Made by a program: the position numbers and the translations under genes | Shown here: piece after piece, positions 1-64,000 of the stretch | How the letters are laid out: the number at the start of each line of letters is the position of its first letter | How positions within the stretch are numbered: position 1 is the first letter of the stretch | Notes under the pieces: generated by a model | Databases searched by the model: none | What the model saw: only the letters and a program-made list of their open reading frames with translations | What the model was told of the DNA's origin: nothing | IMG/VR virus record: IMGVR_UViG_3300028887_000002 | Span: 1-64,000 of that record | Strand: one strand, 5' to 3' | DNA: 64,000 nucleotides | DNA from: a virus | Taxonomy: Duplodnaviria; Heunggongvirae; Uroviricota; Caudoviricetes

Positions 1-688
1 GGATGAAGACGTTCCTCACGCTGTCGGACGGCACTGCCGTGCAGATTCCCGACTACCACAGGAAGGCGCTTGCCGAACTGAAGGCTGCCGACAGGTCGCT
101 GTCGCACAAGCGCAACGCAAAGGTCTACGGCTCATCGTATAGACGTGCGAAGCACCACAGGCAGGTCGCCTATGCAAAGGTCGCCAACAGGCGGTCGGAC
201 TTCCACTGGAAACTGGCGCACGAACTGTGTAAAAGGTATAGTTTCATCGCCATCGAGGACTTGCATATGAAGTCCATGCAGATGCACAGGAACTGGGGCA
301 GGAAGGTCTCGTCCCTTGGGTACTCGGAGTTCGTAATGAAACTCATGGTTGTTGCCGAGAAGTACGGGACGGTCATCCACAAGATTGACCGCTGGTACGC
401 ATCCAGCCAGACTTGCAATGTCTGTGGATGCGTGTACAAGGGTACGAAAGACCTTAAAGTCCGCGAATGGATATGTCCCAGTTGTGGTACTGTCCACGAC
501 AGGGATGTTAATGCGGCGATTAACATATTGAATGTCGCCTTAAACGACATAGGCGGGAAGGGCGTTTCCCGCGTCGGGAGCAATAGTAAGACCCCCAAGG
601 GGAAACCCTCGGAGGCAGTTGCGCACGGGTCTTGCGACCCCGCTACCGACCAAGAATCCCACTCACTTTAGTGGTGGGAGTACGTCAA
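1..688 (+). mobile_element. IS200/IS605-family tnpB element, 3' part (left end outside the window)
   Basis: Visibly GC-richer than the flanks; tnpB C-terminus followed by the right-end hairpin CCCACTCACTTTAGTGGTGGG and terminal GTCAA (688). Confidence 0.85.
3..671 (+). CDS. tnpB: TnpB RNA-guided endonuclease, C-terminal part (5' truncated by the window edge)
   Basis: RuvC-II IAIEDL, Zn ribbon SSQTCNVCG...WICPSCG, RuvC-III HDRDVNAAINI. Confidence 0.92.
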   Translation: MKTFLTLSDGTAVQIPDYHRKALAELKAADRSLSHKRNAKVYGSSYRRAKHHRQVAYAKVANRRSDFHWKLAHELCKRYSFIAIEDLHMKSMQMHRNWGRKVSSLGYSEFVMKLMVVAEKYGTVIHKIDRWYASSQTCNVCGCVYKGTKDLKVREWICPSCGTVHDRDVNAAINILNVALNDIGGKGVSRVGSNSKTPKGKPSEAVAHGSCDPATDQESHSL

Positions 689-1269
689 CTTTTAATGATA
701 TATGCTTCTTGTTCAATTAAAGTGTTTTGTCTAATAACTGTTTCAAAACCATCATCTCGTTTAATCGTATATGTCCAATCATTCTTTTCATTATCAAATT
801 CAACACTCACAATTCTACCATATACATTTGGGTCTTCTTTAAAGTTTATATGCATATTTTTAGAACCAAGAATTTCATTGATTCTCCATTTTTTACGTGG
901 CAACGTTTTATATGCATCGTCTTCAATTAAGATATTTTCCAAATAAGAGATTCCCGTATCAAATGTATACTCCCAATCTTCCCAAATGTCGTCATAAGAT
1001 ATTTCAACGACCTTTCCGTATGGCTGTTCGCCTTCTATATCGGAAGTGCATATATATCTTGCTAGACTATCTCCGACCTTCCATTTTGGATTCTTTCCAA
1101 CAACATAAGTCTTTTTGATTATTGAATGCTCTGGTTGTGCTTCTACCATCATCTTAACGATTAATTCATAAAGCGGTTCAATATCAATGCAAACATTATC
1201 ACCGCCTGGCGTCATATACTTACCATCAACAAGTAAGTCTCTCAATTTCTGTTTCTGTTCTTCAGTCAT
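685..1269 (-). CDS. hypothetical protein with two internally similar SH3-like halves
   Basis: WKVGD...YGKVVEISYD..WEYTF repeated as WRINE...YGRIVSVEFD..WTYTI; stop codon lies inside the IS end. Confidence 0.6.
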   Translation of the reverse strand: MTEEQKQKLRDLLVDGKYMTPGGDNVCIDIEPLYELIVKMMVEAQPEHSIIKKTYVVGKNPKWKVGDSLARYICTSDIEGEQPYGKVVEISYDDIWEDWEYTFDTGISYLENILIEDDAYKTLPRKKWRINEILGSKNMHINFKEDPNVYGRIVSVEFDNEKNDWTYTIKRDDGFETVIRQNTLIEQEAYIIKS

Positions 1270-1272
1270 AAT

Positions 1273-1494
1273 CTATTTTCTTTCAATTGCATTTAGTTTA
1301 TAATCGGGGCGAACCATTTTCAAAAGTTCTTCTACCACCGTGTCAACCAATTCACCGTAGTCAAATCGTTCAAAACATTTTGCTTCCCAAACGCCAATGT
1401 CAATGAATGAAGCACTTGCTAAGTCTTCACAATCCCTTCCATAACGTCTTTCGATATAGTCAGCAACAGTATATGTTTCTTTCTGTGGGGTCAT
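1273..1494 (-). CDS. hypothetical protein
   Basis: Closely packed in the minus-strand operon. Confidence 0.6.
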   Translation of the reverse strand: MTPQKETYTVADYIERRYGRDCEDLASASFIDIGVWEAKCFERFDYGELVDTVVEELLKMVRPDYKLNAIERK

Positions 1495-1508
1495 TGTTAA
1501 TATTCCTT

Positions 1509-1805
1509 TTATATTAATACTCTTAAAATTTCAGTAATATTATAATAATCAAGAGTTTCTATTGGCATTTCAAAGTTTTCATTCCAACATATGTCATGAC
1601 ACGTCAAAATGATATTGTTTTCATTATTATTGTTTGTCATTCCATTAACAATGCAATCTGCAATGATGTGGTTCTCATAGGTTTCCCCCTCGTTAGTACC
1701 AAGTTCAATATAAACGCCTTCGCACTTGCCATCATATAATTCAGTGATAACAGCGGTTATCGTTTCAATCATACTGACACGAACCTTTTCGTAATTCTTT
1801 TCCAT
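1509..1805 (-). CDS. hypothetical protein
   Basis: Operon packing. Confidence 0.6.
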   Translation of the reverse strand: MEKNYEKVRVSMIETITAVITELYDGKCEGVYIELGTNEGETYENHIIADCIVNGMTNNNNENNIILTCHDICWNENFEMPIETLDYYNITEILRVLI

Positions 1806-1807
1806 AT

Positions 1808-2176
1808 TTAAAACGCTTTAATAAATTCATCAATACTAGGTGTCACAACATGTTCGGTTCCATCCTCGTGTTCGATAATGAGATAGTAGTTGCTGTCAAT
1901 CTCAACGATTTTCTGTTCGTCAGAATTGAACTTTTCGCAAGCCTCAACTATGGCTGGATGTGACCTATACTTGTAATACTCATCACAATAGAAGTCTATC
2001 ATTGGGTCACCTTTTTCTTTGTCCTTCCAATAGTCAAGTTCCTCGTTGACAATTTCCAGTAGGCCATCTCTGTCAGGGTAATTGGGATTACTTTCAAGTA
2101 GTTCCTTCATATACTGAACCTGCTGGATGGTGTAGTGGAATGCACCTATCTTGTTGCAAATAACTACTTTTTTCAT
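1808..2176 (-). CDS. conserved phage hypothetical protein
   Basis: MKKVVICNKIGAF...RSHPAIVEACE...IEHEDGTEHV pattern resembles a common phage family. Confidence 0.65.
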   Translation of the reverse strand: MKKVVICNKIGAFHYTIQQVQYMKELLESNPNYPDRDGLLEIVNEELDYWKDKEKGDPMIDFYCDEYYKYRSHPAIVEACEKFNSDEQKIVEIDSNYYLIIEHEDGTEHVVTPSIDEFIKAF

Positions 2177-2386
2177 GGTTTAACCCCTCCAATGGTTATC
2201 TTCTAAAAAATTATACAATCTCTCAACGAACTCATCAACACTTTCACATTTGCGTTTGGTTTCTACACGAGTTCCAGTCCAGTCGGTGTGAGTGGACATT
2301 TCTTTCTCACAGAACTCTCTGATGATTTCCTTGGTGGGTGTTCTAAAAATGTCCATATTGTTTCTCCTTTCTTAGTTAATTCGTTG

Positions 2387-2418
2387 CAAAGATAAGTCAA
2401 ATATTTGAAACTACCAAA
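2387..2418 (-). promoter_or_regulatory. Bacteroidetes primary-sigma (early) promoter
   Basis: Minus strand TTTG-N20-TATCTTTG. Confidence 0.8.
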
Positions 2419-2428
2419 GAAAAAGTGA

Positions 2429-2466
2429 AAAAAAATGACAGCTAGTTAGGAATGGACTGACTGTCA
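2429..2466 (-). terminator. intrinsic terminator
   Basis: TGACAG..CTGTCA stem followed by a T7 tract on the minus strand, downstream of 2503 ORF. Confidence 0.55.
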
Positions 2467-2502
2467 GGCATATTTATGGATGAAAAATTAAGAACTTAGT
2501 GG

Positions 2503-3096
2503 TTAGTTTGGTTTCACAATTTTGAAATCATATGCAATAACATACGGATTAGTTTTCCAAGTTCCCTTCTTCGAGACGTGGTCAATCAGTGAGGCGAATG
2601 CTTCCTTGGCGGTTGCAAAATGTTCTTTTGAACCTAGATAGGAAAAGTCTTCAGTTCTATCTTCATGAAATGGGCTTCCAAACTGCATTATCCCTTCTCT
2701 CAAACATTCCTCTTCGGGTATATCCTGTAATCTTTCGCAACGCATTCCTGTGATTTGGATATAGTGTAACATTTCTTCGGCCTTGACGAACATTTTGTTG
2801 CTCCAGCCGTTTGTTGTTGTATATTTTTCTTCAAAATACCTTTCTTCCTCACCATATCCGCCTTTCTTTTTAATCATAAGTTCCAATATATCCTCATAGG
2901 ACATTGCAATGGCAACAATTTCACCAACTTTGAAACGGCTATTCTGTATTGCATACTCCTCGAATGTTAATGCACTTTCGCTTGTTTTCCATTCACCATA
3001 AATCTTCTGTGGTACAGTACGTCTTGTCATTGTCTTTGAACTAAGAAGTGTCAGTTCCGTTAAACAATATTTGTCATTGAACATTATTTTTTGCAT
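2503..3096 (-). CDS. ASCH/PUA-like phage protein
   Basis: KTMTRR, NKMFVKAE, ERLQDI.EEECLREGI, W.TNPYV..YDF motifs; start moved to MQKIMFND. Confidence 0.65.
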   Translation of the reverse strand: MQKIMFNDKYCLTELTLLSSKTMTRRTVPQKIYGEWKTSESALTFEEYAIQNSRFKVGEIVAIAMSYEDILELMIKKKGGYGEEERYFEEKYTTTNGWSNKMFVKAEEMLHYIQITGMRCERLQDIPEEECLREGIMQFGSPFHEDRTEDFSYLGSKEHFATAKEAFASLIDHVSKKGTWKTNPYVIAYDFKIVKPN

Positions 3097-3129
3097 AATC
3101 GTTATTTTTTTGTTATTATTTTTTTTCAC

Positions 3130-3396
3130 TTAATCAGGAAACTTGCACCACCACTTGATATCATCAAACGAATCAAACAGATATTCACTGTCAACTATAT
3201 CATAGTGAGGAACTTTCTCACCATCACAAGTCTCATCATAAAAAGTTTGAAAGATGTGTCGGCTTCCATCATTCAACACTACAGCATAGTAGGTTGCCGA
3301 CCAGTCAATCGGCTGGTTGAATATATCATCTTCACTCTGTAGGTGCCAACAACAGTTGTCTAATAGTTTCTTCGTTTCTTCTATTGTTCTCTCCAT
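3130..3396 (-). CDS. hypothetical protein
   Basis: Operon packing. Confidence 0.55.
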   Translation of the reverse strand: MERTIEETKKLLDNCCWHLQSEDDIFNQPIDWSATYYAVVLNDGSRHIFQTFYDETCDGEKVPHYDIVDSEYLFDSFDDIKWWCKFPD

Positions 3397-3399
3397 AAT

Positions 3400-3678
3400 C
3401 TAATCATTTTCTATTGGTTCACAAGCCCCGAAATCGTCTCTATGCTGAATGCTATCACATTCAAACAATCCGACCTCATAGTCGCTATGGCATAGTTCAT
3501 AACTGTATTCAGCATAGAAATCAAATGTCCTATATTCTACATTATAAACCTTATGCGAATCTGAATAATAGAGAACCAAATAGCCATCCGAAATCTTTTT
3601 CAGTATCTGGTCGTATCCGCCATAGATGCCTATAACATTGCCTTCTTCTAAATTCTTTGATTCTTCTATTGTCATCAT
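3400..3678 (-). CDS. hypothetical protein
   Basis: Operon packing. Confidence 0.55.
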   Translation of the reverse strand: MMTIEESKNLEEGNVIGIYGGYDQILKKISDGYLVLYYSDSHKVYNVEYRTFDFYAEYSYELCHSDYEVGLFECDSIQHRDDFGACEPIEND

Positions 3679-3932
3679 TTTCTATATAGTTTTGGATTTC
3701 CTTCGTTGTCTGTTAACTGGACTATTGCAGTTCCATTCCCGCCTCTAAATGTTTCAAGATATAAACAACCAGTCTCTCTGTCAACCCATACTTTATAAGT
3801 CTATCCGCGTTCAACAACATCAACCATATCGCCCACGTCACCTCGTTCGTTGTCGCCACTAGTGCTGGTACAAGATACTGAACCAACTATTGTTGCAATT
3901 GCAAACGATAATATCAAAATAATCTTTCGCAT
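3675..3932 (-). pseudogene. lipoprotein-like ORF (DUF6440-like C-terminus) with in-frame TAG at codon 44
   Basis: MRKIILILSFAIATIVGSVSC...VERG*TYKVWVDRETGCLYL...LTDNEGNPKLYRK fills the gap between neighbours exactly. Confidence 0.6.
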
Positions 3933-3943
3933 AATATTATAAA

Positions 3944-4291
3944 TTAATATTTTCCATAAGGGTCGTGCAAATCCTCCCAACTTGGATATTGGTTAAGCCT
4001 CCACCACTCGCTTCCGTCATATTCTTCCCGTGAAAGCCAAGTGTTGTCGTTTAGACATATCATACCATACACATCTTGTCCACCGAAACCAGAATAATAT
4101 TCAAAGTCCAATTTGTTAAGGAAGTCCATTGCTTCATCCAGTGTGTGTTCTGGCGGAAGTTCAAGTTTAAGCGAATCAGGTTCGTAGAAAATCCTCCCGT
4201 AACTGATATGCCCTGCAAGTTCTTCAACACTCGTTGTATTTGTGACTTCTAATGTTTCTTCTAACAAGTTCTTATCATTATCATGGTACAT
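3944..4291 (-). CDS. conserved phage hypothetical protein
   Basis: LDFEYYSGFGGQ...WLSREEYDGSEWW motif. Confidence 0.7.
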   Translation of the reverse strand: MYHDNDKNLLEETLEVTNTTSVEELAGHISYGRIFYEPDSLKLELPPEHTLDEAMDFLNKLDFEYYSGFGGQDVYGMICLNDNTWLSREEYDGSEWWRLNQYPSWEDLHDPYGKY

Positions 4292-4304
4292 AATTCAAAA
4301 TATT

Positions 4305-4823
4305 TTAGATATATTCAGTTAAACATTTGCTAATTCCTGCGGACATAGCATCTTCAAAAGTCTCGTACTCCTTATGTTCAAGTTGTGCCATATCATCGTA
4401 TATATATTCACCCATAGTGGTTGATATGCTGAACGTCCAGAAAGACCACTTGTCGCATGAGCCACTTTCAGTATCATCCTTGCGGTCTTCCGCTGGGAAA
4501 ACGTTGATATGCAATGAATGATTTTCCCTCAACCATTTGCATATATCATATAGATGCGGTCTGGAACAACAAGTTTTACTTTTCTTGAAATTTTCGTTCT
4601 TGTTATAAAACTCATGTACCCATTCGCCTGGGACATACTCTATCTCATCACCTCTACCGTTAACCTTGAGGCTCCATTCATCATCCTCGTCAATATCTTC
4701 ACCATTATGTCTCACGGCAGTACCAAATGATGTTGCACACCATTCGTTATAGCCTTTTTCTTTTAGCAGCATACCAGTTTGGTAGTCGCAGAAATCCTTG
4801 TTGTCATCAATTTCCATAGTCAA
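4305..4823 (-). CDS. hypothetical protein (Bacteroidetes-phage type)
   Basis: LLKEKGY...KWLRENHSLHI...YETFEDAM; early promoter upstream. Confidence 0.65.
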   Translation of the reverse strand: MTMEIDDNKDFCDYQTGMLLKEKGYNEWCATSFGTAVRHNGEDIDEDDEWSLKVNGRGDEIEYVPGEWVHEFYNKNENFKKSKTCCSRPHLYDICKWLRENHSLHINVFPAEDRKDDTESGSCDKWSFWTFSISTTMGEYIYDDMAQLEHKEYETFEDAMSAGISKCLTEYI

Positions 4824-4845
4824 TATATACTTTCATTTCACTCCG

Positions 4846-4884
4846 CAAATATATGTACTATTTTTCAAACTGCCAAATATTTAT
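4846..4884. promoter_or_regulatory. back-to-back early (minus) and putative late TATTTAT (plus) promoters
   Basis: CAAATATA-N20-CAAA|TATTTAT; same arrangement at 22196-22234, 28671-28709, 52978-53016. Confidence 0.7.
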
Positions 4885-4904
4885 TATAAAAAATATATTT
4901 AAAT

Positions 4905-7715
4905 ATGAACAATAACAGAAATAACAATAGACAAATGTATGATTTACAATCTATTACCCCCCCCCCATCAAGTAATTTGACATTTGGGGAATTCGTACAA
5001 AACGTTGCAAACAGCAATCCTCAAATAGGTTGTGGCTTTATGGGGAATGTTTCATTTGCAACTGGTCTTCCGAATGGTCTTACAAACGGCACTATGACAG
5101 TAATATCCTACGGGGAAGGTTTTATAAAGTTCAGCCTTGATGTGGAAAATACCCCGAACCACTACGAATGCTACAGACTTTCTGACGGCTCTATAACCGA
5201 ATGGACAATCGGACAGGGCGGTGGCGGAGAAACTGAACTTATGAAAGAGGTTACATATTCTGAATTGAAGAAACTTCGTGATAACGGAGAACTTATACCT
5301 GGAATGAAGTACAGGATAACGGACTACGAATGTTCAACAAGTCAAGAATACACCCAAAGTGCATCCAATATGTTCGACATTATCGTTACTGCGGATGATG
5401 AACACACCCTGAATGAGAATGCAAGGGCTTGCAAACGTGACTGGGAGAAATACATCAATAATAATGTTAGTTTTGAACAGGGTGATAGTGAAATTACTAT
5501 ATATAGTAATATTGGAGAAATTAATAGTAAAACACTCACTTTAAATCCTAATGACTATCACTCTGCTGAAGAGGGGTATGACTTATATGGTGATTCTATT
5601 GAAGGTTTCTTCATATTAGTACCGAAAAATGTTTCGGATGAAGATATTAATTGTTGGAACGTATATATCCCAAATATGGGATATGTTTTGCCTGATTATG
5701 GCGTATATTCCACGGGTAAAAATTTGGCTGAATATTATTTGTCATTCATTGCCTACTTTGACAAGTCCAACCTTTCCGCTTGGGAGTTGAAGTACTGCTT
5801 GGATAATGATACCAGCAGGTTTGCGTGGGCGGTTGAAGGAGAACCTGGTGAATATTACCATTTGGTTGAAATTGTTGGGACTGATACTAAGGACTATACT
5901 TTCAGAACAATTTATGAAACTGAAGACTATTGGAGTGTATATAATATAAATGACCCATCAGTGGTCGGTTATATAAAACCAAAACTTGACCCAGTAACAG
6001 ATTCAAATTTTATATTATATACTGATGAACGCTTTGACGATGAGTATGGTGAGCCATATGGAAAGAATGGTGATGAAGCAACAGTTAAAGAAATCACCCT
6101 TGTTGATAACCCTGGTACTCCGTCAGGCAAAGGTGTTATCTACTATATGAAGGACGAGTGGGGTAACGAATGTCCTTATGATTTCAAGAACATAATGTTT
6201 TATGATTATGCGACAAGTAAGTATTATTATACCTTTGATAAAGAAGATGATACTGATGGGACAATTTCTAATTCTCTGAACTTCCGTAACAACAGGATAG
6301 ATAAATATTCTGGTAGAGATGAAAAAAAGTATTTACTTAATAATATAATATTTGTTGGCAAAGCAATAAACAATACCTTTGCAAACGATTGTCACGACTG
6401 CAAGTTTGATGCATCACTTGAAAGTTGCTGTTTTGGTGAAGGGTGTAACTATATTACTACAAATAATGTATCTGTGATTAGAAACTTGGTATTCGGTAAT
6501 AATGTCAATAACCTGCGCATAAGTTCGGATGATACTTTCACTGGTGTCTCGGATGGTTGGATATTTGACGCAAATACATTCATAGAAGGTTATTCAGTTG
6601 AAATCACACTTCCAGATTCTTTAACATTATATGATTATACTGAGAATAAACGTGTCACTAAGACAACTTCAGATAAGATTATAGCAATCCAAGAATATAT
6701 GGATAATAATTATACTATTCAAACTGATGTAACATTATTATACCCCAGTGGCGGACGTGGCGGTGTGATTGTGTATAACTCAAATTCAGAAATAACTGGC
6801 GATTGGATTGACACCAATACGGATACAACGCAAAACACCTACAACTCTGAAACAGGTGATGGAACTTTGCAACTGAACGAAGGCGTTGATGAAATCGGCG
6901 GTGAAGTTACTCGCCAAGGCCTCCGTGAAATGACAATTAACTCACCATTTTATATGAACACTGATGTGCGTAGCGTTGATATGACTAATAGCGGTATTGT
7001 GAGTATTGGTGAACAAGCCTTCAATGGTTGTACAAATTTATCTAGTGTAATAATATCAAATACTGTTACTAAGATTGATAAAATGGCATTTGCTGATTGT
7101 CCTCTAAACTCGGTTGATATTCCCGATAGTGTTGTTTTTATTGATAATCTTGCATTCAGCACTACAACTATCAACATAAATTACAATGGCTCGTCAAGTG
7201 GCTCGCCGTGGGGAGCGCAATATGTGAATGCCGATACTGATGTTAAAAGTGGTCTGATGTTTGGCGATTTTGATAGTAAGGTTTACTCCTGTTCGGTTAT
7301 CGGGTGTTTGTCAAAAAGTTATCCTGAAATAATCATTCCAAGTACGATTGATTATGAAAAGAGTACTTATAGTGTAACAACAATTAAAAGTTATGCATTC
7401 CGCAACTGCACAAACATACAGAGCGTAACAATACCTGTCGCAGTTGAAACTCTTGGTGAATATATATTTGATGGCTGCTATGTCTTATCAAAGGATGGAA
7501 AGATGAAAGTTAGCACAATACAAAGCGTAAAAGAAACAAGTTCGACAGTCCCAACAACAAAAGATACATTCGCGGATGATGTGACAATACCGAACTTGTA
7601 TGTTCCAACAGAAGAATCAATAACATATTATACAAAGGCTTGGGGTGCTTATTTCGCCAATATATCAACACAAAAGAAAAATAACGAAAATTCTGATGGC
7701 TCAGAACAAAAATAA
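4905..7715 (+). CDS. tail fibre / receptor-binding-like protein with BspA-type (LRR_5) repeats
   Basis: YSELKKLRDNGELIPGMKYRITDY and YYMKDEWGNECPYDFKNI modules, beta-helix-like N/F-rich stretch, C-terminal IGEQAFNGCTNLSSVIISNTVTKI repeats; TATTTAT upstream. Confidence 0.65.
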   Translation: MNNNRNNNRQMYDLQSITPPPSSNLTFGEFVQNVANSNPQIGCGFMGNVSFATGLPNGLTNGTMTVISYGEGFIKFSLDVENTPNHYECYRLSDGSITEWTIGQGGGGETELMKEVTYSELKKLRDNGELIPGMKYRITDYECSTSQEYTQSASNMFDIIVTADDEHTLNENARACKRDWEKYINNNVSFEQGDSEITIYSNIGEINSKTLTLNPNDYHSAEEGYDLYGDSIEGFFILVPKNVSDEDINCWNVYIPNMGYVLPDYGVYSTGKNLAEYYLSFIAYFDKSNLSAWELKYCLDNDTSRFAWAVEGEPGEYYHLVEIVGTDTKDYTFRTIYETEDYWSVYNINDPSVVGYIKPKLDPVTDSNFILYTDERFDDEYGEPYGKNGDEATVKEITLVDNPGTPSGKGVIYYMKDEWGNECPYDFKNIMFYDYATSKYYYTFDKEDDTDGTISNSLNFRNNRIDKYSGRDEKKYLLNNIIFVGKAINNTFANDCHDCKFDASLESCCFGEGCNYITTNNVSVIRNLVFGNNVNNLRISSDDTFTGVSDGWIFDANTFIEGYSVEITLPDSLTLYDYTENKRVTKTTSDKIIAIQEYMDNNYTIQTDVTLLYPSGGRGGVIVYNSNSEITGDWIDTNTDTTQNTYNSETGDGTLQLNEGVDEIGGEVTRQGLREMTINSPFYMNTDVRSVDMTNSGIVSIGEQAFNGCTNLSSVIISNTVTKIDKMAFADCPLNSVDIPDSVVFIDNLAFSTTTININYNGSSSGSPWGAQYVNADTDVKSGLMFGDFDSKVYSCSVIGCLSKSYPEIIIPSTIDYEKSTYSVTTIKSYAFRNCTNIQSVTIPVAVETLGEYIFDGCYVLSKDGKMKVSTIQSVKETSSTVPTTKDTFADDVTIPNLYVPTEESITYYTKAWGAYFANISTQKKNNENSDGSEQK

Positions 7716-7720
7716 ACACA

Positions 7721-8506
7721 ATGCAAACAAATGCAATCCATAACATTATAAACTCCTCACAGATAAATTACTCTGACGGGGAGTTTTTTCTTTCGCAACC
7801 GTTCACAATATTGTTGACCGCTTGTACACATCCGCGCACGGAGACCAACACACCGCCAGTCCTGCGTGAATGTCAGATTGAACAAAGCATTGGGTTTTAT
7901 AGTTCACTACCATTTGTCAAGAATGTTGTAGTTGTAGACAATTCCGACTATGATATTATGCAATTCAACAAGTTTGATAAGGTTATTGCCTTGCACGTTT
8001 CACCAGTTGTTGATTGTGGCGCTGACACTAAGAAATTCTATGTGAACAAGACCGCAGGTGAAATTCAGTTAATCCGCACTGCTCTTGAAAGCATACCGAA
8101 TAATGACTTTATTGTGAAAATCACAGGTCGCCTGTTAATTCCTGAACTGGAAGGGATAATCACACATTTAGGTTTCACCAAGTTCAATGTTGCGCAATAT
8201 TATCCAAAGGAGCATTGGTTGTCTACTTGGTTCTTTGGTGCACCTTGCAAGATGTTGAAAGATTTGTTCCGTGATGAATTTGATATGCACGGGACATTGG
8301 AACATATGTTGTTTGAAAGGCTACCTTCGAAAATTATAAAACCGATTAAGGGCGAATGGGAAGTTGTAGGTAAGCCTGACTCCGCTTGTGTGTACCACAC
8401 ACCAAACTATCGTTTTGACGGCGTCACAGAACTTGAAAAGAAAGATGGGTACTCGATAATTGAAAAGTTGTTTCCGTCACTAATTCAAAAAGGAAACAAA
8501 CTATAA
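7721..8506 (+). CDS. putative glycosyltransferase-like protein
   Basis: ILLTAC, VVVDNSDY, GEIQLI, IVKITGR, LEH motifs. Confidence 0.45.
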   Translation: MQTNAIHNIINSSQINYSDGEFFLSQPFTILLTACTHPRTETNTPPVLRECQIEQSIGFYSSLPFVKNVVVVDNSDYDIMQFNKFDKVIALHVSPVVDCGADTKKFYVNKTAGEIQLIRTALESIPNNDFIVKITGRLLIPELEGIITHLGFTKFNVAQYYPKEHWLSTWFFGAPCKMLKDLFRDEFDMHGTLEHMLFERLPSKIIKPIKGEWEVVGKPDSACVYHTPNYRFDGVTELEKKDGYSIIEKLFPSLIQKGNKL

Positions 8507-8511
8507 CCAAC

Positions 8512-8982
8512 TTAGTCTTCTTCCCTACAGTCCTGCAACTCTTCCTCAACAACTTTCTGATATGCCTTCGCAAGAGTTTCCTTTGTTTCTTGGCTAACCT
8601 CACCTTTGATTGGGAATGTGTATCCTTTAGTGACAATGCAACTATTAACAGTCTGATTTATATCAACATTCAGATTTTCTTCATTGTAGAAATATTTAGT
8701 CCCATTGTATTCTGACGGTTCGGTCTTATCCTTGTTGTCCTTATACTTCCAATATGAGTTATATTGGGCTATGACATCCAAAGCATCTTCATAACTATCT
8801 TTATAAAGGCCTTCCTGTTTATTCTCGGTATAGGTGAATGTGAGTTCATCTGTATATAGGTAGTACCACCTAATAAAGCCGAATGAAACCATTGGGTAGT
8901 ATCTTTCCACTATCTGTGGTTCGTCACATTCTGTTGAAACACATTTCAATGTTTCTTTCTTAATCCTGTATTTGATTTCCAT
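8512..8982 (-). CDS. hypothetical protein
   Basis: 156-aa ORF. Confidence 0.55.
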   Translation of the reverse strand: MEIKYRIKKETLKCVSTECDEPQIVERYYPMVSFGFIRWYYLYTDELTFTYTENKQEGLYKDSYEDALDVIAQYNSYWKYKDNKDKTEPSEYNGTKYFYNEENLNVDINQTVNSCIVTKGYTFPIKGEVSQETKETLAKAYQKVVEEELQDCREED

Positions 8983-8996
8983 ATTTCAATTTTTTT

Positions 8997-9206
8997 TTAT
9001 TCTACCTGATAACATCTGCTTCCAAGAATCTTGTAGTCTTCCATATCTTCGATTTCACAATCATCAGCATCGGTATCAGTTTCCTCACAAACTAGTTCTA
9101 ATAGGTCTTCGTTGAGAAATTTGTCGAATGCCCATTCAATTGTACCATTGGGGATGTTTTCGGGGATTCTGATTCTTGCATTCATGTTAATTTCTTTTGT
9201 ATTCAT
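8997..9206 (-). CDS. hypothetical protein
   Basis: Directly behind the promoter at 9228-9259. Confidence 0.55.
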   Translation of the reverse strand: MNTKEINMNARIRIPENIPNGTIEWAFDKFLNEDLLELVCEETDTDADDCEIEDMEDYKILGSRCYQVE

Positions 9207-9227
9207 AGTTCAAAATTTTTAGTTCAG

Positions 9228-9259
9228 CAAAACTACATTTTCTTTTTGAAACCACCAAA
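9228..9259 (-). promoter_or_regulatory. early promoter
   Basis: TTTG-N20-TAGTTTTG. Confidence 0.75.
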
Positions 9260-9270
9260 TAAAATTTCAA

Positions 9271-9513
9271 TTATTTTTTGAATTGTTCAAACATATCTTC
9301 CGTGAAATGTTTCACAAATATCGTTTCACTGTTATCTCTGACAACCTTGTATCTGCAACGGAACATGCAGAAGTTGTTCATAAGATATAGTTTATAGTCG
9401 TGGTCGTTGTGACGGAATGATATGATTTCCTTATCGTTCTTTCCACGCACCATTGATTTTCCCTTCTCCTCCGCCTTTGCGAGAAAATCTGATATTAGAC
9501 TATTTGTTTGCAT
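9271..9513 (-). CDS. hypothetical protein
   Basis: Operon packing. Confidence 0.55.
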   Translation of the reverse strand: MQTNSLISDFLAKAEEKGKSMVRGKNDKEIISFRHNDHDYKLYLMNNFCMFRCRYKVVRDNSETIFVKHFTEDMFEQFKK

Positions 9514-9717
9514 ATGTTTTCTTAGTTTTCTTTAGATATATACTCACAGTTTTCAAGGTTAAATGTGTGATAGAATATCATCACATCAACGTTAAGTTCA
9601 ATAGTTTCGGCACGGCACTCCGACTGATACTGGTTAAACATACACATAGTTCTTTCTTTCTGAAAGTCGAACCGTCCGAACGGGCAGTCGTTTGCACAAG
9701 TCAATTTTCCGTCTAGC

Positions 9718-10452
9718 CTAATCTTTGCCATAATTGCTAATAACTTTGTTAAGTTTTGAAATATAGTTACTGTCTTCAGCATATTGCATCAGAGCCTTTT
9801 CATATTCTTCCCTTGAAGGTTTTGTTTCAAACCTGTGTAAGTCCCATAGCACCCTGTCCAGTACGCTCATCTGCCAGTTGTTATAGTGGCCGTATGTTGC
9901 TTTGTCCGTCTTCTTGCCAGTCTGTGTGGTTGAACGTTTTGACACTTGCTTCATACCGAAAAGGTTGTTATTGGTTTTGTATATCTCCGAAGTGAAGTTT
10001 GCTGATTCCAGCACTGCCTGTGCCATTATATATTCAGGATACCATGCATCAACCTCGGTAAGTATAGACATAATACTATCAGTGGTCGGTTCGACATTCT
10101 TGCCTTTGAACCTTACGAATTGTCCGATGATTGTATTCATCTTGTCGTTGGTGCAGAAGTTGGTGAGTTCGTCGTTCTGTATGGTAAGCATATCCACCTG
10201 CAACTGGAGGCTGTCAATTAGTACCTGCTGTTCCTTGATGTCGGACTTCATATATGAACGACTTATCAGGCTTGATAACCCCATCAGTATCCCTACAAGG
10301 AATAACTCAATAACCCTCTCGGCTGTTGTGTATGCTATCAAGTTATTGCTAATAGCAGACTTCACAGTCTTTTCACTTGTGTTTAACATTCCGATTGTCT
10401 CAAGGTTCTCACAATCGACAATTCTGTAGCATTTATGTTCTCTTCGTCCCAT
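9718..10452 (-). CDS. membrane-anchored glucosaminidase (GH73) peptidoglycan hydrolase
   Basis: IMAQAVLES...NNNLFGMK...YAEDSNYISKL; hydrophobic helix and coiled coil before the catalytic domain. Confidence 0.8.
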   Translation of the reverse strand: MGRREHKCYRIVDCENLETIGMLNTSEKTVKSAISNNLIAYTTAERVIELFLVGILMGLSSLISRSYMKSDIKEQQVLIDSLQLQVDMLTIQNDELTNFCTNDKMNTIIGQFVRFKGKNVEPTTDSIMSILTEVDAWYPEYIMAQAVLESANFTSEIYKTNNNLFGMKQVSKRSTTQTGKKTDKATYGHYNNWQMSVLDRVLWDLHRFETKPSREEYEKALMQYAEDSNYISKLNKVISNYGKD

Positions 10453-10476
10453 AATAAATAATTTTTTTTTCTGTCG

Positions 10477-10848
10477 TTAGAATTTCTTGTTGGTTATTGC
10501 TTCGTGTATCATTGCAATGTCACTGTTCTTGAACATAGTCCTGTCGTGGGCGCAGAAAGTGTCTATTACCTTGAACACTGTTTCCTTTGAAGGATGTTCC
10601 TCGCACCAAAGTATGCCCACGATAAACGAATACATATCAAATGTCTTCCTGCCGAACTTTATCTTCATTTTCTCACAGCCGTCAATCATATCCCTTACAC
10701 GCTCGTCATATCCTTCGCTTTTCTTCTTCAAAACTGCATATATAAGTTCCTTGACATCACTGTCGTTCTTGGGGAGCGAGTATTCGATTGGCTTCGCAGT
10801 TTCTTTCTTTTCTTTTGTTTCTTTTACTTTAAATACTCTCATTTTCAA
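10477..10848 (-). CDS. hypothetical protein
   Basis: Operon packing. Confidence 0.55.
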   Translation of the reverse strand: MKMRVFKVKETKEKKETAKPIEYSLPKNDSDVKELIYAVLKKKSEGYDERVRDMIDGCEKMKIKFGRKTFDMYSFIVGILWCEEHPSKETVFKVIDTFCAHDRTMFKNSDIAMIHEAITNKKF

Positions 10849-10854
10849 TAACTT

Positions 10855-11025
10855 TTAGTTTTCTGTCAAATATTCCATTGCAGCACGTACCGTCTGCAAA
10901 CGTTTGTATTCTTCACAACGCTTGTAACCGTCTACAATTCCTTGTGCATAAGCCTCACGTTGCTTGACCTGTGATTTCAACGGATATTTTTCCGTTGCTA
11001 ATTCCATTGCTTTTTCTACGTTCAT
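10855..11025 (-). CDS. hypothetical protein
   Basis: Start moved to MNVEKAM. Confidence 0.5.
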   Translation of the reverse strand: MNVEKAMELATEKYPLKSQVKQREAYAQGIVDGYKRCEEYKRLQTVRAAMEYLTEN

Positions 11026-11036
11026 TTTTTTCTCTC

Positions 11037-11174
11037 CTATTCTTTGTTTGGATTGACAACCATTGTCTTGTGCTCGTAGCACTCAACACATATCTTTTGT
11101 GTTGCACAACTTCCCATTATGGATAATATTGCCAGTCCGAATAATATTAATAATAATTTTTTCGTCCTCAACAT
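11037..11174 (-). CDS. small lipoprotein (45 aa, absent from the ORF track)
   Basis: MLRTKKLLLILFGLAILSIMGSC lipobox then ATQKICVECYEHK... Confidence 0.6.
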   Translation of the reverse strand: MLRTKKLLLILFGLAILSIMGSCATQKICVECYEHKTMVVNPNKE

Positions 11175-12271
11175 CACTTAATATCCCTTATAAGTCTTAC
11201 CGCTCTATTGGCGTTTCCTTGACATATAGAACTTTGAACTGGCATAACACCGTCTGTATCAACTGATAGGTTGGGTATATTAAACCATTCAGACAAATGC
11301 TGTTCAGTAGACTTTCGGCGACACCAGTTGAAATCCATCATAATACAGTATTCTACACGTTTGTTGGTAAAGTTATCGTAAGTAAGGTTGGTAGGCCAAA
11401 CTTTCCCTGCCGCAGGCAATAGTACTGCGCCATATCGTTCCATCTCAAGCCATTCGTTATATGAATAGACATTGTCAGAATAACTCATATGAATAATTAT
11501 ACCTTTTGCTGATGCTATTGCATTTGCATATGACTTGAACTTATAACCCATTGAAGGTGTTCCATTCCAGTCGTCTGGTAACAATACTAACCCATATATA
11601 ACGCTTCCGTTGATATTTATGGTTGCAAGCCCCATATAATATTCACTTGGTTTTATCTTGTCATTAGGATTATCCAAATTGTATTGTCTAAATTCATTAG
11701 CGTTGCTCTTGTAATATCCTGTTGATTGGTTGCAAGGCCTCAGCCATTGAAGGTAATAGAGTTCCTGTTCATTGAGGCAACGCCATGAGTTTGTAATGTT
11801 TCCACCATTGATTATACGGTTGTACATCCCCCAGTCGTATCGCGGGTCGTCTCGGCGTGGCGACCGTCTGTGCGGACCGTACCCTTCGTATTCATAACCA
11901 TTCTCTTCATATTTCTTTCTTCCATACGCTGGCTTGTAGTTTATGTTGTAGTGTCCATCGTACCATCCTGATGTGCAGAAGCCAAACATATCAATCCATC
12001 CGCGATAGTTGTCAAATTCTGTAGCACTTTTAATTTCGTTTGCCTTGCCGATATACTCCCACTGATGGTCGGCGAAACGCCACTGTTTGGTTGCTGGGCA
12101 GTATTGAAGGTTGCCCTTTGAGAATACGACCTTTTCGGTGGGTGATATACTGAACTTTCCGTTAAGTTCACCCTCGTGGTTGCTGGTCGGTGCTGTCTTG
12201 TACGATACAAGCGTGAATGATATGAGCAGTAATGCTACTGCAATAAATAATGCTTTCATTGTTGCTTTCAT
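11174..12271 (-). CDS. secreted protein, Bacteroidales fimbrillin-tip / C-lectin-like fold candidate
   Basis: Signal peptide; GKFSIS..KVVFSKGNLQY..WRFADHQW..GWIDMFG; GAVLLPAAG; C-terminal AVRLIRD. Confidence 0.55.
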   Translation of the reverse strand: MKATMKALFIAVALLLISFTLVSYKTAPTSNHEGELNGKFSISPTEKVVFSKGNLQYCPATKQWRFADHQWEYIGKANEIKSATEFDNYRGWIDMFGFCTSGWYDGHYNINYKPAYGRKKYEENGYEYEGYGPHRRSPRRDDPRYDWGMYNRIINGGNITNSWRCLNEQELYYLQWLRPCNQSTGYYKSNANEFRQYNLDNPNDKIKPSEYYMGLATININGSVIYGLVLLPDDWNGTPSMGYKFKSYANAIASAKGIIIHMSYSDNVYSYNEWLEMERYGAVLLPAAGKVWPTNLTYDNFTNKRVEYCIMMDFNWCRRKSTEQHLSEWFNIPNLSVDTDGVMPVQSSICQGNANRAVRLIRDIK

Positions 12272-12381
12272 GATTTTTTCCTTTCTTTTTTTTTAGTTAA
12301 ACATTTCAAATTTCAATATTGTTTATAACTCGTCCGAAGCTGGAACGTTCATTTTTGGGGTGCGATGTTTGATTTTTTTTT

Positions 12382-12774
12382 TCACTGCAATCCGAATTTG
12401 ATATTTCCAATGGTTCCATTTTCCCTAATGACGGCAGTCAATATGATGAAACCATGACCTTCCTTTATGAAGTTGTACATTCTCTGCAAGGTGTCGTCAG
12501 TGTCTCCAGTTGTTACACCTCTAATTATATAGGCGTACTGTCTTGATGCATCAGCGTTAAACCTTGCGACATCATAAGTGACATCCTTCCCCTTCTTACC
12601 TGAATGGTATTCAATGATGATGTTGGTTGTTCCATTGGCCACATCACGGAAGAATTTGTTATCATCCAGTTTGACTTCAAGTTTCAGACCGCCGTTGTCA
12701 ATAAGCCTTGCTGTCTGGGCGAATGATGTTAATAATGAAAATGTTAATAATAAAATAATAGTAATTTTTTTCAT
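12382..12774 (-). CDS. secreted hypothetical protein
   Basis: Signal peptide MKKITIILLLTFSLLTSFA. Confidence 0.6.
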   Translation of the reverse strand: MKKITIILLLTFSLLTSFAQTARLIDNGGLKLEVKLDDNKFFRDVANGTTNIIIEYHSGKKGKDVTYDVARFNADASRQYAYIIRGVTTGDTDDTLQRMYNFIKEGHGFIILTAVIRENGTIGNIKFGLQ

Positions 12775-12781
12775 ATGTAAA

Positions 12782-13705
12782 TTATTTATTAAGTTCGTTA
12801 AAAATTTGCGCCATCTCCTTTAAGGTTAGCCTGCGTCCGATTGTTATTTTCCGTCCACAGACTTTACTATCACTTTCGTTTGTTTCACCCGTCCTATCCT
12901 CCAATATGACTTCGTGATAGACCGCATTTTTATCATAATAGTAGTTGAAACAATCCAACGGGTTCAAGCAGGCGTGGAAACCGCACTTGCATAGTTTTGC
13001 ATCATCACAGACATAAGTCTTGCCTTCTTCGTATTGGAAGTCACGGCAAGTCATGTTGGCATTGAAGCCTTTATAAGCGATATGACCTTGTGGTTGCCTC
13101 TTTATGCTCGTACCATAAAATGCACATCCTCCAATACGTGTTACCGAATTAGGGATGTTAATTGATGTAAGTCCGCTACAATCATTAAATGCACACCATT
13201 CAATTTCCGTCACAGAATCAGGAATGTTTATTGAAGTTAATCCTGTGCAACGTCTAAATGTATAACCGTCAATTTTCGTCACAGAATTGGAAATGTTTAT
13301 CGAGGAAAGGCTACTACAATCATCAAATAACCAAACGCCAATTTCAGTCACGGAATTAGGGATGTTTATTGAGGAAAGACTACTGCAACCTTTAAATGTA
13401 TAACTACCAATTTCCGTAACAGAATCAGGAATGTTAATTGAGGTAAGGTTGCTGCAACCACAAAATGCCCAACTGTCAATTTTCATTACTGAATTAGGGA
13501 TGACGATTGAAGTAAGGTTGCTACAAATCGAAAATGCCTCGCAACCAATTTCCGTCACCGAATTAGGTATGTTTATTGAGGTAAGTCCGATGCAACCTTG
13601 AAATGCCCTACCGCCAATTATCCTCACACCATCAGGTAGCATAACATCGCCGCCTTTGCCGTTGTACTGCACAAGTACATTATTTTCTATTTTGAACTCT
13701 TCCAT
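12782..13705 (-). CDS. BspA-type LRR_5 protein fused to a C-terminal phage domain
   Basis: About seven 23-aa repeats (LTSINIPNSVTEIG..AF..C) plus AYKGFN..MTCRDFQYEEGKTY..CGFHAC.NPLDCFNYY. Confidence 0.85.
   Translation of the reverse strand: MEEFKIENNVLVQYNGKGGDVMLPDGVRIIGGRAFQGCIGLTSINIPNSVTEIGCEAFSICSNLTSIVIPNSVMKIDSWAFCGCSNLTSINIPDSVTEIGSYTFKGCSSLSSINIPNSVTEIGVWLFDDCSSLSSINISNSVTKIDGYTFRRCTGLTSINIPDSVTEIEWCAFNDCSGLTSINIPNSVTRIGGCAFYGTSIKRQPQGHIAYKGFNANMTCRDFQYEEGKTYVCDDAKLCKCGFHACLNPLDCFNYYYDKNAVYHEVILEDRTGETNESDSKVCGRKITIGRRLTLKEMAQIFNELNK
13130..13620 (-). repeat. 69-bp coding tandem repeats (LRR units)
   Basis: Recurring ...CCAATTTCCGTCAC.GAAT.AGG.ATGTT.ATTGA... at 69-bp spacing. Confidence 0.8.
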
Positions 13706-13731
13706 AAAAAAATAATATTTGTTTGACTATG

Positions 13732-13763
13732 CAAAGATAAATCAAATATTTGAAAGTGACAAA
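13732..13763 (-). promoter_or_regulatory. early promoter
   Basis: TTTG-N20-TATCTTTG. Confidence 0.8.
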
Positions 13764-13794
13764 CTTTTTTTTTATTAATGTTTTTGCTATTTTT

Positions 13795-14388
13795 CTATCC
13801 AAATTCAATCCAACCTTTCGGATATTTGTCAAAGAATTTCTTGCAGACATCAAGCATTATCTTCAATCTTTGTTTTAACTTTTCCTCGTTAGTACTGCAA
13901 AAAGTTGTTTCTTTGCCAGGAATATAAAACTTGCCACAATGTTTTGTTAGATATTTCTTTGCTCTTTCAAAACTTCTGAAACAAGGGGTGTTATAGTCAT
14001 TGGTTCTGAAATTGTCACTGAAACCAGGTGTTTGATATATTGTTGAAAAGAGGTCTTCCTTCTTATAGAGTTTCACAAATTCCTCATCCGACAATTCACC
14101 ATTCCTTATCTTTGATGGCATTTCGTTTCTAAGTTGGCAATGGCGTTTCCACCTCTTCTTCTTTCTTTTGACATATTGTTCGTTTATCTTAAAGATTTCA
14201 CTTTCTGTGTCGCCTTTCAACTTCAAAGCGTTATAAATTTTGAAATTATCATCATCTTCCATATAACTTTCGAAAGTTGGATAATCACAATAATGTTCGA
14301 ATTTTGACACCAAGCGTTCCCTAAGCGTCTTCAAGTCTTCCGCCGAAGCATCTTTGACTTTGTTAAAAAACCAAGTATGACATCCCAT
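13795..14388 (-). CDS. conserved phage hypothetical protein
   Basis: MGCHTWF...FFDKYPKGWIEFG termini. Confidence 0.65.
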   Translation of the reverse strand: MGCHTWFFNKVKDASAEDLKTLRERLVSKFEHYCDYPTFESYMEDDDNFKIYNALKLKGDTESEIFKINEQYVKRKKKRWKRHCQLRNEMPSKIRNGELSDEEFVKLYKKEDLFSTIYQTPGFSDNFRTNDYNTPCFRSFERAKKYLTKHCGKFYIPGKETTFCSTNEEKLKQRLKIMLDVCKKFFDKYPKGWIEFG

Positions 14389-14402
14389 ATTTCTATATAT
14401 TT

Positions 14403-15560
14403 TTAGTTAATATTATTGTAGCACTTATTGTTAAGCACATTCAAGATTACACTTCCACTTTGGAATTCATCTAATGTTGAGCAGTTAGTGTACGCCATAG
14501 CACTTCTGAGATATGCCTTGAAATTGTCAGCGAACTCATTTACAGTGTATTCAATAGGAATTTCTCTCTCAAGACCTTCTGTAGGTCTTACTGGCTTGCT
14601 CTCATCTATTGCTTGCTGAGCCTGTGGAGTAGACATTCCATAGATAGTCTTCGTAAATCCCCTGGCCTTTGCAGTTCTAGCGTTGTCACGCTTTTCGTCT
14701 TCACTTATTGAAGAGTCATACAACATATTCTTCCAGAGTCCGTCTCCCATGAAGTTGGATATTGATTTCTCGGCGAGACCATTATGATAAAATTCACGCC
14801 ACAAGTAGTCAGCATACTTGAAAGTTGGTTCAGCCGCACTCTCATAGCACTTTGCTAGCATCGTTCCCATCATGACATAATCTGCTCCAAGTGCCAATGC
14901 TTTAATAGCCTTTCCATAATCGTCTATTCCACCATCAGCAACTATCTTAGCGTTTAGATTTTTATTGAATTTGATTCTCTTGCATTCATTTATCAATGAA
15001 GCCATTGGATAGTGGACTCCAGTGTTTGTAGAAGTCAAGCAACAAGCACCTCCACCAATTCCTACTCTGATATAGTCAGCTCCTGCTCTTGATAACTTTT
15101 CAAATGTTTCTTCATTTGCGATATTCCCAACCATTATTTCCATATTTGGATAATTCTTTTTAGCAATCTGTATCAATTCTGGAAGTTCTCTGATATGTCC
15201 ATTAGCAATATCTATACAGACATTATATGTATAGTTCTTAAATTCTGTTGTAATCATCAATTTTTCTACAAAACATTCTCTAAATTCTTCTAAGCCGAAT
15301 GCTACCCATTGAACCAAGTCCTTCATACACTTCATTCTGGTTGTTATATTAATATTTCTTGGAATTATCGGTGTAATGCCATTCTTCATAAAGTAAAAGA
15401 AATTATGTTCATCACAAACTGCTTGCATAGGAGCACAGAAGATAGGCAATTTATTTATACCATCAACAAATGGATTGCATTCTTTACGTGAGTTCTTTCC
15501 TTGTACTTCTGGAATTATGCTCACATCATCTAATGAATAGTTAATTTTCTTTTCAAGCAT
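14403..15560 (-). CDS. IMP dehydrogenase / GMP reductase family protein (no CBS domains)
   Basis: PIFCAPM, CIDIANGH, MVGNIA, IRVGIGGGACCLT, ADGGI, ALALGADYVMMG, YGMS, LRSAMAYT. Confidence 0.9.
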   Translation of the reverse strand: MLEKKINYSLDDVSIIPEVQGKNSRKECNPFVDGINKLPIFCAPMQAVCDEHNFFYFMKNGITPIIPRNINITTRMKCMKDLVQWVAFGLEEFRECFVEKLMITTEFKNYTYNVCIDIANGHIRELPELIQIAKKNYPNMEIMVGNIANEETFEKLSRAGADYIRVGIGGGACCLTSTNTGVHYPMASLINECKRIKFNKNLNAKIVADGGIDDYGKAIKALALGADYVMMGTMLAKCYESAAEPTFKYADYLWREFYHNGLAEKSISNFMGDGLWKNMLYDSSISEDEKRDNARTAKARGFTKTIYGMSTPQAQQAIDESKPVRPTEGLEREIPIEYTVNEFADNFKAYLRSAMAYTNCSTLDEFQSGSVILNVLNNKCYNNIN

Positions 15561-15579
15561 ACCAAAATAATTTTACATA

Positions 15580-15723
15580 TTATTTTTTTTTTAAATTTCC
15601 ACTATCTTCAAAATATTTCCAAGTTTTTATTTCTTCAAGTTGGTTTGGTGTTAGGTTTTCCAACCACTCCTTGCAATATTTGTGATATCGCGTGTGGTTG
15701 TCCCTTAAAAACACTTTCTGTGC
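15580..15723 (-). pseudogene. orphaned 3' half of the gene at 17918, split by the TnpB element
   Basis: AQKVFLRDNHTRYHKYCKEWLENLTPNQ...KKK* joins in frame to ...STDEIY. Confidence 0.7.
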
Positions 15724-15810
15724 ATATACCGTACAGCGAAATATACGAAAAATTAGGAAACTTCTTCATATATTCCCACCAATCGTTTGATTGTCTGTAC
15801 GGTACGACAA
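15724..15810 (-). ncRNA. putative omegaRNA scaffold (3' part) of the 538-aa TnpB
   Basis: 10-bp stem TACCGTACAG/CTGTACGGTA (15795-15804 with 15727-15736) enclosing two hairpins and ending at the element boundary. Confidence 0.55.
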
Positions 15811-17382
15811 CAGAACATCCTTTACCTTCTCCTTTTTCAGTTTCTTCGGCTTGTATGCCCCGTTGCTAACTTGTTTTAAGAGCCTATCCCGCAACACGGT
15901 TACGGTCGCTCTGTTTCTTATGTTAACTGATGCGTTGTGGTCAGCATTATCTGTATGACCGCATTCAACGCAACAGAAATCTTCCTGTGTTAGTCTGTTC
16001 CCGTTATCAATGCAACCGCAGACAGGACAGGTCTTTGATGTGTAATACGATTGCACGGTTGAAACTGCAATACCATATTTCCTTCCAATGTGTTCGATTT
16101 CGCCCTTCAGTGAACTAATCCGCAGGAACTTCACAATATCATTGAAGTTAATATCATCCAACAATTCGTCCGTTACATAAGTCTTTCCAAAACCATTGTC
16201 AAGGTTTTCAAGGACTATATGTGTTACACCGCCGAGCATAAGGTTCTTGCACATCGTTGAAATCAACTGTTGTTCCGACTTGAGCATCTTGTTCCTTAAA
16301 GTATCATATTTCCGTTGTCTGCGCTTGCCGATTACATAGTCGGGGTTCTGTGACTTGAATAAGTCGGTCTGCCGTTTCATACGGCAGTAGTCCTCGACCA
16401 ATTCCCTGTCGTAGTCGTAGGTTGTACCATTTGATACGCTGAACAGGTTGTGCTTTACATTCACATCAATACCAACGGTCTTGTCGTTATCGGTCACCGT
16501 TGGTATATACCTTTCGCCGTCCTTGACCAAGTTAACCTTGGCCTGCTTGTGCCACTCGTCAAACGAAACGACATACTCATAGTCGTTAGATTTCTTTGCA
16601 TAGTCGCTCATACTGCCGTGGTAGTCCTTGCTGAACTTGACTGGTATGTCCATTGACTTCCGAGTGGGGAAACTCAACGAGATAAAGGCGTTTATCTCCG
16701 AATTGTAGTTTTTGTTGTATGCAACAATCCGTTTTTTTCTTGAACGCCCAGCGAATGTCAGCGACTTGAACTCAATGGGCTTTGCATACCTTTTCAACAT
16801 TCGTCCGCGCAACGACAATGCAAGTCTCATTAGTCGTTCAAAACCTAACTTGCTACACTTGCCAAGTATGTTCTGGTAGAACTTCGCTTTCTTCTCATCA
16901 AGACCACCATTGGCAAGTTGGGTGTTGATATATTCAAGTGTATGTTCATTTCCGTATCTTGCAAGGTAGGTCAAACAAATAGTAAGGTCAGTTGACTTCC
17001 GTTCAAGCCTTACGGACTTCATATCGCCTTTTGAATGCCCCTTGCAGTTGCGCTTGTAGAAGTCAAAACCGAGGAACGAAACCTTCTCGAATTTCATTCG
17101 CTTGGTTATAGCATCAAACTTGTTCTGATAGGCATCAATGACCTGCTGATATAATTGCTTGTCAAAGTTCGAGTTGATAACTTGTTTATACTTGCCACGC
17201 ATCTCTTTTACGAAATTCAGTGGACTTACATCGAGGTAGCGCAGAATATCCGAGCACACTTCTTTACTGATGAGGTTCTTATGTTCACGGATGGATACGG
17301 CAAGGTCGTACAACTCGTCATATTTCTGTCGAGTCAAGTCATCGCTTACGAAGACCTTTGTGTATTTGCTTGCTATCTCCAT
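15766..17382 (-). CDS. tnpB: large TnpB / Cas12f-like RuvC nuclease (538 aa)
   Basis: VGIDVN (RuvC-I), IVLENL (II), TSKTCPVCG..FCCVECG Zn ribbon, NADHNASVNI (III). Confidence 0.85.
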   Translation of the reverse strand: MEIASKYTKVFVSDDLTRQKYDELYDLAVSIREHKNLISKEVCSDILRYLDVSPLNFVKEMRGKYKQVINSNFDKQLYQQVIDAYQNKFDAITKRMKFEKVSFLGFDFYKRNCKGHSKGDMKSVRLERKSTDLTICLTYLARYGNEHTLEYINTQLANGGLDEKKAKFYQNILGKCSKLGFERLMRLALSLRGRMLKRYAKPIEFKSLTFAGRSRKKRIVAYNKNYNSEINAFISLSFPTRKSMDIPVKFSKDYHGSMSDYAKKSNDYEYVVSFDEWHKQAKVNLVKDGERYIPTVTDNDKTVGIDVNVKHNLFSVSNGTTYDYDRELVEDYCRMKRQTDLFKSQNPDYVIGKRRQRKYDTLRNKMLKSEQQLISTMCKNLMLGGVTHIVLENLDNGFGKTYVTDELLDDINFNDIVKFLRISSLKGEIEHIGRKYGIAVSTVQSYYTSKTCPVCGCIDNGNRLTQEDFCCVECGHTDNADHNASVNIRNRATVTVLRDRLLKQVSNGAYKPKKLKKEKVKDVLLSYRTDNQTIGGNI

Positions 17383-17512
17383 GCTACATTAAAAAAGGAG
17401 GTAAAATCCGTTCGACAAAGTGCAGCAAGAGCCGATAGGGACTACCTCCGTTGGTTTTATGTTTAATATCTTTCCGAATGTCTTGCTGCTTCATTCGTCT
17501 TATTAATAAATA
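17383..17512 (-). ncRNA. structured 5' leader of tnpB behind a TATTTAT motif
   Basis: Crossing stems GCAGCAAGA/TCTTGCTGC and GGAGGTA/TACCTCC followed by U6. Confidence 0.45.
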
Positions 17513-17522
17513 GTGTAACTTT

Positions 17523-17918
17523 TCAAAAATTACAAGTTTTTTTATAGATTTCGTCTGTACTTAATATTATTCCTTTCTCTTCACCGTCAACGAGAATAGT
17601 TATGTCCCTTCCGTAGGAGTTTTCGTTTTGGTTGAACTGTTTGCAGTATTCAATGGCCTTGTCCCTGTCATAGAATATTGTCTCAACATAATCGGAATGT
17701 TCCTCGCTTCGTGTCACGACATATGCTGTCCTGTATTGTTCGTCCTTTTGTTGCGCCATTTCAGTTAATGCGCCTATTAGGGCTTCCTTGTTTTCTTTCA
17801 ATCCGTCAAAAACTTGAGTGTAAGTTGGTGCAAGTTCCTTAGCCTTCTCTGCGTTTTTGTACCACTTTTTTGAAAAATCCTTCATCATAATTCTTCTAGT
17901 TTTTTCCAGTATGTCCAA
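17523..17918 (-). CDS. hypothetical protein, truncated by the element (native C-terminus at 15580-15723)
   Basis: In-frame reconstruction. Confidence 0.6.
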
Positions 17919-18345
17919 ATCCGCCTTCGCCTCGCTCGGTTTCGTCTAATGTTTCAACCTCAACCAAGTCAAGTTGTTCACATTTGGCAATGACCATCTG
18001 TGCAATCCTGTCACCATTCTGAACAGCAAAAGTATTGCTTCCGTGGTTCACTAATATAACACAAATTTCCCCAATATAATCAGAGTCAATAGTTCCTGGG
18101 GAATTAAGTACCGTTACACCATATCTCAATGCCAATCCGCTTCTCGGTCTAACTTGTGCCTCGTAGCCTTCGGGGAGTTGAATATATAGACCTGTCGGTA
18201 TTAAAGCATGTCTACCTGGTTCAATATACCAAATGTCACCTTCAGGAATATTTGCTCTTAAGTCCATTCCTGCTGAACCTTTTGTCGCATAACTTGGCAA
18301 CTGATTGTTGCTCTTGTTAATAATTTTTACATTAAGTTTTCCCAT
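17896..18345 (-). CDS. dut: dUTPase
   Basis: [39 protein letters not shown]. Confidence 0.97.
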
Positions 18346-18349
18346 GGTT

Positions 18350-18658
18350 TTATTCTTTTTTGCTAAAAATTTTATCGATTTCCTCTCGTGTCATATCTTC
18401 AATGACAATATCTTTTATATTTTCTTGATGTTTCAATGCATATAAACAATCAATCAATGAATGATTTCCTTCAGAACAATCATCTTCACAACCAACTGGT
18501 ATGTCCTTCAATTCTTCACCTTTGTCATTGAACATCTTTATTGTTATTGTGTCACTGACAGATTCATAAACACAATACAAATCATAATCTTCAAAATACC
18601 AACCAAACTCCAATCTGTATCTTGTCTTCCAGCCACTTCTATAAGCCATTTTCACCAA
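18350..18658 (-). CDS. hypothetical protein
   Basis: Operon packing. Confidence 0.5.
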
Positions 18659-19062
18659 TTTTTATAATCTGTTATATCTTGTTCCTTCCCACAAACGTTG
18701 CATCTTATTGTAAGTCCCGTACCGATACCAGTGTTGTTGGTAAATATATACGAGACGTTGCACTTGCTGTGAAGTCTTATGTGTTCTTCAATGAATTTTG
18801 AAGCACTCTTCTGTTCTTCCAGCGACAGGTTGAATCTGCTTGGCACACCAATCTTAAGGTCTTTCGGTGTAAAGTATGACGGCAATACATATTGCCCTGC
18901 ATTTGCACATGCGTCCTTGCATTTCTTGCACCCCTTGAGGTTTACAAATTCTTCACGTAGGTTGCACCAGTCGCGCTTGATGACACTCTCGTAGTATTTG
19001 TCGTCCTTGACAATGTTTAGTTTTGTATCTTTCGGACTTGTTTTTTTCTTTCTGTTCGGCAT
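18652..19062 (-). CDS. hypothetical Zn-binding protein
   Basis: CKKC and TGIG..TIRCNVCGKEQDITDY..W. Confidence 0.6.
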   Translation of the reverse strand: MPNRKKKTSPKDTKLNIVKDDKYYESVIKRDWCNLREEFVNLKGCKKCKDACANAGQYVLPSYFTPKDLKIGVPSRFNLSLEEQKSASKFIEEHIRLHSKCNVSYIFTNNTGIGTGLTIRCNVCGKEQDITDYKNW

Positions 19063-19096
19063 ATATTATAACATGTTTTTAATTAAATTTCGGTTG

Positions 19097-19128
19097 CAAA
19101 TATATGAACTATTTTTGCAACTGCCAAA
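19097..19128 (-). promoter_or_regulatory. early promoter
   Basis: TTTG-N20-TATATTTG. Confidence 0.8.
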
Positions 19129-19151
19129 TAAAAATTATATTTTTTTGATTT

Positions 19152-19754
19152 ATGACAGAATATACAATAAAGACATTTGATGAAAAGATACATAACATCT
19201 ATATCAAGGGCACAGTAGGCGAGGATATGTGGCAGACTGTGGTAGATAAGATAAATGAGATTAAAAGTTCTGATAATGATGTAGTTGAGCAAAATAAAGC
19301 ATCTTTAAGGTCTGCTGGTATTGAATTTCAAATTATTAAACCATCTATAAATATTTATTTATGTACTTATGGTGGCAGTGTATATGACATGTTAGCGATT
19401 TATGATGAAATTAAAAAACTCGCTCAGGAATATGTCGTGAATATCTATTGTGTAGGCAAAATCATGTCAGCAGGTACTATTATAATGCTGGCTGTTGACT
19501 TGGAGCATCGTTTTGCATACCCCAATACAACATTTATGTATCATACCCTGTCAAGTTTGGTTTGGGGAAAAATGAAAGACCTTGAGGAGAATGTAGAAGA
19601 AGACAGACGCCTTCATAAATTGATGTGGAGCATCTATAAAGATAACACAGGAATACCAGTTGAAAAACTCAATGAAATATACAAAAGCAAGAAGGACTGG
19701 TATATAACAGCTGAAAAGGCTAAAAAATATAAGATTATAAGTAAAATAATATAA
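19152..19754 (+). CDS. clpP: ClpP-like serine protease
   Basis: YGGSVYD, MSAGT (Ser), FMYH (His), DWYITAEKA (Asp). Confidence 0.85.
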   Translation: MTEYTIKTFDEKIHNIYIKGTVGEDMWQTVVDKINEIKSSDNDVVEQNKASLRSAGIEFQIIKPSINIYLCTYGGSVYDMLAIYDEIKKLAQEYVVNIYCVGKIMSAGTIIMLAVDLEHRFAYPNTTFMYHTLSSLVWGKMKDLEENVEEDRRLHKLMWSIYKDNTGIPVEKLNEIYKSKKDWYITAEKAKKYKIISKII

Positions 19755-19767
19755 AAAGTAAGAAGAT

Positions 19768-20532
19768 ATGGTAGAAGATATAACAAAGGTTAAGAAAATA
19801 GTGTTAGGACTTGATGTCAGCACCAGTTGCATCGGCATATCAATTGTGGGTGTTACCGACAATGACGAGTTTGTACCAGTAAAGGTAACGCATTTGAGGC
19901 TTAAGGTTTCAAGCAAGTTGAAGGATACCGAGGCTTTGTTCGTGAAGAGCAAGATGTTCAGGGATGAACTTGAGACCTTCAAGGAGTATAGCATTACGGA
20001 CGTTGTCATCGAGGAACCGTTGGTATCGTCTAACAACCAGATGACTGTTGCAACATTGCTGAGGTTTAATGGCATGATAGCCCAGTCTGTATATGATTGC
20101 TTAGGTATAGTACCAGAGTTCATTTCAAGTTATGATGCTAGGAAGTACACGATGCCTTCCCTTTTGGCGGTAAGGCGTTATAACAAGAAGGGCGAGGAAT
20201 ATCCTGCCAAGAAGATTATGGATGCCATAAGGAAGGATGAACTGGTGCTGTTCGGCGACTATCCGTTCGACTGCGCGAAGAAGTATATCCTGTGGAACTT
20301 CATATCGGAAAAGTTCCCGTCAATCAACTGGGTGTATGACAAGAAGAACGAACTCAAGGCTGAGAACTTTGATGCAAGCGATAGCCTAGTGTGTGTCATG
20401 GGTTATATAAACTCATTGAAATATAAGGAAGAAACACCAACCATCATTGAAAGTTCACATGAGGATGGCGTTATCAAGTACACAGTAAGTTTCTGTGGGG
20501 AAAGGTTTGCGAAGAGGATTGAACTGTTATAG
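19768..20532 (+). CDS. RuvC-like Holliday junction resolvase
   Basis: VLGLDVSTSCIG, VVIEEPL, LLRFNG, FDASDS. Confidence 0.8.
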   Translation: MVEDITKVKKIVLGLDVSTSCIGISIVGVTDNDEFVPVKVTHLRLKVSSKLKDTEALFVKSKMFRDELETFKEYSITDVVIEEPLVSSNNQMTVATLLRFNGMIAQSVYDCLGIVPEFISSYDARKYTMPSLLAVRRYNKKGEEYPAKKIMDAIRKDELVLFGDYPFDCAKKYILWNFISEKFPSINWVYDKKNELKAENFDASDSLVCVMGYINSLKYKEETPTIIESSHEDGVIKYTVSFCGERFAKRIELL

Positions 20533-21282
20533 ACGGTTCATAACAGCGAGAAATTCATCGTGTGTTATTTTTCCGTTTGCCAATTCTATAAGCGAATCCA
20601 AATTTAGAAGCACGAAACTGCGAAGTAGTTCAAGTTCTTTTCCACTTAAATCAGTTCTTGTTGGTAGATTAACCAATTCTGGTTCGGGGGAAAGAATTAT
20701 TGAACTATATTCCCTTGAATTGTGTTGTTCTTTCGATGCTTTGAATTTCAATCTTGGAGCATGACTTTGATATGTTGCGCCTTCATCCAACCAAACGTCC
20801 ATTGGAAGTCCGCTTTCGTTTTTGCGAAGCATTGACATTTCCATAAGAAGTCCTGCGTGTTGGCGTGTAATTGGTTTGAGGTTCTGATAGAATTCTGTGT
20901 GTGATATTTTCATATCAGCATTTCCCTTTAAAACATCAAGGTTCTGTTTAATGAAACTTTTTATATCTTCAATATCAGATTTTTTTAAATTAACAGTCTG
21001 GCTAATATCTAGCATACGAGGATTTTCTGATACCAAAAAGGGTATGAAATCGTCAACTGACTTATTATATCCATTTCTTGCATATAAGTATTGTGGGTGG
21101 CCATTCCTAATATATGCTTCGCCGTCATCAGCAAAAACATCAACATTCAAACCAGTATTCTTTGTGTGTAACCAAACATATTCAACTAAATCGTCAGTTT
21201 GACTTTCATTAATATTCTCACCCATTCGTTCCATAAGTGAAAGGACTTTTGTTATTACATCGTTTTCTTTTGCGGTATTCAT
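20527..21282 (-). CDS. hypothetical protein with a tandemly duplicated domain, putative head-internal protein
   Basis: TGLNVDVFADDG and SGLPMDVWLDEG repeats; INES site; TATTTAT upstream (21309-21315). Confidence 0.6.
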   Translation of the reverse strand: MNTAKENDVITKVLSLMERMGENINESQTDDLVEYVWLHTKNTGLNVDVFADDGEAYIRNGHPQYLYARNGYNKSVDDFIPFLVSENPRMLDISQTVNLKKSDIEDIKSFIKQNLDVLKGNADMKISHTEFYQNLKPITRQHAGLLMEMSMLRKNESGLPMDVWLDEGATYQSHAPRLKFKASKEQHNSREYSSIILSPEPELVNLPTRTDLSGKELELLRSFVLLNLDSLIELANGKITHDEFLAVMNRL

Positions 21283-21336
21283 ATTTCAATAATATTTTCT
21301 ATTATATAATAAATAGGCATTATTACTTGAATCCTA

Positions 21337-22164
21337 TTAATAATTCAACAACTTCTCGCTATCATTCTTCACATCGTCGTATGAATTTATTTCAAACTTA
21401 TACATTTTGTAGTCGTTCGGAACTTCGTGGAACTTGTACTTCATCGTCTCCATGTCCCATACAACGAACCCGTGACCTGTGGTGTTCTCACCGAAGTCCT
21501 GCTGGAAAAGCGACCCAGCGTAAACGGCGGGAATGCCGTTCTTCTTTATCTCCTGATGCTTGTGGATATGTCCTGCCATAACACAATCGCAACCTTCAAA
21601 CAAACTTGCGTCAACCCCCTTGTCCGACATATATCCGAGGTCGGTGACCGTGCCAGGCATATCGCCGTGGTAAAGGCCGATTACCTTTCCGTTCTCAATA
21701 GCATCCTTCACCCCGATAATGTTGGGGGCTGCAAAGTTGTCGAACATTGAATACAACGCAAATATTACATTGTCATCAATGCAGTAGCCGCTCTTATAGT
21801 TGAGTTCCTTGTCGAGGTAGGTGATATTGGGATATGCTGACTTTATGTCGAAGGTAGGCGAGATTGAATCCAGCCTGTCGTTGTTATTCTCCAACATGTC
21901 GTGGTTGCCAGCGATGACGTATGTACGGCACATCTGGTTGAGGTAGTTCAGCATCGTATGGAAAATGGACTTCGCCTCGTTGGTCGTCCTTATCTTCTTG
22001 TGGAATATGTCTCCGACGAGGACGATACGGCATTCGTCCTTGTCAACCTTCTTTACTTCCTTCAGTATGAGTGCCATTGCCTTCTTAAGCATTTCAGTGT
22101 ATGGCCTCAGTTTCTCGTCGTTCGGAATATGTATGTCCGCAACTTGTATTATCTTCTTAATCAT
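21337..22164 (-). CDS. SbcD/Mre11/gp47-like recombination nuclease
   Basis: ADIH, GDIFH, AGNHD, YHG, AGHIH, YAGSLFQQDFGE. Confidence 0.9.
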   Translation of the reverse strand: MIKKIIQVADIHIPNDEKLRPYTEMLKKAMALILKEVKKVDKDECRIVLVGDIFHKKIRTTNEAKSIFHTMLNYLNQMCRTYVIAGNHDMLENNNDRLDSISPTFDIKSAYPNITYLDKELNYKSGYCIDDNVIFALYSMFDNFAAPNIIGVKDAIENGKVIGLYHGDMPGTVTDLGYMSDKGVDASLFEGCDCVMAGHIHKHQEIKKNGIPAVYAGSLFQQDFGENTTGHGFVVWDMETMKYKFHEVPNDYKMYKFEINSYDDVKNDSEKLLNY

Positions 22165-22195
22165 TACCTTTGAATATTTGATGATTTTTCAAGCG

Positions 22196-22234
22196 CAAAG
22201 ATAATGATTATATTTATAACCGCCAAATATTTAT
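22196..22234. promoter_or_regulatory. back-to-back early (minus) and late (plus) promoters
   Basis: CAAAGATA-N20-CAAA|TATTTAT. Confidence 0.7.
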
Positions 22235-22352
22235 TAAAAAAGTTTAGTGGAAAACGATAATCTTAACAACCGACAAATTAAAGTTGGCTGTTCTTTTTTT
22301 ATCAATTTTTCTTCTTTCGGACTATTTATGTCTAAAATATTGTTTATAAATT

Positions 22353-24155
22353 ATGTATACAAAGAACAGAGAGGCTATAATGGAAATCAAGCGCGGTCAC
22401 ACTGGAACGGGACTGCTGATAGAGAATGATGGACATATAGTCGGCAACAACGATACCATTAGGCAGATAAAGGAGGATATTGAACATCACGACAAGTTTG
22501 TTATCCCCGACAAGTTCGTGGTGAGCGCCGTGTTCCAGAAGTACGGCATAAAGAACGCCAACGGAAGGATATATCCCGAAGCAATATTGAAGAGGGAAGT
22601 TGAGAAGTACATCAACGACAGGGTACGTACCCGTGGGTCGATAGGAGCCTTGGACCACCCGAGTTGCCAACTTTCAGGCACCAGAATATTAACCAAATAC
22701 GGGTGGAAACTCATTGAAGATATCACCACTGAAGATGAGGTATTAACCCTCAAAGAAAACAAGGATATTGAAATCAATAAGGTCAAACGCAAGATAGAGT
22801 CGGATTACACAGGAAAATTGATTTGTCTGAAGGGTAGGTTTATTGACTTGAAGGTGACCCCTAACCATAAGTTCCCAGTATTTGACCGTCACAAGAAATG
22901 GAAAGGATTTTATACCGCGCAAGAAATATTGGACGGTTTGATTCCTGACCAGTCACACTGCTATTTGTATAAGCAAGGAAACTGGATTGGCGAGAATGAT
23001 GAATTCTTTACATTACCTGCATTAACGGCTGAGGAGATTGCAAGGATACCTTCAAATACACTGAAGGAAAAATATTCACATGAATTACAAATCCCTATGG
23101 ATGTGTGGGCTAAGTTTATGGGTATATACTTATCAGAAGGATGTACTGATTTGCCTGACAAAGTTTCAATATTCCAAAGAAAAGAAAGTGTTTGTGATGA
23201 AATTAGGGAAATGTTAACAGAATTCCCGTTAAAATATACTGAATATTACCGTAATAATACATCAATTTTTGTTGTATGTGATATGCGTTTAGTAAAGTAC
23301 CTCAAACAGTTTGGTATTTGCTACGATAAATATGTACCTTATGAACTGAAGAAACAGAACAAGGAAACATTGAGACTCTTCTACGACTGGTTTGTTATGG
23401 GTGACGGAAGAGGTCGTGGCTTGAATGCTGAAAATTATTACACTGATGATGTATTCTCAACTTCCCAAAGACTTGTTATGGACTTGAATGAGATTCAATT
23501 AAAAATTGGTTATAATGGAGCATATCATATGGTAGAACGCAATTACGACAGAGTGATTGAAGACCGTGTGATTAAGGCTGAAAACTCTTCCCCTATGCAC
23601 TTCACCTACCGTTCACACAATCAGTATATTTTGCTTGGGAAGATGAAAGTAACTGAAGAGGATTATGAAGGCAAGGTTTATTGCATTGAATGTAAGAACC
23701 ACGACTTCTACACCATGGGGCATGACGGGCATTGCTTATGGTCGGGAAACAGTACCACATTATCAGGACATGATGTAAGTCATATCATAACCAACCTTGA
23801 ATGGGTTGGACAGACCTTGATAGGTGAGATGGAACTGCACCTCACCCCTGGCTACAGGCGTTACGGCATTGCAAGCACAAGCGGTGACCTGGTTGCAAAC
23901 ATGCTACTTGACAACATACATGTGGGTGTATCGTCGAGGGGTGTTGGAACCGTTGAGGATAAGTTCGGCGTTATGATGGTTGGTGATGACTATGAACTGC
24001 TCTGCTGGGACGTTGTAATGGAACCGAGTTCACCTGGTGCGTGGATTGGCATGGATAGGAACGAACTGCAACAGTACGTTGAATCAGACCAAAGCCGTAA
24101 TGACAAGCCGATTGTCACTGAAAAGATACAGCGAATAAAACAAATATTGGTTTAG
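22353..24155 (+). CDS. T4 gp21-like prohead core protease with intein
   Basis: KNANGRIYP, GALDHP, VSH, VGVSSRGVG, WDVVMEPSSPGAW; probable start 22380. Confidence 0.9.
   Translation: MYTKNREAIMEIKRGHTGTGLLIENDGHIVGNNDTIRQIKEDIEHHDKFVIPDKFVVSAVFQKYGIKNANGRIYPEAILKREVEKYINDRVRTRGSIGALDHPSCQLSGTRILTKYGWKLIEDITTEDEVLTLKENKDIEINKVKRKIESDYTGKLICLKGRFIDLKVTPNHKFPVFDRHKKWKGFYTAQEILDGLIPDQSHCYLYKQGNWIGENDEFFTLPALTAEEIARIPSNTLKEKYSHELQIPMDVWAKFMGIYLSEGCTDLPDKVSIFQRKESVCDEIREMLTEFPLKYTEYYRNNTSIFVVCDMRLVKYLKQFGICYDKYVPYELKKQNKETLRLFYDWFVMGDGRGRGLNAENYYTDDVFSTSQRLVMDLNEIQLKIGYNGAYHMVERNYDRVIEDRVIKAENSSPMHFTYRSHNQYILLGKMKVTEEDYEGKVYCIECKNHDFYTMGHDGHCLWSGNSTTLSGHDVSHIITNLEWVGQTLIGEMELHLTPGYRRYGIASTSGDLVANMLLDNIHVGVSSRGVGTVEDKFGVMMVGDDYELLCWDVVMEPSSPGAWIGMDRNELQQYVESDQSRNDKPIVTEKIQRIKQILV
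22665..23750 (+). mobile_element. intein with LAGLIDADG homing endonuclease (362 aa)
   Basis: HPS|CQLSGTRILT, VTPNHKF, FMGIYLSEG, FVMGDG, VYCIE...WSGN|S. Confidence 0.9.
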
Positions 24156-24157
24156 GT

Positions 24158-24700
24158 GTGGACAAGAAACATTTGCATAAGATAATAATGGAATCTTTGG
24201 ATAAGGTTCTCAACGAGGATGCTGGATATCACTTTCCCGAATGGTTCGATACGAGCACCATTGAAAACGGGAGGGTTAGGCTGTATCACGGGTTGAGATA
24301 TGAGAATCTTGACTATGTGCTGACAGAGGAAAAACTTTCCCCGAAGGTATGTAGCGAAGGGTGTTACGGGCTGTGGTTCACAACCAAGAATGCAAATGAC
24401 TACGCAAGCGGTTATCCTTGTATGATAACAATAACTGTTCCGATTGAGGACTTCAAGAACGGGAAATTTCATATAATGAACCAAACACATGTATTAACAA
24501 CAAAGGATATACCCACCGATGATGAATACGAGTTTGAAGTATTGAAGATTGGTAGTTATAGGCTAAAGGACAAGAGACAAATTGATAATTTGAGGGAAAT
24601 GTTCGATAAAGACCCTCGAAAAATGGAAGCAATGCTTAACAGACAGTTTGACTATGATTCAATATACTATTTTCTATTGAACTATATAATGGAATATTAA
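24158..24700 (+). CDS. ADP-ribosyltransferase-like protein with head-targeting-type leader
   Basis: IIMESLDKVLNE leader; RLYHG...GLWFTT...ANDYA. Confidence 0.55.
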   Translation: MDKKHLHKIIMESLDKVLNEDAGYHFPEWFDTSTIENGRVRLYHGLRYENLDYVLTEEKLSPKVCSEGCYGLWFTTKNANDYASGYPCMITITVPIEDFKNGKFHIMNQTHVLTTKDIPTDDEYEFEVLKIGSYRLKDKRQIDNLREMFDKDPRKMEAMLNRQFDYDSIYYFLLNYIMEY

Positions 24701-24726
24701 TAATAAAGATAAAAACATTTACTATT

Positions 24727-25005
24727 ATGGATTATTCAGATAGCGCAAAATTTAACAGAACCTTCAATTCCTGGGGCTTTGAAGATTCAAGGGAATGCAA
24801 CTTGTTGTATAATATCAAGAACTGCCCGCGTACAAAGAACGAGTTTGAAGGAAATGAGCTTAACGAGTGGACAACTTTCAGACACGAGGACGGTGAGGAA
24901 TATCCAAACCTCAACATAAAGACCTTGTGCGATGGAAAACCGATTGTTTATCCAGCAGATACGGTTGTAACACCAAATGACCCCGATGATGTTTGCTTGC
25001 CATAA
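24727..25005 (+). CDS. hypothetical protein
   Basis: Late operon packing. Confidence 0.55.
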   Translation: MDYSDSAKFNRTFNSWGFEDSRECNLLYNIKNCPRTKNEFEGNELNEWTTFRHEDGEEYPNLNIKTLCDGKPIVYPADTVVTPNDPDDVCLP

Positions 25006-25018
25006 TTTGATATAGGGA

Positions 25019-25585
25019 ATGCTTACAGAAGATTGGAAATATTGCAAGGTTTTCAAGCAAGTGCTTAACGAGTACCTTGACCGTCAGTATTTTTATGAAA
25101 CCTTGTGCCGTCACCTAATGGTTGAATCGGTTGTTAATAAACCAGTATATCATTGTGGCGAACCGTTGTTCAAGGAAAAGTTTCAGGATGTCATCTGGTT
25201 TTCTGACAAACCGTTAGATACTTTCGGTGCACGTCATAGATATTATATTGATGTGAAGAATCCTCTTATTATTCCACCTGTTTTTTCCTACTGGTCAGAA
25301 CCGATATGGGGTTATTGTTGTAATGAGTATGGCGAACCTAAGTGTGACCCTAATGACCCAGAACTAACAAAAATAATGCCAGCAGCAATTTGGCAATATA
25401 TACAGGAAAGTGATATGGAACTTGAGATTGGTGATGTCCCCTATATTGTATCCTATTTGAGAAAAATAGGTAAGGTTAACTATGACGCAGTGATAATAGA
25501 AGATATTGGTGAAACTGTTAATGCTAACATTGATGTGACGGATTATTGTGTGTTCTCATTTGAGCAAGTTGTTCAGATTGATTAG
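25019..25585 (+). CDS. ADP-ribosyltransferase-like (ART-PolyVal-type) protein
   Basis: VYHCG, IWFSDK, YIDVKNPL, YDAVII, YCVFSFEQV. Confidence 0.55.
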   Translation: MLTEDWKYCKVFKQVLNEYLDRQYFYETLCRHLMVESVVNKPVYHCGEPLFKEKFQDVIWFSDKPLDTFGARHRYYIDVKNPLIIPPVFSYWSEPIWGYCCNEYGEPKCDPNDPELTKIMPAAIWQYIQESDMELEIGDVPYIVSYLRKIGKVNYDAVIIEDIGETVNANIDVTDYCVFSFEQVVQID

Positions 25586-25605
25586 AAAAAAAAAAACAAA
25601 GCATT

Positions 25606-26358
25606 ATGTTTTCAAAAATTTTTTCCATAATACCAACCATTGCAGAGAAATTCAAACTCAAGCAAAATAATAATCAACTTACTATTAACCCTACAACTAT
25701 GGAGACATTTGAACAATTCCCAAAGATAATGGTACACCTTGACGGTGGTCATGCTGAATCAACACCAGGAAAGCGCAGTCCGTGGTCGTTACATAAGATA
25801 GTGCCAGAACTTGATTTCTATGAATATAAGTGGAACAGATTAATGGTTTCAATGATTGAAAGGGAATTGAAGAAATATGGTATCACAGTAAATATTATCG
25901 TTCCTGAAGTTAAAGAAGATATACCGCTAAAAACGAGATACACTAGGGCAAACAATATGAAATCCAAACACCCCGAAATGAAACACCTATTTATTTCGGT
26001 TCATTCCAACGCCCACGGGGACGGTTCCAAATGGACTTCCGCACAAGGATGGTCTTGTTACACTACTAAAGGACAAAACACCAGTGATAAACTGGCTGAC
26101 TGCCTATATGATGCCGCTGAAGAAATACTACCGAAATACGGAAGGAAAATAAGGACTGATGTTTCAGACGGCGACAGGGACTGGGAGGAGAACTTTGCGG
26201 TTATAAAAGGCACTACAATGCCATCAGTATTAACTGAAAATATGTTCTATACCAATATTGATGATACCAAGTTCCTTTTGAGCGAGGAAGGCCAGAAGGC
26301 TATCTGTGACATACATGTCAAAGGTATTATCAATTATATCAAGAAATATTTGGCATAG
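25606..26358 (+). CDS. N-acetylmuramoyl-L-alanine amidase (Amidase_3), probable endolysin
   Basis: LDGGH..TPGKRSP, YEYKWNR, FISVHSNA, PSVLTENMF. Confidence 0.92.
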   Translation: MFSKIFSIIPTIAEKFKLKQNNNQLTINPTTMETFEQFPKIMVHLDGGHAESTPGKRSPWSLHKIVPELDFYEYKWNRLMVSMIERELKKYGITVNIIVPEVKEDIPLKTRYTRANNMKSKHPEMKHLFISVHSNAHGDGSKWTSAQGWSCYTTKGQNTSDKLADCLYDAAEEILPKYGRKIRTDVSDGDRDWEENFAVIKGTTMPSVLTENMFYTNIDDTKFLLSEEGQKAICDIHVKGIINYIKKYLA

Positions 26359-26361
26359 CCT

Positions 26362-26715
26362 ATGCGACAACCGATTAGGAAACCAATGCTGTCGGATGTT
26401 GTTGAAAAAAACAAAACTAACGGAGTTGAAACATATTTGATGCTGGAAACTCCGTTTTCTGTTATTGTTGGAAAACTTTTCAAGATTGATGCTGGTAGTG
26501 GAACCATTGTCCTTTCTGAACAGTACGACATTGTGAACTGCAAGCCGATGCCTGAGCAATGCGGTCATTATAACGGAAATGACGGACGTTTCTATACAAT
26601 TGATAAGAACGTCTATCAGGTACTAATAGATACTTGTTCAAAAATTCAGAAGTTGCTTGGGATTAAGAATGCAACGGTTAAGGCATTAAAAAAACACAAG
26701 GTGGATATTCGTTAG
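26362..26715 (+). CDS. hypothetical protein
   Basis: Follows the amidase. Confidence 0.55.
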   Translation: MRQPIRKPMLSDVVEKNKTNGVETYLMLETPFSVIVGKLFKIDAGSGTIVLSEQYDIVNCKPMPEQCGHYNGNDGRFYTIDKNVYQVLIDTCSKIQKLLGIKNATVKALKKHKVDIR

Positions 26716-27041
26716 CCAAAAATCTCTTCAACAGAAAATTCGCTGGCATCACAGCCATTGTCAGCACACCAGTCCTCAATAGCGTCACACATTTCACCGT
26801 ATAGACGTTCATCAGCATATCTGAGTGGACAACGTCTTCTATCCATCATAGTCAAAGCCCTTGAATAACGTCCACTGAAATCATCCACGTTATCAATAAC
26901 ATATTGTACCATTTCAGGTGAAGCGCTATCACAGTTGAAATCATTTGCTGTGTAGTGTCTGCTGGCTTCGGCTAATATTCTCTTAACAGTTTTCTTCACA
27001 ATGTTGTGAATATCTGATTCTGTCAAAATTATTTTCTTCAT
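26712..27041 (-). CDS. putative head-internal protein
   Basis: Leader MKKIILTESDIHNIVKKTVKRILAE; TATTTAT upstream on the minus strand. Confidence 0.65.
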   Translation of the reverse strand: MKKIILTESDIHNIVKKTVKRILAEASRHYTANDFNCDSASPEMVQYVIDNVDDFSGRYSRALTMMDRRRCPLRYADERLYGEMCDAIEDWCADNGCDASEFSVEEIFG

Positions 27042-27057
27042 TTTAAAAAAATATTAC

Positions 27058-27079
27058 TATTTATTATCAAATATAAATA
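27058..27079. promoter_or_regulatory. two oppositely oriented TATTTAT late motifs
   Basis: Plus 27058-27064 and minus 27073-27079 between divergent leader-bearing genes. Confidence 0.6.
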
Positions 27080-27096
27080 TCAAAAAAAATTGAATT

Positions 27097-27591
27097 ATGA
27101 ACAAAACGATAAAATTAACTGAAAATGAACTCAACAGGCTTATAAGCGAATCAGTAAAGAGAGTTCTCAACGAAGAGTGTGACGAAGGATTGCTTGGTAA
27201 TTTGAGGGATAAAATAGGCGGCACTTTAGATGCCCTAAGATACGGAGGTAACGCTGGAGCGCATATTGCAAATCGTCAACTGAATCGTAGTCGTAATGAT
27301 ATTGAAAACCTCAAGAACCAATATGGTGTTCAGAATGGTATGAACGGCAGACAGTATGTTAACCAAAATTCGGCTGATGCTGTTGCTCAAATCAATGCAA
27401 AGTATGACCAAAAGATACAGGAACTTGAAGCAAAACGCCAACAAGAAATTGCTAAGGTAACTGGAAAGTCACAAAAGAGATGGGATAAGTATCAAGCTAA
27501 GAAACAAGGATTGGATGCTGAACGTAACCAGGCTTACAACGACCGTCGCACAGCAATGAAACAGAATCCTTATGCTGACTTTGCTGAATAA
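27097..27591 (+). CDS. putative head-internal coiled-coil protein
   Basis: Leader MNKTIKLTENELNRLISESVKRVLNE. Confidence 0.65.
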   Translation: MNKTIKLTENELNRLISESVKRVLNEECDEGLLGNLRDKIGGTLDALRYGGNAGAHIANRQLNRSRNDIENLKNQYGVQNGMNGRQYVNQNSADAVAQINAKYDQKIQELEAKRQQEIAKVTGKSQKRWDKYQAKKQGLDAERNQAYNDRRTAMKQNPYADFAE

Positions 27592-27598
27592 CGATAAT

Positions 27599-27886
27599 TT
27601 AGTCTAACGGCATCATAAAAAGTCCATCTCGTATGGACTTTTTCTTTTTTGCAAGGTTTAGTTCATGCCCGCGTGACGGCCAACCCATCTTTATATCCAT
27701 AATCACACTGAATATCAATCCTACTACCATCACCCACGAAAGAAAGGATACAAGAATATCCTGTATGATTTCTTTCCTTGATATATAGGAAATTTGTTTG
27801 TCATAGAGATAGAGATATTCGTACAGGAATATTCCGATTCCTGAAATTAATACACCAATTGAATAAATAATTAAAAAAGTAACCAT
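27599..27886 (-). CDS. membrane protein (2 TM)
   Basis: Two hydrophobic helices. Confidence 0.6.
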   Translation of the reverse strand: MVTFLIIYSIGVLISGIGIFLYEYLYLYDKQISYISRKEIIQDILVSFLSWVMVVGLIFSVIMDIKMGWPSRGHELNLAKKKKSIRDGLFMMPLD

Positions 27887-27890
27887 AATA

Positions 27891-28211
27891 TTAATATTTT
27901 CCTTCCAAATACAACTCCTGTTTATAATGTCTCATGTTCTTGACGGCTTCGTTGTGAGCCTCGCGGTTGTAATACCGTCCGTCCTTGCGTAATTCCTTGA
28001 ATCTGGCTTTGTGCTTTTCGTGTATTTCTGGATTGCAAATGAATATGACGAGTCTTTTGCTAACACCAAACTGTTTGGCAAGAGCATTATATGACAATTG
28101 TTCTTCCTCACGAAGCCATTTGATATAAGACTTCTGGTCTTCGGTCAGTTTGCGACGACGGTCAAGCATCGTGCCTTCAAGTTTTACTACCTTTTCACAC
28201 TTGTATGGCAT
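27891..28211 (-). CDS. HTH DNA-binding protein
   Basis: RRKLTEDQK..LSYNALAKQFGVSKRLV. Confidence 0.75.
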   Translation of the reverse strand: MPYKCEKVVKLEGTMLDRRRKLTEDQKSYIKWLREEEQLSYNALAKQFGVSKRLVIFICNPEIHEKHKARFKELRKDGRYYNREAHNEAVKNMRHYKQELYLEGKY

Positions 28212-28214
28212 AAA

Positions 28215-28646
28215 TTATTCCTTTTTATCAGTTGTTGTTTCTTTTTCTTCAAAATCGCGCTGGCCACTATTGGTTCCGAACGGGTTAATAATGAAATCTT
28301 TACCAGTGGTTGACCATCCACCACCACCTAATCTCAAGGGACAGTTGATACAATCACATTGTGGATTTGTACAATCCGCCCACGTTTTACAGTGATGTCC
28401 GCCTGTGTAAATAGGATTTGGAACACCAAAAGGATTGCTAGGCTCAAGTGTCCATGGGGTATATGTTTCAAGGCTCTTATTTGGCTTGAATTCCTTGCAG
28501 ACCATAACTAATGAATCTTCTTGGATGTCATCGTCGTCATAATCGCCATAAGCCTTTGCAACCTTAAATAACTTAAACAATCGGCAGTCTGCCTTTCTGT
28601 GCTTCTCGCATATTGCACAGCATTCGTTAATTGTTATTGCGTTCAT
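28215..28646 (-). CDS. Cys-rich hypothetical protein
   Basis: CCAIC; CTNPQCDCINCP. Confidence 0.6.
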   Translation of the reverse strand: MNAITINECCAICEKHRKADCRLFKLFKVAKAYGDYDDDDIQEDSLVMVCKEFKPNKSLETYTPWTLEPSNPFGVPNPIYTGGHHCKTWADCTNPQCDCINCPLRLGGGGWSTTGKDFIINPFGTNSGQRDFEEKETTTDKKE

Positions 28647-28730
28647 AGTTTTTTCTATTTAATTTTCTTGCAAAGAAAAACATAATTTTTGAAACTACCA
28701 AATATTTATTGAAAAAAAATATTTATAATT

Positions 28731-29132
28731 ATGTACGAGCAAGTTTGCAAATTGATTTTTCAGTTGTATTTGTATGCTGACAACACCAAGATGATACACT
28801 ATAGTACCAACGGCAACCATATTCACGAACTATGTGATACTGTCCGCGATGACATTTTGTCATTCGTTGATGATTTGGCTGAACAGTATTTTGGTGTTGA
28901 AGGGAAACCGAAGTATAATGACTTCAGTCTGAAACAGGAGATAATGGCTACCGATGATATTGGTATGTTGTGCAAGAACGCAAGCGGTACTGTTGACTGG
29001 CTGAGGAAAAAATGCGAACCCGATACCAAATTTTCGGGAATTGTATCGCTGATTGATGACTTCAAGGGGAAAATGGCAAAAGACGCTTTCCTCTCTACAT
29101 TCGACAAACTATCAAACAGGAACGAGGACTAA
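28731..29132 (+). CDS. Dps/ferritin-like four-helix protein
   Basis: KMIHY...IHELCD...VDDLAEQYFG; TATTTAT at 28703. Confidence 0.6.
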   Translation: MYEQVCKLIFQLYLYADNTKMIHYSTNGNHIHELCDTVRDDILSFVDDLAEQYFGVEGKPKYNDFSLKQEIMATDDIGMLCKNASGTVDWLRKKCEPDTKFSGIVSLIDDFKGKMAKDAFLSTFDKLSNRNED

Positions 29133-31507
29133 CAGAAGTCCTCGTCTGTGAATATGTAGCCTTTGCCGAGGTGCTTGTCGATAATCAGGTCAGTTATTCT
29201 ATCCTCCATTTGGCGTCGTATTTCCCTTAATATTGGCCTTGCACCGTATTCGCTCTCCTTTGAAACGTTTTCCTTTATAGTGTTGAATAATTTTCCAACA
29301 TACAAGGAATCGTCAGCATCATAGCCGATATTGTGCAGACGTTCAATAACCTTCTTTATTTCAATCTGTATAATTTTTGAGAGGTTTTCCTCGTTAAGCG
29401 GGTTGAATATCAGTAGCGAGTCAATACGGTTAAGGAATTCGGGATTAAACTTTGACTTGAGAGCCTTCTTGATAATCTCAACGTCAGTAATTGCAGTGTT
29501 ATCACGGGAGAAACCGATTGGGTTTGCCTTGTCGGAAACTTGTCTTGCACCAACATTCGAGGTCATTATAATTATAACATCCTTGAAGTTGACCTTTGTA
29601 CCCTTATTGTCAGTCAACTGACCATCATCGAATACTTGTAGCAATACATTGAAAACTTCTTCGTTAGCCTTTTCGATTTCATCAAGCAGTAGGACGCATC
29701 TGTTTTTTCTCTTGATTGCCTCTGTCAGTATACCACCCTCATCGTAACCGACATAACCAGCCGCCGAGCCGTATAATTTGTTCACGCTTATCTTGTCTGA
29801 ATATTCACTCATATCAAGGCGCACCATATCATCTTCCGAACCGAATACACATTCGGATAACTTCTTCGCCAGGTATGTCTTGCCAGTACCAGTACAACCT
29901 ACAGCCATGAAGACCACTGGTTTGTTCGGGTTTGAAAGTCCAACCCTATGTCGTCTTACTGCACGGCATACTTCGTCTACAGCCTCGTCCTGTCCTATAA
30001 CCATATCCTTCATCCTGTATGAAAGGTTCTTTAACTTTTCAACCTCATCCTTGTTAAGTTCACCCACTGGGATATTAATCTTCTGTGATATTGCTTTGTA
30101 GATTTCCTTTGGTTCGATTGGCGTTGCATAACGTCTAGTTCTCTGTTTCTTTTCGTGAAGTTCAATCTTGCTGTTAACTTCAATGAGTTCGTTTGTTAAT
30201 TCGTCAATTCTATCGTATTCCTTTGAAGCACTGTTTAGTTTAAGACGTTCAATCTCGTTGCTGATACTATCCCTGTCGGCTTTGAGTTTTGCTAAAGCAC
30301 TGTCCTTTATATGTAACAAGTGTTGTCTTGCTGAGACTTCATCAAGAAGGTCTATTGCCGACAACGGGAGTTTTGTATCTCTTACATAACGTTCGCACAA
30401 CTTTGCGGTCAGTTCGATTGTGGCTTCATCTATAGAAACTGAATGTTTATTTTCCAATGCGATTTTTGTTACATTCAAAAGTGATACTGTTTCACTAACT
30501 GACATTGGTTCCATCTTTATTTCGTGAAACTTGCTACATAAATTCTCGCTTGACTTTATGTATTTTGAATAACCATCGGGCGTGGTTGTACCAATAATCA
30601 TTATGTTGGGGTTATCTAGCATTTGTGATATGAGACCTGCGGTTGATATGTCGGATATGCTTGCGTTCGGCCTCAGTAACTGGTGTATATCGTCCATTAC
30701 AATAATATACTTGTTAGTTCTGTTGGCTTCCTCTATTATAGTCTTTATTTTGGCTTCGAGTATTCCTCTTGCCGCAGTACCGACCAAAAGTGACAGTACA
30801 TCAAACGATACCATTCTCTTTCCGATGAAAGGTGACGGAACTTCTTCTGAACAAAGTAGGTTTGCGATATGGTTTATCGTGGTAGTCTTTCCGATACCGT
30901 CTTCACCAACCACGATTGCGTTGTTGCGTTCATTCTTTGCGAGTGTATTGAAAATATCGGCTATAATATTATCCCTTCCGTATGCGGTAGGTAAGTTTCC
31001 TTCAGAAGCCATCTTGCTTAGGCTGGGCAATATCCTCTCAATTTCACCAGTTTCACTTGTTTTGGTATCCTTCTGGACTTTCTTTTTCTTAAAGAGTTCC
31101 TTTAGAACTTTGTCCTTGTTCTCTGCAAGTCTTTTGACTGAACTATCCGATATCTCTTCGAGTTTGGCATATATGTCATTGTTGCTTCTTGATATGCTTA
31201 TCAATATGTCACAACTGTCGATTACTGAATTTTTGATGTTGCCGACGGCTGATGAAATAAACCCTTCGACATCTGGGCTTGTCTTTGGAACAAAAGTGCT
31301 TCCAGTAAGTTTGGTTATGCAGAACTCGCTTATTTCTACCAGTCGGTTTTCACCGATAGTCGCGGCAAGCACCCTGTTTGCAAGACACTTGTTGTCAAAT
31401 GTTACCGAAAGCAAATAATGATATGGCGTAATGTTCTTGGTTGGATATTCAACCGCTATGCTGCTTAGCGTTTCAATCAGTTTGTTAAGTTCTATACTGT
31501 GTTCCAT
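29129..31507 (-). CDS. ClpC/ClpB-family AAA+ ATPase
   Basis: GEDGIGKT, LPLSAIDLLDE, coiled-coil M-domain, VIGQDEAV, GCTGTGKT, RLDMSEY, GYVGY, LLDEIEKA, IGF loop, GARP. Confidence 0.93.
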   Translation of the reverse strand: MEHSIELNKLIETLSSIAVEYPTKNITPYHYLLSVTFDNKCLANRVLAATIGENRLVEISEFCITKLTGSTFVPKTSPDVEGFISSAVGNIKNSVIDSCDILISISRSNNDIYAKLEEISDSSVKRLAENKDKVLKELFKKKKVQKDTKTSETGEIERILPSLSKMASEGNLPTAYGRDNIIADIFNTLAKNERNNAIVVGEDGIGKTTTINHIANLLCSEEVPSPFIGKRMVSFDVLSLLVGTAARGILEAKIKTIIEEANRTNKYIIVMDDIHQLLRPNASISDISTAGLISQMLDNPNIMIIGTTTPDGYSKYIKSSENLCSKFHEIKMEPMSVSETVSLLNVTKIALENKHSVSIDEATIELTAKLCERYVRDTKLPLSAIDLLDEVSARQHLLHIKDSALAKLKADRDSISNEIERLKLNSASKEYDRIDELTNELIEVNSKIELHEKKQRTRRYATPIEPKEIYKAISQKINIPVGELNKDEVEKLKNLSYRMKDMVIGQDEAVDEVCRAVRRHRVGLSNPNKPVVFMAVGCTGTGKTYLAKKLSECVFGSEDDMVRLDMSEYSDKISVNKLYGSAAGYVGYDEGGILTEAIKRKNRCVLLLDEIEKANEEVFNVLLQVFDDGQLTDNKGTKVNFKDVIIIMTSNVGARQVSDKANPIGFSRDNTAITDVEIIKKALKSKFNPEFLNRIDSLLIFNPLNEENLSKIIQIEIKKVIERLHNIGYDADDSLYVGKLFNTIKENVSKESEYGARPILREIRRQMEDRITDLIIDKHLGKGYIFTDEDFC

Positions 31508-31557
31508 CGCAATTAGAATTTCCCTAAATATAGGGGATTGTGACAGGAAAAACCACC

Positions 31558-32013
31558 TTATGCTATGTTTGAAACAAGAATATCCCTTAGTTTCTCTATA
31601 TCCGACACTGTTATGCCTGTTATAGGGTCAGTCTGTACAAAATGTTCCGCTTGTGAGAGTAACATATCGCCATCGTCATCTACTATAGCATACTGGTAGT
31701 CAAAGTCCTTGCAATTATCACATAGCCACTTAGCAATAGAGTTGCCTCGTACAATCCAATCGTTTCCAATTTCGTAATGTGCGGTATAACCGACAATAGG
31801 CAGTTGAAGCCCTTTGTCTTCAAGGGTCTTTGCAGTCTTTCCGTTATCATACCCCCACGAGGAAGATATAACAATCAAACAATCCAATGAGTTTAGAAGT
31901 TTGACCTTTTCGGGGTCAATAAAATCACCACCTTTTGTTCTGTTGCGTAGGTAGTCTTCCCCAGCAAGCACCCCGTCAATATCAAGGAATAATATCTTCT
32001 TTCTTTCAAGCAT
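31558..32013 (-). CDS. HAD domain protein (Swiss Army Knife RNA-repair-like)
   Basis: FLDIDGVL, IVISSSW, RGNSI..WL, YAIVDDDGDML, FVQTD..TGIT. Confidence 0.8.
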   Translation of the reverse strand: MLERKKILFLDIDGVLAGEDYLRNRTKGGDFIDPEKVKLLNSLDCLIVISSSWGYDNGKTAKTLEDKGLQLPIVGYTAHYEIGNDWIVRGNSIAKWLCDNCKDFDYQYAIVDDDGDMLLSQAEHFVQTDPITGITVSDIEKLRDILVSNIA

Positions 32014-32330
32014 TACTTTGCTAGTTTTTTCACTTTGAAATGTTTGCAATCATAAGCAAAGTCGGTTGATGATGTGTCCCCGTTTTCCCTTATGAACTGA
32101 ACATAGTCACCCTGTATTGCAATAATCGTACCTCTATATGTGAGAGGTTTGTCAAATGGGTCATTGGTTTCCATTGTAGTCTCAAATCTATCACCGACCT
32201 CAAAGTCTTCAATATTTGTTCGACTTGTGAAATTGATTGTTATACAATTAGTGAAAACTGAAATTATAAAAAATGTTGTCAACATAAATAATATAGTTGC
32301 AAATATAGCTATTATAACATTCTTGTCCAT
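32013..32330 (-). CDS. membrane-anchored hypothetical protein
   Basis: N-terminal TM helix. Confidence 0.55.
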   Translation of the reverse strand: MDKNVIIAIFATILFMLTTFFIISVFTNCITINFTSRTNIEDFEVGDRFETTMETNDPFDKPLTYRGTIIAIQGDYVQFIRENGDTSSTDFAYDCKHFKVKKLAK

Positions 32331-32331
32331 A

Positions 32332-32733
32332 TCATTTAAAAATTTTGGCTCTTTTTTCTTTATTAATTAGTTCATCTAGAGTCTTCTGCGCCTCTTCAAC
32401 TCTTTCCTTTGCCTCCTTTATGGCAAATAGTTCATCGGCGGTTCGTGGTTCTGGAACTCCCTTGCAGAATTCTTCAAAGGTCAAGAACTTCAATCCTAAC
32501 ATACCATATTCCAATAACTTTTCATACCAATCGTCAAACTTCTTTGGTTCAATATCATAGTCAATACTATATCTGATAGTTGACATATCGGCAAATATAT
32601 CGCCCAAGTCTGCAACACCGCCTCTGTCGTCACCAACCCAATAACTTGCAAGGTAGTCAAAGTCGTGTTTCTCACAGAACTCCTTGAGGTATTCGTCACA
32701 TACCTTGCGCCACTTTGTCCTTAATAGTTCCAT
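32332..32733 (-). CDS. hypothetical protein
   Basis: FCEKHDF...YWVGDD.GG motif. Confidence 0.6.
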   Translation of the reverse strand: MELLRTKWRKVCDEYLKEFCEKHDFDYLASYWVGDDRGGVADLGDIFADMSTIRYSIDYDIEPKKFDDWYEKLLEYGMLGLKFLTFEEFCKGVPEPRTADELFAIKEAKERVEEAQKTLDELINKEKRAKIFK

Positions 32734-32738
32734 ATGTT

Positions 32739-33230
32739 CTACTCCTCTTCCTTTGGTTTAACAATTACTAGGTCGCCACCGCTATAAGCCTTGAACGGCT
32801 TGTCGGCCATCACTGTGTGTCGCATTATTTCGCGCTGTTCGTCAGTGAATACATAGTTGAACCTCGCATGTCTCAAAACTTGATACATATCCCAGTAGCA
32901 GTCAGCAGTATCATCATAACCGATACCATAACTTGCATGGTCGGATAAACCCCAGCACAACTTCTTGATTTCACTGAGGTGCTGTTCAAGCGAATGCCTC
33001 ATTTCCCACCATTCCTTTGTACCGATTGAAGTCTTATCGGTATGCTGCTTTTTCTTCTCTTCCTTTTCGTATGCTGCTTCACATACTTCTTGTACAGTGA
33101 AGCCCAGTTGCCCGCAAGTTATCCTTGACATAAACTCGCAGGCGTGTTCAAGATACCACATCTGGTCTTCATCCAGTTCAATCGTGAACTTTTTCTTTTT
33201 TTCTTTCTTATCTTTCATAGTAAACCGCAA
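32739..33230 (-). CDS. hypothetical protein
   Basis: ACEFMSRI..GQ...WDMYQVLRH. Confidence 0.6.
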   Translation of the reverse strand: MRFTMKDKKEKKKKFTIELDEDQMWYLEHACEFMSRITCGQLGFTVQEVCEAAYEKEEKKKQHTDKTSIGTKEWWEMRHSLEQHLSEIKKLCWGLSDHASYGIGYDDTADCYWDMYQVLRHARFNYVFTDEQREIMRHTVMADKPFKAYSGGDLVIVKPKEEE

Positions 33231-33232
33231 TA

Positions 33233-33937
33233 TTAGTTATCAACTTCTATTTCTACAAGGTCATCGTCTTCCATATCACTTTCATAGTAGATGTCAACCC
33301 AATCGTCATCTTCTGGAATTTCAACATCAATGCCGAAAACATCCTTCCAAGCGTTCTTTACTGTTTCGCGGTTGGTACTTGGCGCAGCCCATACAAGTGA
33401 AACGAAATGGTTTACATCTCTAAGGCCAAAACGATAGGTTCTCCTGTAACCTTCAAGGATTTCCTTGAGTTTGTTGGCTGGTTCCTCACCGATAATCTTG
33501 TCAATTGTATCAACATCAATACAATGACGGACATTCTTACCATCACTCCATTTGGTTGGGGTATTTACTTCGTGCAAACCGCCTTTTTCATAGAGGATTT
33601 CCAATAAGAACTTCATATCATCATCCCAGTAGGCTGATATGCCGTATGCTTCCTGGCGATTATTCAGAATGGTCTTCTGTACATTATATGGAACATAGAA
33701 AAAGTCATCTGGGTATGTATACTTTCCGTCACAATATGTCTTACGCCAGTTCTCATCGCCGTTTTCAGCCTTGCATTCTTCATTGAGTTCCTTGCAGATT
33801 TCCATAAACGACTTGTCGCTGACAGGACGTGCGATGCTGTACATATAGTCAAGGGTTTCACGCAACTGCTTGCTGATTACATCCGACCTGTTGAGGTAGT
33901 CATATACTACCTTTGAATTTTTTGAATTGGTTTCCAT
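33233..33937 (-). CDS. hypothetical protein
   Basis: Start moved to METNSK, downstream of the promoter at 33982-34012. Confidence 0.6.
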   Translation of the reverse strand: METNSKNSKVVYDYLNRSDVISKQLRETLDYMYSIARPVSDKSFMEICKELNEECKAENGDENWRKTYCDGKYTYPDDFFYVPYNVQKTILNNRQEAYGISAYWDDDMKFLLEILYEKGGLHEVNTPTKWSDGKNVRHCIDVDTIDKIIGEEPANKLKEILEGYRRTYRFGLRDVNHFVSLVWAAPSTNRETVKNAWKDVFGIDVEIPEDDDWVDIYYESDMEDDDLVEIEVDN

Positions 33938-34035
33938 AGTATTATATTTTTTTCTGTTATTTATAAAATTTTTTCCAAACGCAAAAATAACTAATATTTT
34001 TGAATCGCCAAATAATTTTTTTTTTGTTTTTTTTT

Positions 34036-34383
34036 CTAACAATAGACTTTTGGTGTTCTATAACTGTACCACTGGTTAGCGTTATAGAACATTTGTTCGA
34101 GTTCGCGCCTGTCGGTGTCAACCATAACAACATTAAGTGCTGTCAATAATATGTCGTTGAATAGGCGGAAGTTGTCGTGGTTGTCAATTCCGATGTAATA
34201 TTCATCTTCTTTTCCATAAATATCAACAACTACCTTGTATGCGTATGAAGGGTTGGCATCTATATCTACTCGTACCTTTGATGCATCGTCAAGTCCATCA
34301 AAATATCCTACATTGTCAGGATTTTCCCTTTCGATTGAAAGAATGTATATTCCGTTTGTATTCATATAGTTGTAATTTTTCAA
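34036..34383 (-). CDS. hypothetical protein
   Basis: Operon packing. Confidence 0.5.
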   Translation of the reverse strand: MKNYNYMNTNGIYILSIERENPDNVGYFDGLDDASKVRVDIDANPSYAYKVVVDIYGKEDEYYIGIDNHDNFRLFNDILLTALNVVMVDTDRRELEQMFYNANQWYSYRTPKVYC

Positions 34384-34385
34384 AG

Positions 34386-34721
34386 TTAAACAAAAATCAA
34401 GTAGTCCATTATTCCATAACCACCAGACGCTTGTGCGAATTTCACTTTCTTGCTGTTGAGTTCTTCTTCAATGTCACCAAGCACCCAACCGTGTTTATAT
34501 TTGTATCTTGTTTTGTCTTGGAAGTTCTCCTCCGCATTATATTCATCCTTGATTATGTCAAAACAACCAAACTCTTCGGGACGATTGCGAACTATATAAT
34601 GGACAAAATCTTCAACAGTCATCTGATAACGCATTTTGATATCGAATGACATCGTGCAATCGCGTGACATTTCATTGGTGGATATGAATTCTAAAGTGTG
34701 CATATTGTTAATATTTTCCAA
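34386..34721 (-). CDS. hypothetical protein
   Basis: Operon packing. Confidence 0.5.
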   Translation of the reverse strand: MENINNMHTLEFISTNEMSRDCTMSFDIKMRYQMTVEDFVHYIVRNRPEEFGCFDIIKDEYNAEENFQDKTRYKYKHGWVLGDIEEELNSKKVKFAQASGGYGIMDYLIFV

Positions 34722-35571
34722 TAATAGTCAATGCCTGTGGTGGAATGTTGTTATAGGTGTAGATTGCTCGGCTTGCCATTGGGTCAACATAAAATTGAAT
34801 GTTTTCTGGAAGTTTTGATATGTCAATCCTCAGAATTGTGTATTCGTTATTGTCAGAATCATGTAGTTTGGTGTTGCGTGACCTTTCTATCTGAATATTC
34901 TTCAATGTGACGGTTTGGTCGTAGGTTAATCCATTTCCCTTCATACAATACACACGACTCGGATAAAAGAAAAGGGTATTGTTTGCGTGTGGTGAAAGTC
35001 CTTTTTCCAAAATCTTCTTCAAGTGAATTGTCGGGGTTGCATGATAAAGAAATTGATAGTTTTCCTTGATTTCCTCGGTCACTTCCTCTGAAAACTTCGG
35101 TTCAAAATAATAAGCCACAAACTTTCCATCATTGGATGTTTTGTTTTCCCTTGATGTGTGATAACCGCAAGTTTGCATATAATGTTTGATTTCACCGATG
35201 GTGTTCTTGTCGGTTGTGGCTGATAGTATGATGATTGGAAGCATTATCTTCTTGCCGTCCGAAAAAAACTCCTTGATTTGGAACTGGTTGGGATTAAGGC
35301 TGAACCTTCTACAAATGATATCCTTTGTTTTGTTAATATCATAAGTTCGGATTAGCCCTTCCTCTATAGGCTCCTCAAATCTTCTTCGCATAAACTCTGG
35401 GTCACTGTAACTTCCATAAGTCCAACGCATATCAGGAATATCATCACAATTCTCAATTGGTTCGGTCACCTTTTTCTTGCTGTCCTCAATGTTTTTCAGA
35501 TATTCGCCAAGTACCTCTTTGGTGATATTAACCAAATCATCTTTTGATATTTTGAAAGTTTTCTTAGCCAT
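34708..35571 (-). CDS. protein with C-terminal KptA/Tpt1-like ART-fold domain
   Basis: LYHATP..LKKILEKGLSP, RVY, ILRID, FYVDP, IYTYNNIPP. Confidence 0.65.
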   Translation of the reverse strand: MAKKTFKISKDDLVNITKEVLGEYLKNIEDSKKKVTEPIENCDDIPDMRWTYGSYSDPEFMRRRFEEPIEEGLIRTYDINKTKDIICRRFSLNPNQFQIKEFFSDGKKIMLPIIILSATTDKNTIGEIKHYMQTCGYHTSRENKTSNDGKFVAYYFEPKFSEEVTEEIKENYQFLYHATPTIHLKKILEKGLSPHANNTLFFYPSRVYCMKGNGLTYDQTVTLKNIQIERSRNTKLHDSDNNEYTILRIDISKLPENIQFYVDPMASRAIYTYNNIPPQALTIIGKY

Positions 35572-35615
35572 AGTTTCTTGAAATATTTTTTTTTCACTCA
35601 ACAAAAATATAACAT

Positions 35616-36062
35616 TTATTTGGAGCTGCCAAATATTTTGTCAATTTTCTTTCCGTTTTGGTACGCAACATATGTCCCGTCAACAAAATATAGGTTGATA
35701 TCGGACTTGCCGTATTTAGAAAATTGAGAATAGAACCATTCGTCCTTTGTGAACAGACGTCGTTTCATATTGTCGGTGAGTGTTGAATTGACAAATGATG
35801 GTCTAACCAGTTCAGCCTTTCTGCTTTCGTTTTTCGCCGTTTCTGAATTTCCGTCCCGATAGTTCGACAGACAACTGGCGTAATGTTTAAGGTAGTCTAG
35901 ATGACTGCTGTACATCTTCACGACTGGATGGTTTTTCCATGCGGTACTTTCGCCTTTGATTGCCTTGACGATTTGGTTGCATTCGACTATCTGCTTGTTC
36001 AACCTCCGTCTGTCAAGGACTGACGCTGTGTAGTATGGCGTTCCGAGAATAAAGATTTGCAT
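35616..36062 (-). CDS. denV: pyrimidine-dimer DNA glycosylase / endonuclease V family
   Basis: MQIF...LDRRRLNKQIVECNQI...WKNHPVVKMY...LFTKD..FYSQF. Confidence 0.8.
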   Translation of the reverse strand: MQIFILGTPYYTASVLDRRRLNKQIVECNQIVKAIKGESTAWKNHPVVKMYSSHLDYLKHYASCLSNYRDGNSETAKNESRKAELVRPSFVNSTLTDNMKRRLFTKDEWFYSQFSKYGKSDINLYFVDGTYVAYQNGKKIDKIFGSSK

Positions 36063-36069
36063 GGTTATA

Positions 36070-36348
36070 TTACTTAAAAATGGTTTCACAATAAAATGCT
36101 AACGGTTTATCTTTGAACTGATATTCCTCAATAACAGCATCTTCAGTGAATTCTATCTCGTTTTTTGTTTCATAATCAATGGAAACACCAACATTGATAA
36201 TGCGTCCGAACCAAGAACTTTTGTCATAAAAGAAACACTTGGTAGGTCTAACTACAATGCCATCGGGAAATTTCACCCGACACTGCAAGGTTGGGCAGAA
36301 ATAACTCCTATTGTTATCAAGTCTATAATATTTGTTAGTTTCAATCAT
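36070..36348 (-). CDS. hypothetical protein
   Basis: Operon packing. Confidence 0.5.
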   Translation of the reverse strand: MIETNKYYRLDNNRSYFCPTLQCRVKFPDGIVVRPTKCFFYDKSSWFGRIINVGVSIDYETKNEIEFTEDAVIEEYQFKDKPLAFYCETIFK

Positions 36349-36367
36349 TTGTTCTATTTTTGTTTAA

Positions 36368-36412
36368 TAAAACGGGCAAGAAGTCCCCTTCCTTCGGGTG
36401 GGGGTAGTTCAT
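36368..36412 (+). mobile_element. 45-bp solo LE/RE hybrid scar of the 37832-39308 element
   Basis: TTTAA|TAAAACGGGCAAGAAGTCCCCTTCCTTCGGGTGGGGGTAGTTCAT: starts like the left end, ends like the right end. Confidence 0.85.
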
Positions 36413-36615
36413 AGTCCTAATGTTAAATCTTTCTCTTCTCCGTCATCAGTCACTATAAAAGTGCCATGATAACTTGCTACAAACAAGTCTGCTTCTACAT
36501 CGTAATAGTATGGATGATTCGTTCCAGGTCCATACTCACTCTTTGGAGTATCTGCATAGACTTTGTAATAGGTCTTGCACAACTCTTCTATCTTCTGTTG
36601 TTTCTCTATTGTCAT
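36409..36615 (-). CDS. hypothetical protein
   Basis: Ends LTLGL* with or without the scar. Confidence 0.6.
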   Translation of the reverse strand: MTIEKQQKIEELCKTYYKVYADTPKSEYGPGTNHPYYYDVEADLFVASYHGTFIVTDDGEEKDLTLGL

Positions 36616-36617
36616 AA

Positions 36618-37487
36618 TTACTCTCCTATTAATATTCTCTGTTCAACATAGTCTCTATCCTGTGTGAGAATTGGCATATCATAATCAATAATCCACTCTT
36701 TACGAATTTCACCATTCTCTAAAGTTCTTGGAATCTGGATTACTGCAACTCCTCTCTTGAACTTCGTAGGAATGTCATTCCAGTTGATTCCTTTCTCAGT
36801 CATTAGCATATCTTGAATGTCATTGCAAGATTTCTTGAACAACTGCTTTGGTGAATAGTGATACCTTCCGAGCATCTCAATAGAGTTTCTTGTAGCATCT
36901 TGCTGCCTCCAAATCACACAGTTACAAACCTCCTCTTTAGGTATATTGAAGCATCTTGCATCGAACATTGCAGTGCCTTCTACTGACTTATAAGTTTCTA
37001 ACAACTTTTCAATCTTTTCAGTATCTTCTAAGTCCAGACCATACACTTCTTTGAATTGTGTCTTATGTTTTTCAAATGAAGGATTGTTAAACGCATAATC
37101 TCTTTGAAAAAATATATCTACAAATTCTTTGAAATATTTATTGAACAACATAGTAGCCATTGAAGCAGTAATACTACACATCTTCTGAACTTCATAGCCA
37201 AACCACGCTTCTGTATTCAACTTCTCATAATCCTGAAGTACCAATGTAATTTCATCAGATTGAGTATAGCCAAATACACAGCCTTGAATTCTCTTACAAA
37301 GCTCTTTAGTGGTCTCAGCCATTGTGTATTGTAATACATAATCATAAGGCTTGTTGAAATGCCTTGTGAAAGTGTGAAAAGCCTTGCCGTCGATTCTTAT
37401 GATTACTGGAGTTCTTCTCATAAGCGAAGTCTTTGAAATGCCTTCATAATAAGACTTCATTCTATCACCTAAACTATCTTTTGTCAT
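36618..37487 (-). CDS. tRNA(His) guanylyltransferase Thg1-like protein
   Basis: LGDRMKSYYE, IRIDGKAFHTFT, GYTQSDEI, FDAR, WRQQDATRNS. Confidence 0.93.
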   Translation of the reverse strand: MTKDSLGDRMKSYYEGISKTSLMRRTPVIIRIDGKAFHTFTRHFNKPYDYVLQYTMAETTKELCKRIQGCVFGYTQSDEITLVLQDYEKLNTEAWFGYEVQKMCSITASMATMLFNKYFKEFVDIFFQRDYAFNNPSFEKHKTQFKEVYGLDLEDTEKIEKLLETYKSVEGTAMFDARCFNIPKEEVCNCVIWRQQDATRNSIEMLGRYHYSPKQLFKKSCNDIQDMLMTEKGINWNDIPTKFKRGVAVIQIPRTLENGEIRKEWIIDYDMPILTQDRDYVEQRILIGE

Positions 37488-37491
37488 AATT

Positions 37492-37702
37492 CTTATTTGT
37501 TTTCTTTTACATCAAGATAAATTACTTCAATATTTGGCATTCCTTCTTCATGCGGAATAGGGTCCATTTCATCATCACCAGTAGTTGGAAAAGCACCTTA
37601 TTTAGATATATCTATATTTGATGCATCGTATCTCTCAAAATTCAAATCATTATCACAAACAGTTCCGACTATTTCTACTTCTTTAATATCACTAATTTTC
37701 AT
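37492..37702 (-). pseudogene. small ORF interrupted by an in-frame TAA
   Basis: MKISDIKEVEIVGTV...IDISK*GAFPTTG...DVKENK*. Confidence 0.35.
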
Positions 37703-37750
37703 ATCTCTATATATTTTTTTTAAATCTTATATTCTATTATTTTGTTTCTC

Positions 37751-37912
37751 TTAAATATACAATTCCCAAGAAAAATTTAGTTTTCTTCCATTGTCTGTTG
37801 GAAGATGTGGTGCAGATTTAATTGCATTTAATAATACGGGCAAGAAGTCTCCTTCCTTCAGGTGGGGGATGAATTGCCCTTGGTTGATAATATCGTTAGT
37901 TATCTCTGTCAT
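37751..37912 (-). CDS. chimeric ORF: IS-encoded start fused to the 3' half of the interrupted phage gene
   Basis: MTEITNDIINQGQFIPHLKEGDFLPVL|LNAIKSAPH...WELYI; promoter at 37936-37967. Confidence 0.55.
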   Translation of the reverse strand: MTEITNDIINQGQFIPHLKEGDFLPVLLNAIKSAPHLPTDNGRKLNFSWELYI

Positions 37913-39308
37913 ATCGTTTCTTTGATTTGACGCTGCAAATATACAACGTCTTTTTGAAACCACCAAACTTTTTTTGAAAAAAATAAATATTCTTGAAATT
38001 ATATATAAATATTGTTATATTTATATATAAAACGACTTTCATTATGAAGGAACTACGAGGTTACAGGTACAGGATTTATCCGAACGCCGAGCAGTCAACC
38101 ATAATTGCACGGACAATAGGGTGCGCCCGCCTCGTATATAACCTTCTCCTTGCGGACTTCACCTCCCAACTGGGCGGCGAGGAAAAACCCAAACTCCATG
38201 AAGTGACGTACTTCAAGAAGGACAGGCCGTTCTTGTCAGAAGTGGATTCGCTTGCTTTGGCAAACGCCAAACAGAACATCCAGACCGCCCTGACCAACTG
38301 GAGCAAGTCCAGGAAAGGTCAACGCAAGGGCAAAAGGGTCGGGTTCCCGACTTTCCACAGCAAGGCGAAATCCCGCCTGTCCTACAAGACGAACAACCAG
38401 AACGGAACCGTGAGGATTGAAGGTAATTACCTTAAACTGCCGAAGGTAGGCTATGTCAAGATTGTCCTTGACAGACCACCCGCTGGCGACATACGCTCGT
38501 GTACCGTGGAGCAGACAAGGGATGGAAAGTTCTTCGTGTCCCTCTGCATGGAGGTTGAGATTGAAACGAAACAAAAGAACAAACGATATGACGACCTCAA
38601 GGTCGTGGGGGTGGACATGTCATTCCCGCACTTCTCGGTCGACTCGGAAGAAATATCTGGCGATACGAAAGCCAAGTACGTCAGGCAGTACCGTGAGAAC
38701 GAGAAAAAGTTGAAACGGCTTCAACGCTGGGTTTCAAGGAAGAACAAGGGTTCTGCGAACTACGCGAAGGCGAAGCGGAGGCTTGCCGAACTGCATGCCT
38801 ACATTGCCAACTGCCGAAGGGATTTCTGCCACAAGACGTCCCGATGGTACGCGGAGAACTGGGACGTTATTGTCCTTGAGGGCATAAACATGCAGACGAT
38901 GGCACGGCTGCACAACAACGGCAAGTCCGCCAACGACCTTGGGTTCGGGATGTTCAAGGGATTTCTTGAATACAAGTGCAGGGAGACTGATTCCATCGTG
39001 ATGTATGTGGACAGATGGTTCGCAAGTAGCAAGACCTGCCACTGTTGTGGGTATAAGAAGACCGACTTGGAATTGAGGGACAGGAAGTGGACTTGTCCGC
39101 AGTGCGGAACGCACCACGACCGCGACCTGAACGCAGCCTTGAACCTCAGGGATTATTTTTACAGGGTCGTCACGGAAGAAAACTACAATACCGCAGGGAC
39201 TGCGGGAATTTACGCCTCAGGAGAGGCGACCTCTACGTTAAGGGAAACCTTAAGGCAAGCCGCCTCATTGAACGAGGAAACCCCTTCCTTCAGGTGGGGG
39301 TAGTTCAT
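37832..39308 (+). mobile_element. IS605/IS1341-type tnpB-only element inserted 3' of TTTAA
   Basis: LE and RE share CCTTCCTTCAGGTGGGGG (37851-37868, 39283-39300); precise removal restores a 57-aa minus-strand ORF; no target duplication. Confidence 0.9.
38044..39303 (+). CDS. tnpB: TnpB RNA-guided endonuclease
   Basis: YRYRIYPN..GCARLVYN, VGVDM, IVLEGIN, SSKTCHCCG..WTCPQCG, HDRDLNAA; ATG at 38044 after TATTTAT at 38018. Confidence 0.95.
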   Translation: MKELRGYRYRIYPNAEQSTIIARTIGCARLVYNLLLADFTSQLGGEEKPKLHEVTYFKKDRPFLSEVDSLALANAKQNIQTALTNWSKSRKGQRKGKRVGFPTFHSKAKSRLSYKTNNQNGTVRIEGNYLKLPKVGYVKIVLDRPPAGDIRSCTVEQTRDGKFFVSLCMEVEIETKQKNKRYDDLKVVGVDMSFPHFSVDSEEISGDTKAKYVRQYRENEKKLKRLQRWVSRKNKGSANYAKAKRRLAELHAYIANCRRDFCHKTSRWYAENWDVIVLEGINMQTMARLHNNGKSANDLGFGMFKGFLEYKCRETDSIVMYVDRWFASSKTCHCCGYKKTDLELRDRKWTCPQCGTHHDRDLNAALNLRDYFYRVVTEENYNTAGTAGIYASGEATSTLRETLRQAASLNEETPSFRWG

Positions 39309-39401
39309 CAGTGTTTCAAAAGCAACTGTTGCCTCCATCATTCCGCACACAGTTTCATCACGAATTATCTTTGCTATATATTTTTTATCGTCTGTGGTCA
39401 T
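39309..39401 (-). pseudogene. 5' half of the gene interrupted by the IS
   Basis: MTTDDKKY...VAFETL joins LNAIKSAPH... in frame. Confidence 0.7.
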
Positions 39402-39402
39402 A

Positions 39403-39864
39403 CTATTCTTCTGAATTTAAAATGTCATAATATGGTTTAAATTTACCTTTAAAGTGACCAACGGCTACTGCATAATACCATAAAGTTCTCAATGCCAAAT
39501 TACTGAATTGCATTGGAAGTGTTCTACCTACTAAATGTCCTTCGTTGCATTCATCCAATGTCAAAATCTCTTTTGGCTTATTGTCAGAGCACCAATCATT
39601 GAAGTACATTTTTTCAGCATTATCTGCTACTACATAAATGCACTTACTAAGGTCAAAAGTATTATTTTCAAAATCACCCTTAACTGCACTATAACACATT
39701 AAATAGTCATTTAAAGTCTTGATTATATTTGCTCTCTGTTGAAATTTCTTTTCATCCGCTTTAAATTCTAAATATTCCTTCTCAATCTTATCGTGATTTA
39801 CTTTAGAATACAATCTATCAAAGTCTTCAAAAGAAATTTTCTTATCTAACATATAAACACTCAT
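39403..39864 (-). CDS. hypothetical protein
   Basis: Operon packing. Confidence 0.55.
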   Translation of the reverse strand: MSVYMLDKKISFEDFDRLYSKVNHDKIEKEYLEFKADEKKFQQRANIIKTLNDYLMCYSAVKGDFENNTFDLSKCIYVVADNAEKMYFNDWCSDNKPKEILTLDECNEGHLVGRTLPMQFSNLALRTLWYYAVAVGHFKGKFKPYYDILNSEE

Positions 39865-39896
39865 AATATAATTGTTTTTTTATATTTTATAAATCT

Positions 39897-40319
39897 TTAC
39901 TTTGAACTGTTTGCTTTATAGTATTCTTTTCGCTCTTCTATAATCTTTTCAATGTTCAATATGTCATCAAACGTGCAAAAGCCGTAAGTATGATTGTTTC
40001 CATCAAAACGATAGTGCAAAGGAGAATACTTTAATATCACTTTATTTGGATGTACCGTAACATGATTGAACATAGAAAATGGAAAATGTGGAACATTTCT
40101 ATCATCTAAGAAAGCATCAATAAAATATTCCCAGTCTGGATATGACTTTATATGCAATAATATTGTATTTTCATCTGAATATATTACTTCTTGGTCTGTA
40201 CGGATTTTCATATATCTATCAGCAGCATCTTGCATCACTTTAGATATATTTTCTACTTTTGAATTAGTAAGTAACTCTCGTTCTATTTTAACTCTGTCAA
40301 AAACTTTTTTATTTTCCAT
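39897..40319 (-). CDS. hypothetical protein
   Basis: 140-aa ORF. Confidence 0.55.
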   Translation of the reverse strand: MENKKVFDRVKIERELLTNSKVENISKVMQDAADRYMKIRTDQEVIYSDENTILLHIKSYPDWEYFIDAFLDDRNVPHFPFSMFNHVTVHPNKVILKYSPLHYRFDGNNHTYGFCTFDDILNIEKIIEERKEYYKANSSK

Positions 40320-40496
40320 TGTATTATTTTTTTATTTTATATTAAGTTATTTAATTTATTAAAATTCTTAACAAAAGATTCACAAAATGACCATGATGTA
40401 ATCTTACTATTCTCTACGCACGAAAGAATATGATTGACTTCATCTTCTGCCACTTTATTCAGTGTTTCTTTCACAATATCTTCAGTTCTCATAAGC

Positions 40497-41021
40497 CTAT
40501 TCCTTCTCCTTCAACTTTATCGGCTGCAATGTGCGGAATATCTCATCGAACAGGGTGTGATTACACTCGAAGAAATACTCGTAAACTTGACCAATAAGAT
40601 TGCTTGATTCTGCGAAGCCCATAAAGTAATGCTCCTTGCAGTCGAGGTGTATCTTGTTGAGCGTTTCAATGAAATCCGTACAGGAAGTGCCGAACACATG
40701 TGCAATACCACCAGCCGAATAAACCCATTTTTCGATGATATAGCCTTCCTTATACAACCACTTCGGAGTCAGACCGCCTTCATACAACTTCCAATACTTC
40801 AGCGATGGTAGGTTGGTCTTTTCTAACTTTTCCTTAAACTCATCAATCGGTACGGCAATCCATACGCATACATCCGTCACTGGATAACCCTCTCTTAATT
40901 TTTCACAAAGATAATCGGTGACAATCCCCTTGAACTCCTTGTATGTATCCGTAGGCACATTATTCTTCTTCACATCATTGAAGAACTCTTCCCAAAACTT
41001 GTTACAAATGTCTGTAATCAT
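40497..41021 (-). CDS. hypothetical protein
   Basis: 174-aa ORF. Confidence 0.55.
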   Translation of the reverse strand: MITDICNKFWEEFFNDVKKNNVPTDTYKEFKGIVTDYLCEKLREGYPVTDVCVWIAVPIDEFKEKLEKTNLPSLKYWKLYEGGLTPKWLYKEGYIIEKWVYSAGGIAHVFGTSCTDFIETLNKIHLDCKEHYFMGFAESSNLIGQVYEYFFECNHTLFDEIFRTLQPIKLKEKE

Positions 41022-41048
41022 AATCTTAAAAATTTATTTTTATTAAAC

Positions 41049-42326
41049 CTATTCCTTGTTATATACTAATCTTCCTATTGGACTTTTGCCAAACTTAACC
41101 TCGTAGATTCGCCCAGTTCCCATCTCACTGTACCAGTCACGACAGGTCTTGATTCGTTCCAATGCTTCTTCCATAGTCTTGCAGTACACTGTTATCTCGG
41201 TGTCGGATTCGTCCACCGTGTTCTCTATGTAGTAGAACTTGCTGTAGTCGGTTGTCTTCTTTTCATTGTCCTTCTCGAATTTTTTCTGCAAATTTTTGAA
41301 GTCAGCTATCTCTTGCTCCGTGGCATACTCGTACTTGTTTATTTCATCCTGCGTAAGAGCATAGCGAGTACCTTCGGAATCATAACAGAACCAGCATCTT
41401 CCTGCGCTGTTGTAGCCATCCACCCTAAACAAATGCAAATAGCCTATCCCGACTGTCCTGTCAATTATAATGTCATTGGTATGGAACATCTTGTCCGTTG
41501 CTTTGGTGTTGGCTTCTTCAATGTTCTTTTTCTCTGCATCTATAATCTTCGGCATCACCTCGTTGCGATGCTCCATCATCTTCCGCAGCACTTTCTTCGG
41601 GTCACAGCAGAACACCTCGCATACCACGCGGAATGTATCGTTTCTGTGCTTCTCGTACATATCTTCCAATATGTCTTCATCGTCCAATAACCCCATATTT
41701 TCGGCAAGCGCGTATGCTGGGTGCAACCTGCCCCAAGTTTTCGCCTGTGCCTTTATGATATTATTGGTAATCTCAATAGTTTCTTTAAGGTCAAGTTGTT
41801 TCTTTGCGTCCTTGTTGTCTTTCTCGAATTTGTCCTGTGACTCTCTGAACAACATCTGTTCTTCCTTCGTAGCATATCGGTAGTTCTTCAATTCTATATC
41901 AAGTATAGAAATATTGGCATTATCCTTGTCAATACACTCTAAATACTTACCATTAAAACCTCTAACCTTAAATACAGGATAATATGGAAGACCCGTAAGC
42001 GGATGATTTCTATAAATTATGTCACCATCCTTGAACAAGCGTGCCTGCCAGTTCTTCCAACTCCTATATGATTGGGATGGGAACAGCATACATTCCGAAG
42101 TATCTATTTCATTTTCTTCTTCAATTCTTCCACAAGGTTTCCCAGATTCATTAAACTTATATGTAATATACGAGTATCGTTTATTCTTCGGGTCTAATTT
42201 TGATACTCTTACAAAGATAAAGTTCCGTGAACACTCCAAAAACTCACAATATCCGTACAATGGGCTGTAAAGCCTCGTGTATAATGGACAGTCCCTTAAA
42301 AATTCAATTATTCTTTCTTGTTTCAT
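41049..42326 (-). CDS. modular hypothetical protein (paralog of 60628-61497)
   Basis: LYSPLYG...ECMLFPS..R.W..WQ..LFK.GD and repeated Y.YAT.E modules. Confidence 0.65.
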   Translation of the reverse strand: MKQERIIEFLRDCPLYTRLYSPLYGYCEFLECSRNFIFVRVSKLDPKNKRYSYITYKFNESGKPCGRIEEENEIDTSECMLFPSQSYRSWKNWQARLFKDGDIIYRNHPLTGLPYYPVFKVRGFNGKYLECIDKDNANISILDIELKNYRYATKEEQMLFRESQDKFEKDNKDAKKQLDLKETIEITNNIIKAQAKTWGRLHPAYALAENMGLLDDEDILEDMYEKHRNDTFRVVCEVFCCDPKKVLRKMMEHRNEVMPKIIDAEKKNIEEANTKATDKMFHTNDIIIDRTVGIGYLHLFRVDGYNSAGRCWFCYDSEGTRYALTQDEINKYEYATEQEIADFKNLQKKFEKDNEKKTTDYSKFYYIENTVDESDTEITVYCKTMEEALERIKTCRDWYSEMGTGRIYEVKFGKSPIGRLVYNKE

Positions 42327-42343
42327 AATATGTAAAATTTTAT

Positions 42344-42727
42344 TTAGTTATACATTCCTTCTTCCGCCTCCACAGCCAAGCCCTTCGGTATTAAACCTCG
42401 CCAGTCGAAGTGATGAGCATTAAGCCAATCAATATAATTGGGTATTGCATCCTCAATACCCCCTTCAATATCATCAAGGAAAGCACATCTTCTTGTATCC
42501 TCTTCCTTTGTCATACTTTTCATTGACCGCAAGTACGGCTTGAATATAATCTCGTGGAAGTACAGCCTTGTAATCTTCCCGCTTATGTACCCCAGACAGT
42601 AGTCGTGCTGGACTCTGGTCTTCCACCCCTCGTCCGAACCTTCGGTCTCCATAAGCACCCAAGTATTGTACGGCACTCTTGCTGACAAGTCCTTTATGAG
42701 CAGTTTCTTTTGTTCTTCGGTTATCAT
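42344..42727 (-). CDS. hypothetical protein, paralog A
   Basis: LLIKDLSARVPY..KPYLRSM.SMT.EE..IDWLNAHHFD.RGLIPKGLA. Confidence 0.7.
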   Translation of the reverse strand: MITEEQKKLLIKDLSARVPYNTWVLMETEGSDEGWKTRVQHDYCLGYISGKITRLYFHEIIFKPYLRSMKSMTKEEDTRRCAFLDDIEGGIEDAIPNYIDWLNAHHFDWRGLIPKGLAVEAEEGMYN

Positions 42728-42730
42728 AAA

Positions 42731-42952
42731 TTAATAATTTGGTTCATATACTAAAATTCCTACATTGTAATAGTAAAAATATGCTGGAAGTTCTGTTTGG
42801 TCAATCTTTTTAGACTTACTTAAATAGTCTTCTAACATATCGTTAGAAAAAGTTCTAATATGTTGATTATCTCCACTATGCTCGCAATTTCCACAAAATG
42901 GATATTCAGTTCCGTATGTTTCTAGATTGTATCTTTCTTTTTCGACAGTCAT
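42731..42952 (-). CDS. hypothetical protein
   Basis: Operon packing. Confidence 0.5.
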   Translation of the reverse strand: MTVEKERYNLETYGTEYPFCGNCEHSGDNQHIRTFSNDMLEDYLSKSKKIDQTELPAYFYYYNVGILVYEPNY

Positions 42953-42965
42953 AATTGGTTGTTTT

Positions 42966-43361
42966 TTATTTATACATCCCTTCTTCCGATTCCAATGCCA
43001 AGCCCTTCGGTATTAAACCTCTATAGTCGAAGTGATGCGCATTGAGCCAATCAATGCTGTCAGCGATAGAATAATCAGCGTCATACATCCACCTTTCAGT
43101 AATATATTGATATTCCACCTTTTCTTCCTCCGTCATACTCTCCATTGGGCGGAGATAAGGTTTAATGTTTTCAAGTGTTTTTGTATCATTCCAGAATGAA
43201 GCAATCCAAGTTCCTTTACGCCAAGCCCAAGTGGATTTGGCGAGTTTCTCTATGGAATAGATTGTTATCGGGTTATTATGCCCATTAACTTTTGCTTTAA
43301 CACCATATGATAATCTTGCAGTTAAATCTTTCAATAATATTTTCTTTTCTTCATCTGTCAT
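42966..43361 (-). CDS. hypothetical protein, paralog B
   Basis: Same terminal motifs as 42344-42727. Confidence 0.7.
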   Translation of the reverse strand: MTDEEKKILLKDLTARLSYGVKAKVNGHNNPITIYSIEKLAKSTWAWRKGTWIASFWNDTKTLENIKPYLRPMESMTEEEKVEYQYITERWMYDADYSIADSIDWLNAHHFDYRGLIPKGLALESEEGMYK

Positions 43362-43535
43362 ATCTCAATCATTTTGTTGTCCCTTAATACAATCTTATGG
43401 TAGCCGTATGGCACTTCCACCCGCCTCGTGAACATACCCTCTCTGGCGTTGACTGGCGAGCCGACATACACTTGCGGTATCATTTCGTAGTCATGGAACT
43501 CTATGTGAAACTCCTTCGGCTTCATATTCTAAATG

Positions 43536-43817
43536 TTAGGCATAATATTCTTCTGGCATAGGTACTTCGTATTCAACAGTATCAAAAATACCAATACCAA
43601 TATATGAATTGAATATCTTTTGTGCAACCATTTCATAAGGTATTAAAGTTATTACCTTCACATCGTCGGTAATAATTTCAGGCTCTTTAAATTTCTTTTC
43701 CAAGTGTTTAAGGTATGCACTCATTTTTGTCCTCTGCTTTTTTGTTAATGGTTTTATATGTTCCCCATTAACAAGCATATATTTTTCAATATGCTCTAAA
43801 ATTTTTTCTGTGTTCAT
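43536..43817 (-). CDS. hypothetical protein
   Basis: Start moved to MNTEK. Confidence 0.5.
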   Translation of the reverse strand: MNTEKILEHIEKYMLVNGEHIKPLTKKQRTKMSAYLKHLEKKFKEPEIITDDVKVITLIPYEMVAQKIFNSYIGIGIFDTVEYEVPMPEEYYA

Positions 43818-43936
43818 AGTCAATATTTTTAATTTAGTTATAATGTACCGTGTCCTTCGTGTCGGCTTCGCCGTCCGCCATATCCAGCACTTCCCTGACC
43901 GAGTAGTCGCCCCCGTCAAAGACCTTGTACTTCGCG

Positions 43937-44362
43937 TCAATGCCTTCCTTCCTCATAGATAAGTTTCCTTGTATGTGTGACCATCTTTAGTGCTTGAATC
44001 AACTCGTTCATCAGAATATCGGAAAAATCATTGAACCCAATGAACTGGTTATATTTTTCCTGCTCTTTCTCACTCAAACTATTCCACTTATCCATCATAC
44101 ATTGCCACCATTCGTGAGACTGCTTGCTTGCATATTCGTGAATCATTTCATCTGTAACAATATCCTCCCAAGATACATCGGTTTGTTTACTGATTTCTGT
44201 ACTCAACATATTTGCCAATTCTTTTTCTTGTTCTTCTGTAACATCTGCCACGACTATTGGCTTACCCATAGGCTCAAAAGTCACAGTGCATTCAATCGGT
44301 TTTCCGTCTTTGCCTCTTGGAATGCCACCTTTGACAGTTTTAGATATTAGTTCTATTTCCAT
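43937..44362 (-). CDS. hypothetical protein
   Basis: Operon packing. Confidence 0.5.
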   Translation of the reverse strand: MEIELISKTVKGGIPRGKDGKPIECTVTFEPMGKPIVVADVTEEQEKELANMLSTEISKQTDVSWEDIVTDEMIHEYASKQSHEWWQCMMDKWNSLSEKEQEKYNQFIGFNDFSDILMNELIQALKMVTHTRKLIYEEGRH

Positions 44363-44371
44363 AACCTATAA

Positions 44372-44647
44372 CTATTCCTCTGTTGATTTGAATTCAAAAG
44401 GTATGATACTACGGATTTCTTCGATAAGTTCCATATAGTCGTGTCCGACAAGACCTATCTCGGTTATACAGGTTTCGTCTTCGTTAGTATCGAAGAATGG
44501 TACACTCTTTCCATCCTTCATTATACAACCCAAACATGAGTGTGGTGTGTGACGGTTGTCCATTTCGTAATCAACCTTAACTGTGTAGCCGTTCTTGACC
44601 AGTTCGTCAATCGGCAGTCTGTTTGTAATGTGAATAGTCTTAATCAT
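44372..44647 (-). CDS. hypothetical protein
   Basis: Start moved to MIKTIH. Confidence 0.5.
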   Translation of the reverse strand: MIKTIHITNRLPIDELVKNGYTVKVDYEMDNRHTPHSCLGCIMKDGKSVPFFDTNEDETCITEIGLVGHDYMELIEEIRSIIPFEFKSTEE

Positions 44648-44654
44648 AGTTTCG

Positions 44655-44981
44655 TTAATTTTTGTGTTTATATTCAGCAATTTTTGATGTGAAAATGACA
44701 TACATATTTTTCCCTTGAATCTTTTTGATTGGGCATTTGTTTTCCTTTGCGACCTGTCGGAATGCAGAAGCAAACTTCTTGTCTGCGCCAGTTATGCAGA
44801 TTTCAAAGACATAGTGGTACGGTTGCTGGTAGAGTTCGTTCTTGAAGTAGGTGAAACTTTCAATCTTTGCACCGCAACGCAATGACTTGATTTGTTTCAG
44901 TATGTCTTCGTGACGTTTTTCAACTGCCTCCAAACGTTCTCTTTTTGACATTTTCTGATATTTTTCAATTGTTTCTTTCAT
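44655..44981 (-). CDS. hypothetical protein
   Basis: Behind the promoter at 45007-45037. Confidence 0.55.
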   Translation of the reverse strand: MKETIEKYQKMSKRERLEAVEKRHEDILKQIKSLRCGAKIESFTYFKNELYQQPYHYVFEICITGADKKFASAFRQVAKENKCPIKKIQGKNMYVIFTSKIAEYKHKN

Positions 44982-45048
44982 ATCTTATTTTCTTTCAAAT
45001 TTTGCACAAAGTTAAACAATATATTTCAAACCACAAAACAAAATTTCA

Positions 45049-46164
45049 CTAATTTGAATATTTGTTGAGAAAATCCTTTATAGCATCCTTTATTGCTGTC
45101 GCTAAAAATGTTGGCACCGCATTAGCAATTTGAAGGTTCTTATCTTTTTTTGTACCATAGAACATGTAGTTATCAGGGAAACCTTGTATTCTTGCGCCTT
45201 CTCTCCTTGTTAATGGTCTGGGCTGTTTAGGGTGGATACTGCGTGTGGCTGATGCTGTATCGAAATTCCTTGTAATTGTTGTGGAAGGACGATTCCACCA
45301 AAGTCTGCAATAGAAATTGTTGAACCCAACTGTTGGTCTTAATTCCTCTGGTGCATCCAAAGGTGTTCCGCCATCGGGAAGTGAATCCATAAAGGCGACC
45401 AGTTTCGGTGTAATCTTTGGACAATCGTGGTCGGTTATCTTTGATGGGGCATCATTTCGCATAAGTCTTTGGTATTCGTTTTCTGGTTCGATGGTATAAT
45501 TGACCCAAGATTGATTTGTACCAATGACAGGTAAATCACCGATTGCTTCACCCAGCGTAACATAAGGTGATAACCCTTCTTTATAGGAATCTGGCTCTTC
45601 AGGATTATAATGTGTTGGTTGAGGATATGTGAATTCGTATCCCAAATTATTACCTACGATTATTACCCTTTCCCTAATTTGAGGTGTTCCATAATCAGCC
45701 GCGTTCATTAGTTTAATGTCAACATGATACCCTAATGATTCAAAGAGACTTATTATCTTTTTTATTAGTTTGCCACCTTCCATTGAGAGAAGCCCTTTGA
45801 CATTTTCAAAGACAAACATTTTGGGCTTAATTTCCAACAATATGCGATAATATTGTTGGAACAATTTCCCTCTTTCGTCACCTTCTGCTCTTTTTCCTGC
45901 GGTAGAGTATGCTTGGCAAGGAGGCCCGCCTATTACAACGTCAACATCACCTTCCTTTATACCCAGGTCTTCAGTTAGATTTTTCAGTCCAAAATCCTTG
46001 ATGTCACAGTTATACATTTTGACTGTGGGATGGTTTAAAGAATATGCTTTTGCCATTGGCTTAAGTATTTCATTCGCGGCGACAATTTCAAAAGATTTGT
46101 CGTGGGCAAAACCATATGAGAGGCCACCAACACCAGAAAATATGTCAATCACTTTATATGCCAT
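45049..46164 (-). CDS. dcm: DNA (cytosine-5) methyltransferase
   Basis: DIFSGVGG, GGPPCQ, FENVKG, PQIRER, REGARIQGFPD, QIANAVP. Confidence 0.95.
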   Translation of the reverse strand: MAYKVIDIFSGVGGLSYGFAHDKSFEIVAANEILKPMAKAYSLNHPTVKMYNCDIKDFGLKNLTEDLGIKEGDVDVVIGGPPCQAYSTAGKRAEGDERGKLFQQYYRILLEIKPKMFVFENVKGLLSMEGGKLIKKIISLFESLGYHVDIKLMNAADYGTPQIRERVIIVGNNLGYEFTYPQPTHYNPEEPDSYKEGLSPYVTLGEAIGDLPVIGTNQSWVNYTIEPENEYQRLMRNDAPSKITDHDCPKITPKLVAFMDSLPDGGTPLDAPEELRPTVGFNNFYCRLWWNRPSTTITRNFDTASATRSIHPKQPRPLTRREGARIQGFPDNYMFYGTKKDKNLQIANAVPTFLATAIKDAIKDFLNKYSN

Positions 46165-46171
46165 AGTATCA

Positions 46172-46417
46172 TTAACTTTCGATTGTTTCCTTGAAAGCAT
46201 TGATGTATGTTTCATAAGGTATTTTCACCTTGTTCCATATATCTTCGCTTATTTCAGTTATCCCGTTGTCATCAAAACTAATGGTTTTATATTCAAAATA
46301 AGTTATTTCATTCTTTGCAGCATCCACAATCTTGAACTTTGATATCGAAAAGATTGTCGGACTTTCCTTCACGACCTTAATTAGGCTCTTGCCTGTTTTG
46401 TAATATTTAACTTCCAT
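46172..46417 (-). CDS. hypothetical protein
   Basis: Operon packing. Confidence 0.5.
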   Translation of the reverse strand: MEVKYYKTGKSLIKVVKESPTIFSISKFKIVDAAKNEITYFEYKTISFDDNGITEISEDIWNKVKIPYETYINAFKETIES

Positions 46418-47274
46418 TATTTCTTCAATGTTTCGATTAGTATTTTTGTCACATCTGGACAGTTAATTTTCTCATAGGTTTCATCTGGTTTCAGCCAAAT
46501 CAACTTTCTTGCCAATACCTTATAACCAAGTTTCTCAAGTGGAATTTGATAAAGGGACTGTTGTATAATATAGTGCGAATATGCGCAGTCAGTAAGATAG
46601 TCGAATGGTTTCAGCATATGGATGTCGTTCGTTTCGTTATATTCATTATACAATGACCCGTTTGTCTTATAGTCCATTATGACCAACCCACTCTTGCTGT
46701 CGTCGGTAGGATGCTTGTAGTATACGAGTTTATCAAATGTACCAGCATAACCAAGTTCCTCATTATACACCATTGTTTCGGCAAGGACTGAATACATGCT
46801 GTCAACATTGAACAAGTCCTCGTTGAACTGGGCGACAGCCTCCTGTTTTGGTGATACTGGATAGAAATAGCCGTCAACCAACTGTATCTTGAATCTATCG
46901 TTAATATCATCGGGGTTGCCCAATAACAAGTGATGCCACATTTCGCCATATTCATGTACAACAGTACCAAGCGTACAGGCCTTATCTGCGTTACGTTTCC
47001 ACATGTCCTTGACTATCTCAGCATCCATATCGTGTTTGAGAGCATATCTCTCGGCGATATCATCCCAGTCGGCTTCTGGTTCAAACAACTTGACAGTTGC
47101 GCTGACGGAACGCAAGTCAACCTTCTTCCGTCCCCTCTTCACATAATATGTGTGTGAAGAAGGAACGAATACAAGGTCTTTGAATTCGGAAAGAATATGT
47201 TGTCTAATCTCGTTAACCTCTGGAGGTTCGGGATGGGACTGTATTCTCTTCTGAATTTCAGTTACACTCAACAT
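46417..47274 (-). CDS. PD-(D/E)XK (RecB/Cas4-like) exonuclease
   Basis: HTYY, SVS, GTVVH, AE, AGTFD, DYKTN, Y.IQQSLY. Confidence 0.85.
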   Translation of the reverse strand: MLSVTEIQKRIQSHPEPPEVNEIRQHILSEFKDLVFVPSSHTYYVKRGRKKVDLRSVSATVKLFEPEADWDDIAERYALKHDMDAEIVKDMWKRNADKACTLGTVVHEYGEMWHHLLLGNPDDINDRFKIQLVDGYFYPVSPKQEAVAQFNEDLFNVDSMYSVLAETMVYNEELGYAGTFDKLVYYKHPTDDSKSGLVIMDYKTNGSLYNEYNETNDIHMLKPFDYLTDCAYSHYIIQQSLYQIPLEKLGYKVLARKLIWLKPDETYEKINCPDVTKILIETLKK

Positions 47275-47288
47275 AAATCGGAAAAGAA

Positions 47289-47741
47289 TTAGAATGGTAA
47301 ATCGTCATCGTTAGTATCGGGAACTACCACTGCTTCGGGTGCTTTTGGTTCAGACTTTGGTTTTGCAACTGACTTTGCAGGTGCTGGTGTCTGTACTGCC
47401 TGTGGTTCGCCAGTTGTTGTACCTTCTTCATCCTTCTTACCAGTCGAAGCAAACGTCATATAGTGGACGGTTATTGTTTTGCCTTCCTGATGGATACCGT
47501 TCTTGTCGGTGTAGGAATCATACCTCAGTTCACCAGTAAGGATTACGGAACTTCCCTTCTTCAAGTTCTTTGCCATGTTGAAGAATGGCGAATTCTCCCA
47601 GCAATTAACTGTGTGCCAGTAGGTCTCTTCTCTGCCGTACTCGTTGTTTCCCAAACGGAATGTTACATACTTGCTACCCTTCTTGGTAGTCTCGACTTTT
47701 GCATCAGCACCAACGTGCCCTGTTAAATTAATTTCGTACAT
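47289..47741 (-). CDS. ssb: single-stranded DNA-binding protein
   Basis: LTGHVGAD, WHTVNCW, LKKGSSV..TGEL, C-terminal DDDLPF; promoter at 47812-47843. Confidence 0.92.
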   Translation of the reverse strand: MYEINLTGHVGADAKVETTKKGSKYVTFRLGNNEYGREETYWHTVNCWENSPFFNMAKNLKKGSSVILTGELRYDSYTDKNGIHQEGKTITVHYMTFASTGKKDEEGTTTGEPQAVQTPAPAKSVAKPKSEPKAPEAVVVPDTNDDDLPF

Positions 47742-47935
47742 CTTGCGTAAAAATTAAGTTTTACATTTATAATTAAAAATTCACTTTCATTTTTTTTTGA
47801 AGTTTGCGAGACAAAGATATATATAATTCTTCAATCTCACAAACTTTTTCTTAAAAATTTTTCAATTAATTCCAATAGAGGAAAACTTGTTCGTCTGTAT
47901 GATTCTCTTTTTCAGATTGTTCTGTAGGAGTTTCA

Positions 47936-48685
47936 TTAGTCTTCTTCATAGTTTTCTCCATTGTGTCTTTCTTTCCACCATTCATCGTCTTCAATCTTTA
48001 TATTGTTTTCTTTTCGGTATTCAATCTCCTGTTTGACATAATCCGTGAACCAGTTAGGTTTCGAATAATAGGCCAATATGTTATTCAAGTGAGAATCTGA
48101 TAATTCACATAAGGGCTTCCAGATTCTATTTCCGTCCTTGTCAAATGTGCCGCGCTTCAAATATTTGCGTATTGTGCTGAAGGGTGCGTTCGAATATATT
48201 GAAATGTCCCTGCAAGGCACTTTGTTTACACTGCGTCTCTGATAGTCTAGTCCGCCGTCAACAAAATACATCTCACCGTTCATGTCCACATAACTTACAT
48301 AGTCGTGGGTATGTTTGGATTCAAGGATTGTACCGTCTGGTGTCATTATCCTGTTGCAAATTAGTCGGACTTCTGGCTCATCGGGGGATTCATTGTTGCT
48401 GTCAACATCAGCATCATCATTCTCGCCTAATCCATCAAGTAAACCATTGATACGCTCTTCTGTGTAATGATTTTGTGCTTCTTCGTAATATTCATCATAA
48501 GTTCCTGTTCCGATATTTGCAAATGCACCTGCAGCAATCTTAGGTGAATATGTCAGAGCAACAGCCATTGAAAATAGTACACTAGTGAAACTTGTTATAT
48601 TAGTATCACAACTTAACTCATAATCAAGGTTCACCCACGGGGCTTCAACCTTAATCTTTATTCTGTCATCGTCTTTGTGTTCCAT
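47936..48685 (-). CDS. conserved phage hypothetical protein
   Basis: TPDGTILES.HTHDY...VDGGLDYQRR. Confidence 0.65.
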   Translation of the reverse strand: MEHKDDDRIKIKVEAPWVNLDYELSCDTNITSFTSVLFSMAVALTYSPKIAAGAFANIGTGTYDEYYEEAQNHYTEERINGLLDGLGENDDADVDSNNESPDEPEVRLICNRIMTPDGTILESKHTHDYVSYVDMNGEMYFVDGGLDYQRRSVNKVPCRDISIYSNAPFSTIRKYLKRGTFDKDGNRIWKPLCELSDSHLNNILAYYSKPNWFTDYVKQEIEYRKENNIKIEDDEWWKERHNGENYEED

Positions 48686-48710
48686 AGTTTAAAATATTTT
48701 TTTCTAATTA

Positions 48711-49910
48711 TTAGTCACAATAAATCTGCCTTGTTACCCACAATCCAATATTGGAATCATATACCTCATACATCTGTGCTGGACGTTCGTAAGCGCACCC
48801 CATTGAGAAGGCAAATGCGTCAAGTCCGATTATTGAACCGTTAACAACCGCATTTGGTATTGATGTGCAACTGTGGTAATGTCCCATATAAACCTTGTCC
48901 TGCTTGAAGTTCTTATCACATCGCATCGTATATCTGTTTAGGGCTGGATAAATACCACAAACAGTTCCATTACCACCACTCTTCACTTGGAAACCGTGTT
49001 GGAATAAGAATCTTCTACCGTCACTCATATCTACCTTAGCAATTTCAGAATCTGGAATGATAAAGTCAATTCCGAGGTTTGTGAGTTCACATTGTGTCTT
49101 GATATTTTGATACATAAGCCACTCATATGACATCTTGGCGTTGTTGCCGTGTTGTATCTTCTTGCTTGTCCTTGAATGATTACCTGTTATTCCAATAAAT
49201 GTAATCTTTGAGAGGTTTGCTTTTTCCACAATGTATCTCAAACCATTATATATAAGGTTCTGTGCCTCGTGAGTCGCTTCTAGCGGAGACATTTCGTTTG
49301 TCTGTTGAAGTTCCTCGTGGATATAACCGCTGATGGTATCACCAAGGCTTGCGAATATGAGTTCATCAACCTCATCAGTGAGAAGGCAGTCTACTAAACT
49401 TACAAAGTATTTCTTTATACGTTCCTTTGCTATCTTAATGTTATATTCGTTCATAAAGCATACAGTTTCAGGTTTTACAACCTGTTCAATATGTGCATCA
49501 CTGAAAAGCGCAATTGCATACCTTGAACCGCTTACCCTGCTTTCAACGTCAATGTCATAACACTCAAACGGAAGTGCCTGTACGCTCTTGGCTTGCTTGA
49601 ACTGCTGGTATTCATCCTCATCTTCTCTTGGTTTTTCAATTGTAATGATTTGTGGCTTTTGGGACGAATTCTTGCCGTTGCTCTTCGTTTTGGTAGAGTT
49701 CTTTCCATTCTTTTCACTTACTGAACCATTTACGCCAGTCAGGTAATAGGTTCTTCCGTTAAAGGTAAAATAACCGTCCTTCTTGAAGTTTTCGGTTATC
49801 CAGAACCTTGAACGGTTAATCGCTTTTGATAATTGTCTTAGGCTTTCATAAAGGTTTCCTTTGTCATCAACAATTTGGTTTCTGACGCTTGCTACTATTG
49901 TTTCGCTCAT
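48711..49910 (-). CDS. calcineurin-like metallophosphoesterase with N-terminal HTH-like region
   Basis: SDAH, GDTISG.IHEEL, GNHSR, QHG, GHYH, NGS. Confidence 0.8.
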   Translation of the reverse strand: MSETIVASVRNQIVDDKGNLYESLRQLSKAINRSRFWITENFKKDGYFTFNGRTYYLTGVNGSVSEKNGKNSTKTKSNGKNSSQKPQIITIEKPREDEDEYQQFKQAKSVQALPFECYDIDVESRVSGSRYAIALFSDAHIEQVVKPETVCFMNEYNIKIAKERIKKYFVSLVDCLLTDEVDELIFASLGDTISGYIHEELQQTNEMSPLEATHEAQNLIYNGLRYIVEKANLSKITFIGITGNHSRTSKKIQHGNNAKMSYEWLMYQNIKTQCELTNLGIDFIIPDSEIAKVDMSDGRRFLFQHGFQVKSGGNGTVCGIYPALNRYTMRCDKNFKQDKVYMGHYHSCTSIPNAVVNGSIIGLDAFAFSMGCAYERPAQMYEVYDSNIGLWVTRQIYCD

Positions 49911-49929
49911 TGATTATAAAAATGTTATT

Positions 49930-50145
49930 CTAATTATTTTTTCTTATTTTTGTTGGTAGCCATCCTCCAATTTTGTAATCCCTATCCGTATGTCCAGTCT
50001 TATATGGTGAATTTGGACAGTATTGGCAGAATGGAAAATTTCGGAATCTTGGACAATGTTGGCAGATTTCTTCCCTGATACTACCATTTTGGTCTAAAGA
50101 TTTTATAAATTTGTAATATTCATCATATCTATGTTCATTATTCAT
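49930..50145 (-). CDS. small Cys-rich protein
   Basis: CQHCP..CQYCP. Confidence 0.5.
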   Translation of the reverse strand: MNNEHRYDEYYKFIKSLDQNGSIREEICQHCPRFRNFPFCQYCPNSPYKTGHTDRDYKIGGWLPTKIRKNN

Positions 50146-50171
50146 ATCACAATCTATATTCTCTTCTATTC

Positions 50172-50549
50172 TTATATTCCTAATCTTTCTAATAGTGTAT
50201 TCTTAATATTCTCTTTAACATTTTCTTTATTGAATTTATATATCGGATTATCATCCAAAGATATCACCTTGATAGCATTTTCCTTCTTGTAAATATCTTC
50301 AAACTTAGTACAACCTGGAACCATCACATCCGCATGATTGATTTCTTTATACTCAACCTTCGTGTGGTCTTTATTGTAAACCATTGAACAAGGGGCAATC
50401 AAGACAATTTCTTCATATTGCTTAACAGGAGGTATGCTAAAGGCTATTGAACCGCCATCTCTATAATGTCTCCATTTAATTTCAGGACAAGTTTTCTTGA
50501 TATCTTCAAAGACTTCTTTCAACAAGTAATATGCTTCATCGTATTTCAT
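50172..50549 (-). CDS. hypothetical protein
   Basis: Operon packing. Confidence 0.5.
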   Translation of the reverse strand: MKYDEAYYLLKEVFEDIKKTCPEIKWRHYRDGGSIAFSIPPVKQYEEIVLIAPCSMVYNKDHTKVEYKEINHADVMVPGCTKFEDIYKKENAIKVISLDDNPIYKFNKENVKENIKNTLLERLGI

Positions 50550-50555
50550 GGTATA

Positions 50556-51200
50556 CTATCTTATATAAAAGTTATTTTCTTTATCCAAATAATACACTGA
50601 GATACCAATTTCCATCGCATATTTGATTTCCCTTGTCGTGCCGTAACTTCCTTCAAAGTCTGGTAATACCACAAGTACGTCGCACTGGTCAATCATTGCA
50701 TAGTTGATTTGTAGATATTCATTTCTATCAAACCTGCTTGGGTCACCCAAGTTCCATAGGACGGCAGGGTTCATTACAGCGTAGCCCTTTTGTATCAAGA
50801 ACTTTTCAACGGAATTGAACCTGTTCATAATATCATCAACCTCCAGCCCTGTCATCTTTCCCGCAATATAGACCTTGGTGTTTTTATCAAACGGGAAATC
50901 TGACGGTATTAGTTGCATTTCATCAACCCTTCGCTTGATATCTTCGTCAACCTTCTCATCGGAAACAAACACATCAAAAGGTAATGTTATCACAAAGGTT
51001 GTGGGATAATCCTCGTTAGTAAAGGATTTATACCAAATGTCCACCTGTTTCAAATGTCCGTCAACATCAAACCCGTCATAATGTGAATGGATGTCAAACA
51101 CACAACCCGATTCCTTGTACTTATCAAAAAGATATTCGCTACGCACACCTAATGCTAAATGCGTGTTGTCGTAATTCACAATGTCTTCAATCGTTAACAT
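50556..51200 (-). CDS. DUF4406 / nucleoside deoxyribosyltransferase-like protein
   Basis: VYIAGKMTG, VMNPA, CD....LPD...S.G...EIKYA. Confidence 0.75.
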   Translation of the reverse strand: MLTIEDIVNYDNTHLALGVRSEYLFDKYKESGCVFDIHSHYDGFDVDGHLKQVDIWYKSFTNEDYPTTFVITLPFDVFVSDEKVDEDIKRRVDEMQLIPSDFPFDKNTKVYIAGKMTGLEVDDIMNRFNSVEKFLIQKGYAVMNPAVLWNLGDPSRFDRNEYLQINYAMIDQCDVLVVLPDFEGSYGTTREIKYAMEIGISVYYLDKENNFYIR

Positions 51201-51460
51201 AATCTTCCTAAATTTTTCCGCAAATATAATTCAAGTTTTTAAACTGGCAAAGATTTTTTTTAAATTTTTTGATATTTATACTAAAAAATATTTTGTATCA
51301 TGGATGACGGAAAAAAGATATACGAGTATGGTTATGACGATAACACACCTATAACCATTGACGGAACTGACTACTACATAAAGAACTACGAGTTTTTCAG
51401 AGGGTTGGAAAAAGTTCAAAGCGAGGGTTAAATTTATACCATAATATAATAAATTTTTTA

Positions 51461-52102
51461 ATGATGAAGAAACTTTTTGTGATTTTGGCAACAGTATTGT
51501 TCGCCGTAGCAATGACTTCCTGTAAGTCTTGTAGTAAACCAGACGAACCGAAAGGTTGGAACTACGATGAAGTAGTTAAGGCAGATTATGATTATATTGC
51601 AAGCCAATATAGTCCATTTTATTTTTATGAGGTAGATGTTTTGTTTGATACAATCCTACCTTGCCATGAGGCATATGTCGAATCAATTCGCACTGTCTTT
51701 CAGTATGAAGACACTTGTCCTGAAAATTCCTTTGTAATTTTCATAGAACACAATGCTGATATGACAACCGATACCATTATTGAAAAGGGTTATTGGTTGG
51801 AATGCATGGATATGAGTGCTTATAATGCTGTTTCTTTTGATTCCTGTATGAATATAATTGAACCATATAGGGATACGTTGTTGACACGTGCAATGACATT
51901 CCGTAGAGTTCTTGCACCACCTTTCCCAGAAAACGGACAATATATATTTGGCGTTGGCATTCTAGTTGTTGATTCAAAGACTGGCGAGATTGTTAATTGG
52001 GATGCTGAAAAAACAAGTGAAGGTCGTTTTGCAGTCAAGCCGTTGGATGAACCGAAACCAATTGTTGACGTTATAATGGTTGAAGAATGTGAAGAAGAAT
52101 AG
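51461..52102 (+). CDS. lipoprotein
   Basis: MKKLFVILATVLFAVAMTSC lipobox. Confidence 0.75.
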   Translation: MMKKLFVILATVLFAVAMTSCKSCSKPDEPKGWNYDEVVKADYDYIASQYSPFYFYEVDVLFDTILPCHEAYVESIRTVFQYEDTCPENSFVIFIEHNADMTTDTIIEKGYWLECMDMSAYNAVSFDSCMNIIEPYRDTLLTRAMTFRRVLAPPFPENGQYIFGVGILVVDSKTGEIVNWDAEKTSEGRFAVKPLDEPKPIVDVIMVEECEEE

Positions 52103-52120
52103 ATAATGATTTTTCTTTAT

Positions 52121-52164
52121 AAAAGATAAGAGCCTGTCGTGATTGATAGACTCTTATCTTTTTT
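52121..52164. terminator. bidirectional intrinsic terminator between convergent genes
   Basis: AAAAGATAAGAG...CTCTTATCTTTT inverted repeat. Confidence 0.75.
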
Positions 52165-52655
52165 TATATGGTTTCTAACTTACCAACGCAACTGCACCAG
52201 CAGATATTTCCTCCTTCGGTTTCAATCAGCCAATAGGTATCCATAAAGTCAGCGCCAATGCCTACGAGCCTACCAGTAGTATACCCATCGGTTACTACAA
52301 TTTTCTCCTTGTTTGATAAATAGTCCTCGTATATCTCCTTCAAAGGGAATGTTTCCTGTCGGGGCGACCATGTTCCTTTCACTATTGCTTCTAACTCGTG
52401 TTCAGTATATATGTGACGGATTTTGCCGTATTTATATGAAGAAAGGATTTTTCTTAATTCCGTGTTGTCTTTTTCAAAGTTTTTATAGTTTGTGCGTACA
52501 TCCCCATAGGCAATATTATCAACTTGGGTGATAAACTTCAACATATCGTGCGACACAACAAACGCCTTCTCTAACAACTTGCGAAATTGTTCCAAATCGT
52601 CAATCAACAGATAGTCTTTTTTCTTAGTTTTTGGCATAGTCTTATTTTTTTTCAA
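52164..52655 (-). CDS. hypothetical protein
   Basis: 163-aa ORF. Confidence 0.55.
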   Translation of the reverse strand: MKKNKTMPKTKKKDYLLIDDLEQFRKLLEKAFVVSHDMLKFITQVDNIAYGDVRTNYKNFEKDNTELRKILSSYKYGKIRHIYTEHELEAIVKGTWSPRQETFPLKEIYEDYLSNKEKIVVTDGYTTGRLVGIGADFMDTYWLIETEGGNICWCSCVGKLETI

Positions 52656-52939
52656 TATAAATCTTCTGAAAATAGTCTTTTCTTTTGTTCACTAATCTGA
52701 CCTGCTTCAAATGCTATCTTTGCAGCCTCTTCTCTACTAACAAATCGACCTTTAGAGGTATAGAAGCCTTGGTCGTAAGGATTGTTAGAGGCTTCGCCTT
52801 TGAACCTATGAAGAATATCAGCGTGTCTATATCCAATTTCTATATCATATATATCGTTTTGCCAATATATCTTCGGACACTCTCTTGTTGAGACTCGCTT
52901 GATTGCTGCGCACAATATGTATTCAGTCTTCGTTTCCAT
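52652..52939 (-). CDS. conserved phage hypothetical protein
   Basis: ILCAAI..GYRH..QGFYTSKGRFVSREEA..A..AGQ..LFSEDLY. Confidence 0.75.
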   Translation of the reverse strand: METKTEYILCAAIKRVSTRECPKIYWQNDIYDIEIGYRHADILHRFKGEASNNPYDQGFYTSKGRFVSREEAAKIAFEAGQISEQKKRLFSEDLY

Positions 52940-52977
52940 TATTCTTTCTTTTTTTACCGAACATTGTTTTGAAATCG

Positions 52978-53016
52978 CAAATATATGAACTATTTTTCAC
53001 TTAACCAAATATTTAT
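52978..53016. promoter_or_regulatory. back-to-back early (minus) and late (plus) promoters
   Basis: CAAATATA-N20-CAAA|TATTTAT. Confidence 0.7.
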
Positions 53017-53038
53017 TAAAAAAATTTAATTATATTAT

Positions 53039-54496
53039 ATGAACTACATAGACTGCATAGTGAACGAGACCATACATAGATACGTCCTGAACGAGTCGGC
53101 CACCGACCGTTTCATTGATAACCTCATATTGAAAAACCTTCCCGAAAGGGCGAAGGGACTGATAAATACACCGTTGAATGTGATAGTGAAGGAACATCCA
53201 GAGGCACTGAACGGCGTGGCGCTGAACGAGAACCCTGAAGTGATGCAGAAGTACGGCGACCTTCCGCTGAAGGACTTCATAAGGGTTTCGATAATGCAGA
53301 TGTTCGACATCGGTCACGGAAAAGGACCGAAGAAGTACCTGCGTGGCATCTTCCGCATAATGCTTGACGAGATACGCTGTCTGTCGAACCCCGACCAAAA
53401 CGCCGTCAACCAGTTGAAGGACGACGTGATGTATATTATGCAGGCCTCGCAGAACGGCACCGACCCTGAGGCGTCGCAGATGGACGGGAATCTGAACGGG
53501 CTGTCGCTCTCGCAGATAAACCGCACGTTTAAGGAGAAGCGCAAGGCGTTCTTCGCGAATATCCGCAACAGGCTGTCCAGTACCTTCAAGGGCAAGTCTA
53601 ATGCTCCGAGGTACGAGAAGGTTGTCATAACCGACCAGAAGCAGTGTACAAAATATGCGCCTTATACCAAGTGGTGCATAACGTGGAGTCCCGCGAACTA
53701 CAACATCTACACGCAGGGAGGCAGGAGGTTCTACATGTTCCTGAGGGAAGGCTACCAAAATGTCAGGTGCGAGGTCGGCGAGAACTGCCCGTTCGACGAC
53801 TACGGGATGAGTATGGTGTCGGTCTTGGTCGACATGGAAGGCAACATCGCCATCATAACGACGAGGTGGAACCACGACCACGACGGCGAGATGAGTCCGC
53901 CGTCGCAGGAGCAGATAGAGATGGTCATGAACCTTATGGGCGTGAACCTGTACAGGGAATGCCCCCCGTATACAAGGGACGAACTGAAGGCGATGGGCAT
54001 CACGCCGTTTGAGGACGTACCTGAACTGCTCACCCAGGGGGTCGACCCAATGGAGATATTCAGTCGGATTGGTGATTTCTACGACGGGTTCGCAAGGGTT
54101 GAACTGAACAGGAAATGGAACTACTTCACGACTGATGGGATGTTGCTCTCACCCGACCAGTGGTTTGATGCTGCTGGTAATTTTTTCGAAGGGTTCGCGG
54201 GGGTTGTACTGAACAACGGGAAATGGAACTTCCTTACGACTGATGGTCAGATATTATATAAGCCAAATGAACCCGACCAGTGGTTCGATGATGCTTATTA
54301 TTTTCACGAAGGGTTTGCTTTGGTTGAAGTGAACAGGAAAGACTATTGGTTGCGTAAGGACGGGGTATTGTGTGACTATCACACGAAGCAACCAATAGGT
54401 GATATGAATGAATCCTATGATATGAAATCCGTACTGCTGAACGAGTCGGTACAGAAGTGCAAGGACTTGTGGTACAGGATAATGAGAAATAACTAA
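53039..54496 (+). CDS. putative virion-internal protein with WG/KWG repeats
   Basis: Leader IVNETIHRYVLNE; TKWCIT..TTRWNH domain; F.EGFA.V....KWN(Y/F).TTDG repeats. Confidence 0.7.
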   Translation: MNYIDCIVNETIHRYVLNESATDRFIDNLILKNLPERAKGLINTPLNVIVKEHPEALNGVALNENPEVMQKYGDLPLKDFIRVSIMQMFDIGHGKGPKKYLRGIFRIMLDEIRCLSNPDQNAVNQLKDDVMYIMQASQNGTDPEASQMDGNLNGLSLSQINRTFKEKRKAFFANIRNRLSSTFKGKSNAPRYEKVVITDQKQCTKYAPYTKWCITWSPANYNIYTQGGRRFYMFLREGYQNVRCEVGENCPFDDYGMSMVSVLVDMEGNIAIITTRWNHDHDGEMSPPSQEQIEMVMNLMGVNLYRECPPYTRDELKAMGITPFEDVPELLTQGVDPMEIFSRIGDFYDGFARVELNRKWNYFTTDGMLLSPDQWFDAAGNFFEGFAGVVLNNGKWNFLTTDGQILYKPNEPDQWFDDAYYFHEGFALVEVNRKDYWLRKDGVLCDYHTKQPIGDMNESYDMKSVLLNESVQKCKDLWYRIMRNN

Positions 54497-54511
54497 CATA
54501 TTTTAAATTTA

Positions 54512-56083
54512 ATGCAAAGAAGAATCGATGAGATGATGGATGAAATAGAATCATCTGAAATAAACCTCAAGCCGTTCAAGCCCAAGAATGAACTTGAACC
54601 ACACCTATGGGTTGACGGAAAGTTGGATTCAAGGGTTAGGCTTAAACTGTTGGATATTGCTGATGATTTTATTAAGACATTGAATATAAAGTGGGTGAAA
54701 CCATTGGATATTGTTCTTACGGGTTCGATTGCCAATTACAACTGGTCAGAATTCTCGGATATTGATGTCCACGTTATAATGGATTATGATGAGGTATCGC
54801 CGAAAAGGGAGTTTGTTGAAAAATACTTCAAGACAAAAAGGGATGAATGGTCGGAAGCACATGATGAACTCACTATATTCGGTTATCCAGTTGAAATGTT
54901 TGTTGAGGATAGTGAAAACCCGTCAGACAGTTCGGGAGTGTATTCACTGAACAGTAACAAGTGGCTTGTAAAGCCCACCGATATGAAGGAAATGGAAAGT
55001 GACCCTGAATATGTTAAGGATGTTGCTGCAAAAATAATCACCAAGATTGAGTCTCTCTGTGACAAGATTGAAACAGAAACTGACACGGTAAAGGTTCGCA
55101 AGGCAACCGACAAGTTGGAAAAAATATACGACTACCTCAAACATGCAAGACAGAAATCACTGAAGGAAGACGGCGAGATGGGGTTTGGAAATATCCTGTG
55201 GAAGATTGTAAAGCATATGGGGTATATTGAAATGCTCTGGGACTGCTTCAATACCTCATACGACAAGTCGAACTCGCTTAACGAGGGTTGGTTGTTCGGT
55301 GCTGGTGGAATGTTCAGTCAATATAACAATATGGTGAATATTCCTAACAATAATGTCAATGCCGTTGAACAGATGATTAAGCAATACAATGACAAGATGA
55401 GGGAATATGGGGTTAAACCGAAAGGCTATAAGACAGCCAAGAACAATAACTACTTTACTACCTATTACTTCAATGACAATAGGCTTGCAAATACCATACG
55501 TCAGAGCAACTATAGTATGGAAGCAATGTATCGTCAGGCTTCGCAACCTCAGCAACAGCAACAAGCCCCAAACGGTCAGCAACAGACGGCTAATAATCAA
55601 CAAGCACAGCGACCTGCAACGACTGGACAACAAGCACAGCCGACAACTGGAACTACACAACAACGACCAGTTAATACCACAGCATCGTTACGTCCGAAAC
55701 AACCGTCGTCACAGCAACAGTCACCAAATATTCAACAGACTTCACAACTCCAAAAGTCCACACCAACTAGCTTGCCACATGTGACACAGCACCAGTCATT
55801 ATTATATGCTGACTCCATTTTTAATGGTAAGTTGACTAGAGTTAATAAAACACCAAGTGAAGATAGTGTGTTTGAATTGAACCCCGTAGGAAGTAATAAG
55901 GCAAATGTAACGCTTAATAAAAATGCTTATAGAAAAATATTGGCCAACCCATCTTATCTTGATGGATGTAAATATCAAATAATAGGTTATAACGATGTTG
56001 TAGTCAATAAGCAAGGTGTGGCTCAAAAGGATGATAATGGTAAGTGGGTTATCACTACTCCACCTGAAATTTTATTAAAATAA
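54512..56083 (+). CDS. Pol-beta-superfamily nucleotidyltransferase fused through LNE to a Q-rich linker and a C-terminal domain
   Basis: LTGSIANYNWSEFSDIDVH, YPVEMFVED, GVYSL...WLVKP. Confidence 0.75.
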   Translation: MQRRIDEMMDEIESSEINLKPFKPKNELEPHLWVDGKLDSRVRLKLLDIADDFIKTLNIKWVKPLDIVLTGSIANYNWSEFSDIDVHVIMDYDEVSPKREFVEKYFKTKRDEWSEAHDELTIFGYPVEMFVEDSENPSDSSGVYSLNSNKWLVKPTDMKEMESDPEYVKDVAAKIITKIESLCDKIETETDTVKVRKATDKLEKIYDYLKHARQKSLKEDGEMGFGNILWKIVKHMGYIEMLWDCFNTSYDKSNSLNEGWLFGAGGMFSQYNNMVNIPNNNVNAVEQMIKQYNDKMREYGVKPKGYKTAKNNNYFTTYYFNDNRLANTIRQSNYSMEAMYRQASQPQQQQQAPNGQQQTANNQQAQRPATTGQQAQPTTGTTQQRPVNTTASLRPKQPSSQQQSPNIQQTSQLQKSTPTSLPHVTQHQSLLYADSIFNGKLTRVNKTPSEDSVFELNPVGSNKANVTLNKNAYRKILANPSYLDGCKYQIIGYNDVVVNKQGVAQKDDNGKWVITTPPEILLK

Positions 56084-56156
56084 TTGAAATATTTTTGTAT
56101 TTTTTGGAATACAATTATATTTATAAGAAAAAATAATGATATATAATTAAGACATT

Positions 56157-57710
56157 ATGGCTGATTATTCTAACGAAATATCGAGAATGCAATTCTTGAT
56201 GGGTTTTAACAACAATATCAACGAGAGCAAGGATAATTCCTCGGCAATCGAATATTCGATGGAAGGCGCTGACGGTAAGACCTATGGTATCATAAAGGAA
56301 GGTACTAAGTATTATATAAAGGTCGCTCCGAAGAAAAACAGTGCAGTATTGCTTGAAGACTATGACTACATCGGTGGTATCAACGAGAAGAAGAAATATG
56401 AATATTCTTCGTACAACATGGCATCAAAGCAGTTTGACCTCAAACTTATGTCAATCAACGAGGCTTGCCACGCAAACAAGCCAGTGGTTCAGCCGACCGA
56501 AAGCGCTGAATGGCAGGTTAAGGAAACAAAGGAAATGCGCAAGGAACTTGACCGTTTCAACCAAATCTGTGAGAATGTAAACAACCTTCTCAGCGAGAAC
56601 AACGCATTCTTCCTTGACAGACCAACCGCTTGCGGAAAGAACGCACCACAGGGCAAGGATTCTTCAAACCCGTTTTCAATGGTTCTCACCAATGCCGACA
56701 TGGAATTTGACGGCAAGAAGGTAACTGACCCAGCAAAGGCTGACAAGACCTATGACAAGAAGGCTGAGGCTGAAGAAGACTACAAGGGTACAAAGCATAC
56801 CGACCCCAAGACCGCCGACGATACTTTCTCGGAAAAGGGAAAGAAGATAAACGAAGGAAGAACATTCCGTCTGACTGAAGAACAGGTTCTCGCATGGAGC
56901 AAGTCGAAGGACTTCATTGATATGAGCAAGGGTACAAAGAAGGGTTCGACCAAGCCTTACGAATACATTGAGGAGCCAATCAACGAGGAAACCCAGATGG
57001 CCGAGTTCGGCGAGACTGACGTTAAGCCGTTGCCAGCAGGTATCGGTGATGCTGACGGAAAGGGTGAGCCTTTTAACGATGAGGTTAATGAATCGGATGA
57101 AGATAACACGATTGAAATCATTATCAACGCTGACGGTGATGACGATATTCTCTGTGATGATGAAGGTTGTATTGATTTGGGTGACGAAGAGGTTGAAGTA
57201 GAGGATGACGATGAGGAAGATGATTTTGAAGATGATGAGGAGGAAGTTATTGACCTCACCGATATTCTTGATGACGAAGAACCTGTCGAAGATGAAACCG
57301 AAGAATCTGAAATAGAACTTGACTTTGACGATGAAGAGTCTGACGAAGACGAAGACTTGGATGACGAAGAAGATGACTTTGATTTTGAGGACGAAGAGGA
57401 AGAAGAAATCGACCTTGATGATGAGGAAGATGATTTTGACGACGAAGAAGATTTTGAAGAAGATGATGATGAAGAACGTCTTGATGAATCAAACGACCCA
57501 CAATACTTCGGTGAACACCCAGCATACGGCAAGGAACCAATGGAATACGGCAACTATGAAGAACCGAGTGGTCGTAAGGACTGGAATGACGAATCAGCAA
57601 AGGGACGCAAGAGATTTGGGTTGAAGAAGGGTTCAAACTTCCCATACACCAACAAGTCGGTTTCTGATGCTGTAAGCGAAGCAATGTCGCGTGTGTTAAA
57701 AAAAAAATAA
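56157..57710 (+). CDS. highly acidic prohead scaffold/core-like protein
   Basis: Many INE/VNE/LSE/LDE sites, long D/E tract, TATTTAT at 56118. Confidence 0.6.
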   Translation: MADYSNEISRMQFLMGFNNNINESKDNSSAIEYSMEGADGKTYGIIKEGTKYYIKVAPKKNSAVLLEDYDYIGGINEKKKYEYSSYNMASKQFDLKLMSINEACHANKPVVQPTESAEWQVKETKEMRKELDRFNQICENVNNLLSENNAFFLDRPTACGKNAPQGKDSSNPFSMVLTNADMEFDGKKVTDPAKADKTYDKKAEAEEDYKGTKHTDPKTADDTFSEKGKKINEGRTFRLTEEQVLAWSKSKDFIDMSKGTKKGSTKPYEYIEEPINEETQMAEFGETDVKPLPAGIGDADGKGEPFNDEVNESDEDNTIEIIINADGDDDILCDDEGCIDLGDEEVEVEDDDEEDDFEDDEEEVIDLTDILDDEEPVEDETEESEIELDFDDEESDEDEDLDDEEDDFDFEDEEEEEIDLDDEEDDFDDEEDFEEDDDEERLDESNDPQYFGEHPAYGKEPMEYGNYEEPSGRKDWNDESAKGRKRFGLKKGSNFPYTNKSVSDAVSEAMSRVLKKK

Positions 57711-57775
57711 ATGAACGTAAGGTATTAAGAGTACCTCATACTGAACCCGCCCTGGATATGGCTGACCAGGGCGGG
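57696..57775 (+). other. putative programmed -1 frameshift signal
   Basis: TTA AAA AAA AAA TAA; the -1 frame reads INERKVLRVPH...DM into the next ORF; downstream hairpins. Confidence 0.65.
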
Positions 57776-58351
57776 GCAGACTTCGGTCAGATGCCCCCTA
57801 TGCCGCCTATGGATATGAATGGCGGTATGCCCCCAATGGGCAATAACATGATGCCACCTGCTGACGATGGTGAAAATTACGAGGCTGATATGAACATTGA
57901 TGTTGAAGCCGATGAAAACACCGAGCCTGAAAAATACATACAGCAGGTTACTGGCAAACTCAGCCAATCCTTAAGAAAATACAACGAATCACTACCACAG
58001 CCAGATGCTGACCTCAACAAGTATGTTGCTGGAATGATAAACGCACAGGCACTTAAGGGTCTTTCAAAGGAAGATGCTGATGAAATAATCAAGAAGATAC
58101 AGGACGATACTGCGAATCCCGAACAATCACAGGGTAACGAAGGTGGTGAAATGCCGAACGATATGCAACCGCCAATGCAAGGTGATGAAGGTGGAATGCA
58201 ACCGCAGGGTAATGAACCCCCAATGATGGAAGGCCGTTTGTCTGAAAGGACTATTTCAACCTTGAAGAAAAATGACGATATAAGTGCTGAACCTAAGAAG
58301 AAAAAATCCTTCAAAACGTCACCTTATAATTCGCCTTCGTGGAAGAAATAA
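57758..58351 (+). CDS. M/P/Q-rich scaffold-like protein, probably the frameshift extension of 56157
   Basis: KYIQQVTGKLSQSLR..KYVAGMI core; reading frame open upstream to the A10 run. Confidence 0.65.
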   Translation: MADQGGADFGQMPPMPPMDMNGGMPPMGNNMMPPADDGENYEADMNIDVEADENTEPEKYIQQVTGKLSQSLRKYNESLPQPDADLNKYVAGMINAQALKGLSKEDADEIIKKIQDDTANPEQSQGNEGGEMPNDMQPPMQGDEGGMQPQGNEPPMMEGRLSERTISTLKKNDDISAEPKKKKSFKTSPYNSPSWKK

Positions 58352-58379
58352 TGCTGATTGTATAATACACAAGAAATAT

Positions 58380-58410
58380 TTTGCCAAGTGAAAAATATAT
58401 ACTACTTTTG
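58380..58410 (+). promoter_or_regulatory. early promoter (plus strand)
   Basis: TTTG-N19-TACTTTTG. Confidence 0.7.
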
Positions 58411-58429
58411 TAGTATATATTTTTTTTTT

Positions 58430-58861
58430 ATGAAACGACAACCAAGAATTTCAAAAGAAATCAAATTAGATGATTTGAATTTCAAAAGTACCTACGGAAC
58501 TTTTAACCGTAACATTCCAAATGTAATTTATATCAATGGGAAGACAAAGGTTAAACCTATCGTTGAAAAGACTGACTATTCAATGGATTCAAGGAATATA
58601 AAGAAATCCTTCACAAATTTTGTTGATAAAACCGTGAAGGATAATGATACTTTCTTTGATGAATATATATGTACTTGCGATGTAAGCGAGAATGGTCTGG
58701 AATATGGGAAGAGAAGCAATCTGAAGTATTCGGTTTTCCTAAAGCCCAAGGAATTGAAACCGATTGAGGATTATCTTTCTGTTATCAGTAACTTTAATGC
58801 AACCGTAACTAGTTTTCTGAGTGAAGAGTTGAACGAAAGAGGCTTTGAGACTAGGTACTAG
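58430..58861 (+). CDS. hypothetical protein
   Basis: Start moved to MKRQPR, downstream of the promoter. Confidence 0.6.
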   Translation: MKRQPRISKEIKLDDLNFKSTYGTFNRNIPNVIYINGKTKVKPIVEKTDYSMDSRNIKKSFTNFVDKTVKDNDTFFDEYICTCDVSENGLEYGKRSNLKYSVFLKPKELKPIEDYLSVISNFNATVTSFLSEELNERGFETRY

Positions 58862-60546
58862 TTTTCGGTTTCCTCTTCCACCTCAGCAGTACACATGACA
58901 CCATTACATTCAAAAGAGACCGTCTTTGCTGAAGGATTCAGTGGTGTCCAGTACTTAATGTGGATGAGTTCTCCGTCAACATTGCCCCACTTGCACGGCT
59001 TTATACATTTGTAGCAGTCGGTATCACCGACCAACTCGTCAATAACGTCAGGATATTCCTTGCATGTCACCTGAAAAGCCTTGTTGAGCATTCGTGCTTG
59101 CCATTTATTAACTAACTTTACAAGCCCAATCATTCGGTTGAAATTAGACAAACCAACTTTCAACCAGCCGAACTTTGTTTTCTTGATGGGTATGAGACAG
59201 TGGTCGATTTTGAACCATAGTTTAGTCCACCAACTGCCACCGTACCATACGCGGTAGCCACAAAGTATCTGGGCAAGACCCCCATCCCAAAAGGTTAAAT
59301 ATTCGTCACGATAGCAATTGCCACACCAGTAACCCTTTCCATTTTGTCTTACATATATGATATGATTTGGAACTGTACAACAATATACTTCGCCATCATA
59401 GTCAACCCATTCTTCGGTAAAATTCTTTATAAGTCCATGTCTTACTTTTGAAGTTTCAATCTCAACTTCTTTGTTCTTCATCCAATTTATTTCATATGAT
59501 GGTTTTTTTGATATTATTTTATGTCCACTCTCTTTTATTATTGATGTTTTATGTCTATCACGTATACGTACTCTAAATGTATCTCCACATTTCAATATTA
59601 ATTCACATACATCATCAGATAACTGTTTAGATGTTGTAGTTAATATGTTGCTGGTTTTCGCTTGGTGTCCATCCCCGATATATAAATATTCCAAAAACAA
59701 ACGGATTGACTCTTTATCGAGTTCTTTTATGAAAGAAGGAACTTTTTTATTTTCAGCACCACGTCCACAATTATTTGTAATCCATTCTCTTAATAATGGT
59801 TGGCTAAAATATTTGAAAGAGTTTGGTTTATTAGTATGAGGAATGAAGCCCATATTACTGATTAATGATTTTGCTAGTTCTGTTTCGGTATATGGGTTAT
59901 GTGCAATGTTAATTGTTGTTTTATAAGTAAATCCTTCAGCAACATAAAACCCTAAAAATTTCAAAAAGGGTTTCATTTCAATTCGTACTTCACTGTAATG
60001 GTCGATTCTTGTGTACGGTTTACTTTTCCGATTAACCTTTACAATTTTTTCAGTTGCAGGAATTACGAAAAATTCTTCAGGTGTTTTGCCGTCCCATTTT
60101 ACATCCTTCTTAAATCGCTTGTCTTGCCCAAAATAAGTGTCAGGTGTTGTTAATTCAAATGGGTGACACCGTTTTTCTTGTTTTTTGAAATATGAGCCTT
60201 TGCTAACATATAAATTATGATTTGGTGTTACAAGAATATCAAGCCCTCTATTCATAAGTTTATACATTTTCCCTTCATAATGATAATGTATAATATCGGT
60301 TGGGCGATTATATTCAAGATACTCACCGTCTTTGAGTGTCGCAACTTCATCTTCCATAGTTATATCTTTTATATTTTTCCAACCATTTTTAGTTAAGATT
60401 TCAGCGGAATCCGTAAAGCATCCCCACTTTTCTTTCCCACACACACCCATTCGCGCCCACTTGTGTATGCGTTTTTCAACAGCGTTTATCGCACTATATA
60501 AATTGTCGCCGTGTTCCTTAAACCAATCGTCACCCCATTCATGCAT
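58858..60546 (-). CDS. intein-containing protein of unknown function (194-aa extein)
   Basis: Extein ...VCGKEKWG|CYRDEYL... Confidence 0.75.
   Translation of the reverse strand: MHEWGDDWFKEHGDNLYSAINAVEKRIHKWARMGVCGKEKWGCFTDSAEILTKNGWKNIKDITMEDEVATLKDGEYLEYNRPTDIIHYHYEGKMYKLMNRGLDILVTPNHNLYVSKGSYFKKQEKRCHPFELTTPDTYFGQDKRFKKDVKWDGKTPEEFFVIPATEKIVKVNRKSKPYTRIDHYSEVRIEMKPFLKFLGFYVAEGFTYKTTINIAHNPYTETELAKSLISNMGFIPHTNKPNSFKYFSQPLLREWITNNCGRGAENKKVPSFIKELDKESIRLFLEYLYIGDGHQAKTSNILTTTSKQLSDDVCELILKCGDTFRVRIRDRHKTSIIKESGHKIISKKPSYEINWMKNKEVEIETSKVRHGLIKNFTEEWVDYDGEVYCCTVPNHIIYVRQNGKGYWCGNCYRDEYLTFWDGGLAQILCGYRVWYGGSWWTKLWFKIDHCLIPIKKTKFGWLKVGLSNFNRMIGLVKLVNKWQARMLNKAFQVTCKEYPDVIDELVGDTDCYKCIKPCKWGNVDGELIHIKYWTPLNPSAKTVSFECNGVMCTAEVEEETEN
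59317..60420 (-). mobile_element. intein with LAGLIDADG homing endonuclease (368 aa)
   Basis: G|CFTDSAEILTKNGWK, VTPNHNL, FLGFYVAEG, LYIGDG, VYCCTVPNH...WCGN|C. Confidence 0.9.
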
Positions 60547-60627
60547 AGTAGTTAATTTTTTTTTATGTTTATAAATATTGTTTTATAGGTTAATCAGCCG
60601 ATAGATTATATTTATAGGCTATTTAGC

Positions 60628-61497
60628 CTATAGTTTTGTTGCTTTATCCTTATATACAGCAATTCCTCTGGTATCAGTTGGTAGTTCAATCTTGCTATTA
60701 TCATTATATTCAATGATGTATTTTTGGTTTTCATTATCAATGTATATTTCAGACACACCATTTATTCCTGCCATATAATCAAAATCGGTTTGTTCAAGCG
60801 ACCTAATGCGTAGTATTGTTTCAGAAGTAGAATATTCAACATTTTCTTTATCTTTGTTTTTTGTTGATTTCAGCACACACTTATAGCAACCGTCTGGTGT
60901 GACTTCAACTTCGGTTTCTTGTTCGGGATAGTAGAAGGTATTGTTTTTAAGAATATTATCAATGGTTGAGTTATATTCGGGATTGGAAGATTCTATTTCA
61001 TATATTTCTTTTGTCTTATCATCCCATATGTAGCCATTCTTTTCAAGTTTGTTGAAGAAATTTTCTTTTTCACCAGGTGTTGCGTAACGATAAGATAAAT
61101 GTGGCAGATACATTGTGTCAGGGTCTTCGTTATATGCAATAAAAAAATTTGTATTTTCATTGTATCTATCATATATTAAAGTGTTGTGCTCATCCCTATC
61201 GTTTTTTGCTGTAATCACATCACCATGTTTAAACAGCACTTTCTGCCACTCAACCCAATTTCTATGTTTTTCTGATGGGAATAGCATACATTCTCCATCG
61301 GGACAGTTATGGAATTTACCATTAGCCGAAAACAAACGCGAATATCTGTGATTGTCGAATGTTTCTATTGCGTTTCTTTCTCCAACAGTATCATATACGC
61401 AGTTTAGTTCAACCTCACCAAAAATTGGGCTATATAATTTGAGACCTCTCGGCGCATCCTTCAAAATTTCACCAATGTTAACATTATTCTCGTTCAT
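60628..61497 (-). CDS. hypothetical protein (paralog of 41049-42326)
   Basis: LKDAP.G.KLYSPIFG...ECMLFPS..RNW..WQ..YRYAT. Confidence 0.65.
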   Translation of the reverse strand: MNENNVNIGEILKDAPRGLKLYSPIFGEVELNCVYDTVGERNAIETFDNHRYSRLFSANGKFHNCPDGECMLFPSEKHRNWVEWQKVLFKHGDVITAKNDRDEHNTLIYDRYNENTNFFIAYNEDPDTMYLPHLSYRYATPGEKENFFNKLEKNGYIWDDKTKEIYEIESSNPEYNSTIDNILKNNTFYYPEQETEVEVTPDGCYKCVLKSTKNKDKENVEYSTSETILRIRSLEQTDFDYMAGINGVSEIYIDNENQKYIIEYNDNSKIELPTDTRGIAVYKDKATKL

Positions 61498-62077
61498 AAC
61501 CTATAAATTTTTCAATTAATTCAGATAGTTTTATAAATTCACCATCCTTGCTCAACAATATTGTGTTCGGACAAAGAACCTGTTTGTTCTCATCATATTC
61601 ATCAAACTGAAAGTTTTCCTTAAAATATTCTATCATACCGCCACATTGGTCTAATTCTTCAAAGGTTATAACACCAAAGAACTTGAGGCATTTGTCAGTG
61701 CATTTCTCGTAATTCCAATCGTTTATCGAACCATCAGAGTTGACCGACATTGAAATATAGTCGCCATAACCTTCTTCTCCGATACAACAGAAGTCTGGGA
61801 CATATCCGTCAATACTGTGAATAACTTTATTATCATATACTAATTCATAAGTTCCACTATCACACAGTTTGTCATAAAGACCAACTTCCTTGCCATTCCA
61901 ATTCTGAACAACACCAGTCTTTATATCAATGTCCCAAACAACTTCTTCGTTATCCTTGTTGTATCCTGTTAGATTTTCAAGTACATCTTCTTGGTCAACA
62001 CCAACCATTTCAAACTGGTCTTGGTCTTCTGACCATACTGGGATATGAAGCCTAAAAAATAATTTATTTTCTTCCAT
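61484..62077 (-). CDS. conserved phage hypothetical protein
   Basis: IDIKTG.V.NW..KLCDSGTY..GYVPD..GYGDYI...DG.I.DW. Confidence 0.65.
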   Translation of the reverse strand: MEENKLFFRLHIPVWSEDQDQFEMVGVDQEDVLENLTGYNKDNEEVVWDIDIKTGVVQNWNGKEVGLYDKLCDSGTYELVYDNKVIHSIDGYVPDFCCIGEEGYGDYISMSVNSDGSINDWNYEKCTDKCLKFFGVITFEELDQCGGMIEYFKENFQFDEYDENKQVLCPNTILLSKDGEFIKLSELIEKFIGYERE

Positions 62078-62081
62078 ATTA

Positions 62082-62279
62082 TTAATTTTTGAAATTATTA
62101 TTTTCAGCATTTGCATTAATTAAGGATTTGAGCAACCACTTTGCCATGCTTCTCGCTGCGTTATAACAAGCGTTGTATGTCGTTTCCGTGCCATCCATAC
62201 CGCTATAATATTCTGACCATTCAGTTGCGAGTTCCTTGCTTTTCATTTCAATGAGTTTGTCAATATCAATGTTTGTCAT
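62082..62279 (-). CDS. hypothetical protein
   Basis: Operon packing. Confidence 0.5.
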   Translation of the reverse strand: MTNIDIDKLIEMKSKELATEWSEYYSGMDGTETTYNACYNAARSMAKWLLKSLINANAENNNFKN

Positions 62280-62290
62280 ATCTTTTCCTT

Positions 62291-63007
62291 CTATTTTGTT
62301 TCTAAATTTATAGATATTTCAAGACTTTTGGAAACAGTTCCAAGACAATCAACCATTATAATACCGCTATCTTCATTAGTAATATCCTCTGTTTGGGTGT
62401 GACCTACAATCTGTATAACATCAGTATCTTTGTATAGGTTGTCCTGTGCAAGCGAATAAGGTCTAATCCATAACGGGGACTGTGAATAATCATCCCCATA
62501 TACATCCCACAGGCTTGAGTTAGGCTCAAACATAAATGCCGTCTTGTCACGTTGCCACACAATATTGATAGCCGCTTCCATCTGCTGTGGCTTCATCTTT
62601 GCGTCTGCAACGTATTTGCTTGCCCAAGTATTGGTTATCCCTGCGTGGGTGACAATATACTTGTTTCCGATTGCATATGCGACACCATGAAAATACTGTG
62701 TATTGTCTTTGAGCAACTTGGTAATCTTTCTCGCATTATGGACTTGGTATCGGCTATACCTTTCCTGACATTCTTTCATATAGTGAAGGTCATGGTTTCC
62801 ATATAGTAATATGATGTTGTCGGGGTATTTCTTTTTTAGTTCAATTATAGAATTGAAATTATCCGACATCATATTGAAGTCTATTTTACTGTCATACGGG
62901 TCAAAATAATCACCTACGAAGATGTTTGTCGCATCAGTCGTATTAACAAGGTTTTTCCAGTTTGTGCGCCCGTGTATGTCGCCGATAATATTGAATTTCT
63001 TTTCCAT
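62291..63007 (-). CDS. metallophosphoesterase
   Basis: GDIHGR, GDYFD, GNHD, THAG, PLWIRP, QIVGHT. Confidence 0.88.
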   Translation of the reverse strand: MEKKFNIIGDIHGRTNWKNLVNTTDATNIFVGDYFDPYDSKIDFNMMSDNFNSIIELKKKYPDNIILLYGNHDLHYMKECQERYSRYQVHNARKITKLLKDNTQYFHGVAYAIGNKYIVTHAGITNTWASKYVADAKMKPQQMEAAINIVWQRDKTAFMFEPNSSLWDVYGDDYSQSPLWIRPYSLAQDNLYKDTDVIQIVGHTQTEDITNEDSGIIMVDCLGTVSKSLEISINLETK

Positions 63008-63020
63008 AAAAAAATATTTT

Positions 63021-63308
63021 TTATAATGATAAACCGATTCCAAGGCAAATCGCTGTGGTAAAAGTAAAAAGTATTCGCCAAAATGTATCGTTGATATCTG
63101 CACCCATCCCGCTATATGTGTTTGCAATTGCAGCCATCGTTATGTTTAACAGCATACCGAAAGAGAATATGCCCATTGATATTAATGCCGACTTAAGTGA
63201 CAGGAATATCCATAACAGTGTTACCATAAATACCACGCACCCAAAGAGCATAATACCAAAATATTTGTTATATTTCGGTTGGTTATTATTTTGTTCTAAG
63301 CCTTCCAT
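63021..63308 (-). CDS. membrane protein (3 TM)
   Basis: Hydrophobic helices. Confidence 0.6.
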   Translation of the reverse strand: MEGLEQNNNQPKYNKYFGIMLFGCVVFMVTLLWIFLSLKSALISMGIFSFGMLLNITMAAIANTYSGMGADINDTFWRILFTFTTAICLGIGLSL

Positions 63309-63751
63309 CGTAGTCCGTCAATGTTTAGTTTGGATATTACTTTCTTTAAGTTTGGAAATAACATTTCAAGGTCGTTTGAAAGTGTGTACCAGTCAACTTC
63401 GGGTATCATTTCGCCAGTTTTGTTCGACTTGAACAGCGATGTGCATTTCAGTTCGTTTGTGTCAATGTCGTTCGGAAGTTCAACTGAAAATAGGTACAAG
63501 TCCTTTTTCTTTATATATGGGAATAAACCCTCATCCTTTATTGGACTGGATGCTTCTTCCGCAAGTTCCTTTATATCAATTCCAGTTTCCTCCTTGAGTT
63601 CTCTTGCGCAAGTCTCAAAATAACCCTCACCCTCTTCGACATGACCTTTCGGGATATCAAAGTTTCCCTCCTTGAAAGGCTTCTCGTTTGGGTGGGTCAT
63701 TAATATGCCCGACGGACACTTTATAATAATTCCAGCACTAATTACTTTCAT
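63296..63751 (-). CDS. Nudix hydrolase
   Basis: PKGHVEEGE...CARELKEETG. Confidence 0.92.
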   Translation of the reverse strand: MKVISAGIIIKCPSGILMTHPNEKPFKEGNFDIPKGHVEEGEGYFETCARELKEETGIDIKELAEEASSPIKDEGLFPYIKKKDLYLFSVELPNDIDTNELKCTSLFKSNKTGEMIPEVDWYTLSNDLEMLFPNLKKVISKLNIDGLRWKA

Positions 63752-63993
63752 GCTTTGTCGTTGTTTTCTAAGTTTATTATTTTCCCGTCAAGGTTGACAT
63801 ACGGTATATTGAGGTGTACATATTCCTCATCCCAATCATCGTACATCATATCCCACCATGGGTTCTTTACATATGCGTTCGCATTACTATTACTATAAAA
63901 GATAATGCGCTCGATGGTATAGACTGTTGCATCTGGTATCTCATACTTGATTGCACACTTTTCTAATTCTGTAATTATACTGTCAAAGTTCAC
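63748..63993 (-). CDS. hypothetical protein (start may lie beyond the window)
   Basis: Operon packing. Confidence 0.45.
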   Translation of the reverse strand: MNFDSIITELEKCAIKYEIPDATVYTIERIIFYSNSNANAYVKNPWWDMMYDDWDEEYVHLNIPYVNLDGKIINLENNDKA

Positions 63994-64000
63994 GAACTTT

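Follow-up and report, generated by a model that had tools for sequence, protein, structure and literature searches.

According to the parts of the published work on IS607 elements that are drawn on here, these transposons are characterised by a GG crossover, a TGGG or GGG TAM and a right-flanking nucleotide which lies within the RNA scaffold (PMC10711439; bioRxiv 10.1101/2023.11.20.567912). The locus described here lies in a 64,000-nt stretch of phage DNA, called the window. It resembles the IS607 TnpB/reRNA systems (ISXfa1, CboIStron TnpB) in the serine TnpA of its relatives, the GG crossover, the [T/A]GGG target and left-end flank, the fixed and base-paired right-flanking nucleotide, the overlap of the RNA with the 3' end of tnpB and the RuvC D-E-D triad. 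It differs from them in its 538-aa protein, which is about 130 aa longer and has an additional helical bundle within its WED/REC half, in the loss of tnpA and of the left-end tip from the window copy, and in having no group I intron. We interpret the 1.8-kb insert, with a probability of about 80%, as a non-autonomous, left-truncated derivative of the IS607 family located between pieces of two different phage genes. It would have retained a promoter-like leader, an intact tnpB and a right end encoding the omega-RNA, and would have lost tnpA (the serine recombinase) together with the left-end tip carrying the GG crossover site. The system is thus of a known kind, while the lineage with the long N-terminus is uncharacterised.

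The tnpB gene was found at 15766..17382 on the minus strand, as are the leader, the guide RNA and both flanking genes, and encodes the 538 aa expected from the original prediction. The gene is supported by the ORF call, Pfam, PDB alignments, an AlphaFold model and dN/dS. Pfam Cas12f1-like_TNB (PF07282) matched the open reading frame with 6e-16 and OrfB_IS605 matched it weakly. The protein reached 82.5 bits on NCBIfam guided_TnpB (cut-off 100 bits), 29 bits on IS607_TnpB and 41 bits on IS200_TnpB. The other TnpB of the window (37993-39303) reached 327 bits on the last of these models, which agrees with the proposed separate lineage. The domain order is WED, REC helices (18-95), WED strands (100-129), second helical bundle (132-198), WED barrel (to 292), and then RuvC with D306, E392 and D481 and a CxxC...CxxC zinc ribbon. 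In a 69-sequence alignment and in the PDB alignments the RuvC triad is split by the zinc-ribbon (TNB) domain. All three acidic residues are present as predicted; among the 69 sequences D306 and E392 never vary, conservation of D481 is 90% or more, and the ribbon cysteines C452, C455, C471 and C474 are conserved as well. The AlphaFold model (pLDDT 91) exhibited a WED-REC-RuvC-TNB fold. The proposed TnpB-type nuclease is therefore supported by the Pfam, NCBIfam and PDB matches, the fold match, and the triad with its zinc ribbon. The dN/dS of tnpB was 0.08-0.12 between the window copy and five relatives. For the pair of window and L005, which have the truncated left junction in common, a dS of about 0.67 and a dN/dS of 0.10 were obtained, and gene conversion from mobile copies could partly account for this signal of purifying selection. 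Judged from its sequence, the gene is a genuine tnpB, and its product would be a nuclease directed by the accompanying guide RNA.

The protein was compared with several groups of effectors. The fold matched TnpB and Cas12f structures with Z scores of 15.5-16.8 over 313-372 residues; for ISDra2 and ISFba1 TnpB the values were 15.5-16.6 over 313-348 aligned residues. With IS200/IS605 TnpB (ISDra2) and the IS1341-type solo TnpBs it has the core fold (Z 15.5-15.9), the right-flank guide and the homing logic in common. It differs from them in that the close relatives examined have no Y1 TnpA partner and follow no TAM-after-insertion rule, and in a weak sequence similarity (PDB phmmer 1e-4). Cas12f (Cas14) is of similar size and gave the best sequence match among solved structures (9nzq, 2.8e-13 with the single sequence and 1.6e-28 with a profile), but the window system has neither CRISPR array nor tracrRNA and takes its guide from the transposon flank. 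The longest collinear structural match was to CasLambda (Cas12l), which is also found on large phages: 472 of the 538 residues were aligned at Z 20.8, the range for CasLambda and CasLambda2 being Z 20.8-20.9 over 451-472 residues, and 252 of the 298 residues of the N-terminal half were covered. However, identity to CasLambda is 16%, the rmsd is 5.9-8.2 A and the sequence profile match is weak; CasLambda has about 750 aa and uses CRISPR arrays, which the 538-aa TnpB does not. An adjacent array supplying guides, as in type V CRISPR effectors, was found neither at the window nor at 55 family loci. Only one candidate arose among these 55, a CRISPR-like repeat close to L054, and it turned out to be a perfect tandem duplication of 66 nt where the contig ends.

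The IS607 affiliation follows from the relatives of the window copy. In relatives with 84-89% identity the same TnpB is preceded by a TnpA of the serine-recombinase type. This TnpA reached 198 bits on NCBIfam transpos_IS607 (NF033518), above the cut-off of 110 bits. Full-length serine TnpA was present upstream of this TnpB in 12 loci and remnants were present in 8 more. The partner was of the serine type in all 12 loci with a full TnpA; the contig of one relative carries a Y1 TnpA beside a different, 428-aa TnpB. The serine TnpA typical of IS607 (MerR-like HTH plus resolvase) is hence a property of the lineage, absent from the window copy. In the 11 loci with a left end the flank finishes with [A/T/G]GGG and the next base is A or T; these loci represent 10 distinct flanks because those of L010 and L046 are identical. 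The right ends, more than 30 in number, terminate in CGG and a single fixed base (CGGA or CGGT), and in all relatives the flanks diverge directly after it. This last base occupies column 210 (T or A) and has its partner in column 120 (A or T); the pair is UA in 22 sequences and AU in 9, and the base is unpaired in 2. Both the GG crossover and the fixed right-flanking nucleotide in the RNA scaffold of IS607 elements were thus observed, whereas the Y1 TnpA partner and the insertion 3' of a short TAM abutting the left end, which mark IS200/IS605 elements, were not.

The window copy has lost its left end. Comparison with relatives defined a leader of 161 nt (17383..17543), which is 98% identical in the paralog L002, 88% identical in L005 and absent from autonomous copies. 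A promoter-like block (17543 to about 17500, with TATTTAT at 17512-17506) has a homologous counterpart within the left end of autonomous relatives. The leader also contains an attenuator-like hairpin, formed by GGAGGTA (17449-17443) and TACCTCC (17403-17397), and a U6 tract at 17396-17391. A sigma-70 consensus scan did not list the block, and the minimum-free-energy fold of the leader was not unusually stable (z = -1.2). The window and L005 follow the element-free alleles up to ...TAT(AAA) and then continue with a block which autonomous copies have about 70-85 nt in from their left terminus. In L002 the shared block is still preceded by sequence resembling a left-end tip. Position 17543, originally taken as the left end, is consequently a truncation point and not a transposon end. 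The flanks of junctions of this type (CTAT, AATG, AAAT) have no motif in common. The left junction of the window, ...ATCTAT followed by AAAAAAA, does not fit a GG crossover because the left-end tip is deleted. This junction would most simply have arisen through a deletion at an AAA microhomology or through recombination among copies of the element that related phages carry. The right junction is intact and fits a GG crossover at a TAGGG-type site inside g78. It had to be shifted from 15724 to 15728, since nine independent right flanks diverge directly after ...ACGGT. 'GGGA' before both native right-flank sites was also considered as a deletion microhomology and is better explained as the IS607 GGG target.

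As predicted, no transposase was found in or beside the element and no CRISPR array in 10-24 kb of the window; moreover, no serine TnpA is encoded anywhere in the phage genome. With left-end tip and transposase both missing, the insert is not the complete element that had been proposed. The window copy is without the left-end tip of about 85 nt and therefore probably immobile, that is, it would undergo no further excision or transposition. A Y1 TnpA is encoded elsewhere in the genome (338198-338602) and is preceded by a similar 46-nt motif. The motif at 17543 was considered as an IS605-type left-end hairpin usable by this Y1 TnpA. This reading was rejected, because serine-TnpA elements have the block within their left ends and because neither right end has a similar hairpin.

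The insert is flanked by pieces of two genes. Comparison with full-length g78 of relatives identified a 3' fragment of this gene at 15580..15727, which runs from residue Y32 to the stop codon; the 31 N-terminal codons are absent from the window. The upstream phage gene belongs to the mosaic 'g172' family (17523..17918; 121 aa from ATG 17888, 131 aa from TTG). Its natural end ...DEIYKL is replaced, and its last codons and stop come from the inserted DNA. The original prediction had joined both pieces in frame into a single gene split by the element. The arithmetic of this deletion holds (375 nt and 144 nt), but the join connects two unrelated genes. In the four element-free relatives (L004, L006, L072, L073) the upstream gene stops naturally two codons after ...DEIY, and the next gene begins 11 nt after its end. 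The supposed second half (AQKVFLRDNH...) corresponds to the 46 C-terminal residues of g78, a different gene with a full length of 78 aa in L004, L005, L006 and L072 and an 85-aa form in L073. In each of the four element-free relatives the two halves thus have their homologs in separate genes, g172 and g78, which is the very observation named beforehand as speaking against a split gene. All known relatives have g78 on the upstream side of the g172-type gene. The gene order of the window needs an extra rearrangement or recombination beyond this order, a point against the preferred interpretation. Several deletions surround the cassette copy of L005.

Covariation in 33 loci defined an omega-RNA (reRNA) scaffold of about 185 nt (15728..15912) which overlaps the last 145 nt or so of tnpB. 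It comprises a 5' hairpin (15905-15889), a long-range stem and inner hairpins, the first of them at 15793-15780. In the closing stem ACCGTACAG (15803-15795) pairs with CTGTACGGT (15736-15728). This stem encloses two hairpins, as noticed originally, and covaries in the 33 relatives, so the structure is real. In the alignment of these loci (A1) 97% of the cells of 55 pairs were paired, compared with 42-47% in slid controls, and 23 scaffold pairs showed compensatory double changes, which was reached by none of 500 shuffles. The last scaffold base, T15728, is the fixed right-flanking nucleotide and is paired within the closing stem. The phage genome contains only two copies of the omega-RNA. Rfam at E<=1 over 15500-17700 returned no family, so neither a group I intron nor any of the known models for omega-RNA was matched. 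The intron that spans an IStron was accordingly not observed here, and there is nothing to splice because the flanks are not one gene.

The predicted guide, based on flank divergence and the match to g78, comprises the first 20 nt of the right flank, ATATGCACAGAAAGTGTTTT (15708..15727), the length being an estimate. It starts with ATATGCACAG at 15727, 4 nt away from the register proposed before. The predicted TAM is GGG, as deduced from insertion-site flanks, only four of which come from the window's own subclade. A TAM ending in CTAT had been expected, but the family is of the IS607 type with GGG-type target sites. The guide matches the intact g78 of L004 and L072 at 18/18 positions, followed by one mismatch, and both matches are preceded by TTAGGG+A. 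Protospacer and GGG occur together in L004, L072 and L073. The empty alleles whose search had been recommended therefore exist, complete with guide-matching sequence. The g78 site of L005 reads TTAGGAT in place of TTAGGGA; therefore, not all relatives would be cut. The ancestral g78 allele of the window itself (predicted as ...AGGGT followed by ATATGC) was not in any database searched, and an exact scan of viral contigs for the protospacer gave no match.

In the proposed mechanism TnpB would load the scaffold of about 185 nt ending at T15728, followed by the guide beginning ATATGCACAG, and would cut DNA containing a GGG TAM, one fixed base and a matching sequence. This target layout is that of the intact g78 alleles in related phages. 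If the published homing of TnpB is a guide, the genome with the cassette would serve as repair template for the cut when phages infect together, and the cassette would thereby be spread or retained. Such homing from phage to phage is plausible. A retained function is favoured by the dN/dS of 0.10 between window and L005, the intact omega-RNA structure and the GGG-flanked protospacer in L004, L072 and L073.

The same observations permit other readings. The cassette may be an exapted phage tool with a re-assigned guide which cuts competing phage or host DNA, a step towards CasLambda-like CRISPR effectors. The same left half occurs with two right flanks and two guides (g78 in the window, the start of g197 in L005), each guide matches an intact gene in relatives next to GGG, purifying selection acted after the loss of mobility, and the whole-protein fold is closest to phage CasLambda/CasLambda2. 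However, the targets coincide with the insertion sites, which is no more than ordinary TnpB homing entails, and a CRISPR or omega-RNA array is found near none of the 55 family loci. Moreover, the RuvC sequence profile is nearer to Cas12f (1.6e-28) than to CasLambda2 (8.6e-11), and CasLambda and Cas12f score equally (Z 13.1) when only the N-terminal half is compared. We consider such a tool unlikely. Slightly less credit is given to a decaying relic, immobile and of no present function, in which tnpB and the RNA look intact only through recent truncation. The missing left-end tip and tnpA, the genome without serine TnpA, the reduction of g78 to a fragment and the deletions around the L005 copy would all suit decay. 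Yet the truncated junction common to window and L005 is accompanied by a dS of about 0.67 with a tnpB dN/dS of 0.10, all scaffold helices are kept, and two copies with only 63% identity in TnpB still have 98% identity in the leader, as if the leader had been maintained or exchanged. Hardly credible, finally, is a complete 1.8-kb IS200/IS605-like TnpB element (15724-17543) inserted after a ...CTAT TAM in one gene, with the guide GCACAGAAAGTGTTTTT: the flanking pieces are joinable in frame, similarity to L002 begins exactly at 17543 and the genome's Y1 TnpA has the similar 46-nt motif ahead of it, but the flanks are two different genes in 4/4 element-free relatives, the upstream gene ending 2 codons past the junction and the next one starting 11 nt on, the TnpA of relatives is serine and not Y1, ends and targets are of the GG/GGG type with the right boundary at 15728, and L002 has more left-end-like sequence upstream of the shared block.

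The truncated IS607 derivative thus preferred belongs to a lineage of 145 clusters at 50% identity (E<=1e-30), found mostly on large viral and metagenomic contigs. Close relatives of the phage came only from Logan/ENA/JGI protein look-ups. A megablast search of the 4.7-kb region against INPHARED phages gave no match, and tblastn against the same phages gave only remote TnpBs, with less than 80% of the query covered in every case (at best 59%, at 24% identity). Exact scans of viral and metagenome contigs for the leader motif were likewise without match. A scan of 185,579 species genomes revealed no close relative; the method detects close relatives only and this result is weak evidence for a restriction to phages. 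One might imagine that IS607 TnpBs of about 540 aa with a CasLambda-like extra REC bundle are immobile cassettes in jumbo phages, kept by selection, with guides re-assigned by right-end recombination to genes of rival phages. They would then serve as an exclusion or homing weapon and possibly represent the transposon stock of CasLambda-type effectors. We regard this wider scenario as doubtful.

The locus provides a natural snapshot, at sequence level, of TnpB biology inside large phages. It also demonstrates that rearrangement next to the remnant of a transposon can give the false impression of a gene split in frame. Since occupied, rearranged and empty alleles of one site are available together with a predicted TAM and protospacer, phage homing or exclusion is directly testable. 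The lineage is abundant and compact, stays below the cut-offs of curated families and has a phage CRISPR effector as its closest structural match. This match is relevant to the proposed origin of phage type V effectors from TnpB, separate from that of their cellular counterparts (PMC12141684).

The tnpB reading frame (15766-17382, minus strand) encodes a protein of 538 amino acids and lies in the window, the first 64 kb of an IMG/VR viral record of 339,287 bp whose ends overlap by 127 bp. The protein matched Cas12f1-like_TNB of Pfam (6e-16) and, weakly, OrfB_IS605. With guided_TnpB of NCBIfam it scored 82.5 bits, short of the cut-off of 100, and with IS607_TnpB and IS200_TnpB of the same collection it scored 29 and 41 bits. 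Among solved structures compared by sequence Cas12f was the best match (9nzq, 2.8e-13 for the protein alone and 1.6e-28 when a profile of 69 sequences was used); the corresponding values for ISDra2 TnpB were 1e-4 and 9e-6. Across the 69 aligned sequences D306 and E392 never vary, conservation at D481 is 90% or more, and the zinc-ribbon cysteines C452/C455/C471/C474 are preserved as well. Thus, domain matches and conserved residues confirm the original prediction of a TnpB/Cas12f-type nuclease with a complete RuvC triad. Scoring of 8,000 candidates revealed 1,741 relatives at E ≤ 1e-5, and 145 clusters at E ≤ 1e-30 were found in a library clustered at 50% identity. Most matches are 510-600 amino acids long and align end to end; the relatives come from contigs reaching 396 kb and from IMG/VR records. 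A scan of 185,579 species genomes yielded no close relative, which is weak evidence since the method detects close relatives only. The lineage is an uncharacterised long-form TnpB, found mainly on large viral contigs.

Relatives with 84-89% identity carry in front of TnpB a 72-aa ORF, a MerR-HTH/resolvase protein of about 205 aa and a variable ORF, in this order. The recombinase reached 198 bits on NCBIfam transpos_IS607 (cut-off 110). A full serine TnpA was present upstream of TnpB in 12 of 55 loci; 8 further loci have remnants of 37-97 aa there. The left ends of TnpA-bearing copies (11 loci, 10 distinct flanks) are preceded by TAGGG, AAGGG, GGGGG, CAGGG, GTGGG, ATGGG or TTGGG, followed by A in a large subclade and by T in the subclade of the window. 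The right ends terminate in ...TTCTTCGGA or ...CTGTACGGT, and the flanks beyond are all different, nine independent ones belonging to the window's subclade. IS607 elements have been reported to cross over at GG and to use TGGG/GGG both as target and as TAM, and the nucleotide that flanks their right end is fixed and forms part of the RNA scaffold (PMC10711439; bioRxiv 10.1101/2023.11.20.567912). The ends, targets and fixed base of the relatives follow the same pattern. The cassette is a real, well-preserved TnpB/omega-RNA of the IS607 kind, and the TAM ending in about CTAT proposed before was wrong, as the left-end flanks of the relatives end in GGG.

The RNA was analyzed in an alignment of 33 right ends (210 columns), for which RNAalifold predicted 55 pairs in eight helices. 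These include a hairpin within the coding region (15905-15889), a long-range stem of 14 bp, two inner hairpins and a closing stem (15803-15795 with 15736-15728) identical to the stem noticed earlier, which is borne out by covariation across the 33 right ends. Standard pairing was found in 97.0% of cells, compared to 42-47% with partners slid by 1-3 columns. Two-sided changes occurred in 23 pairs versus 5-12 in the slid controls, and 0 of 500 shuffles attained 23. In the final column, which holds the fixed flanking base (T15728 in the window), changes are matched by changes in the pairing partner (UA in 22 and AU in 9 sequences); this base is therefore assigned to the scaffold, and the guide is predicted to start at 15727 with ATATGCACAGAAAGTG..., which corrects the earlier register. 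A nhmmer profile search of the genome detected only two copies of the RNA, the one in the window and a paralog at 283007-283211. An Rfam search of the cassette region gave no match.

The window agrees with the alleles that lack the element as far as ...GAAAT(C/T)TAT, three A's being ambiguous, and continues with AAAAAAACTTGTAATTTTTGAAAAGTTACACTATTTAT..., a block homologous to one located about 70-85 nt inside autonomous left ends, just 5' of the first ORF. The window and the occupied relative L005 both lack the left-end tip with its GG site and conserved ...AACTG... motif. The phage's own paralog L002, at 281.3 kb, retains a left-end-like tip starting after AAAGG, and its similarity to the window begins at 17543 solely on account of the cut in the window copy at that point. 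Hence the proposed boundaries 15724-17543 do not delimit the element: 17543 is a truncation point inside its left end, and the right end lies at T15728. A search of the phage genome for a serine TnpA found none; it holds a Y1 TnpA and seven TNB-domain ORFs (at about 0.3, 15.9, 38.9, 237.8, 264.9, 282.8 and 294.1 kb of the 339 kb). Since the known mechanism needs both ends and TnpA, we infer that the window copy should be immobile. An IS605-type unit spans the record ends (338132-339287 joined to window 1 to about 700) with a leader block resembling 17543-17500, Y1 tnpA (338198-338602) and a TnpB ending at window position 671. In L002 (record positions 283195-283923) a right-end ATG (ATGTTTAGTTCTTCGGA) starts a 242-aa ORF running into the flank and may re-start an interrupted gene; this ATG is kept in the large subclade, whereas the window's subclade has ATA at that position.

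The element had also been thought to split one phage gene. All homologs of the upstream ORF end in ...STDEIYKL*, or with a different terminus in occupied alleles, and none continues into AQKVFLRDNH. The element-free relatives L004, L006, L072 and L073 share the gene order dUTPase, g78, 0-2 small genes, g172, IMPDH-like gene and g197, with 11 nt between the g172 end and the IMPDH-like start. The supposed halves are separate genes, g172 and g78, the very finding that the original prediction had listed as counting against it. As the second half corresponds to g78 residues 33-78, and g78 lies upstream of g172 in these relatives, the in-frame join is an accident of junction placement. The family upstream of the cassette (window 17748-17918; L004, L006, L072, L073) is mosaic, a conserved C-terminal module of about 70 aa being joined to at least four unrelated N-termini.

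The left junction is common to the window and L005, whose cassettes are 87% identical. The right junctions are unlike: the window has RE|ATATGCACAG at codon 32 of g78, and L005 has RE|TGCCATACATGG at codon 3 of g197 (RE, element right end). L005 (SRR29188442 contig, 1-3200) lacks the IMPDH-like gene wholly and has a truncated dUTPase fused to g78. GGG precedes both sites in element-free relatives (TTAGGGA|ATATGC in g78; ATGGG(A/C/T)|TG(T/C)CA in g197, the exact ATGGGT form occurring in L072), so both right junctions look like genuine IS607 insertions. Recombination between copies of the element, or deletions beside the right end, probably brought the common left half together with these junctions. 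A g78 fragment downstream of a g172-type gene was seen in the window and in no relative. The left junction is compatible with a deletion of about 100 nt between AAA microhomologies; speculatively, it would have followed an insertion near ...TTTGGT just upstream of the IMPDH-like ATG.

The leader (17383-17500, minus strand) ends in an attenuator-like hairpin, GGAGGTA...TACCTCC with U6, 8 nt 5' of the tnpB ATG. A second stem, GCAGCAAGA/TCTTGCTGC, crosses the first one and its pairing is kept in L005 by two compensatory changes. The minimum-free-energy fold of the leader is not unusually stable. The leader block includes TATTTAT, a motif found likewise ahead of Y1 tnpA and of the first ORF in autonomous IS607 relatives. 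In the whole record, with crude gene calls, 54 of 334 calls have this motif on the sense strand in the 60 nt before them, versus 20 on the antisense strand, mostly 24-42 nt before the ATG. Elsewhere in the window two ORFs (22353-24155 and 58858-60546) show weak Pfam intein-splicing matches, one in a prohead-protease-like protein and the other also matching LAGLIDADG; the phage may carry further mobile elements. A 69-nt tandem repeat (seven copies, 13146-13628) lies inside a BspA-type leucine-rich-repeat gene (12782-13705).

The tnpB reading frame is intact, as are all scaffold helices of the window RNA, and dN/dS against five relatives is 0.08-0.12. Because L005, with the same truncated junction, gives a dN/dS of 0.10 (dS 0.67), constraint seems to have outlasted the loss of mobility, provided that no gene conversion from mobile copies took place. 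The 20-nt right flank occurs once in the genome of the phage itself. In L004 and L072 the intact g78 agrees with it at 18 of 18 positions, adjoining GGG and A; L073 g78 has one further mismatch and L005 g78 has GGAT at the same place. This layout is just what TnpB homing, as described for elements of the IS605 and IS607 types, would require. A homing event, if any, would occur between co-infecting phages, one bearing the cassette and one with intact g78. In this general form the homing idea of the original prediction survives.

AlphaFold models (pLDDT 91 for the whole protein, 93 for residues 1-298) contain the TnpB WED/REC core, an extra beta-hairpin (100-129) together with a second bundle of four helices (132-198). 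CasLambda and CasLambda2 were the top whole-protein matches in VIA-align (Z 20.8-20.9, 451-472 residues, rmsd 5.9-6.7 Å), followed by AsCas12f, ISFba1 TnpB and ISDra2 TnpB (Z 15.5-16.8, 313-372 residues). With the N-terminal half alone CasLambda covered 252 of 298 residues (rmsd 8.2 Å, Z 13.1), tied with Cas12f (Z 13.1 over 175 residues), and by sequence profiles the RuvC part is nearer to Cas12f than to CasLambda2. The modeled likeness to CasLambda is a lead rather than a finding. For the type V effectors of phages an origin from TnpB independent of that of the cellular ones has been suggested (PMC12141684), and the likeness is in keeping with this.

Follow-up and report, generated by a model that had tools for sequence, protein, structure and literature searches.

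A 45-bp one-hairpin stub in a giant phage genome, probably a core-deletion relic of a tnpB-only IS605-family element

The stub and its full-length relative

The window analysed here comprises the opening 64,000 nucleotides of a virus record of 339,287 bp. It contains a 45-mer, termed s1, which lies among minus-strand genes in DNA of approximately 37% G+C, at the end of a gene for a 68-amino-acid protein (p68) that represents a real gene family of small proteins (Table 1). The 38-39 kb region is approximately 50% G+C and contains the tnpB gene of the only full copy, in this genome, of a tnpB-only IS605-family element. The product of this gene has the HTH_OrfB_IS605, OrfB_IS605 and Cas12f1-like_TNB domains (Pfam), and its stop codon falls inside the right-end (RE) hairpin. 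The left end (LE) of the element starts TAATACGGGCAAGAAGTC, and its guide/cut-site pairs are AAGT/TTAA (left) and GAAA/TCAT (right). All contigs that encode the exact right-flank protein of the full element have kept the element.

Table 1. Features of the stub s1, the full element and the other stubs of the genome (window positions equal record positions)
Feature	Position	Strand	Remark
TTTAA target / transposon-adjacent motif (TAM)	36363-36367	+	immediately 5' of stub
s1, terminal-only ('solo') derivative: LE 5' segment, one hairpin, RE tail	36368-36412	+	boundaries fixed by empty alleles
LE 5' segment, 17 nt	36368-36384	+	matches LE of element 37832-39308
Left guide GL, AAGT	36381-36384	+	last four bases of LE segment; pairs IS608-style with TTAA
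Near-terminal imperfect palindrome, 20 nt, CCCCTTCC / loop TTCG / GGTGGGGG	36385-36404	+	type common to LE and RE
RE tail TAGTTCAT, 8 nt	36405-36412	+	tip of right end
Right cleavage site TCAT	36409-36412	+	within RE tail
68-aa phage ORF, p68	36409-36615	-	TGA stop inside stub
Full tnpB-only IS605-family element (single full copy in genome)	37832-39308	+	after TTTAA 37827-37831
LE hairpin of full element	37849-37868	+	part of 37832-39308
tnpB of full element	38044-39303	+	419-aa TnpB
RE hairpin of full element	39281-39300	+	
Tail of full element	39301-39308	+	
s2	206552-206596	-	identical to canonical LE/RE composite
s3	287021-287065	+	in frame near 3' end of conserved phage gene
s4	297548-297593	-	one additional base in loop
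s5	299305-299350	+	one additional G after hairpin; directly behind TAA stop

The 45-mer starts TAAAACGGGCAAGAAGTC and ends GGGGGTAGTTCAT, the end resembling the RE at 39296-39308, and it matches a composite of the LE and RE at 43 of its 45 bases. An 18-bp core, for which 0.01 chance matches are expected, occurs three times in the window, once in the stub (36387-36404) and twice in the full element (37851-37868 and 39283-39300); the stub copy differs from both of the others by a single base, an A>G change in the loop. BLAST within the 339-kb genome returns E=1e-11 for the LE part and E=4e-8 for the RE part, values at which the likeness is not due to chance, and the stub recurs at this site in independent assemblies of several samples. 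A fortuitous similarity or an assembly artefact can thus be virtually dismissed. The anatomy set out in the original prediction, a 45-mer that follows TTTAA, begins like the LE, holds one core with one mismatch and ends like the RE, is all there in the sequence, and the 45-mer is indeed a hybrid of the ends of the neighbouring IS605-type tnpB element, with 17 nt of LE, a hairpin and 8 nt of RE.

The palindrome of the stub is of a putative TnpA-binding hairpin type. Its stem is of 8 bp with a T.T mismatch, its predicted fold is of -5.7 kcal/mol, and 17 nt lie 5' and 8 nt 3' of it. Directly 5' of the core, the stub and the RE have C where the LE of the resident full copy has T; since the related LEs of contigs L104 and L115 again have C, the T is private to the resident full copy and the ancestral direct repeat shared by LE and RE was of 20 bp. 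The stub has no protein-coding capacity at 45 bp, whereas its parent encodes TnpB (IS1341-type). It bears the hallmarks of a PATE, in that LE and RE are joined via one palindrome, the insertion lies 3' of a target motif, there is no target-site duplication and there are no terminal inverted repeats.

The stub has left the host protein as it was. With the stub in place p68 ends in LGL and a stop, and removal of 36368-36412 gives ...GGA CTT TAA, which is still LGL and a stop, as had been predicted; in empty alleles the host ORF stops at the minus-strand TAA of TTTAA. No terminator-like site was found on either strand between 36000 and 36800, and a reading of the stub as an intrinsic terminator was rejected, the signature of a GC-rich stem-loop followed by a T run being absent from that interval.

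Rfam gave no match for the stub. The omega-RNA/RE region of the full element (window 39242-39307) gave a sub-threshold match to the C0465 sRNA (26 bits against a cut-off of 40, E=0.12), which is probably due to chance. The LE-proximal regions of this element (37880-38040) and of a second IS family described below (genome 338,020-338,190) have a conserved cassette in common, ..GCAAA.ATACAACGTCTTTTTGAA...

Copies and alleles of the stub

A blastn-short inventory of the genome returned five stubs of 45-46 nt, s1 among them, against the one full copy. All five are preceded by TTTAA, as is the full copy, end in TTCAT, have C just 5' of the core, and are located at gene ends. Their 5' variants are distributed pairwise, TAAAAC being found in s1 and s5 and TAGTAC in s3 and s4, and neither is present in the resident full copy. 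In the host gene of s3 the 45 bp amount to 15 codons, and the homologues all end ...ENLI and a stop. At this gene (genome 286,651-287,082; 168 homologues) the usual ...ENLI end is replaced by ...ENLIVRARSPLPSGGGSSLKTNL and a stop; as the insertion is in frame, the protein that the phage makes here may have a tail derived from the transposon.

At the s1 site, both stub and empty alleles exist. All contigs encoding the identical 68-aa protein retain the stub at the same place, and it is present in every contig of the G/L104/L293 clade, which has the gene order Thg1 / 68-aa / 92-aa / Pyr_excise. The sister lineages L279-281 have an empty site, TTTAA/AGTCTTAATG (that is, TTTAA/AGTC), with the ORF ending CTT TAA, and other empty sites read TTTTAA/AATCC (L278, L282) and ATTAA/AATCC (L283-292). 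These empty alleles place the stub boundaries at 36368 and 36412 and show that the target was not duplicated. Within the clade the stub has been inherited vertically and is slowly decaying: lineage G has the loop A>G change, L104/L105/L108 have a T>A change in the guide, and L293/L294 have the guide T>A together with a 1-nt stem insertion. The difference of 2-3 of 45 bases between lineages, beside flanks that are 92.8-97.9% identical, fits ordinary drift, with no sign of excision. Empty, full and stub alleles had all been envisaged for this site; the first and last of them were found, and no full-length element was seen at s1 in approximately 35 contigs with the host ORF, which carry stub or empty alleles only.

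The other sites give a similar picture. s2 is absent from relatives in which both flanks are conserved (gttata/ttaaa; TTTAA/TATAAC), a clean 45-bp difference, and as these include the L104-type lineage s2 is younger than s1. The relatives of s3 read gaaaatTTAA/tataa at the gene end on the left flank, and homology ends at the stub; the s3 host ORF, used as a query in viral contigs, returned no related loci. Among the relatives compared, no full alleles were found at s2 and s3, only stub and empty ones. A further set of IMG/VR relatives, reached via the neighbouring Thg1-like gene (80 loci, approximately 55% aa identity), is uninformative on alleles because both the hairpin and homologues of the flanking small ORFs are missing there.

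Stubs are not confined to this genome. Taken together with phage or metagenome contigs, 20 distinct stubs were collected, and they are present in several subfamilies that differ in their tips (TAGTTCAC, TGATTGAC, TTGTTGAC). A search of metagenomes with an LE pattern gave stubs as 12 of 44 matches; this pattern detects solely stubs with a left-end-type hairpin, an ascertainment bias for which a complementary scan was added. Among 185,579 cellular species genomes none has the LE pattern; the bare core is common in cellular genomes as IS ends, yet none of 120 loci there is a stub. The comparison of 12/44 metagenome with 0/120 cellular loci is only suggestive, the search designs being different.

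Guide pairing and mobility

In IS608 cleavage takes place 19 nt 5' and 10 nt 3' of the hairpins, at sites that each pair with a 4-nt guide lying 5' of the hairpin foot (PMC3201880). Across 177 distinct sites with the hairpin studied here, drawn from this genome and from contigs of viral, metagenome and cellular origin, the same guide/cleavage-site rule is obeyed. At left ends the fourth guide base is in Watson-Crick register with the last base of the target (TAM) in 47 of 52 cases, and the two covary, T occurring with TTTAA, A with TTTAT and G with TTTAC. At right ends the fourth guide base pairs in the same way with the last element base in 55 of 67 cases, with the covarying combinations GAAA/TCAT, GAAG/TCAC and GAAT/TCAA.

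The sole guide of s1, AAGT, pairs with TTAA, and its fourth base is unpaired with the final T of TCAT. By the IS608 rules s1 thus lacks the two hairpins and two guides of a transposition-competent IS200/IS605 element. The same holds more widely, since among the 20 distinct stubs, with one guide each, the guide fits the left site only in 15, the right site only in three and neither in one. A single guide that matches at most one of the two cut sites makes canonical two-ended excision unlikely, and on pairing grounds the stubs are probably immobile. Pairing between guide and cut site at the wild-type RE is mostly non-canonical, and given this, one mismatch at the fourth position may leave cleavage possible.

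These results bear on the suggestion, made in the original prediction, that the 45-mer is a minimal mobile unit with one hairpin. It would then be an extreme PATE that spread after a single collapse, being moved in trans by a Y1 TnpA and inserting 3' of TTTAA via its left guide. Such a unit would account for the excess of stubs over full elements, five to one in this genome, and for insertion polymorphisms at s1, s2 and s3 in which stub and empty alleles alternate and the full allele is never seen, observations that count against a relic. The pairwise 5' variants missing from the resident full copy can be explained as easily by copying of stubs. The spacing of both cut sites from the one hairpin, moreover, resembles that of IS608 (17 nt 5' and 8 nt 3', against 19 and 10 in IS608, PMC3201880), and the same possibility was raised for six 52-bp stubs of ISHwa23 (PMC3119063). 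An enzyme can also be named, since the genome has a gene for an intact Y1 TnpA at 338237-338590, and other phage-like contigs (L113, L116/125/134/150, L111/119 and L020) contain cognate tnpA-tnpB versions of the s1 hairpin family. However, the guide of each stub pairs with at most one of two cut sites whereas full elements covary at both ends, and a TnpA dimer normally synapses two hairpins. s1 has never been lost across a clade diverged by up to approximately 7%, while stem and guide mutations accumulate in it. The crossover point and the number of G residues at the junction vary between subfamilies, and the genome's only intact Y1 tnpA, which adjoins a tnpB running across the record ends, belongs to an element with hairpins of a different class (CCCACG...). 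The guide analysis has weakened the mobile unit, which is the main rival reading and which we regard as rather unlikely.

A REP-like precursor had also been proposed. The stubs resemble REP elements in having a single short hairpin related to IS200/IS605 ends, but unlike REP/RAYT (TnpA-REP) systems they number only five in 339 kb, none is paired as in an inverted BIME, there is no RAYT context, the sole intact Y1 gene being the tnpA of a tnpA-tnpB element, and they are the fused ends of a resident tnpB element. This proposal has found no support.

The record ends hold features of their own. A complete tnpA-tnpB IS605-type element spans them (genome 338,0xx-339,287 joined to window 1-690), and a 127-bp 'direct terminal repeat' lies inside its tnpB, with a third occurrence at genome 237447, in another tnpB copy; since the repeat falls inside a repeated tnpB it looks like a k=127 assembly overlap rather than a physical phage terminus. 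A second IS family, which includes the tnpA-bearing copy (genome 292,947-294,513; 337,960 onward; L104 reverse strand 5104), is preceded in all cases by TTCAT or TCCAT, and its LE hairpin has GAAA on the 5' side; this guide/cut-site pair is also that of the right end of the studied element. The target motif of the second family thus equals the right tip of the family studied here.

Deletion between end repeats, precedents and significance

Stubs of several subfamilies fit independent deletions between end repeats. The LE and RE hairpins of L151 are set apart by a compensatory pair of changes, the RE having TTGC..GCTG with the stem preserved, and the stub has the LE hairpin and RE tail with its junction within TGGGGG. 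The L295 stub, in turn, consists of the LE 5' part with an RE-type guide and hairpin, and its junction is in GCAAGAA, 5' of the hairpin. L151 had raised a junction mechanism specific to the hairpin foot and catalysed by TnpA, which was dropped in view of the L295 junction. An additional G is present at the hairpin/tail junction in s5, L114 and L109. Junctions that vary within the available LE/RE identity are as repeat-mediated deletion predicts, and crossover points and junction G-counts that differ across subfamilies argue for many origins rather than one mobile founder.

Deletion between end modules is also seen in the relatives. L104 has a 148-bp LE fragment 878 bp upstream of the s1 stub, and in L106 and L107 the outer flanks are joined by one chimeric stub, of which the 5' part is of the LE-fragment type and the rest of the s1 type. 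Both contigs, which were assembled separately from two samples and in at least one case at k=141, a value above the repeat length, have lost the Pyr_excise and 92-aa genes through recombination between two end modules. The comparison of L104 with L106/L107 shows a natural 878-bp deletion between two such modules.

Block order in this region differs more broadly between L104 (reverse strand 1760-8207), L106 and L107 and window 35602-45959, with breakpoints at IS-end modules; the order in the relatives is 40347-42351, the 148-bp LE fragment, 35602-37481, a tnpB element (equivalent to genome 292947-294513) and then 44414 onward. At genome 335,540-335,780 there is an LE-like hairpin, GCCATCCCTTTAGGGTGGC, with a promoter-like cassette resembling that of the full element, and at 335.7 kb the last 33 codons of a Y1 tnpA (minus strand) are fused via a 9-nt match, CAGGTGGGG, to an RE tail, GGTGGGGGTAGTTCAT. 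This remnant represents a microhomology deletion of a once-autonomous element.

We consider that the 45-mer is probably an immobile relic left by core deletion of a tnpB-only IS605-family element. Such an element would have entered the end of the 68-aa gene on the 3' side of TTTAA, with its LE and RE carrying the same 20-nt hairpin as a direct repeat approximately 1.4 kb apart. Repeat-mediated deletion, whether through slippage or a template switch in replication, through phage recombination, or through copying that was aborted in the course of insertion or homing repair, would then have removed tnpB, the omega-RNA scaffold and one hairpin copy, so that LE(1-17) and the 8 terminal nt of RE remained with one hairpin between them. 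As the single guide AAGT fits the left cut site TTAA and not the right one, TCAT, the product would not be excised by a Y1 TnpA, and it would subsequently have been passed on vertically under neutral decay. The original proposal that recombination between LE and RE deleted tnpB thus stands as the best explanation, in view of the hybrid anatomy, the varied crossovers, the 878-bp deletion and the Haloquadratum precedent; we infer a collapse at s1 itself, where no full allele was seen.

A by-product of the layout would be that the TAM and the former target are kept apart, such that omega RNA from a full allele would be unable to cut the stub allele. With 45 bp between TAM and target, and a target that now follows TTCAT, immunity to the cognate TnpB would follow from the layout under the TnpB homing model of Meers et al. 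(PMC10055086). It could be supposed that the phage retains the stub for some benefit, as a homing-immune allele, as a 3'-terminal RNA hairpin of the p68 message or as a portable homology patch for module exchange. Besides the separation of TAM and target, this would suit the position of stubs exactly at gene ends, the break of homology with relatives at s1 and s3, and the two-gene deletion mediated by end modules in relatives. However, a terminator-like signature is lacking, the stability of the hairpin is unremarkable (z -0.97 and -0.55), and orthologous copies carry changes in the guide and loop and changes that disrupt the stem. Gene ends are mosaic boundaries in any case, TTTAA is natural at TAA stops in an AT-rich genome, and this genome encodes no omega RNA with the matching guide, AGTCCTAATGTTAAAT. 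Retention for usefulness is thus very unlikely. A broader scenario, in which giant-phage stubs are produced at a high rate during insertion or TnpB-driven homing, or move as 45-mers, and then persist as homing-immune alleles and as homology patches that drive deletions and module shuffling, is speculative and in our view improbable.

The closest precedent for a core-deletion relic is in Haloquadratum walsbyi, where "core deletions ... by repeat-mediated deletion" have been described (Dyall-Smith et al. 2011, PMC3119063). There, the tnpB-only ISHwa23 was reduced from 1500 bp to a 52-bp PATE via a 19-bp repeat resembling the near-terminal palindrome, and of HqIRS46, which has a 22-bp repeat, one strain has the complete element and the other a 52-bp form; six strain-specific 52-bp ISHwa23 copies occur without full alleles, and mobilisation of stubs was raised as a question (PMC3119063). 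The phage stubs share with these PATEs a tnpB-only IS605-type parent in which the LE and RE palindromes form a direct repeat of approximately 20 bp, a product of approximately 50 bp with fused termini, one palindrome and no target duplication, and several stub insertions without full alleles (PMC3119063). They differ in that the host is a 339-kb phage and not a haloarchaeon, in the length of 45 bp and in the target TTTAA, and the pair of complete and deleted alleles that proves deletion was found in Haloquadratum, not among the contigs here (PMC3119063).

As in IS608 and ISDra2 (PMC3201880; for homing, PMC10055086), insertion is 3' of a short motif without duplication, hairpins are subterminal with cut sites approximately 17-19 nt 5' and 8-10 nt 3' of the hairpin foot, and the cut site pairs with four guide bases on the 5' side of the foot; the TAM, further, coincides with the motif targeted by TnpA, and the element is protected against its own omega RNA by the RE end. 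Whereas those elements have two hairpins and two guides, the stub has one of each, and it is without tnpA, tnpB and an omega-RNA scaffold. The analogy with solo LTRs holds insofar as recombination between an element's own direct terminal repeats would remove the body and leave one repeat. The repeat here is of approximately 20 bp, however, not hundreds, and unique LE and RE tips are kept on either side; at this length microhomology or slippage is likelier than classical homologous recombination. The kind of element has therefore been known since 2011 from haloarchaea, and s1 is a new phage example rather than a new kind. What is new is the phage setting, the allele series, the guide/cut-site analysis and the existence of stubs with different crossover points.

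Collectively these results indicate that the core-deletion route of haloarchaeal IS605/TnpB elements also operates in a giant phage, apparently often. For annotation, they account for short GC-rich hairpin islands at gene ends and for in-frame 15-codon inserts in AT-rich phage genomes. For the biology of TnpB, natural empty, stub and full alleles bear on whether TnpA acts on stubs with one hairpin and whether stubs resist RNA-guided homing.

Follow-up and report, generated by a model that had tools for sequence, protein, structure and literature searches.

A TnpB-only IS200/IS605-type element of a rumen jumbo phage carries a shared leader cassette with a putative outward promoter

The 339-kb genome of a rumen jumbo phage hosts a TnpB-only element of the IS200/IS605 type. 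Sequence comparisons show a non-autonomous ISDra2-like element equipped with a shared cassette of two divergent promoter-like sites; the proposal that the outward one restarts the phage genes beyond the insertion has a probability of about 0.55. The element lies within a window of 64,000 nucleotides (positions 1 to 64,000 of the IMG/VR record IMGVR_UViG_3300028887_000002), from which the coordinates below are taken unless they belong to other parts of the genome.

Boundaries and target site of the element

The complete, tnpA-less element occupies 1,477 bp (37832..39308, plus strand), with a GC content of ~52% compared with ~30% in the flanks. The initial annotation had placed it directly after TTTAA, splitting a 57-aa gene, and had named the junction of the empty allele as one check; both the split and the predicted junction were recovered. 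Joining 39401..39309 to 37831..37751 restores a 57-aa ORF, and intact 62-aa homologues in related phage contigs share 88% identity with it, without a gap across the junction AFETL|(I/L)(K/N)AIKSAPH. Since these intact alleles are colinear, the insert is exactly 37832-39308, and there is no target duplication. The empty allele was traced through the joined 57-aa protein because searches with the neighbouring genes gave none: the adjacent 153-aa protein has no relatives in IMG/VR, and the relatives of Thg1 are only ~55% identical and lack a homologue of the split gene at their loci. A megablast search with 5.6 kb around the element against the phage GenBank collection gave no match either.

The split gene lies midway in a long minus-strand operon. 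Its 5' half (31 codons; 39309..39401, minus strand) now continues into the right end, giving a 63-aa ORF, and its 3' half (37751..37831, minus strand) comprises 26 codons and the stop. The target/TAM pentanucleotide TTTAA (37827..37831, plus strand) stands immediately 5' of the left end. It precedes every junction of this end type seen in this phage lineage, including the present element, five mini-elements and the copies L141, L188 and L168, and among 52 left-end variants TTTAA or TTTAT is dominant at this position. Relatives carry TTTAT followed by CAGCGTTTCAAATGC at the present insertion site. Insertion 3' of a fixed pentanucleotide, with no bases gained or lost relative to the empty alleles, agrees with the IS200/IS605 family.

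The two ends show the organization of the family as well. The left end (37832..37879, plus strand) begins with a 5' segment of 19 nt, which is followed by the hairpin CCTTCCTTCAGGTGGGGG (37851-37868); GGGCAA and TTGCCC (37838-43 and 37874-79) form an outer stem. The same 18-nt hairpin recurs at 39283-39300, again on the plus strand, so that the element has subterminal hairpins on the same strand and is devoid of terminal inverted repeats. The terminal hairpin of the right end (39150..39308, plus strand) is followed directly by TAGTTCAT at 39301-39308, and the junction ...GGTGGGGGTAGTTCAT| gives way to unrelated flanks in five copies. The left-end hairpin was also found at 57 metagenomic or viral loci and 8 genome loci from very different taxa.

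As the Y1 (HUH) transposase TnpA is absent from this copy, the element is a non-autonomous member of the family. TnpA is present in its closest relatives (L131/L132, see below), and a different TnpA subtype is encoded at 338237-338590 of the phage's own genome, which altogether contains at least seven TnpB-like genes, one TnpA and five mini-elements. One of these mini-elements (36368..36412, plus strand) is 45 nt long and consists of 19 nt of the left end, one hairpin and TAGTTCAT, again after TTTAA. With the same architecture at five TTTAA sites, the five fit mobilised mini-elements at least as well as scars of in-situ collapse. Moreover, insertion sites differ between close relatives, which indicates that the elements are active inside the phage lineage.

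An ISDra2-like TnpB with a presumed omega-RNA scaffold

The tnpB gene (38044..39303, plus strand) encodes a protein of 419 residues with three Pfam domains above their cut-offs, namely HTH_OrfB_IS605, OrfB_IS605 and the Cas12f1-like TNB. The protein closely resembles TnpB structures of the ISDra2 type (PDB 8bf8, E=1e-63), and in the alignment the acidic positions of the GVD, E(G)IN and HDRD motifs are conserved together with the CxxC...CxxC pairs. The protein thus combines an HTH domain, an OrfB/RuvC domain, a Zn-ribbon and an intact D-E-D triad, as expected of an IS200/IS605 TnpB. Its closest relatives, in the related phage contigs L131/L132, are 96% and 94% identical.

The stop codon lies 5 nt short of the right end, which overlaps the 3' end of tnpB. 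By analogy with the ISDra2 architecture, this end is presumed to be the omega-RNA scaffold; the terminal hairpin is present, the fold z-score of the right end is only -1.8, and the entire 64-kb window yields no Rfam family at its gathering score. The flank CAGTGTTTCAAAAGCA (39309..39324, plus strand), directly 3' of the right end, is the guide predicted from the known TnpB mechanism.

The leader contains two divergent promoter-like sites

Between the left end and tnpB lies a leader module of ~150 bp (37883..38029) that combines an outward promoter-like site, an ATG followed by ~10 codons, and a TTATATTTATA box. The promoter consensus of Bacteroidota is TTG / TAnnTTTG, and the outward site TTGGTGGTTTCAAAAAGACGTTGTATATTTG (37936..37966, minus strand) was recognized as a TTG-N20-TAnnTTTG match of this type in a genome-wide pattern search. 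This leftward TTG-N20-TATATTTG site stands ~23 nt ahead of the ATG at 37912, a spacing typical of the promoter class, and 105 nt from the left end, where it matches a consensus outward promoter in sequence. The 31-nt pattern occurs at 112 sites in the genome, compared with 33 +/- 7 in local shuffles; half of these sites (56/112) are intergenic, although intergenic DNA makes up 7.7% of the genome, and 31 of 51 lie 20-40 nt before an ATG. Between 45036 and 35632 it is the only full-consensus intergenic promoter on the minus strand, and the minus strand of the left end contains no terminator-like site.

In the opposite direction, the TTATATTTATA box (38015..38025, plus strand), with TATTTAT at 38018-38024, precedes the tnpB ATG by 19 nt and overlaps a sigma-70-like TTGAAA-17-TATATT site (37993-38021). 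In sense orientation, 41 of 64 TATTTAT occurrences lie 20-40 nt before ATGs, compared with 10 of 49 in antisense. The motif stands ahead of many phage genes, including one with a head-maturation-protease domain, and ahead of six of the seven TnpB/TnpA units in the genome. Both sites that had been claimed from the sequence, the outward promoter and TATTTAT, are present and match promoter classes recognized across the phage genome.

The leader module is shared among divergent IS605 elements

The initial annotation had asked whether other copies carry the same internal promoter segment, and they do. The module is 73-75% identical at 293023-293171 and 338026-338171 of the genome and matches partially at 266037-266119, so that four IS605 copies of this phage possess it, in addition to copies in related phage contigs. 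In an alignment of seven copies, the invariant columns cluster on the -7 box, the -33 box and TTATATTTATA. The module is kept even though the TnpBs of the 338-kb and 266-kb elements of the same genome are only 28-33% identical (tblastn), and the module-bearing copies have left ends of two types. The leader cassette has evidently been exchanged among otherwise divergent IS605 elements of the phage lineage. In addition, a related phage (L141) has an element of 95.4% identity, module included, that follows another TTTAA, showing that the module travels with the element.

The promoter had been described as lying where tnpA would normally be, which does not hold: in autonomous copies, namely the 338-kb copy and L131/L132, the module lies upstream of tnpA. 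All module copies retain the TTATATTTATA box ahead of tnpA or tnpB, as do the more distant elements L200/L201 (TnpB 62% identical), which have the left end too but lack the outward block. The leaders of ~50 left-end variants from other habitats are unrelated to the module. A search with the exact module pattern around the ATG, which may miss diverged copies, gave no hit in 185,579 species genomes and none in IMG/VR. The promoter block CAAAKATACAACGTCTTTT had five IMG/VR matches, all of them unrelated promoters of the Bacteroidota type that lack TnpA or TnpB in their vicinity and are thus uninformative on the module.

An in-frame fusion confined to this copy

As the initial annotation had described, the frame starting from the ATG at 37912 crosses the left end without a stop and enters the 3' half of the split gene. 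In the resulting 53-aa chimeric ORF (37751..37912, minus strand), 26 IS codons (MTEITNDIINQGQFIPHLKEGDFLPVL) are joined in frame to that gene's final 26 codons. The ATG and the ~10 codons behind it are conserved across copies as MTE[IR][TI]N[DN]IIN. In L141, L188 and one more copy in L133, the same frame across the left-end hairpin (QFIPHLKEGDF) is open as well. When full-length genes beginning with MTE..IIN behind a TAnnTTTG box were sought, only three IS copies emerged. The fate of the short ORF differs from copy to copy: it stops inside the IS in the 293-kb copy, runs out of frame in the 338-kb copy, stops just before the host ATG in L188 and is antisense to the host gene in L141. With one of five judgeable copies in frame, matching the 1-in-3 chance level, the fusion is not a family trait and is probably an accident of this site, specific to this copy.

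Orientation of the copies and a proposed role of the cassette

In the phage's own genome, the four copies with the module are all antisense to their host genes, and the three without it are all in sense (Fisher p=0.029). When L188 and L141 are included, five of six module-bearing and none of three module-less copies are antisense (p=0.048), the tests thus covering 7-9 copies that are not independent of one another. A strand bias of the different transposases could explain this association instead.

The surroundings of individual copies vary. The 338-kb copy directly abuts, on the 5' side, the natural ATG of its host gene. That the IS supplies the ATG at its left end was considered for this copy and for the 293-kb copy, and was rejected for the former, as a 94%-identical homologue of the host gene begins with that Met. 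The gene next to the 338-kb copy has, in a relative lacking the IS, its own promoter of the same class. L188 sits 16 nt ahead of a host ATG. In L141, the module promoter points antisense into a convergent host gene, which indicates that the module is carried whether it is helpful or not.

We propose that transcription from the leftward promoter leaves the element through the left end and would restart the phage genes downstream, namely the 3' remnant, a small ORF, Thg1 and those beyond it, which would otherwise depend on read-through over 1.5 kb of antisense tnpB. Re-initiated transcription of this kind would make an antisense insertion in a packed operon less costly. TnpB with its omega-RNA would behave like that of other IS605 elements and cut TTTAA followed by CAGTGTTTCAAAAGC... 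in element-free genomes, which would favour retention or homing. It is plausible that the cassette relieves polarity on the genes downstream, because the module is shared across copies and because module-bearing copies are antisense whereas module-less copies are in sense. More tentatively, and at somewhat less than even odds, the module may be a portable "gene-start" cassette made of an early-type phage promoter and a start codon, acquired and shuffled among elements, that permits antisense insertion without polar damage. Two further observations fit less well. The copy-by-copy differences in the fate of the short ORF count against the proposed role, and the most conserved stretch of the module, AAGACGTTGTA, is tighter than a promoter spacer requires, hinting at another role such as a regulator site.

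Alternative explanations

The leftward promoter and its ATG might instead belong to the transposon itself, in use or as a relic (the 5' stump of a divergent accessory gene such as tnpA or an Arc-like repressor, a regulatory or leader unit, or an operator), with any effect on phage genes being incidental. Divergent promoter pairs between opposed tnpA/arc and tnpB have been reported for many IS605 elements (10.64898/2026.09.24.754181), and divergent tnpA/tnpB elements exist in this phage lineage (L123). The conservation of the ATG with its ~10 codons and of the spacer AAGACGTTGTA, beyond the need of a plain promoter, points the same way, as does the retention of the module in L141 in spite of its antisense direction there. 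However, only 30-80 nt separate the ATG from the left-end boundary, leaving no room for a gene, and the genome contains no full-length gene with the N-terminus of the module. The divergent TnpA of L123 has an unrelated N-terminus, tnpA is located at the opposite side of the module in the copies that carry it and shares its strand with tnpB, and the extended -33 region TTGGTGGTTTCAAAAA reproduces the promoters of the phage itself. We regard such use by the transposon as rather unlikely.

The earlier proposal, that the cassette is adapted to re-express the broken gene as an in-frame chimera and to time TnpB to late infection through TATTTAT, appears improbable. The 53-aa product was indeed called by the gene caller, the frame through the left-end hairpin is open in three further copies, and TATTTAT precedes many phage genes and most TnpB/TnpA units; yet the in-frame frequency is at the chance level, and the chimera misses the first 31 of the 57 residues of the host protein. 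Besides overlapping a sigma-70-like site, the TTATATTTATA box is kept in distant relatives on unrelated contigs and may be the family's own promoter. Highly improbable, finally, is a leader that is merely AT-rich, with boxes inactive in either direction. AT-rich leaders do yield promoter-like strings, and a simple sigma-70 scan found 8 sites compared with 4.6 in shuffles, but the full 31-nt pattern is position-specific and threefold enriched genome-wide, both boxes are invariant in seven copies amid varying surroundings, and the spacing to the ATG is typical.

Comparison with known systems

Insertion sequences are usually rare in lytic phages, where almost any insertion breaks a packed operon. 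If the cassette works as proposed, it would explain how IS605 elements are tolerated in this phage, and it would provide a compact natural promoter module for phages that infect Bacteroidota. The TnpB, with a defined TTTAA site and a guide, is a ready candidate for TAM and cleavage assays.

The element resembles those of the ISDra2/IS608 type and their tnpB-only derivatives (PDB 8bf8, 8ex9) in the TnpB domain set and catalytic residues, in the subterminal hairpins, in the insertion 3' of a pentanucleotide without target duplication, and in the overlap of the tnpB 3' end with the right end. Non-autonomous copies and PATE-like mini-elements beside autonomous tnpA-tnpB elements are likewise found in both. 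They differ in the target site, TTGAT or TTAC in ISDra2/IS608 compared with TTTAA here. Moreover, the present element resides and multiplies in a jumbo-phage lineage, and a lineage-specific leader cassette with an outward promoter-like site has been added.

Outward promoters of insertion sequences are known already, and an IS605 phage element with such a cassette would be a variant. In Bacteroides elements of the IS1186/IS4351 type (cfiA, erm) and in ISAba1, outward promoters activate neighbouring genes, and a host-consensus promoter near one end reads out of the element, as here. However, those elements encode DDE transposases and activate bacterial genes fortuitously, whereas here an IS605 element in a phage has a promoter that copies the extended one of the phage itself, is accompanied by a start codon and correlates with antisense insertion in operons. 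Divergent tnpA/arc-tnpB IS605 elements also have back-to-back promoters inside, one of them for tnpB (10.64898/2026.09.24.754181). Their second promoter drives an internal tnpA/arc, whereas only the left end lies downstream of the leftward promoter here, so that any transcript from it must leave the element.

A parallel in presumed effect is the IStron, an IS605-family element fused to a group I intron, in which the host mRNA is restored by splicing (PMC4227781). Both are TnpB elements with an extra 5' module presumed to make the insertion harmless to the host unit. The present element is not itself an IStron, as no group I intron and no Rfam family was detected in the 64-kb window; the remedy proposed here is re-initiation of transcription, and the split gene stays unrepaired. 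If true, this would give TnpB elements, besides the IStron solution, a second and simpler means of neutralising the insertions they cause, a transcription-level counterpart of IStron splicing in a transposon adapting to the genome of its viral host.

The element and its insertion site

The virus record is 339,287 bp in length (39% GC) with a 127-bp terminal repeat, the window being its first 64 kb, and its nearest relatives were assembled from ruminant gut metagenomes. TnpB-like genes number at least seven in this genome, alongside a single Y1 TnpA, and the phage tolerates about a dozen such IS605-type elements. The minus-strand genes around the focal element (37832-39308) form one long, densely packed block. 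Its tnpB (38044-39303, plus strand; GC ~52%, compared to 25-35% in the surroundings) encodes a 419-residue protein with the family's three Pfam domains. Structure comparison revealed a strong similarity to ISDra2-type TnpBs of solved structure; in the alignment to these, the acidic positions of RuvC and the zinc-ribbon cysteines are intact. An identical 18-nt hairpin, CCTTCCTTCAGGTGGGGG, is found at both ends, separated from the left boundary by 19 nt and from the right one by 8 nt; this hairpin also occurs in Elusimicrobia, Asgard archaea and Bacillales.

Joining the minus-strand segments 39401..39309 and 37831..37751 results in a 57-residue ORF, and a search with the joined protein retrieved 62-residue proteins of 88% identity on contigs of related phages. 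The DNA of these intact alleles matches the joined sequence colinearly over the junction of AFETL and (I/L)(K/N)AIKSAPH, with no bases gained or lost, so the insert is exactly 37832-39308, after TTTAA and without target duplication. Both the split 57-residue gene and the empty-allele junction predicted in the initial annotation are thereby borne out. Five copies share the ending ...GGTGGGGGTAGTTCAT and diverge beyond it, which confirms the right boundary. TTTAA is supported as the site by every junction of this end type in the phage lineage, and TTTAA or TTTAT in the wider family. The focal element is an ordinary IS200/IS605 member by all defining features tested apart from the absent tnpA; without tnpA, it is non-autonomous.

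By analogy to ISDra2, the right end would give an omega-RNA, with the flank CAGTGTTTCAAAAGCA as guide and TTTAA as TAM; the empty sites of relatives read TTTAT followed by CAGCGTTTCAAATGC. The local fold of the right end is unexceptional (z = -1.8), and no Rfam family matched in the 64-kb window. Between the split gene and the downstream Thg1 gene, 37488-37702 (minus strand) contains a 34-residue ORF and then a coding-looking stretch in another frame (…FPTTGDDEMDPIPHEEGMPNIEVIYLDVK), which may be a frameshifted or decayed gene; in relatives, genes of 133 and 150 residues follow the 62-residue gene.

A leader shared within the phage lineage

The module at 37883-38029, which comprises a leftward, outward promoter-like site and an ATG in addition to a TATTTAT box before tnpB, recurs in other copies. 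It is 73-75% identical to the leaders of the 293-kb and 338-kb copies, two other IS605 elements of this genome, with a partial match in the 266-kb copy. The related contig L141 has the same tnpA-less element, module included, with 95.4% identity and after TTTAA; this insertion site is empty in the focal genome (between 157634 and 157635), where the left flanks are 88% identical. The initial annotation had placed the promoter where tnpA would lie, which does not hold, as the module sits to the left of tnpA in three copies. The 338-kb element is ordered as left end, module, tnpA and then tnpB running across the record's ends; in the related contigs L131 and L132, whose TnpBs are 94-96% identical to the focal one, tnpA follows the module and precedes tnpB. 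In this lineage the promoter segment is thus the leader of the family rather than a tnpA substitute, and the focal copy is a tnpA-less derivative.

Despite the common module, the TnpBs of the 338-kb and 266-kb copies are just 28-33% identical to the focal TnpB, tblastn found no match between the 293-kb and focal TnpBs, and two of these elements have a left-end hairpin unlike the focal one. The related contig L188 joins the focal left-end type to a 293-kb-type module and TnpB, indicating that the element parts recombine. In an alignment of seven copies, the invariant columns cluster on CAAAnATA (-7 box), the adjoining AACGTCTTTT, CAAA (-33 box) and TTATATTTATA. In the elements of two other large contigs from more distant relatives (TnpB 62-63% identical), TTTAA, the left-end hairpin, TTATATTTATATA and tnpA are all present, but the ~85-nt block holding the outward promoter and ATG is missing. 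The leaders of about 50 more left-end variants, found in sediments, wastewater and other habitats, are unrelated and frequently contain an inward-facing TTGACT-N17-TATAAT-like site. In exact-pattern searches, the module gave no match in 185,579 species genomes and none in IMG/VR. As judged from these comparisons, the module moves together with the element and is restricted to the lineage.

Promoter classes of the phage

The two boxes of the focal leader had been taken for promoters, and both match promoter classes that hold up across the genome of this phage. TTG/TAnnTTTG is the Bacteroidota primary-sigma consensus. TTG-N17-21-TAnnTTTG occurs 112 times genome-wide, compared to 33 ± 7 after local shuffling; half of its occurrences are intergenic, though intergenic DNA makes up 7.7% of the genome, and of 51 sites close to genes, 31 end 20-40 nt upstream of an ATG. 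In its extended form, TTGGyrGTTTCAAAAATA...TAtaTTTG, the pattern has a phage-specific character. The outward site TTGGTGGTTTCAAAAAGACGTTGTATATTTG (37966-37936, minus strand) fits this form, with the ATG at 37912 following after ~23 nt. TATTTAT lies 20-40 nt before an ATG in 41 of 64 sense cases, compared to 10 of 49 for the antisense string, and one gene so preceded encodes a head-maturation-protease domain. The focal box (38018-38024, plus strand) is 19 nt from the tnpB ATG. The labels "early" for TTG/TAnnTTTG and "late" for TATTTAT are by analogy only.

A third, unrelated and very uniform promoter-like class, TGAACGTTyCAGCTTC-N10-TTATATAGATTTATG, precedes 17 genes, mostly consecutive ones at genome 308900-328800 (minus strand), with outlying members at 12271 and 264312. 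Several TnpA/TnpB units, including the two TnpB-like genes of 540-600 residues, have in their leaders a perfect 8+8 palindrome, GTAATTTT-TG-AAAATTAC, directly before the TATTTAT box (window 17383-17450, minus strand; genome 281380-281447 and 338138-338172; L131 3540-3575); it could be an operator.

The outward promoter and the short ORF

All four module-bearing copies of the genome are inserted antisense relative to their neighbouring genes, with the promoter directed along these genes, whereas all three module-less TnpB elements are sense (Fisher p=0.029; p=0.048 including L188, antisense, and L141, sense), the copies being few and not independent. No other full-consensus intergenic promoter was found on the minus strand from 45036 to 35632 around the focal element. 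Without the outward promoter, the 3' remnant and the genes through Thg1 to ~35.7 kb would rely on read-through of the 1.5-kb antisense tnpB, which carries a few terminator-like hairpins in minus-strand orientation; the left end has none. The 338-kb copy directly adjoins the native start codon of a 231-residue gene, as a 94% homologue begins at the same Met; in a relative without the IS, that gene has its own promoter of the TTG/TAnnTTTG class upstream. The L188 element lies 16 nt upstream of a host ATG. Speaking against a role for the phage, L141 retains the module although there it faces the 3' end of a convergent gene. Altogether, support for the outward promoter mattering to the phage is circumstantial.

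The ATG and ~10 codons (MTE[IR][TI]N[DN]IIN) are kept in five copies, and the fate of the ORF differs in each. The reported in-frame fusion to the split gene is present in the focal copy (53 residues) but is not general: the ORF stops one base ahead of the host ATG in L188, is in a different frame from the host gene in the 338-kb copy, stops after 13 codons within the IS in the 293-kb copy, and is antisense to the host gene in L141. By sequence, a single in-frame junction is what chance would give. Reading through the hairpin (QFIPHLKEGDF), the frame stays open in every copy with the focal left-end type and in a further copy on contig L133, where it is the same as in the focal element. The ATG and short ORF could conceivably act as a leader ORF or a regulator site, or be what is left of a divergent accessory gene (compare preprint 10.64898/2026.09.24.754181); no full-length gene with this N-terminus was found. 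At positions 1-205 of L133 (1.5 kb), a second element in opposite orientation, with left end, outward TAnnTTTG box and an ATG reading MKKQNNKRRQFIPHLKEGDFFPYL followed by LKK..., adjoins the leader of a 79%-identical TnpB.

Other IS605 elements and relics

The autonomous tnpA-tnpB element (338-kb copy) spans the record's ends, from genome 337963-339287 into window 1-688. Its left-end hairpin, CCCACGTGTTTCAACCGTGGG, is unlike the focal one, and it is located after TCCAT, so the target-site complement serves as the start codon for the next phage gene; TTCAT similarly precedes the 293-kb copy. A TnpB element at 236 kb (genome 236733-236850 and 238150 onward) truncates a phage gene after ...IEEIEVALAESRDFSYLKNLMVFNVYGL; this gene is full-length in L188, and the empty site is apparently present in L132. 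Five 45-nt mini-elements, each right after TTTAA, consist of a 19-nt left end, one hairpin and TAGTTCAT (window 36368-36412; genome 287020-287065, 299305-299350, and, on the minus strand, 206552-206597 and 297548-297593). They resemble mobilisable PATE-like minis more than a single scar formed in situ; the window copy provides the stop codon of ORF 36409-36615. At genome 335685-335807, a 3' piece of tnpA (…HLWTRGYFCGTVGVISEEKLK, minus strand) is joined to 18 nt that repeat the focal right-end terminus (CAGGTGGGGGTAGTTCAT), which looks like a deletion or recombination relic via the common CCACCTG.

Comparison with known systems

Promoters directed outward are familiar from other IS families. 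Among IS605 elements, IStrons are a known route to harmless insertion (PMC4227781). A literature search found no paper describing such an outward-promoter cassette arrangement in IS605 elements. What is unusual here is a shared, lineage-specific cassette of phage-type divergent promoters, with its outward arm and its link with antisense insertions.

Follow-up and report, generated by a model that had tools for sequence, protein, structure and literature searches.

Introduction

In dnaX, an A-rich slippery site in lysine codons gives rise to two products that share a common N-terminal part and are made at a set ratio. The outcome is the same in different bacteria and the route is lineage-specific: Escherichia coli uses ribosomal -1 frameshifting at A_AAA_AAG, whereas Thermus thermophilus uses transcriptional slippage on a run of nine A's (A9), as some IS elements also do. 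In E. coli, the shift is stimulated by an SD-like element on the upstream side of the site and by a hairpin on its downstream side. A similar layout is found in the orfA-orfB genes of IS3 and IS911, where overlapping ORFs in the 0 and -1 frames are joined at A-rich heptamers and both the short product and the fusion are functional; elements related to these use either heptamers or long A-runs.

In phages, -1 frameshifts are known in the G/GT tail assembly chaperone and in the T7 capsid proteins 10A/10B. In these genes, as in that for the major head protein of Lactobacillus phage A2, the shift occurs late in a virion-module gene, close to its 3' end, and places a C-terminal extension on a fixed minority of the product, a layout that is kept in diverged phages despite sequence drift. 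One review (PMC5009743) cites the A2 frameshift (its refs 145 and 146), discusses heptamers of the A_AAA_AAA type, and treats RNA polymerase slippage at A-runs. Retroviral Gag-Pol offers an analogy: there, a -1 shift at the end of an assembly protein yields a carrier-cargo fusion as a minority product, so that the cargo enters the particle in a fixed proportion, and the virion protease afterwards separates the parts. Finally, S77-type proteases cleave after Glu at x-X-E motifs, removing N-terminal targeting sequences or propeptides from T4 internal proteins and from head proteins of phages phiKZ and SPN3US (PMC5694885, PMC9026906).

Here we analyze the junction between two ORFs, ORF1 and ORF2, of a 339-kb T4-like giant phage (39% GC), using a window of 64,000 nt (positions 1 to 64,000 of IMG/VR record IMGVR_UViG_3300028887_000002). 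From comparison with related phages, we conclude that this junction is very probably a programmed -1 recoding site. It differs from the described systems in several ways. The shifted product is the shorter one in dnaX but would be the longer one here, and the defined stimulators of E. coli dnaX have no conserved counterpart at the ORF1-ORF2 junction. Unlike G/GT, T7 10A/10B and the A2 head protein, ORF1 is an acidic, putative head-module protein of T4-like giant phages, the extension encoded by ORF2 is a separate conserved protein, and a protease-type motif lies at the join. IS3 and IS911 encode mobile-element transposases with defined downstream structures, an unrelated setting. The T4 targeting peptide is about 10 residues long and encoded in frame, whereas the 'leader' of ORF2 would be a whole 517-aa protein attached through a frameshift. 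The proteins of Gag-Pol are unrelated to ORF1 and ORF2, and the likeness is one of analogy only, with cleavage and packaging at our locus being putative. Our literature search found no published description of this site or family, and excerpts from a large recoding review do not mention scaffold or prohead cases.

Results

Architecture of the ORF1-ORF2 junction

The sequence bears out all the coordinates given in the first-pass annotation for ORF1 and its terminal codons, for the run of ten A's (A10), and for the 17 codons of -1 frame that run into ATG 57758 (Table 1). The second of the two heptamers in the A10 directly abuts the stop codon. Past the A10, the -1 frame reads ATA AAT GAA CGT AAG GTA TTA AGA GTA CCT and onward, with VPHTEPALDMADQGG... 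as an example peptide from the segment; this frame is open from 57677, with a stop before it; a listed opening at 57668 corresponds to the TGA stop two codons further up, at 57665-57667.

Table 1 Features of the ORF1-ORF2 locus and the prohead protease gene in the window.
Feature	Coordinates	Strand	Remarks
Prohead protease, T4-type (Peptidase_S77), intein-interrupted	22353..24155	+	PF03420, 53 bits against a cut-off of 27; phrog_207
ORF1, zero frame, putative 'carrier'	56157..57710	+	517 aa; ends CGT GTG TTA AAA AAA AAA TAA
Shift site, A10 run	57698..57707	+	two in-phase A_AAA_AAA heptamers, 57698-57704 and 57701-57707
Start-less -1 linker, INERKVLRVPHTEPALD	57707..57757	+	17 codons, reached only after a shift; leads into ATG 57758
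INE, candidate prohead-protease motif ([LIVM]-x-E)	57707..57715	+	immediately 3' of the shift site; putative cleavage
Zero-frame stop TAA	57708..57710	+	terminates the short product
Hairpin 1	57717..57741 (core 57720-57736)	+	AGGTATT/AGTACCT, 7 pairs including one G-U; 9 nt past the last heptamer
G+C stem, CCCGCCCTGG/CCAGGGCGGG	57746..57775 (arms 57746-57755 and 57766-57775)	+	perfect 10 bp; loop holds ATG 57758
ORF2 as annotated, putative 'cargo'	57758..58351	+	197 aa from ATG 57758

Given this arrangement, we propose that most ribosomes would translate ORF1 to its last codons (...V L K K K) and terminate at TAA 57708, producing the 517-aa ORF1 protein. At the in-phase A_AAA_AAA heptamers of the A10, a fraction would slip one base back and read INERKVLRVPHTEPALD in the -1 frame into ORF2, producing a fusion of 731 aa by count. 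RNA polymerase adding one A on the A10 would lead to an identical protein and may contribute.

An A10 by itself is not rare in this genome: where about 1.8 runs of at least ten A's would be expected on the + strand, there are seven. Among + strand runs of A8 or longer, however, only the one at 57698-57707 closes a long ORF and is followed by an extended open -1 frame. The scan returned one other hit, a T8 at 52645-52652 (minus strand) with the stop inside the run, which we set aside as dubious. The significance of the A-run site comes from its conservation among relatives.

Conservation of the shift site among related phages

We compared 67 distinct junctions from related uncultured phages. 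Among the first relatives, at 39-52% identity, the upstream ORF ends just past an in-phase slippery heptamer in nine of nine. The frame relation in the window between A-run, stop and open -1 frame is likewise kept across the whole set: all 67 junctions have an in-phase X_XXY_YYZ heptamer in a 0/-1 overlap, followed by the ORF2 homologue in the -1 frame, whose open stretch begins either right at the slippery site or a short way upstream (overlap of 13-112 nt). Nearly all ORF1 homologues end KKK-x-stop, and in nearly every lineage all three Lys codons are AAA. Together with the findings given below on the -1 segment and on in-frame joins, this comparative evidence strongly supports the first-pass proposal of a -1 shift at the A-run, with a short form of 517 aa and a long one of roughly 730 aa.

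Runs of nine or more A's support slippage by RNA polymerase, and the fusion might be made mainly in this way, from an extra A on the A10 template, with ribosomal slippage minor in this lineage and the same protein as the result. Runs of A9-A12 are present in 59 of the 67 junctions (modes 9 and 10), although seven A's suffice for -1 ribosomal frameshifting; insertion of one A yields exactly ...LKKKINERK; and RNAalifold reveals no conserved downstream stimulator. For the lineages with A9 or longer, the window included, transcriptional slippage fits at least as well as ribosomal slippage. The remaining eight junctions are another matter, having A7, A8 or substitute in-phase heptamers, none of which the polymerase can use. 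In place of the long A-run we find A_AAT_TTT TAA (L014, L047, L049), A_AAT_TTC TGA (L053) or G_GGT_TTT TAA (L013, L025), while the other two junctions carry G_GGT_TTT CAA_AAA_AAA (L011) and an in-phase A7 (L076). The short runs are always in the single phase usable by a ribosome. Because these eight lineages lack a long homopolymer, they must use another mechanism, and their heptamers point to ribosomal slippage. By parsimony, the ancestral and general mechanism would be ribosomal as well, and we consider it possible but rather unlikely that polymerase slippage is the main source of the fusion in this lineage.

The start-less stretch of the -1 frame

Gene callers everywhere annotate this locus as two ordinary genes, in which case ORF2 would start at ATG 57758, the A-run would encode a Lys-Lys-Lys C-terminus, and the -1 relation would result from tight packing. 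Indeed, the first ATG lies 6-25 codons past the junction in most loci. However, its position is not conserved, and in 8 of 63 loci there is no ATG, GTG or TTG for 30 to 153 codons past the junction. Upstream of any start, the -1 frame encodes a peptide with the consensus [LIV]xE-(R/K)KV(L/I)K(V/I/L). In 31 distinct 27-mers from the homologous segment, entropy at codon positions 1, 2 and 3 is 0.70, 0.29 and 1.26, respectively, and the differences include synonymous exchanges among Arg codons (CGA, CGC, CGT, AGA, AGG) and Leu codons (TTA, TTG, CTA, CTT, CTC, CTG). Variation mainly at codon position 3 argues that the segment is translated; judged by this pattern, the -1 segment before any start codon is under protein-level selection.

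The same join also occurs in frame in nature. One relative, L102, has a single ORF of 1385 aa that reads ..ELDE/RKVLAV across the join and has no A-run; in three others (L057, P0253, P0276), a duplicated ORF1 C-terminal module is fused in frame to ORF2. Natural fusions of this kind, the near-constant AAA codons, the in-phase heptamer at every junction, and the start-less segment kept as protein with synonymous changes all argue against two separate genes, and we regard that reading as very improbable, although ORF2 could be initiated independently at ATG 57758 besides the shift.

Even less credible is the reading that the gene is truly a single A11 ORF, broken in the record by an error of sequencing or assembly in the homopolymer or by a frameshift mutation of recent date. 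Homopolymers are error-prone, and L101 (Logan SRR21898928) has an A11 with a single in-frame ORF of 654 aa, which suggests that the length of the run may differ, or may have been assembled wrongly, in some places. But A10 and the same frame break are found in the window, in L103 and L104 (independent Logan assemblies) and in L010 (NCBI assembly, 56% identity); JGI, ENA and Logan all have records of ORF1 with exactly the same end; the break is kept in all 67 distinct junctions, with run lengths of 7 to 12; and 119 of 120 ORF1 homologues among the matches listed end before ORF2, the exception (P0028) being an out-of-frame call. Stop-codon readthrough or an alternative genetic code was rejected, given more zero-frame stops right behind the first and no suppressor tRNA in the phage.

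RNA structure downstream of the shift site

The first-pass annotation had pointed to two hairpins past the A-run and had taken the one that encloses ATG 57758 as an argument against independent initiation of ORF2. Both are present in the window, where a 93-nt stretch has a folding energy of -31.2 kcal/mol (z = -4.4 relative to 200 shuffled sequences), but they are not a family feature. The 10-bp GC stem is unchanged in near relatives, whereas hairpin 1 is weaker, with one pair fewer in L103 and L104; the first ATG of L010 is enclosed by another stem. Across 22 junctions, RNAalifold predicts no consensus RNA structure, and with no consensus pairs we rejected a family-wide stimulatory hairpin or pseudoknot. 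Downstream structure is enriched, not universal, with 38% of loci below the 10th percentile of their own background.

Because the hairpins are not conserved across the family, they cannot support the argument against independent initiation; the absent and variable start codons in relatives are the better argument. Hairpin 1 may possibly act as a local stimulator. We also considered the GC stem as an intrinsic terminator and rejected this, as no U-run follows the stem.

ORF1 and ORF2 proteins

ORF1 begins with a small folded domain, which is followed by a long central region that is acidic and disordered and by a conserved C-terminal module (FGxHPAY..DWND.S..PFG..PY..helix); it finishes ..VLKKK-stop. 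Asp and Glu make up 30% of the protein overall and 64% of residues 301-440, and AlphaFold2 predicts one small domain in a mostly disordered chain. ORF2 is mostly disordered as well, rich in M, P and D, with a basic C-terminal tail; its one confident domain in the AlphaFold2 model is a three-helix domain, DPxKYIQQ.TGKLSQ...KYVAGMI. ORF1 homologues fall into more than 432 clusters, none of them named, and ORF2 relatives into 708 clusters at 50% identity, from T4-like phages of rumen, gut, marine and lake samples. In other relatives, ORF2 is also encoded behind other leaders.

Neither ORF matches a family in Pfam or PHROGs, which also give no sequence similarity to T4 IPs, gp22, gp67 or gp68. Megablast and tblastn searches of 50,697 phage records found no match to ORF1 or ORF2. 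With the same records, one distant family member matched cultured marine phages through an unrelated inserted domain only, and a second distant member had no match. A feature search of the ESM Atlas with ORF2 returned unnamed viral clusters only, and Foldseek found no match to the ORF2 model in the PDB. The ORF1 model gave uncharacterised homologues only in BFVD and a best Z of 5.5 in a wide VIA-align search, with no hit standing out.

The head module and the prohead protease

The genome encodes, besides the S77 protease, a Gp23-family capsid protein and a T4-type (gp20-type) portal. These head genes are scattered, at 22 kb, 81-84 kb and 257 kb, and ORF1-ORF2 adjoins no protease, portal or capsid gene. 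L102 carries, in this order, the fusion, genes of 103 aa and 390 aa, the S77 protease, a 496-aa gene and Gp23; its 390-aa gene has a homologue directly after ORF2 in rumen relatives, where the gene pair lies near TerL.

The first-pass annotation had described ORF1 as scaffold-like. Its acidic, mostly disordered and protease-motif-rich sequence and its place in the head module of L102 are consistent with this description. However, some 200 kb separate ORF1 from the capsid gene, and an acidic coiled-coil ORF directly upstream of that gene (259408..260949) is the better scaffold candidate. ORF1 does not combine a helical or coiled-coil make-up with a position beside the capsid gene, and is not clearly a scaffold protein.

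The placement of a protease site right at the junction is supported at the level of motifs. An S77 protease is encoded, and all 63 of 63 junctions have [LIVM]xE just after the shift site, compared to 21.7% of background windows; [LIV]xE-(R/K)KV(L/I)K opens every ORF2 homologue, whatever precedes it. INE does recur within ORF1, as had been noted, with five copies (residues 21, 75, 100, 231 and 275) and a VNE at 310. In density of [ILVM]NE, ORF1 ranks first of the 374 ORFs in the genome, and about eight such sites are conserved across the ORF1 alignment. The N-terminal part of the capsid protein reads ..LIYE/ATA.., at the place where the cleavage site would be expected from T4 gp23.

Discussion

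The comparison of 67 junctions argues that ORF1 and ORF2 are joined by programmed -1 recoding. An S77 protease together with [LIVM]xE at every junction makes a carrier-cargo fusion that is cut at the junction plausible. Since the genome has T4-like head genes, the gene lies in a protease-linked position in L102, and the motif is present in every relative, the most likely use of such a fusion would be in loading the prohead. A set fraction of the ORF2 'cargo' would enter the prohead joined to the ORF1 'carrier', and the prohead protease would then free ORF2 by cutting at INE/RKVL. More tentatively, and with somewhat less than even confidence, we suggest a Gag-Pol-like form of loading, in which the frameshift would meter the number of ORF2 copies per prohead by tethering them to ORF1 as an acidic head-core protein, and the S77 cut at the [LIV]xE just past the shift site would free the cargo within the capsid.

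The family would then show a natural series of solutions for one and the same join: an A-run, other slippery heptamers, in-frame fusion, or a duplicated carrier module. If the recoding site is real, it is among the most widespread in phages outside the G/GT frameshift of the tail chaperone, and current annotations of the ORF1-ORF2 family all share one error: they start ORF2 at an arbitrary internal ATG and overlook the fusion. With A-runs, three other heptamers and in-frame fusions at one homologous join, the family offers a comparative test bed that can help to tell ribosomal from polymerase slippage. If loading is indeed Gag-Pol-like, it would be a ready system for the birth and loss of recoding sites, and it suggests a route by which giant phages may meter proteins into the head.

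Anatomy and conservation of the ORF1-ORF2 junction

We re-read the junction between ORF1, the zero-frame carrier gene, and ORF2, the cargo gene behind it, base by base, and the first-pass annotation is correct on ORF1, the A10 run, the -1 frame and the ORF2 ATG (see the table). The annotated ATG at 57758 lies in the -1 frame relative to ORF1; this frame is open from 57677, reads KKK-INERKVLRVPHTEPALD-M.. and lacks ATG, GTG and TTG upstream of 57758. The virus record is complete at 339,287 bp and has terminal repeats; its bases 1-64000 make up the window. By run count in this genome, an A10 alone is unremarkable; among plus-strand runs of A>=8, the ORF1 run alone closes a long ORF and is followed by a long open -1 frame. 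The same layout scan had one further match, on the minus strand (T8, 52645-52652), which was set aside.

Features of the phage genome around the junction and the head genes
Feature	Position	Strand	Remarks
ClpP-like protease	19152-19754	+	in addition to the S77 protease
S77 prohead protease, T4-type, intein-interrupted	22353..24155	+	Intein_splicing match, residues 120-452
ClpB/ClpA-type double AAA+ ATPase	29129-31507	-	in addition to the S77 protease
WG-repeat protein gene	53039-54496	+	upstream of ORF1
Nucleotidyltransferase-domain protein gene (phrog_36119)	54512-56083	+	upstream of ORF1
ORF1	56157..57710	+	517 aa; 3' end CGT GTG TTA AAA AAA AAA TAA
A10 run	57698-57707	+	at ORF1 3' end
Hairpin 1 core	57720-57736
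GC stem	57746-57775		ATG 57758 in loop
562-aa intein ORF	58858-60546	-	directly downstream of ORF2 region; mostly Hint/LAGLIDADG intein in a short extein without assigned function
Large terminase	81 kb		T4-type head gene
gp20-type portal	83-84 kb		T4-type head gene
10-tRNA gene cluster	85294-87449		outside window
Gp23-family capsid protein	257-259 kb		T4-type head gene
Acidic ORF, 514 aa	G000:C1:259408-260949	-	outside window; coiled-coil-like C-terminal part, five [ILVM]NE

The concern that an A11 had been misassembled as A10 is answered by its repetition across assemblies, and we reject a sequencing or assembly artefact: ORF1 with the identical 3' end is recorded in JGI, ENA and Logan, and A10 is present in the independent Logan assemblies of two near relatives, L103 and L104, and in an NCBI assembly at 56% identity, L010. 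Because L104 has a TAG stop and the -1 motif IDE yet retains A10, the slippery site is kept despite surrounding change. The related contig L101 (Logan SRR21898928) has A11 near 3890, so its ORF1 and ORF2 form a single in-frame ORF of 654 aa; the run length may vary naturally here, or the assembly may have miscounted the homopolymer.

Searching with ORF2 gave nine related viral contigs (39-52% identity). In all nine, a 450-560-aa ORF overlaps the ORF2 homologue's open frame by 13-16 nt, in a 0/-1 relation and with an A9 or A10 run where the upstream ORF ends. A profile search added 80 loci, and removal of duplicates left 67 distinct junctions. The predicted conservation of run, stop and open -1 frame holds up, with a 0/-1 overlap and an in-phase X_XXY_YYZ heptamer within it at 67/67. 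ORF1 homologues stop before ORF2 in 119 of the 120 listed, with a C-terminus that is nearly always KKK-x-stop; the sole exception, the protein P0028, is an out-of-frame call. Judged from this conservation, which runs deep, the junction is very probably a genuine site of programmed -1 recoding.

Ribosomal versus polymerase slippage

The longest A-run near the ORF1 stop is A10 at 38 of the 67 junctions, A9 at 17, A11 at three and A12 at one; the others have A3 (n=5), A5, A7 or A8 (n=1 each). There are hints that polymerase slippage contributes at the A9-A12 junctions, including that in the window, since runs of more than 7 A are prevalent; one A added by the polymerase would give a protein identical to the -1 shift product. 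RNA polymerase is unable, however, to slip on the heptamers of the eight junctions without a long A-run. These read A_AAT_TTT TAA (L014, L047, L049), A_AAT_TTC TGA (L053), G_GGT_TTT TAA (L013, L025), G_GGT_TTT followed by CAA_AAA_AAA (L011) and an in-phase A7 (L076); each is a canonical -1 heptamer placed in the sole phase usable by the ribosome. The eight argue decisively for ribosomal slippage in those lineages. Recoding at ORF1-ORF2 would be of an already-known kind, like that of dnaX, IS3, G/GT, T7 10A/10B and phage A2.

Both hairpins described downstream of the shift site are present in the window, where the 93-nt stretch has a folding energy of -31.2 kcal/mol (z = -4.4) and hairpin 1 begins 9 nt past the last heptamer, a suitable spacing. 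Hairpin 1 is one pair short in L103 and L104, where the GC stem is intact; in L010, another stem surrounds that contig's first ATG. Since RNAalifold found no structure shared across 22 junctions, and in 38% of 63 loci the downstream sequence has a folding energy under the 10th percentile for that locus's background, local hairpins appear common yet lineage-specific.

The phage's 10 tRNA genes include two with unusual A34 anticodons, Phe-AAA and Asp-ATC (ARAGORN), and neither a tRNA-Lys nor a suppressor tRNA.

ORF2 is probably produced behind a leader

Nine codons, [LIV]-x-E-(R/K)-K-V-(L/I)-(K/R)-(V/I/L), sit 5' of any start codon. Among 31 distinct sequences, their entropy is 0.70, 0.29 and 1.26 at codon positions 1, 2 and 3; third positions vary most, and Arg and Leu show six-fold-degenerate switches. 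This codon pattern indicates that the start-less -1 segment is translated. Within the ORF2 frame, the first ATG varies in position, and ATG, GTG and TTG are absent for 30 to 153 codons in 8/63 loci. In the related contig L102, a single 1385-aa protein joins an ORF1-like part in frame to ORF2 (..SEKEKELDE-RKVLAV) without an A-run; in L057, P0253 and P0276, a duplicate ORF1 C-terminal module (FGKHPGY..DWNDDS..PFG..SAPY..) is fused in frame to ORF2. Other relatives have unrelated short leaders, and [LIV]xE-RKV(L/I)KV is kept in all. Because of these in-frame fusions and other leaders, ORF2 seems always to be produced behind a leader, which by comparison of the lineages is ORF1 in most of them, joined by the shift.

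Family and structure searches gave no family, fold or named relative for either protein, literature searches found no published description of the family, and the phage-record collection searched held no cultured phage related at this locus. ORF1 (30% D+E) is predicted to have a small confident domain (about 30-106), a helix (118-146), a long acidic disordered region and a C-terminal helix, and ORF2 one three-helix domain, the remainder being disordered.

Protease motifs and head context

T4 gp21 prefers L/I-X-E, and the gp23 site is LTE↓A; at the matching place, this phage's capsid protein reads LIYE↓ATA. In the phage's own S77 protease, domain matches (residues 52-105 and about 473-596) flank the intein. 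Cleavage by S77-type proteases falls behind the Glu of x-X-E motifs (PMC5694885, PMC9026906). ORF1 ranks first of 374 genome ORFs in [ILVM]NE density (6 sites, Poisson 6e-5), followed by the neighbouring WG-repeat gene and the acidic coiled-coil ORF beside the capsid gene, and its alignment has about eight conserved sites of this type. The protease site proposed at the junction stands as a candidate motif: [LIVM]xE lies <=14 residues from the shift at 63/63 junctions, versus 21.7% of background windows.

The gene order in L102 is fusion, 103 aa, 390 aa, S77 protease, 496 aa, Gp23, and the 390-aa gene is homologous to the gene after ORF2 in rumen relatives. Given the [LIVM]xE motifs and this context, a head-internal, protease-processed role is the best inference for ORF1 and ORF2. 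The description of ORF1 as scaffold-like fits only in part, through its acidic, [ILVM]NE-rich sequence; as a strict scaffold, the acidic 514-aa ORF directly upstream of the Gp23-family gene is the better main candidate. The WG-repeat and nucleotidyltransferase proteins may be further protease-processed head cargo; the nucleotidyltransferase gene also precedes ORF1 in L002, L009 and L101.

In two rumen contigs, L006 (4754-7159) and L007 (4646-7039), the gene after ORF2 encodes an 800-aa protein that combines Spi inhibitor, Peptidase_C10 (streptopain-like) and type I dockerin domains; such cargo is unusual for a phage and may hint at a cellulosome-bearing host.

We propose, tentatively and at somewhat less than even chances, that the ORF1-ORF2 fusion would load cargo that is then released by cleavage, a carrier-cargo-protease logic resembling Gag-Pol and the T4 capsid-targeting sequences.
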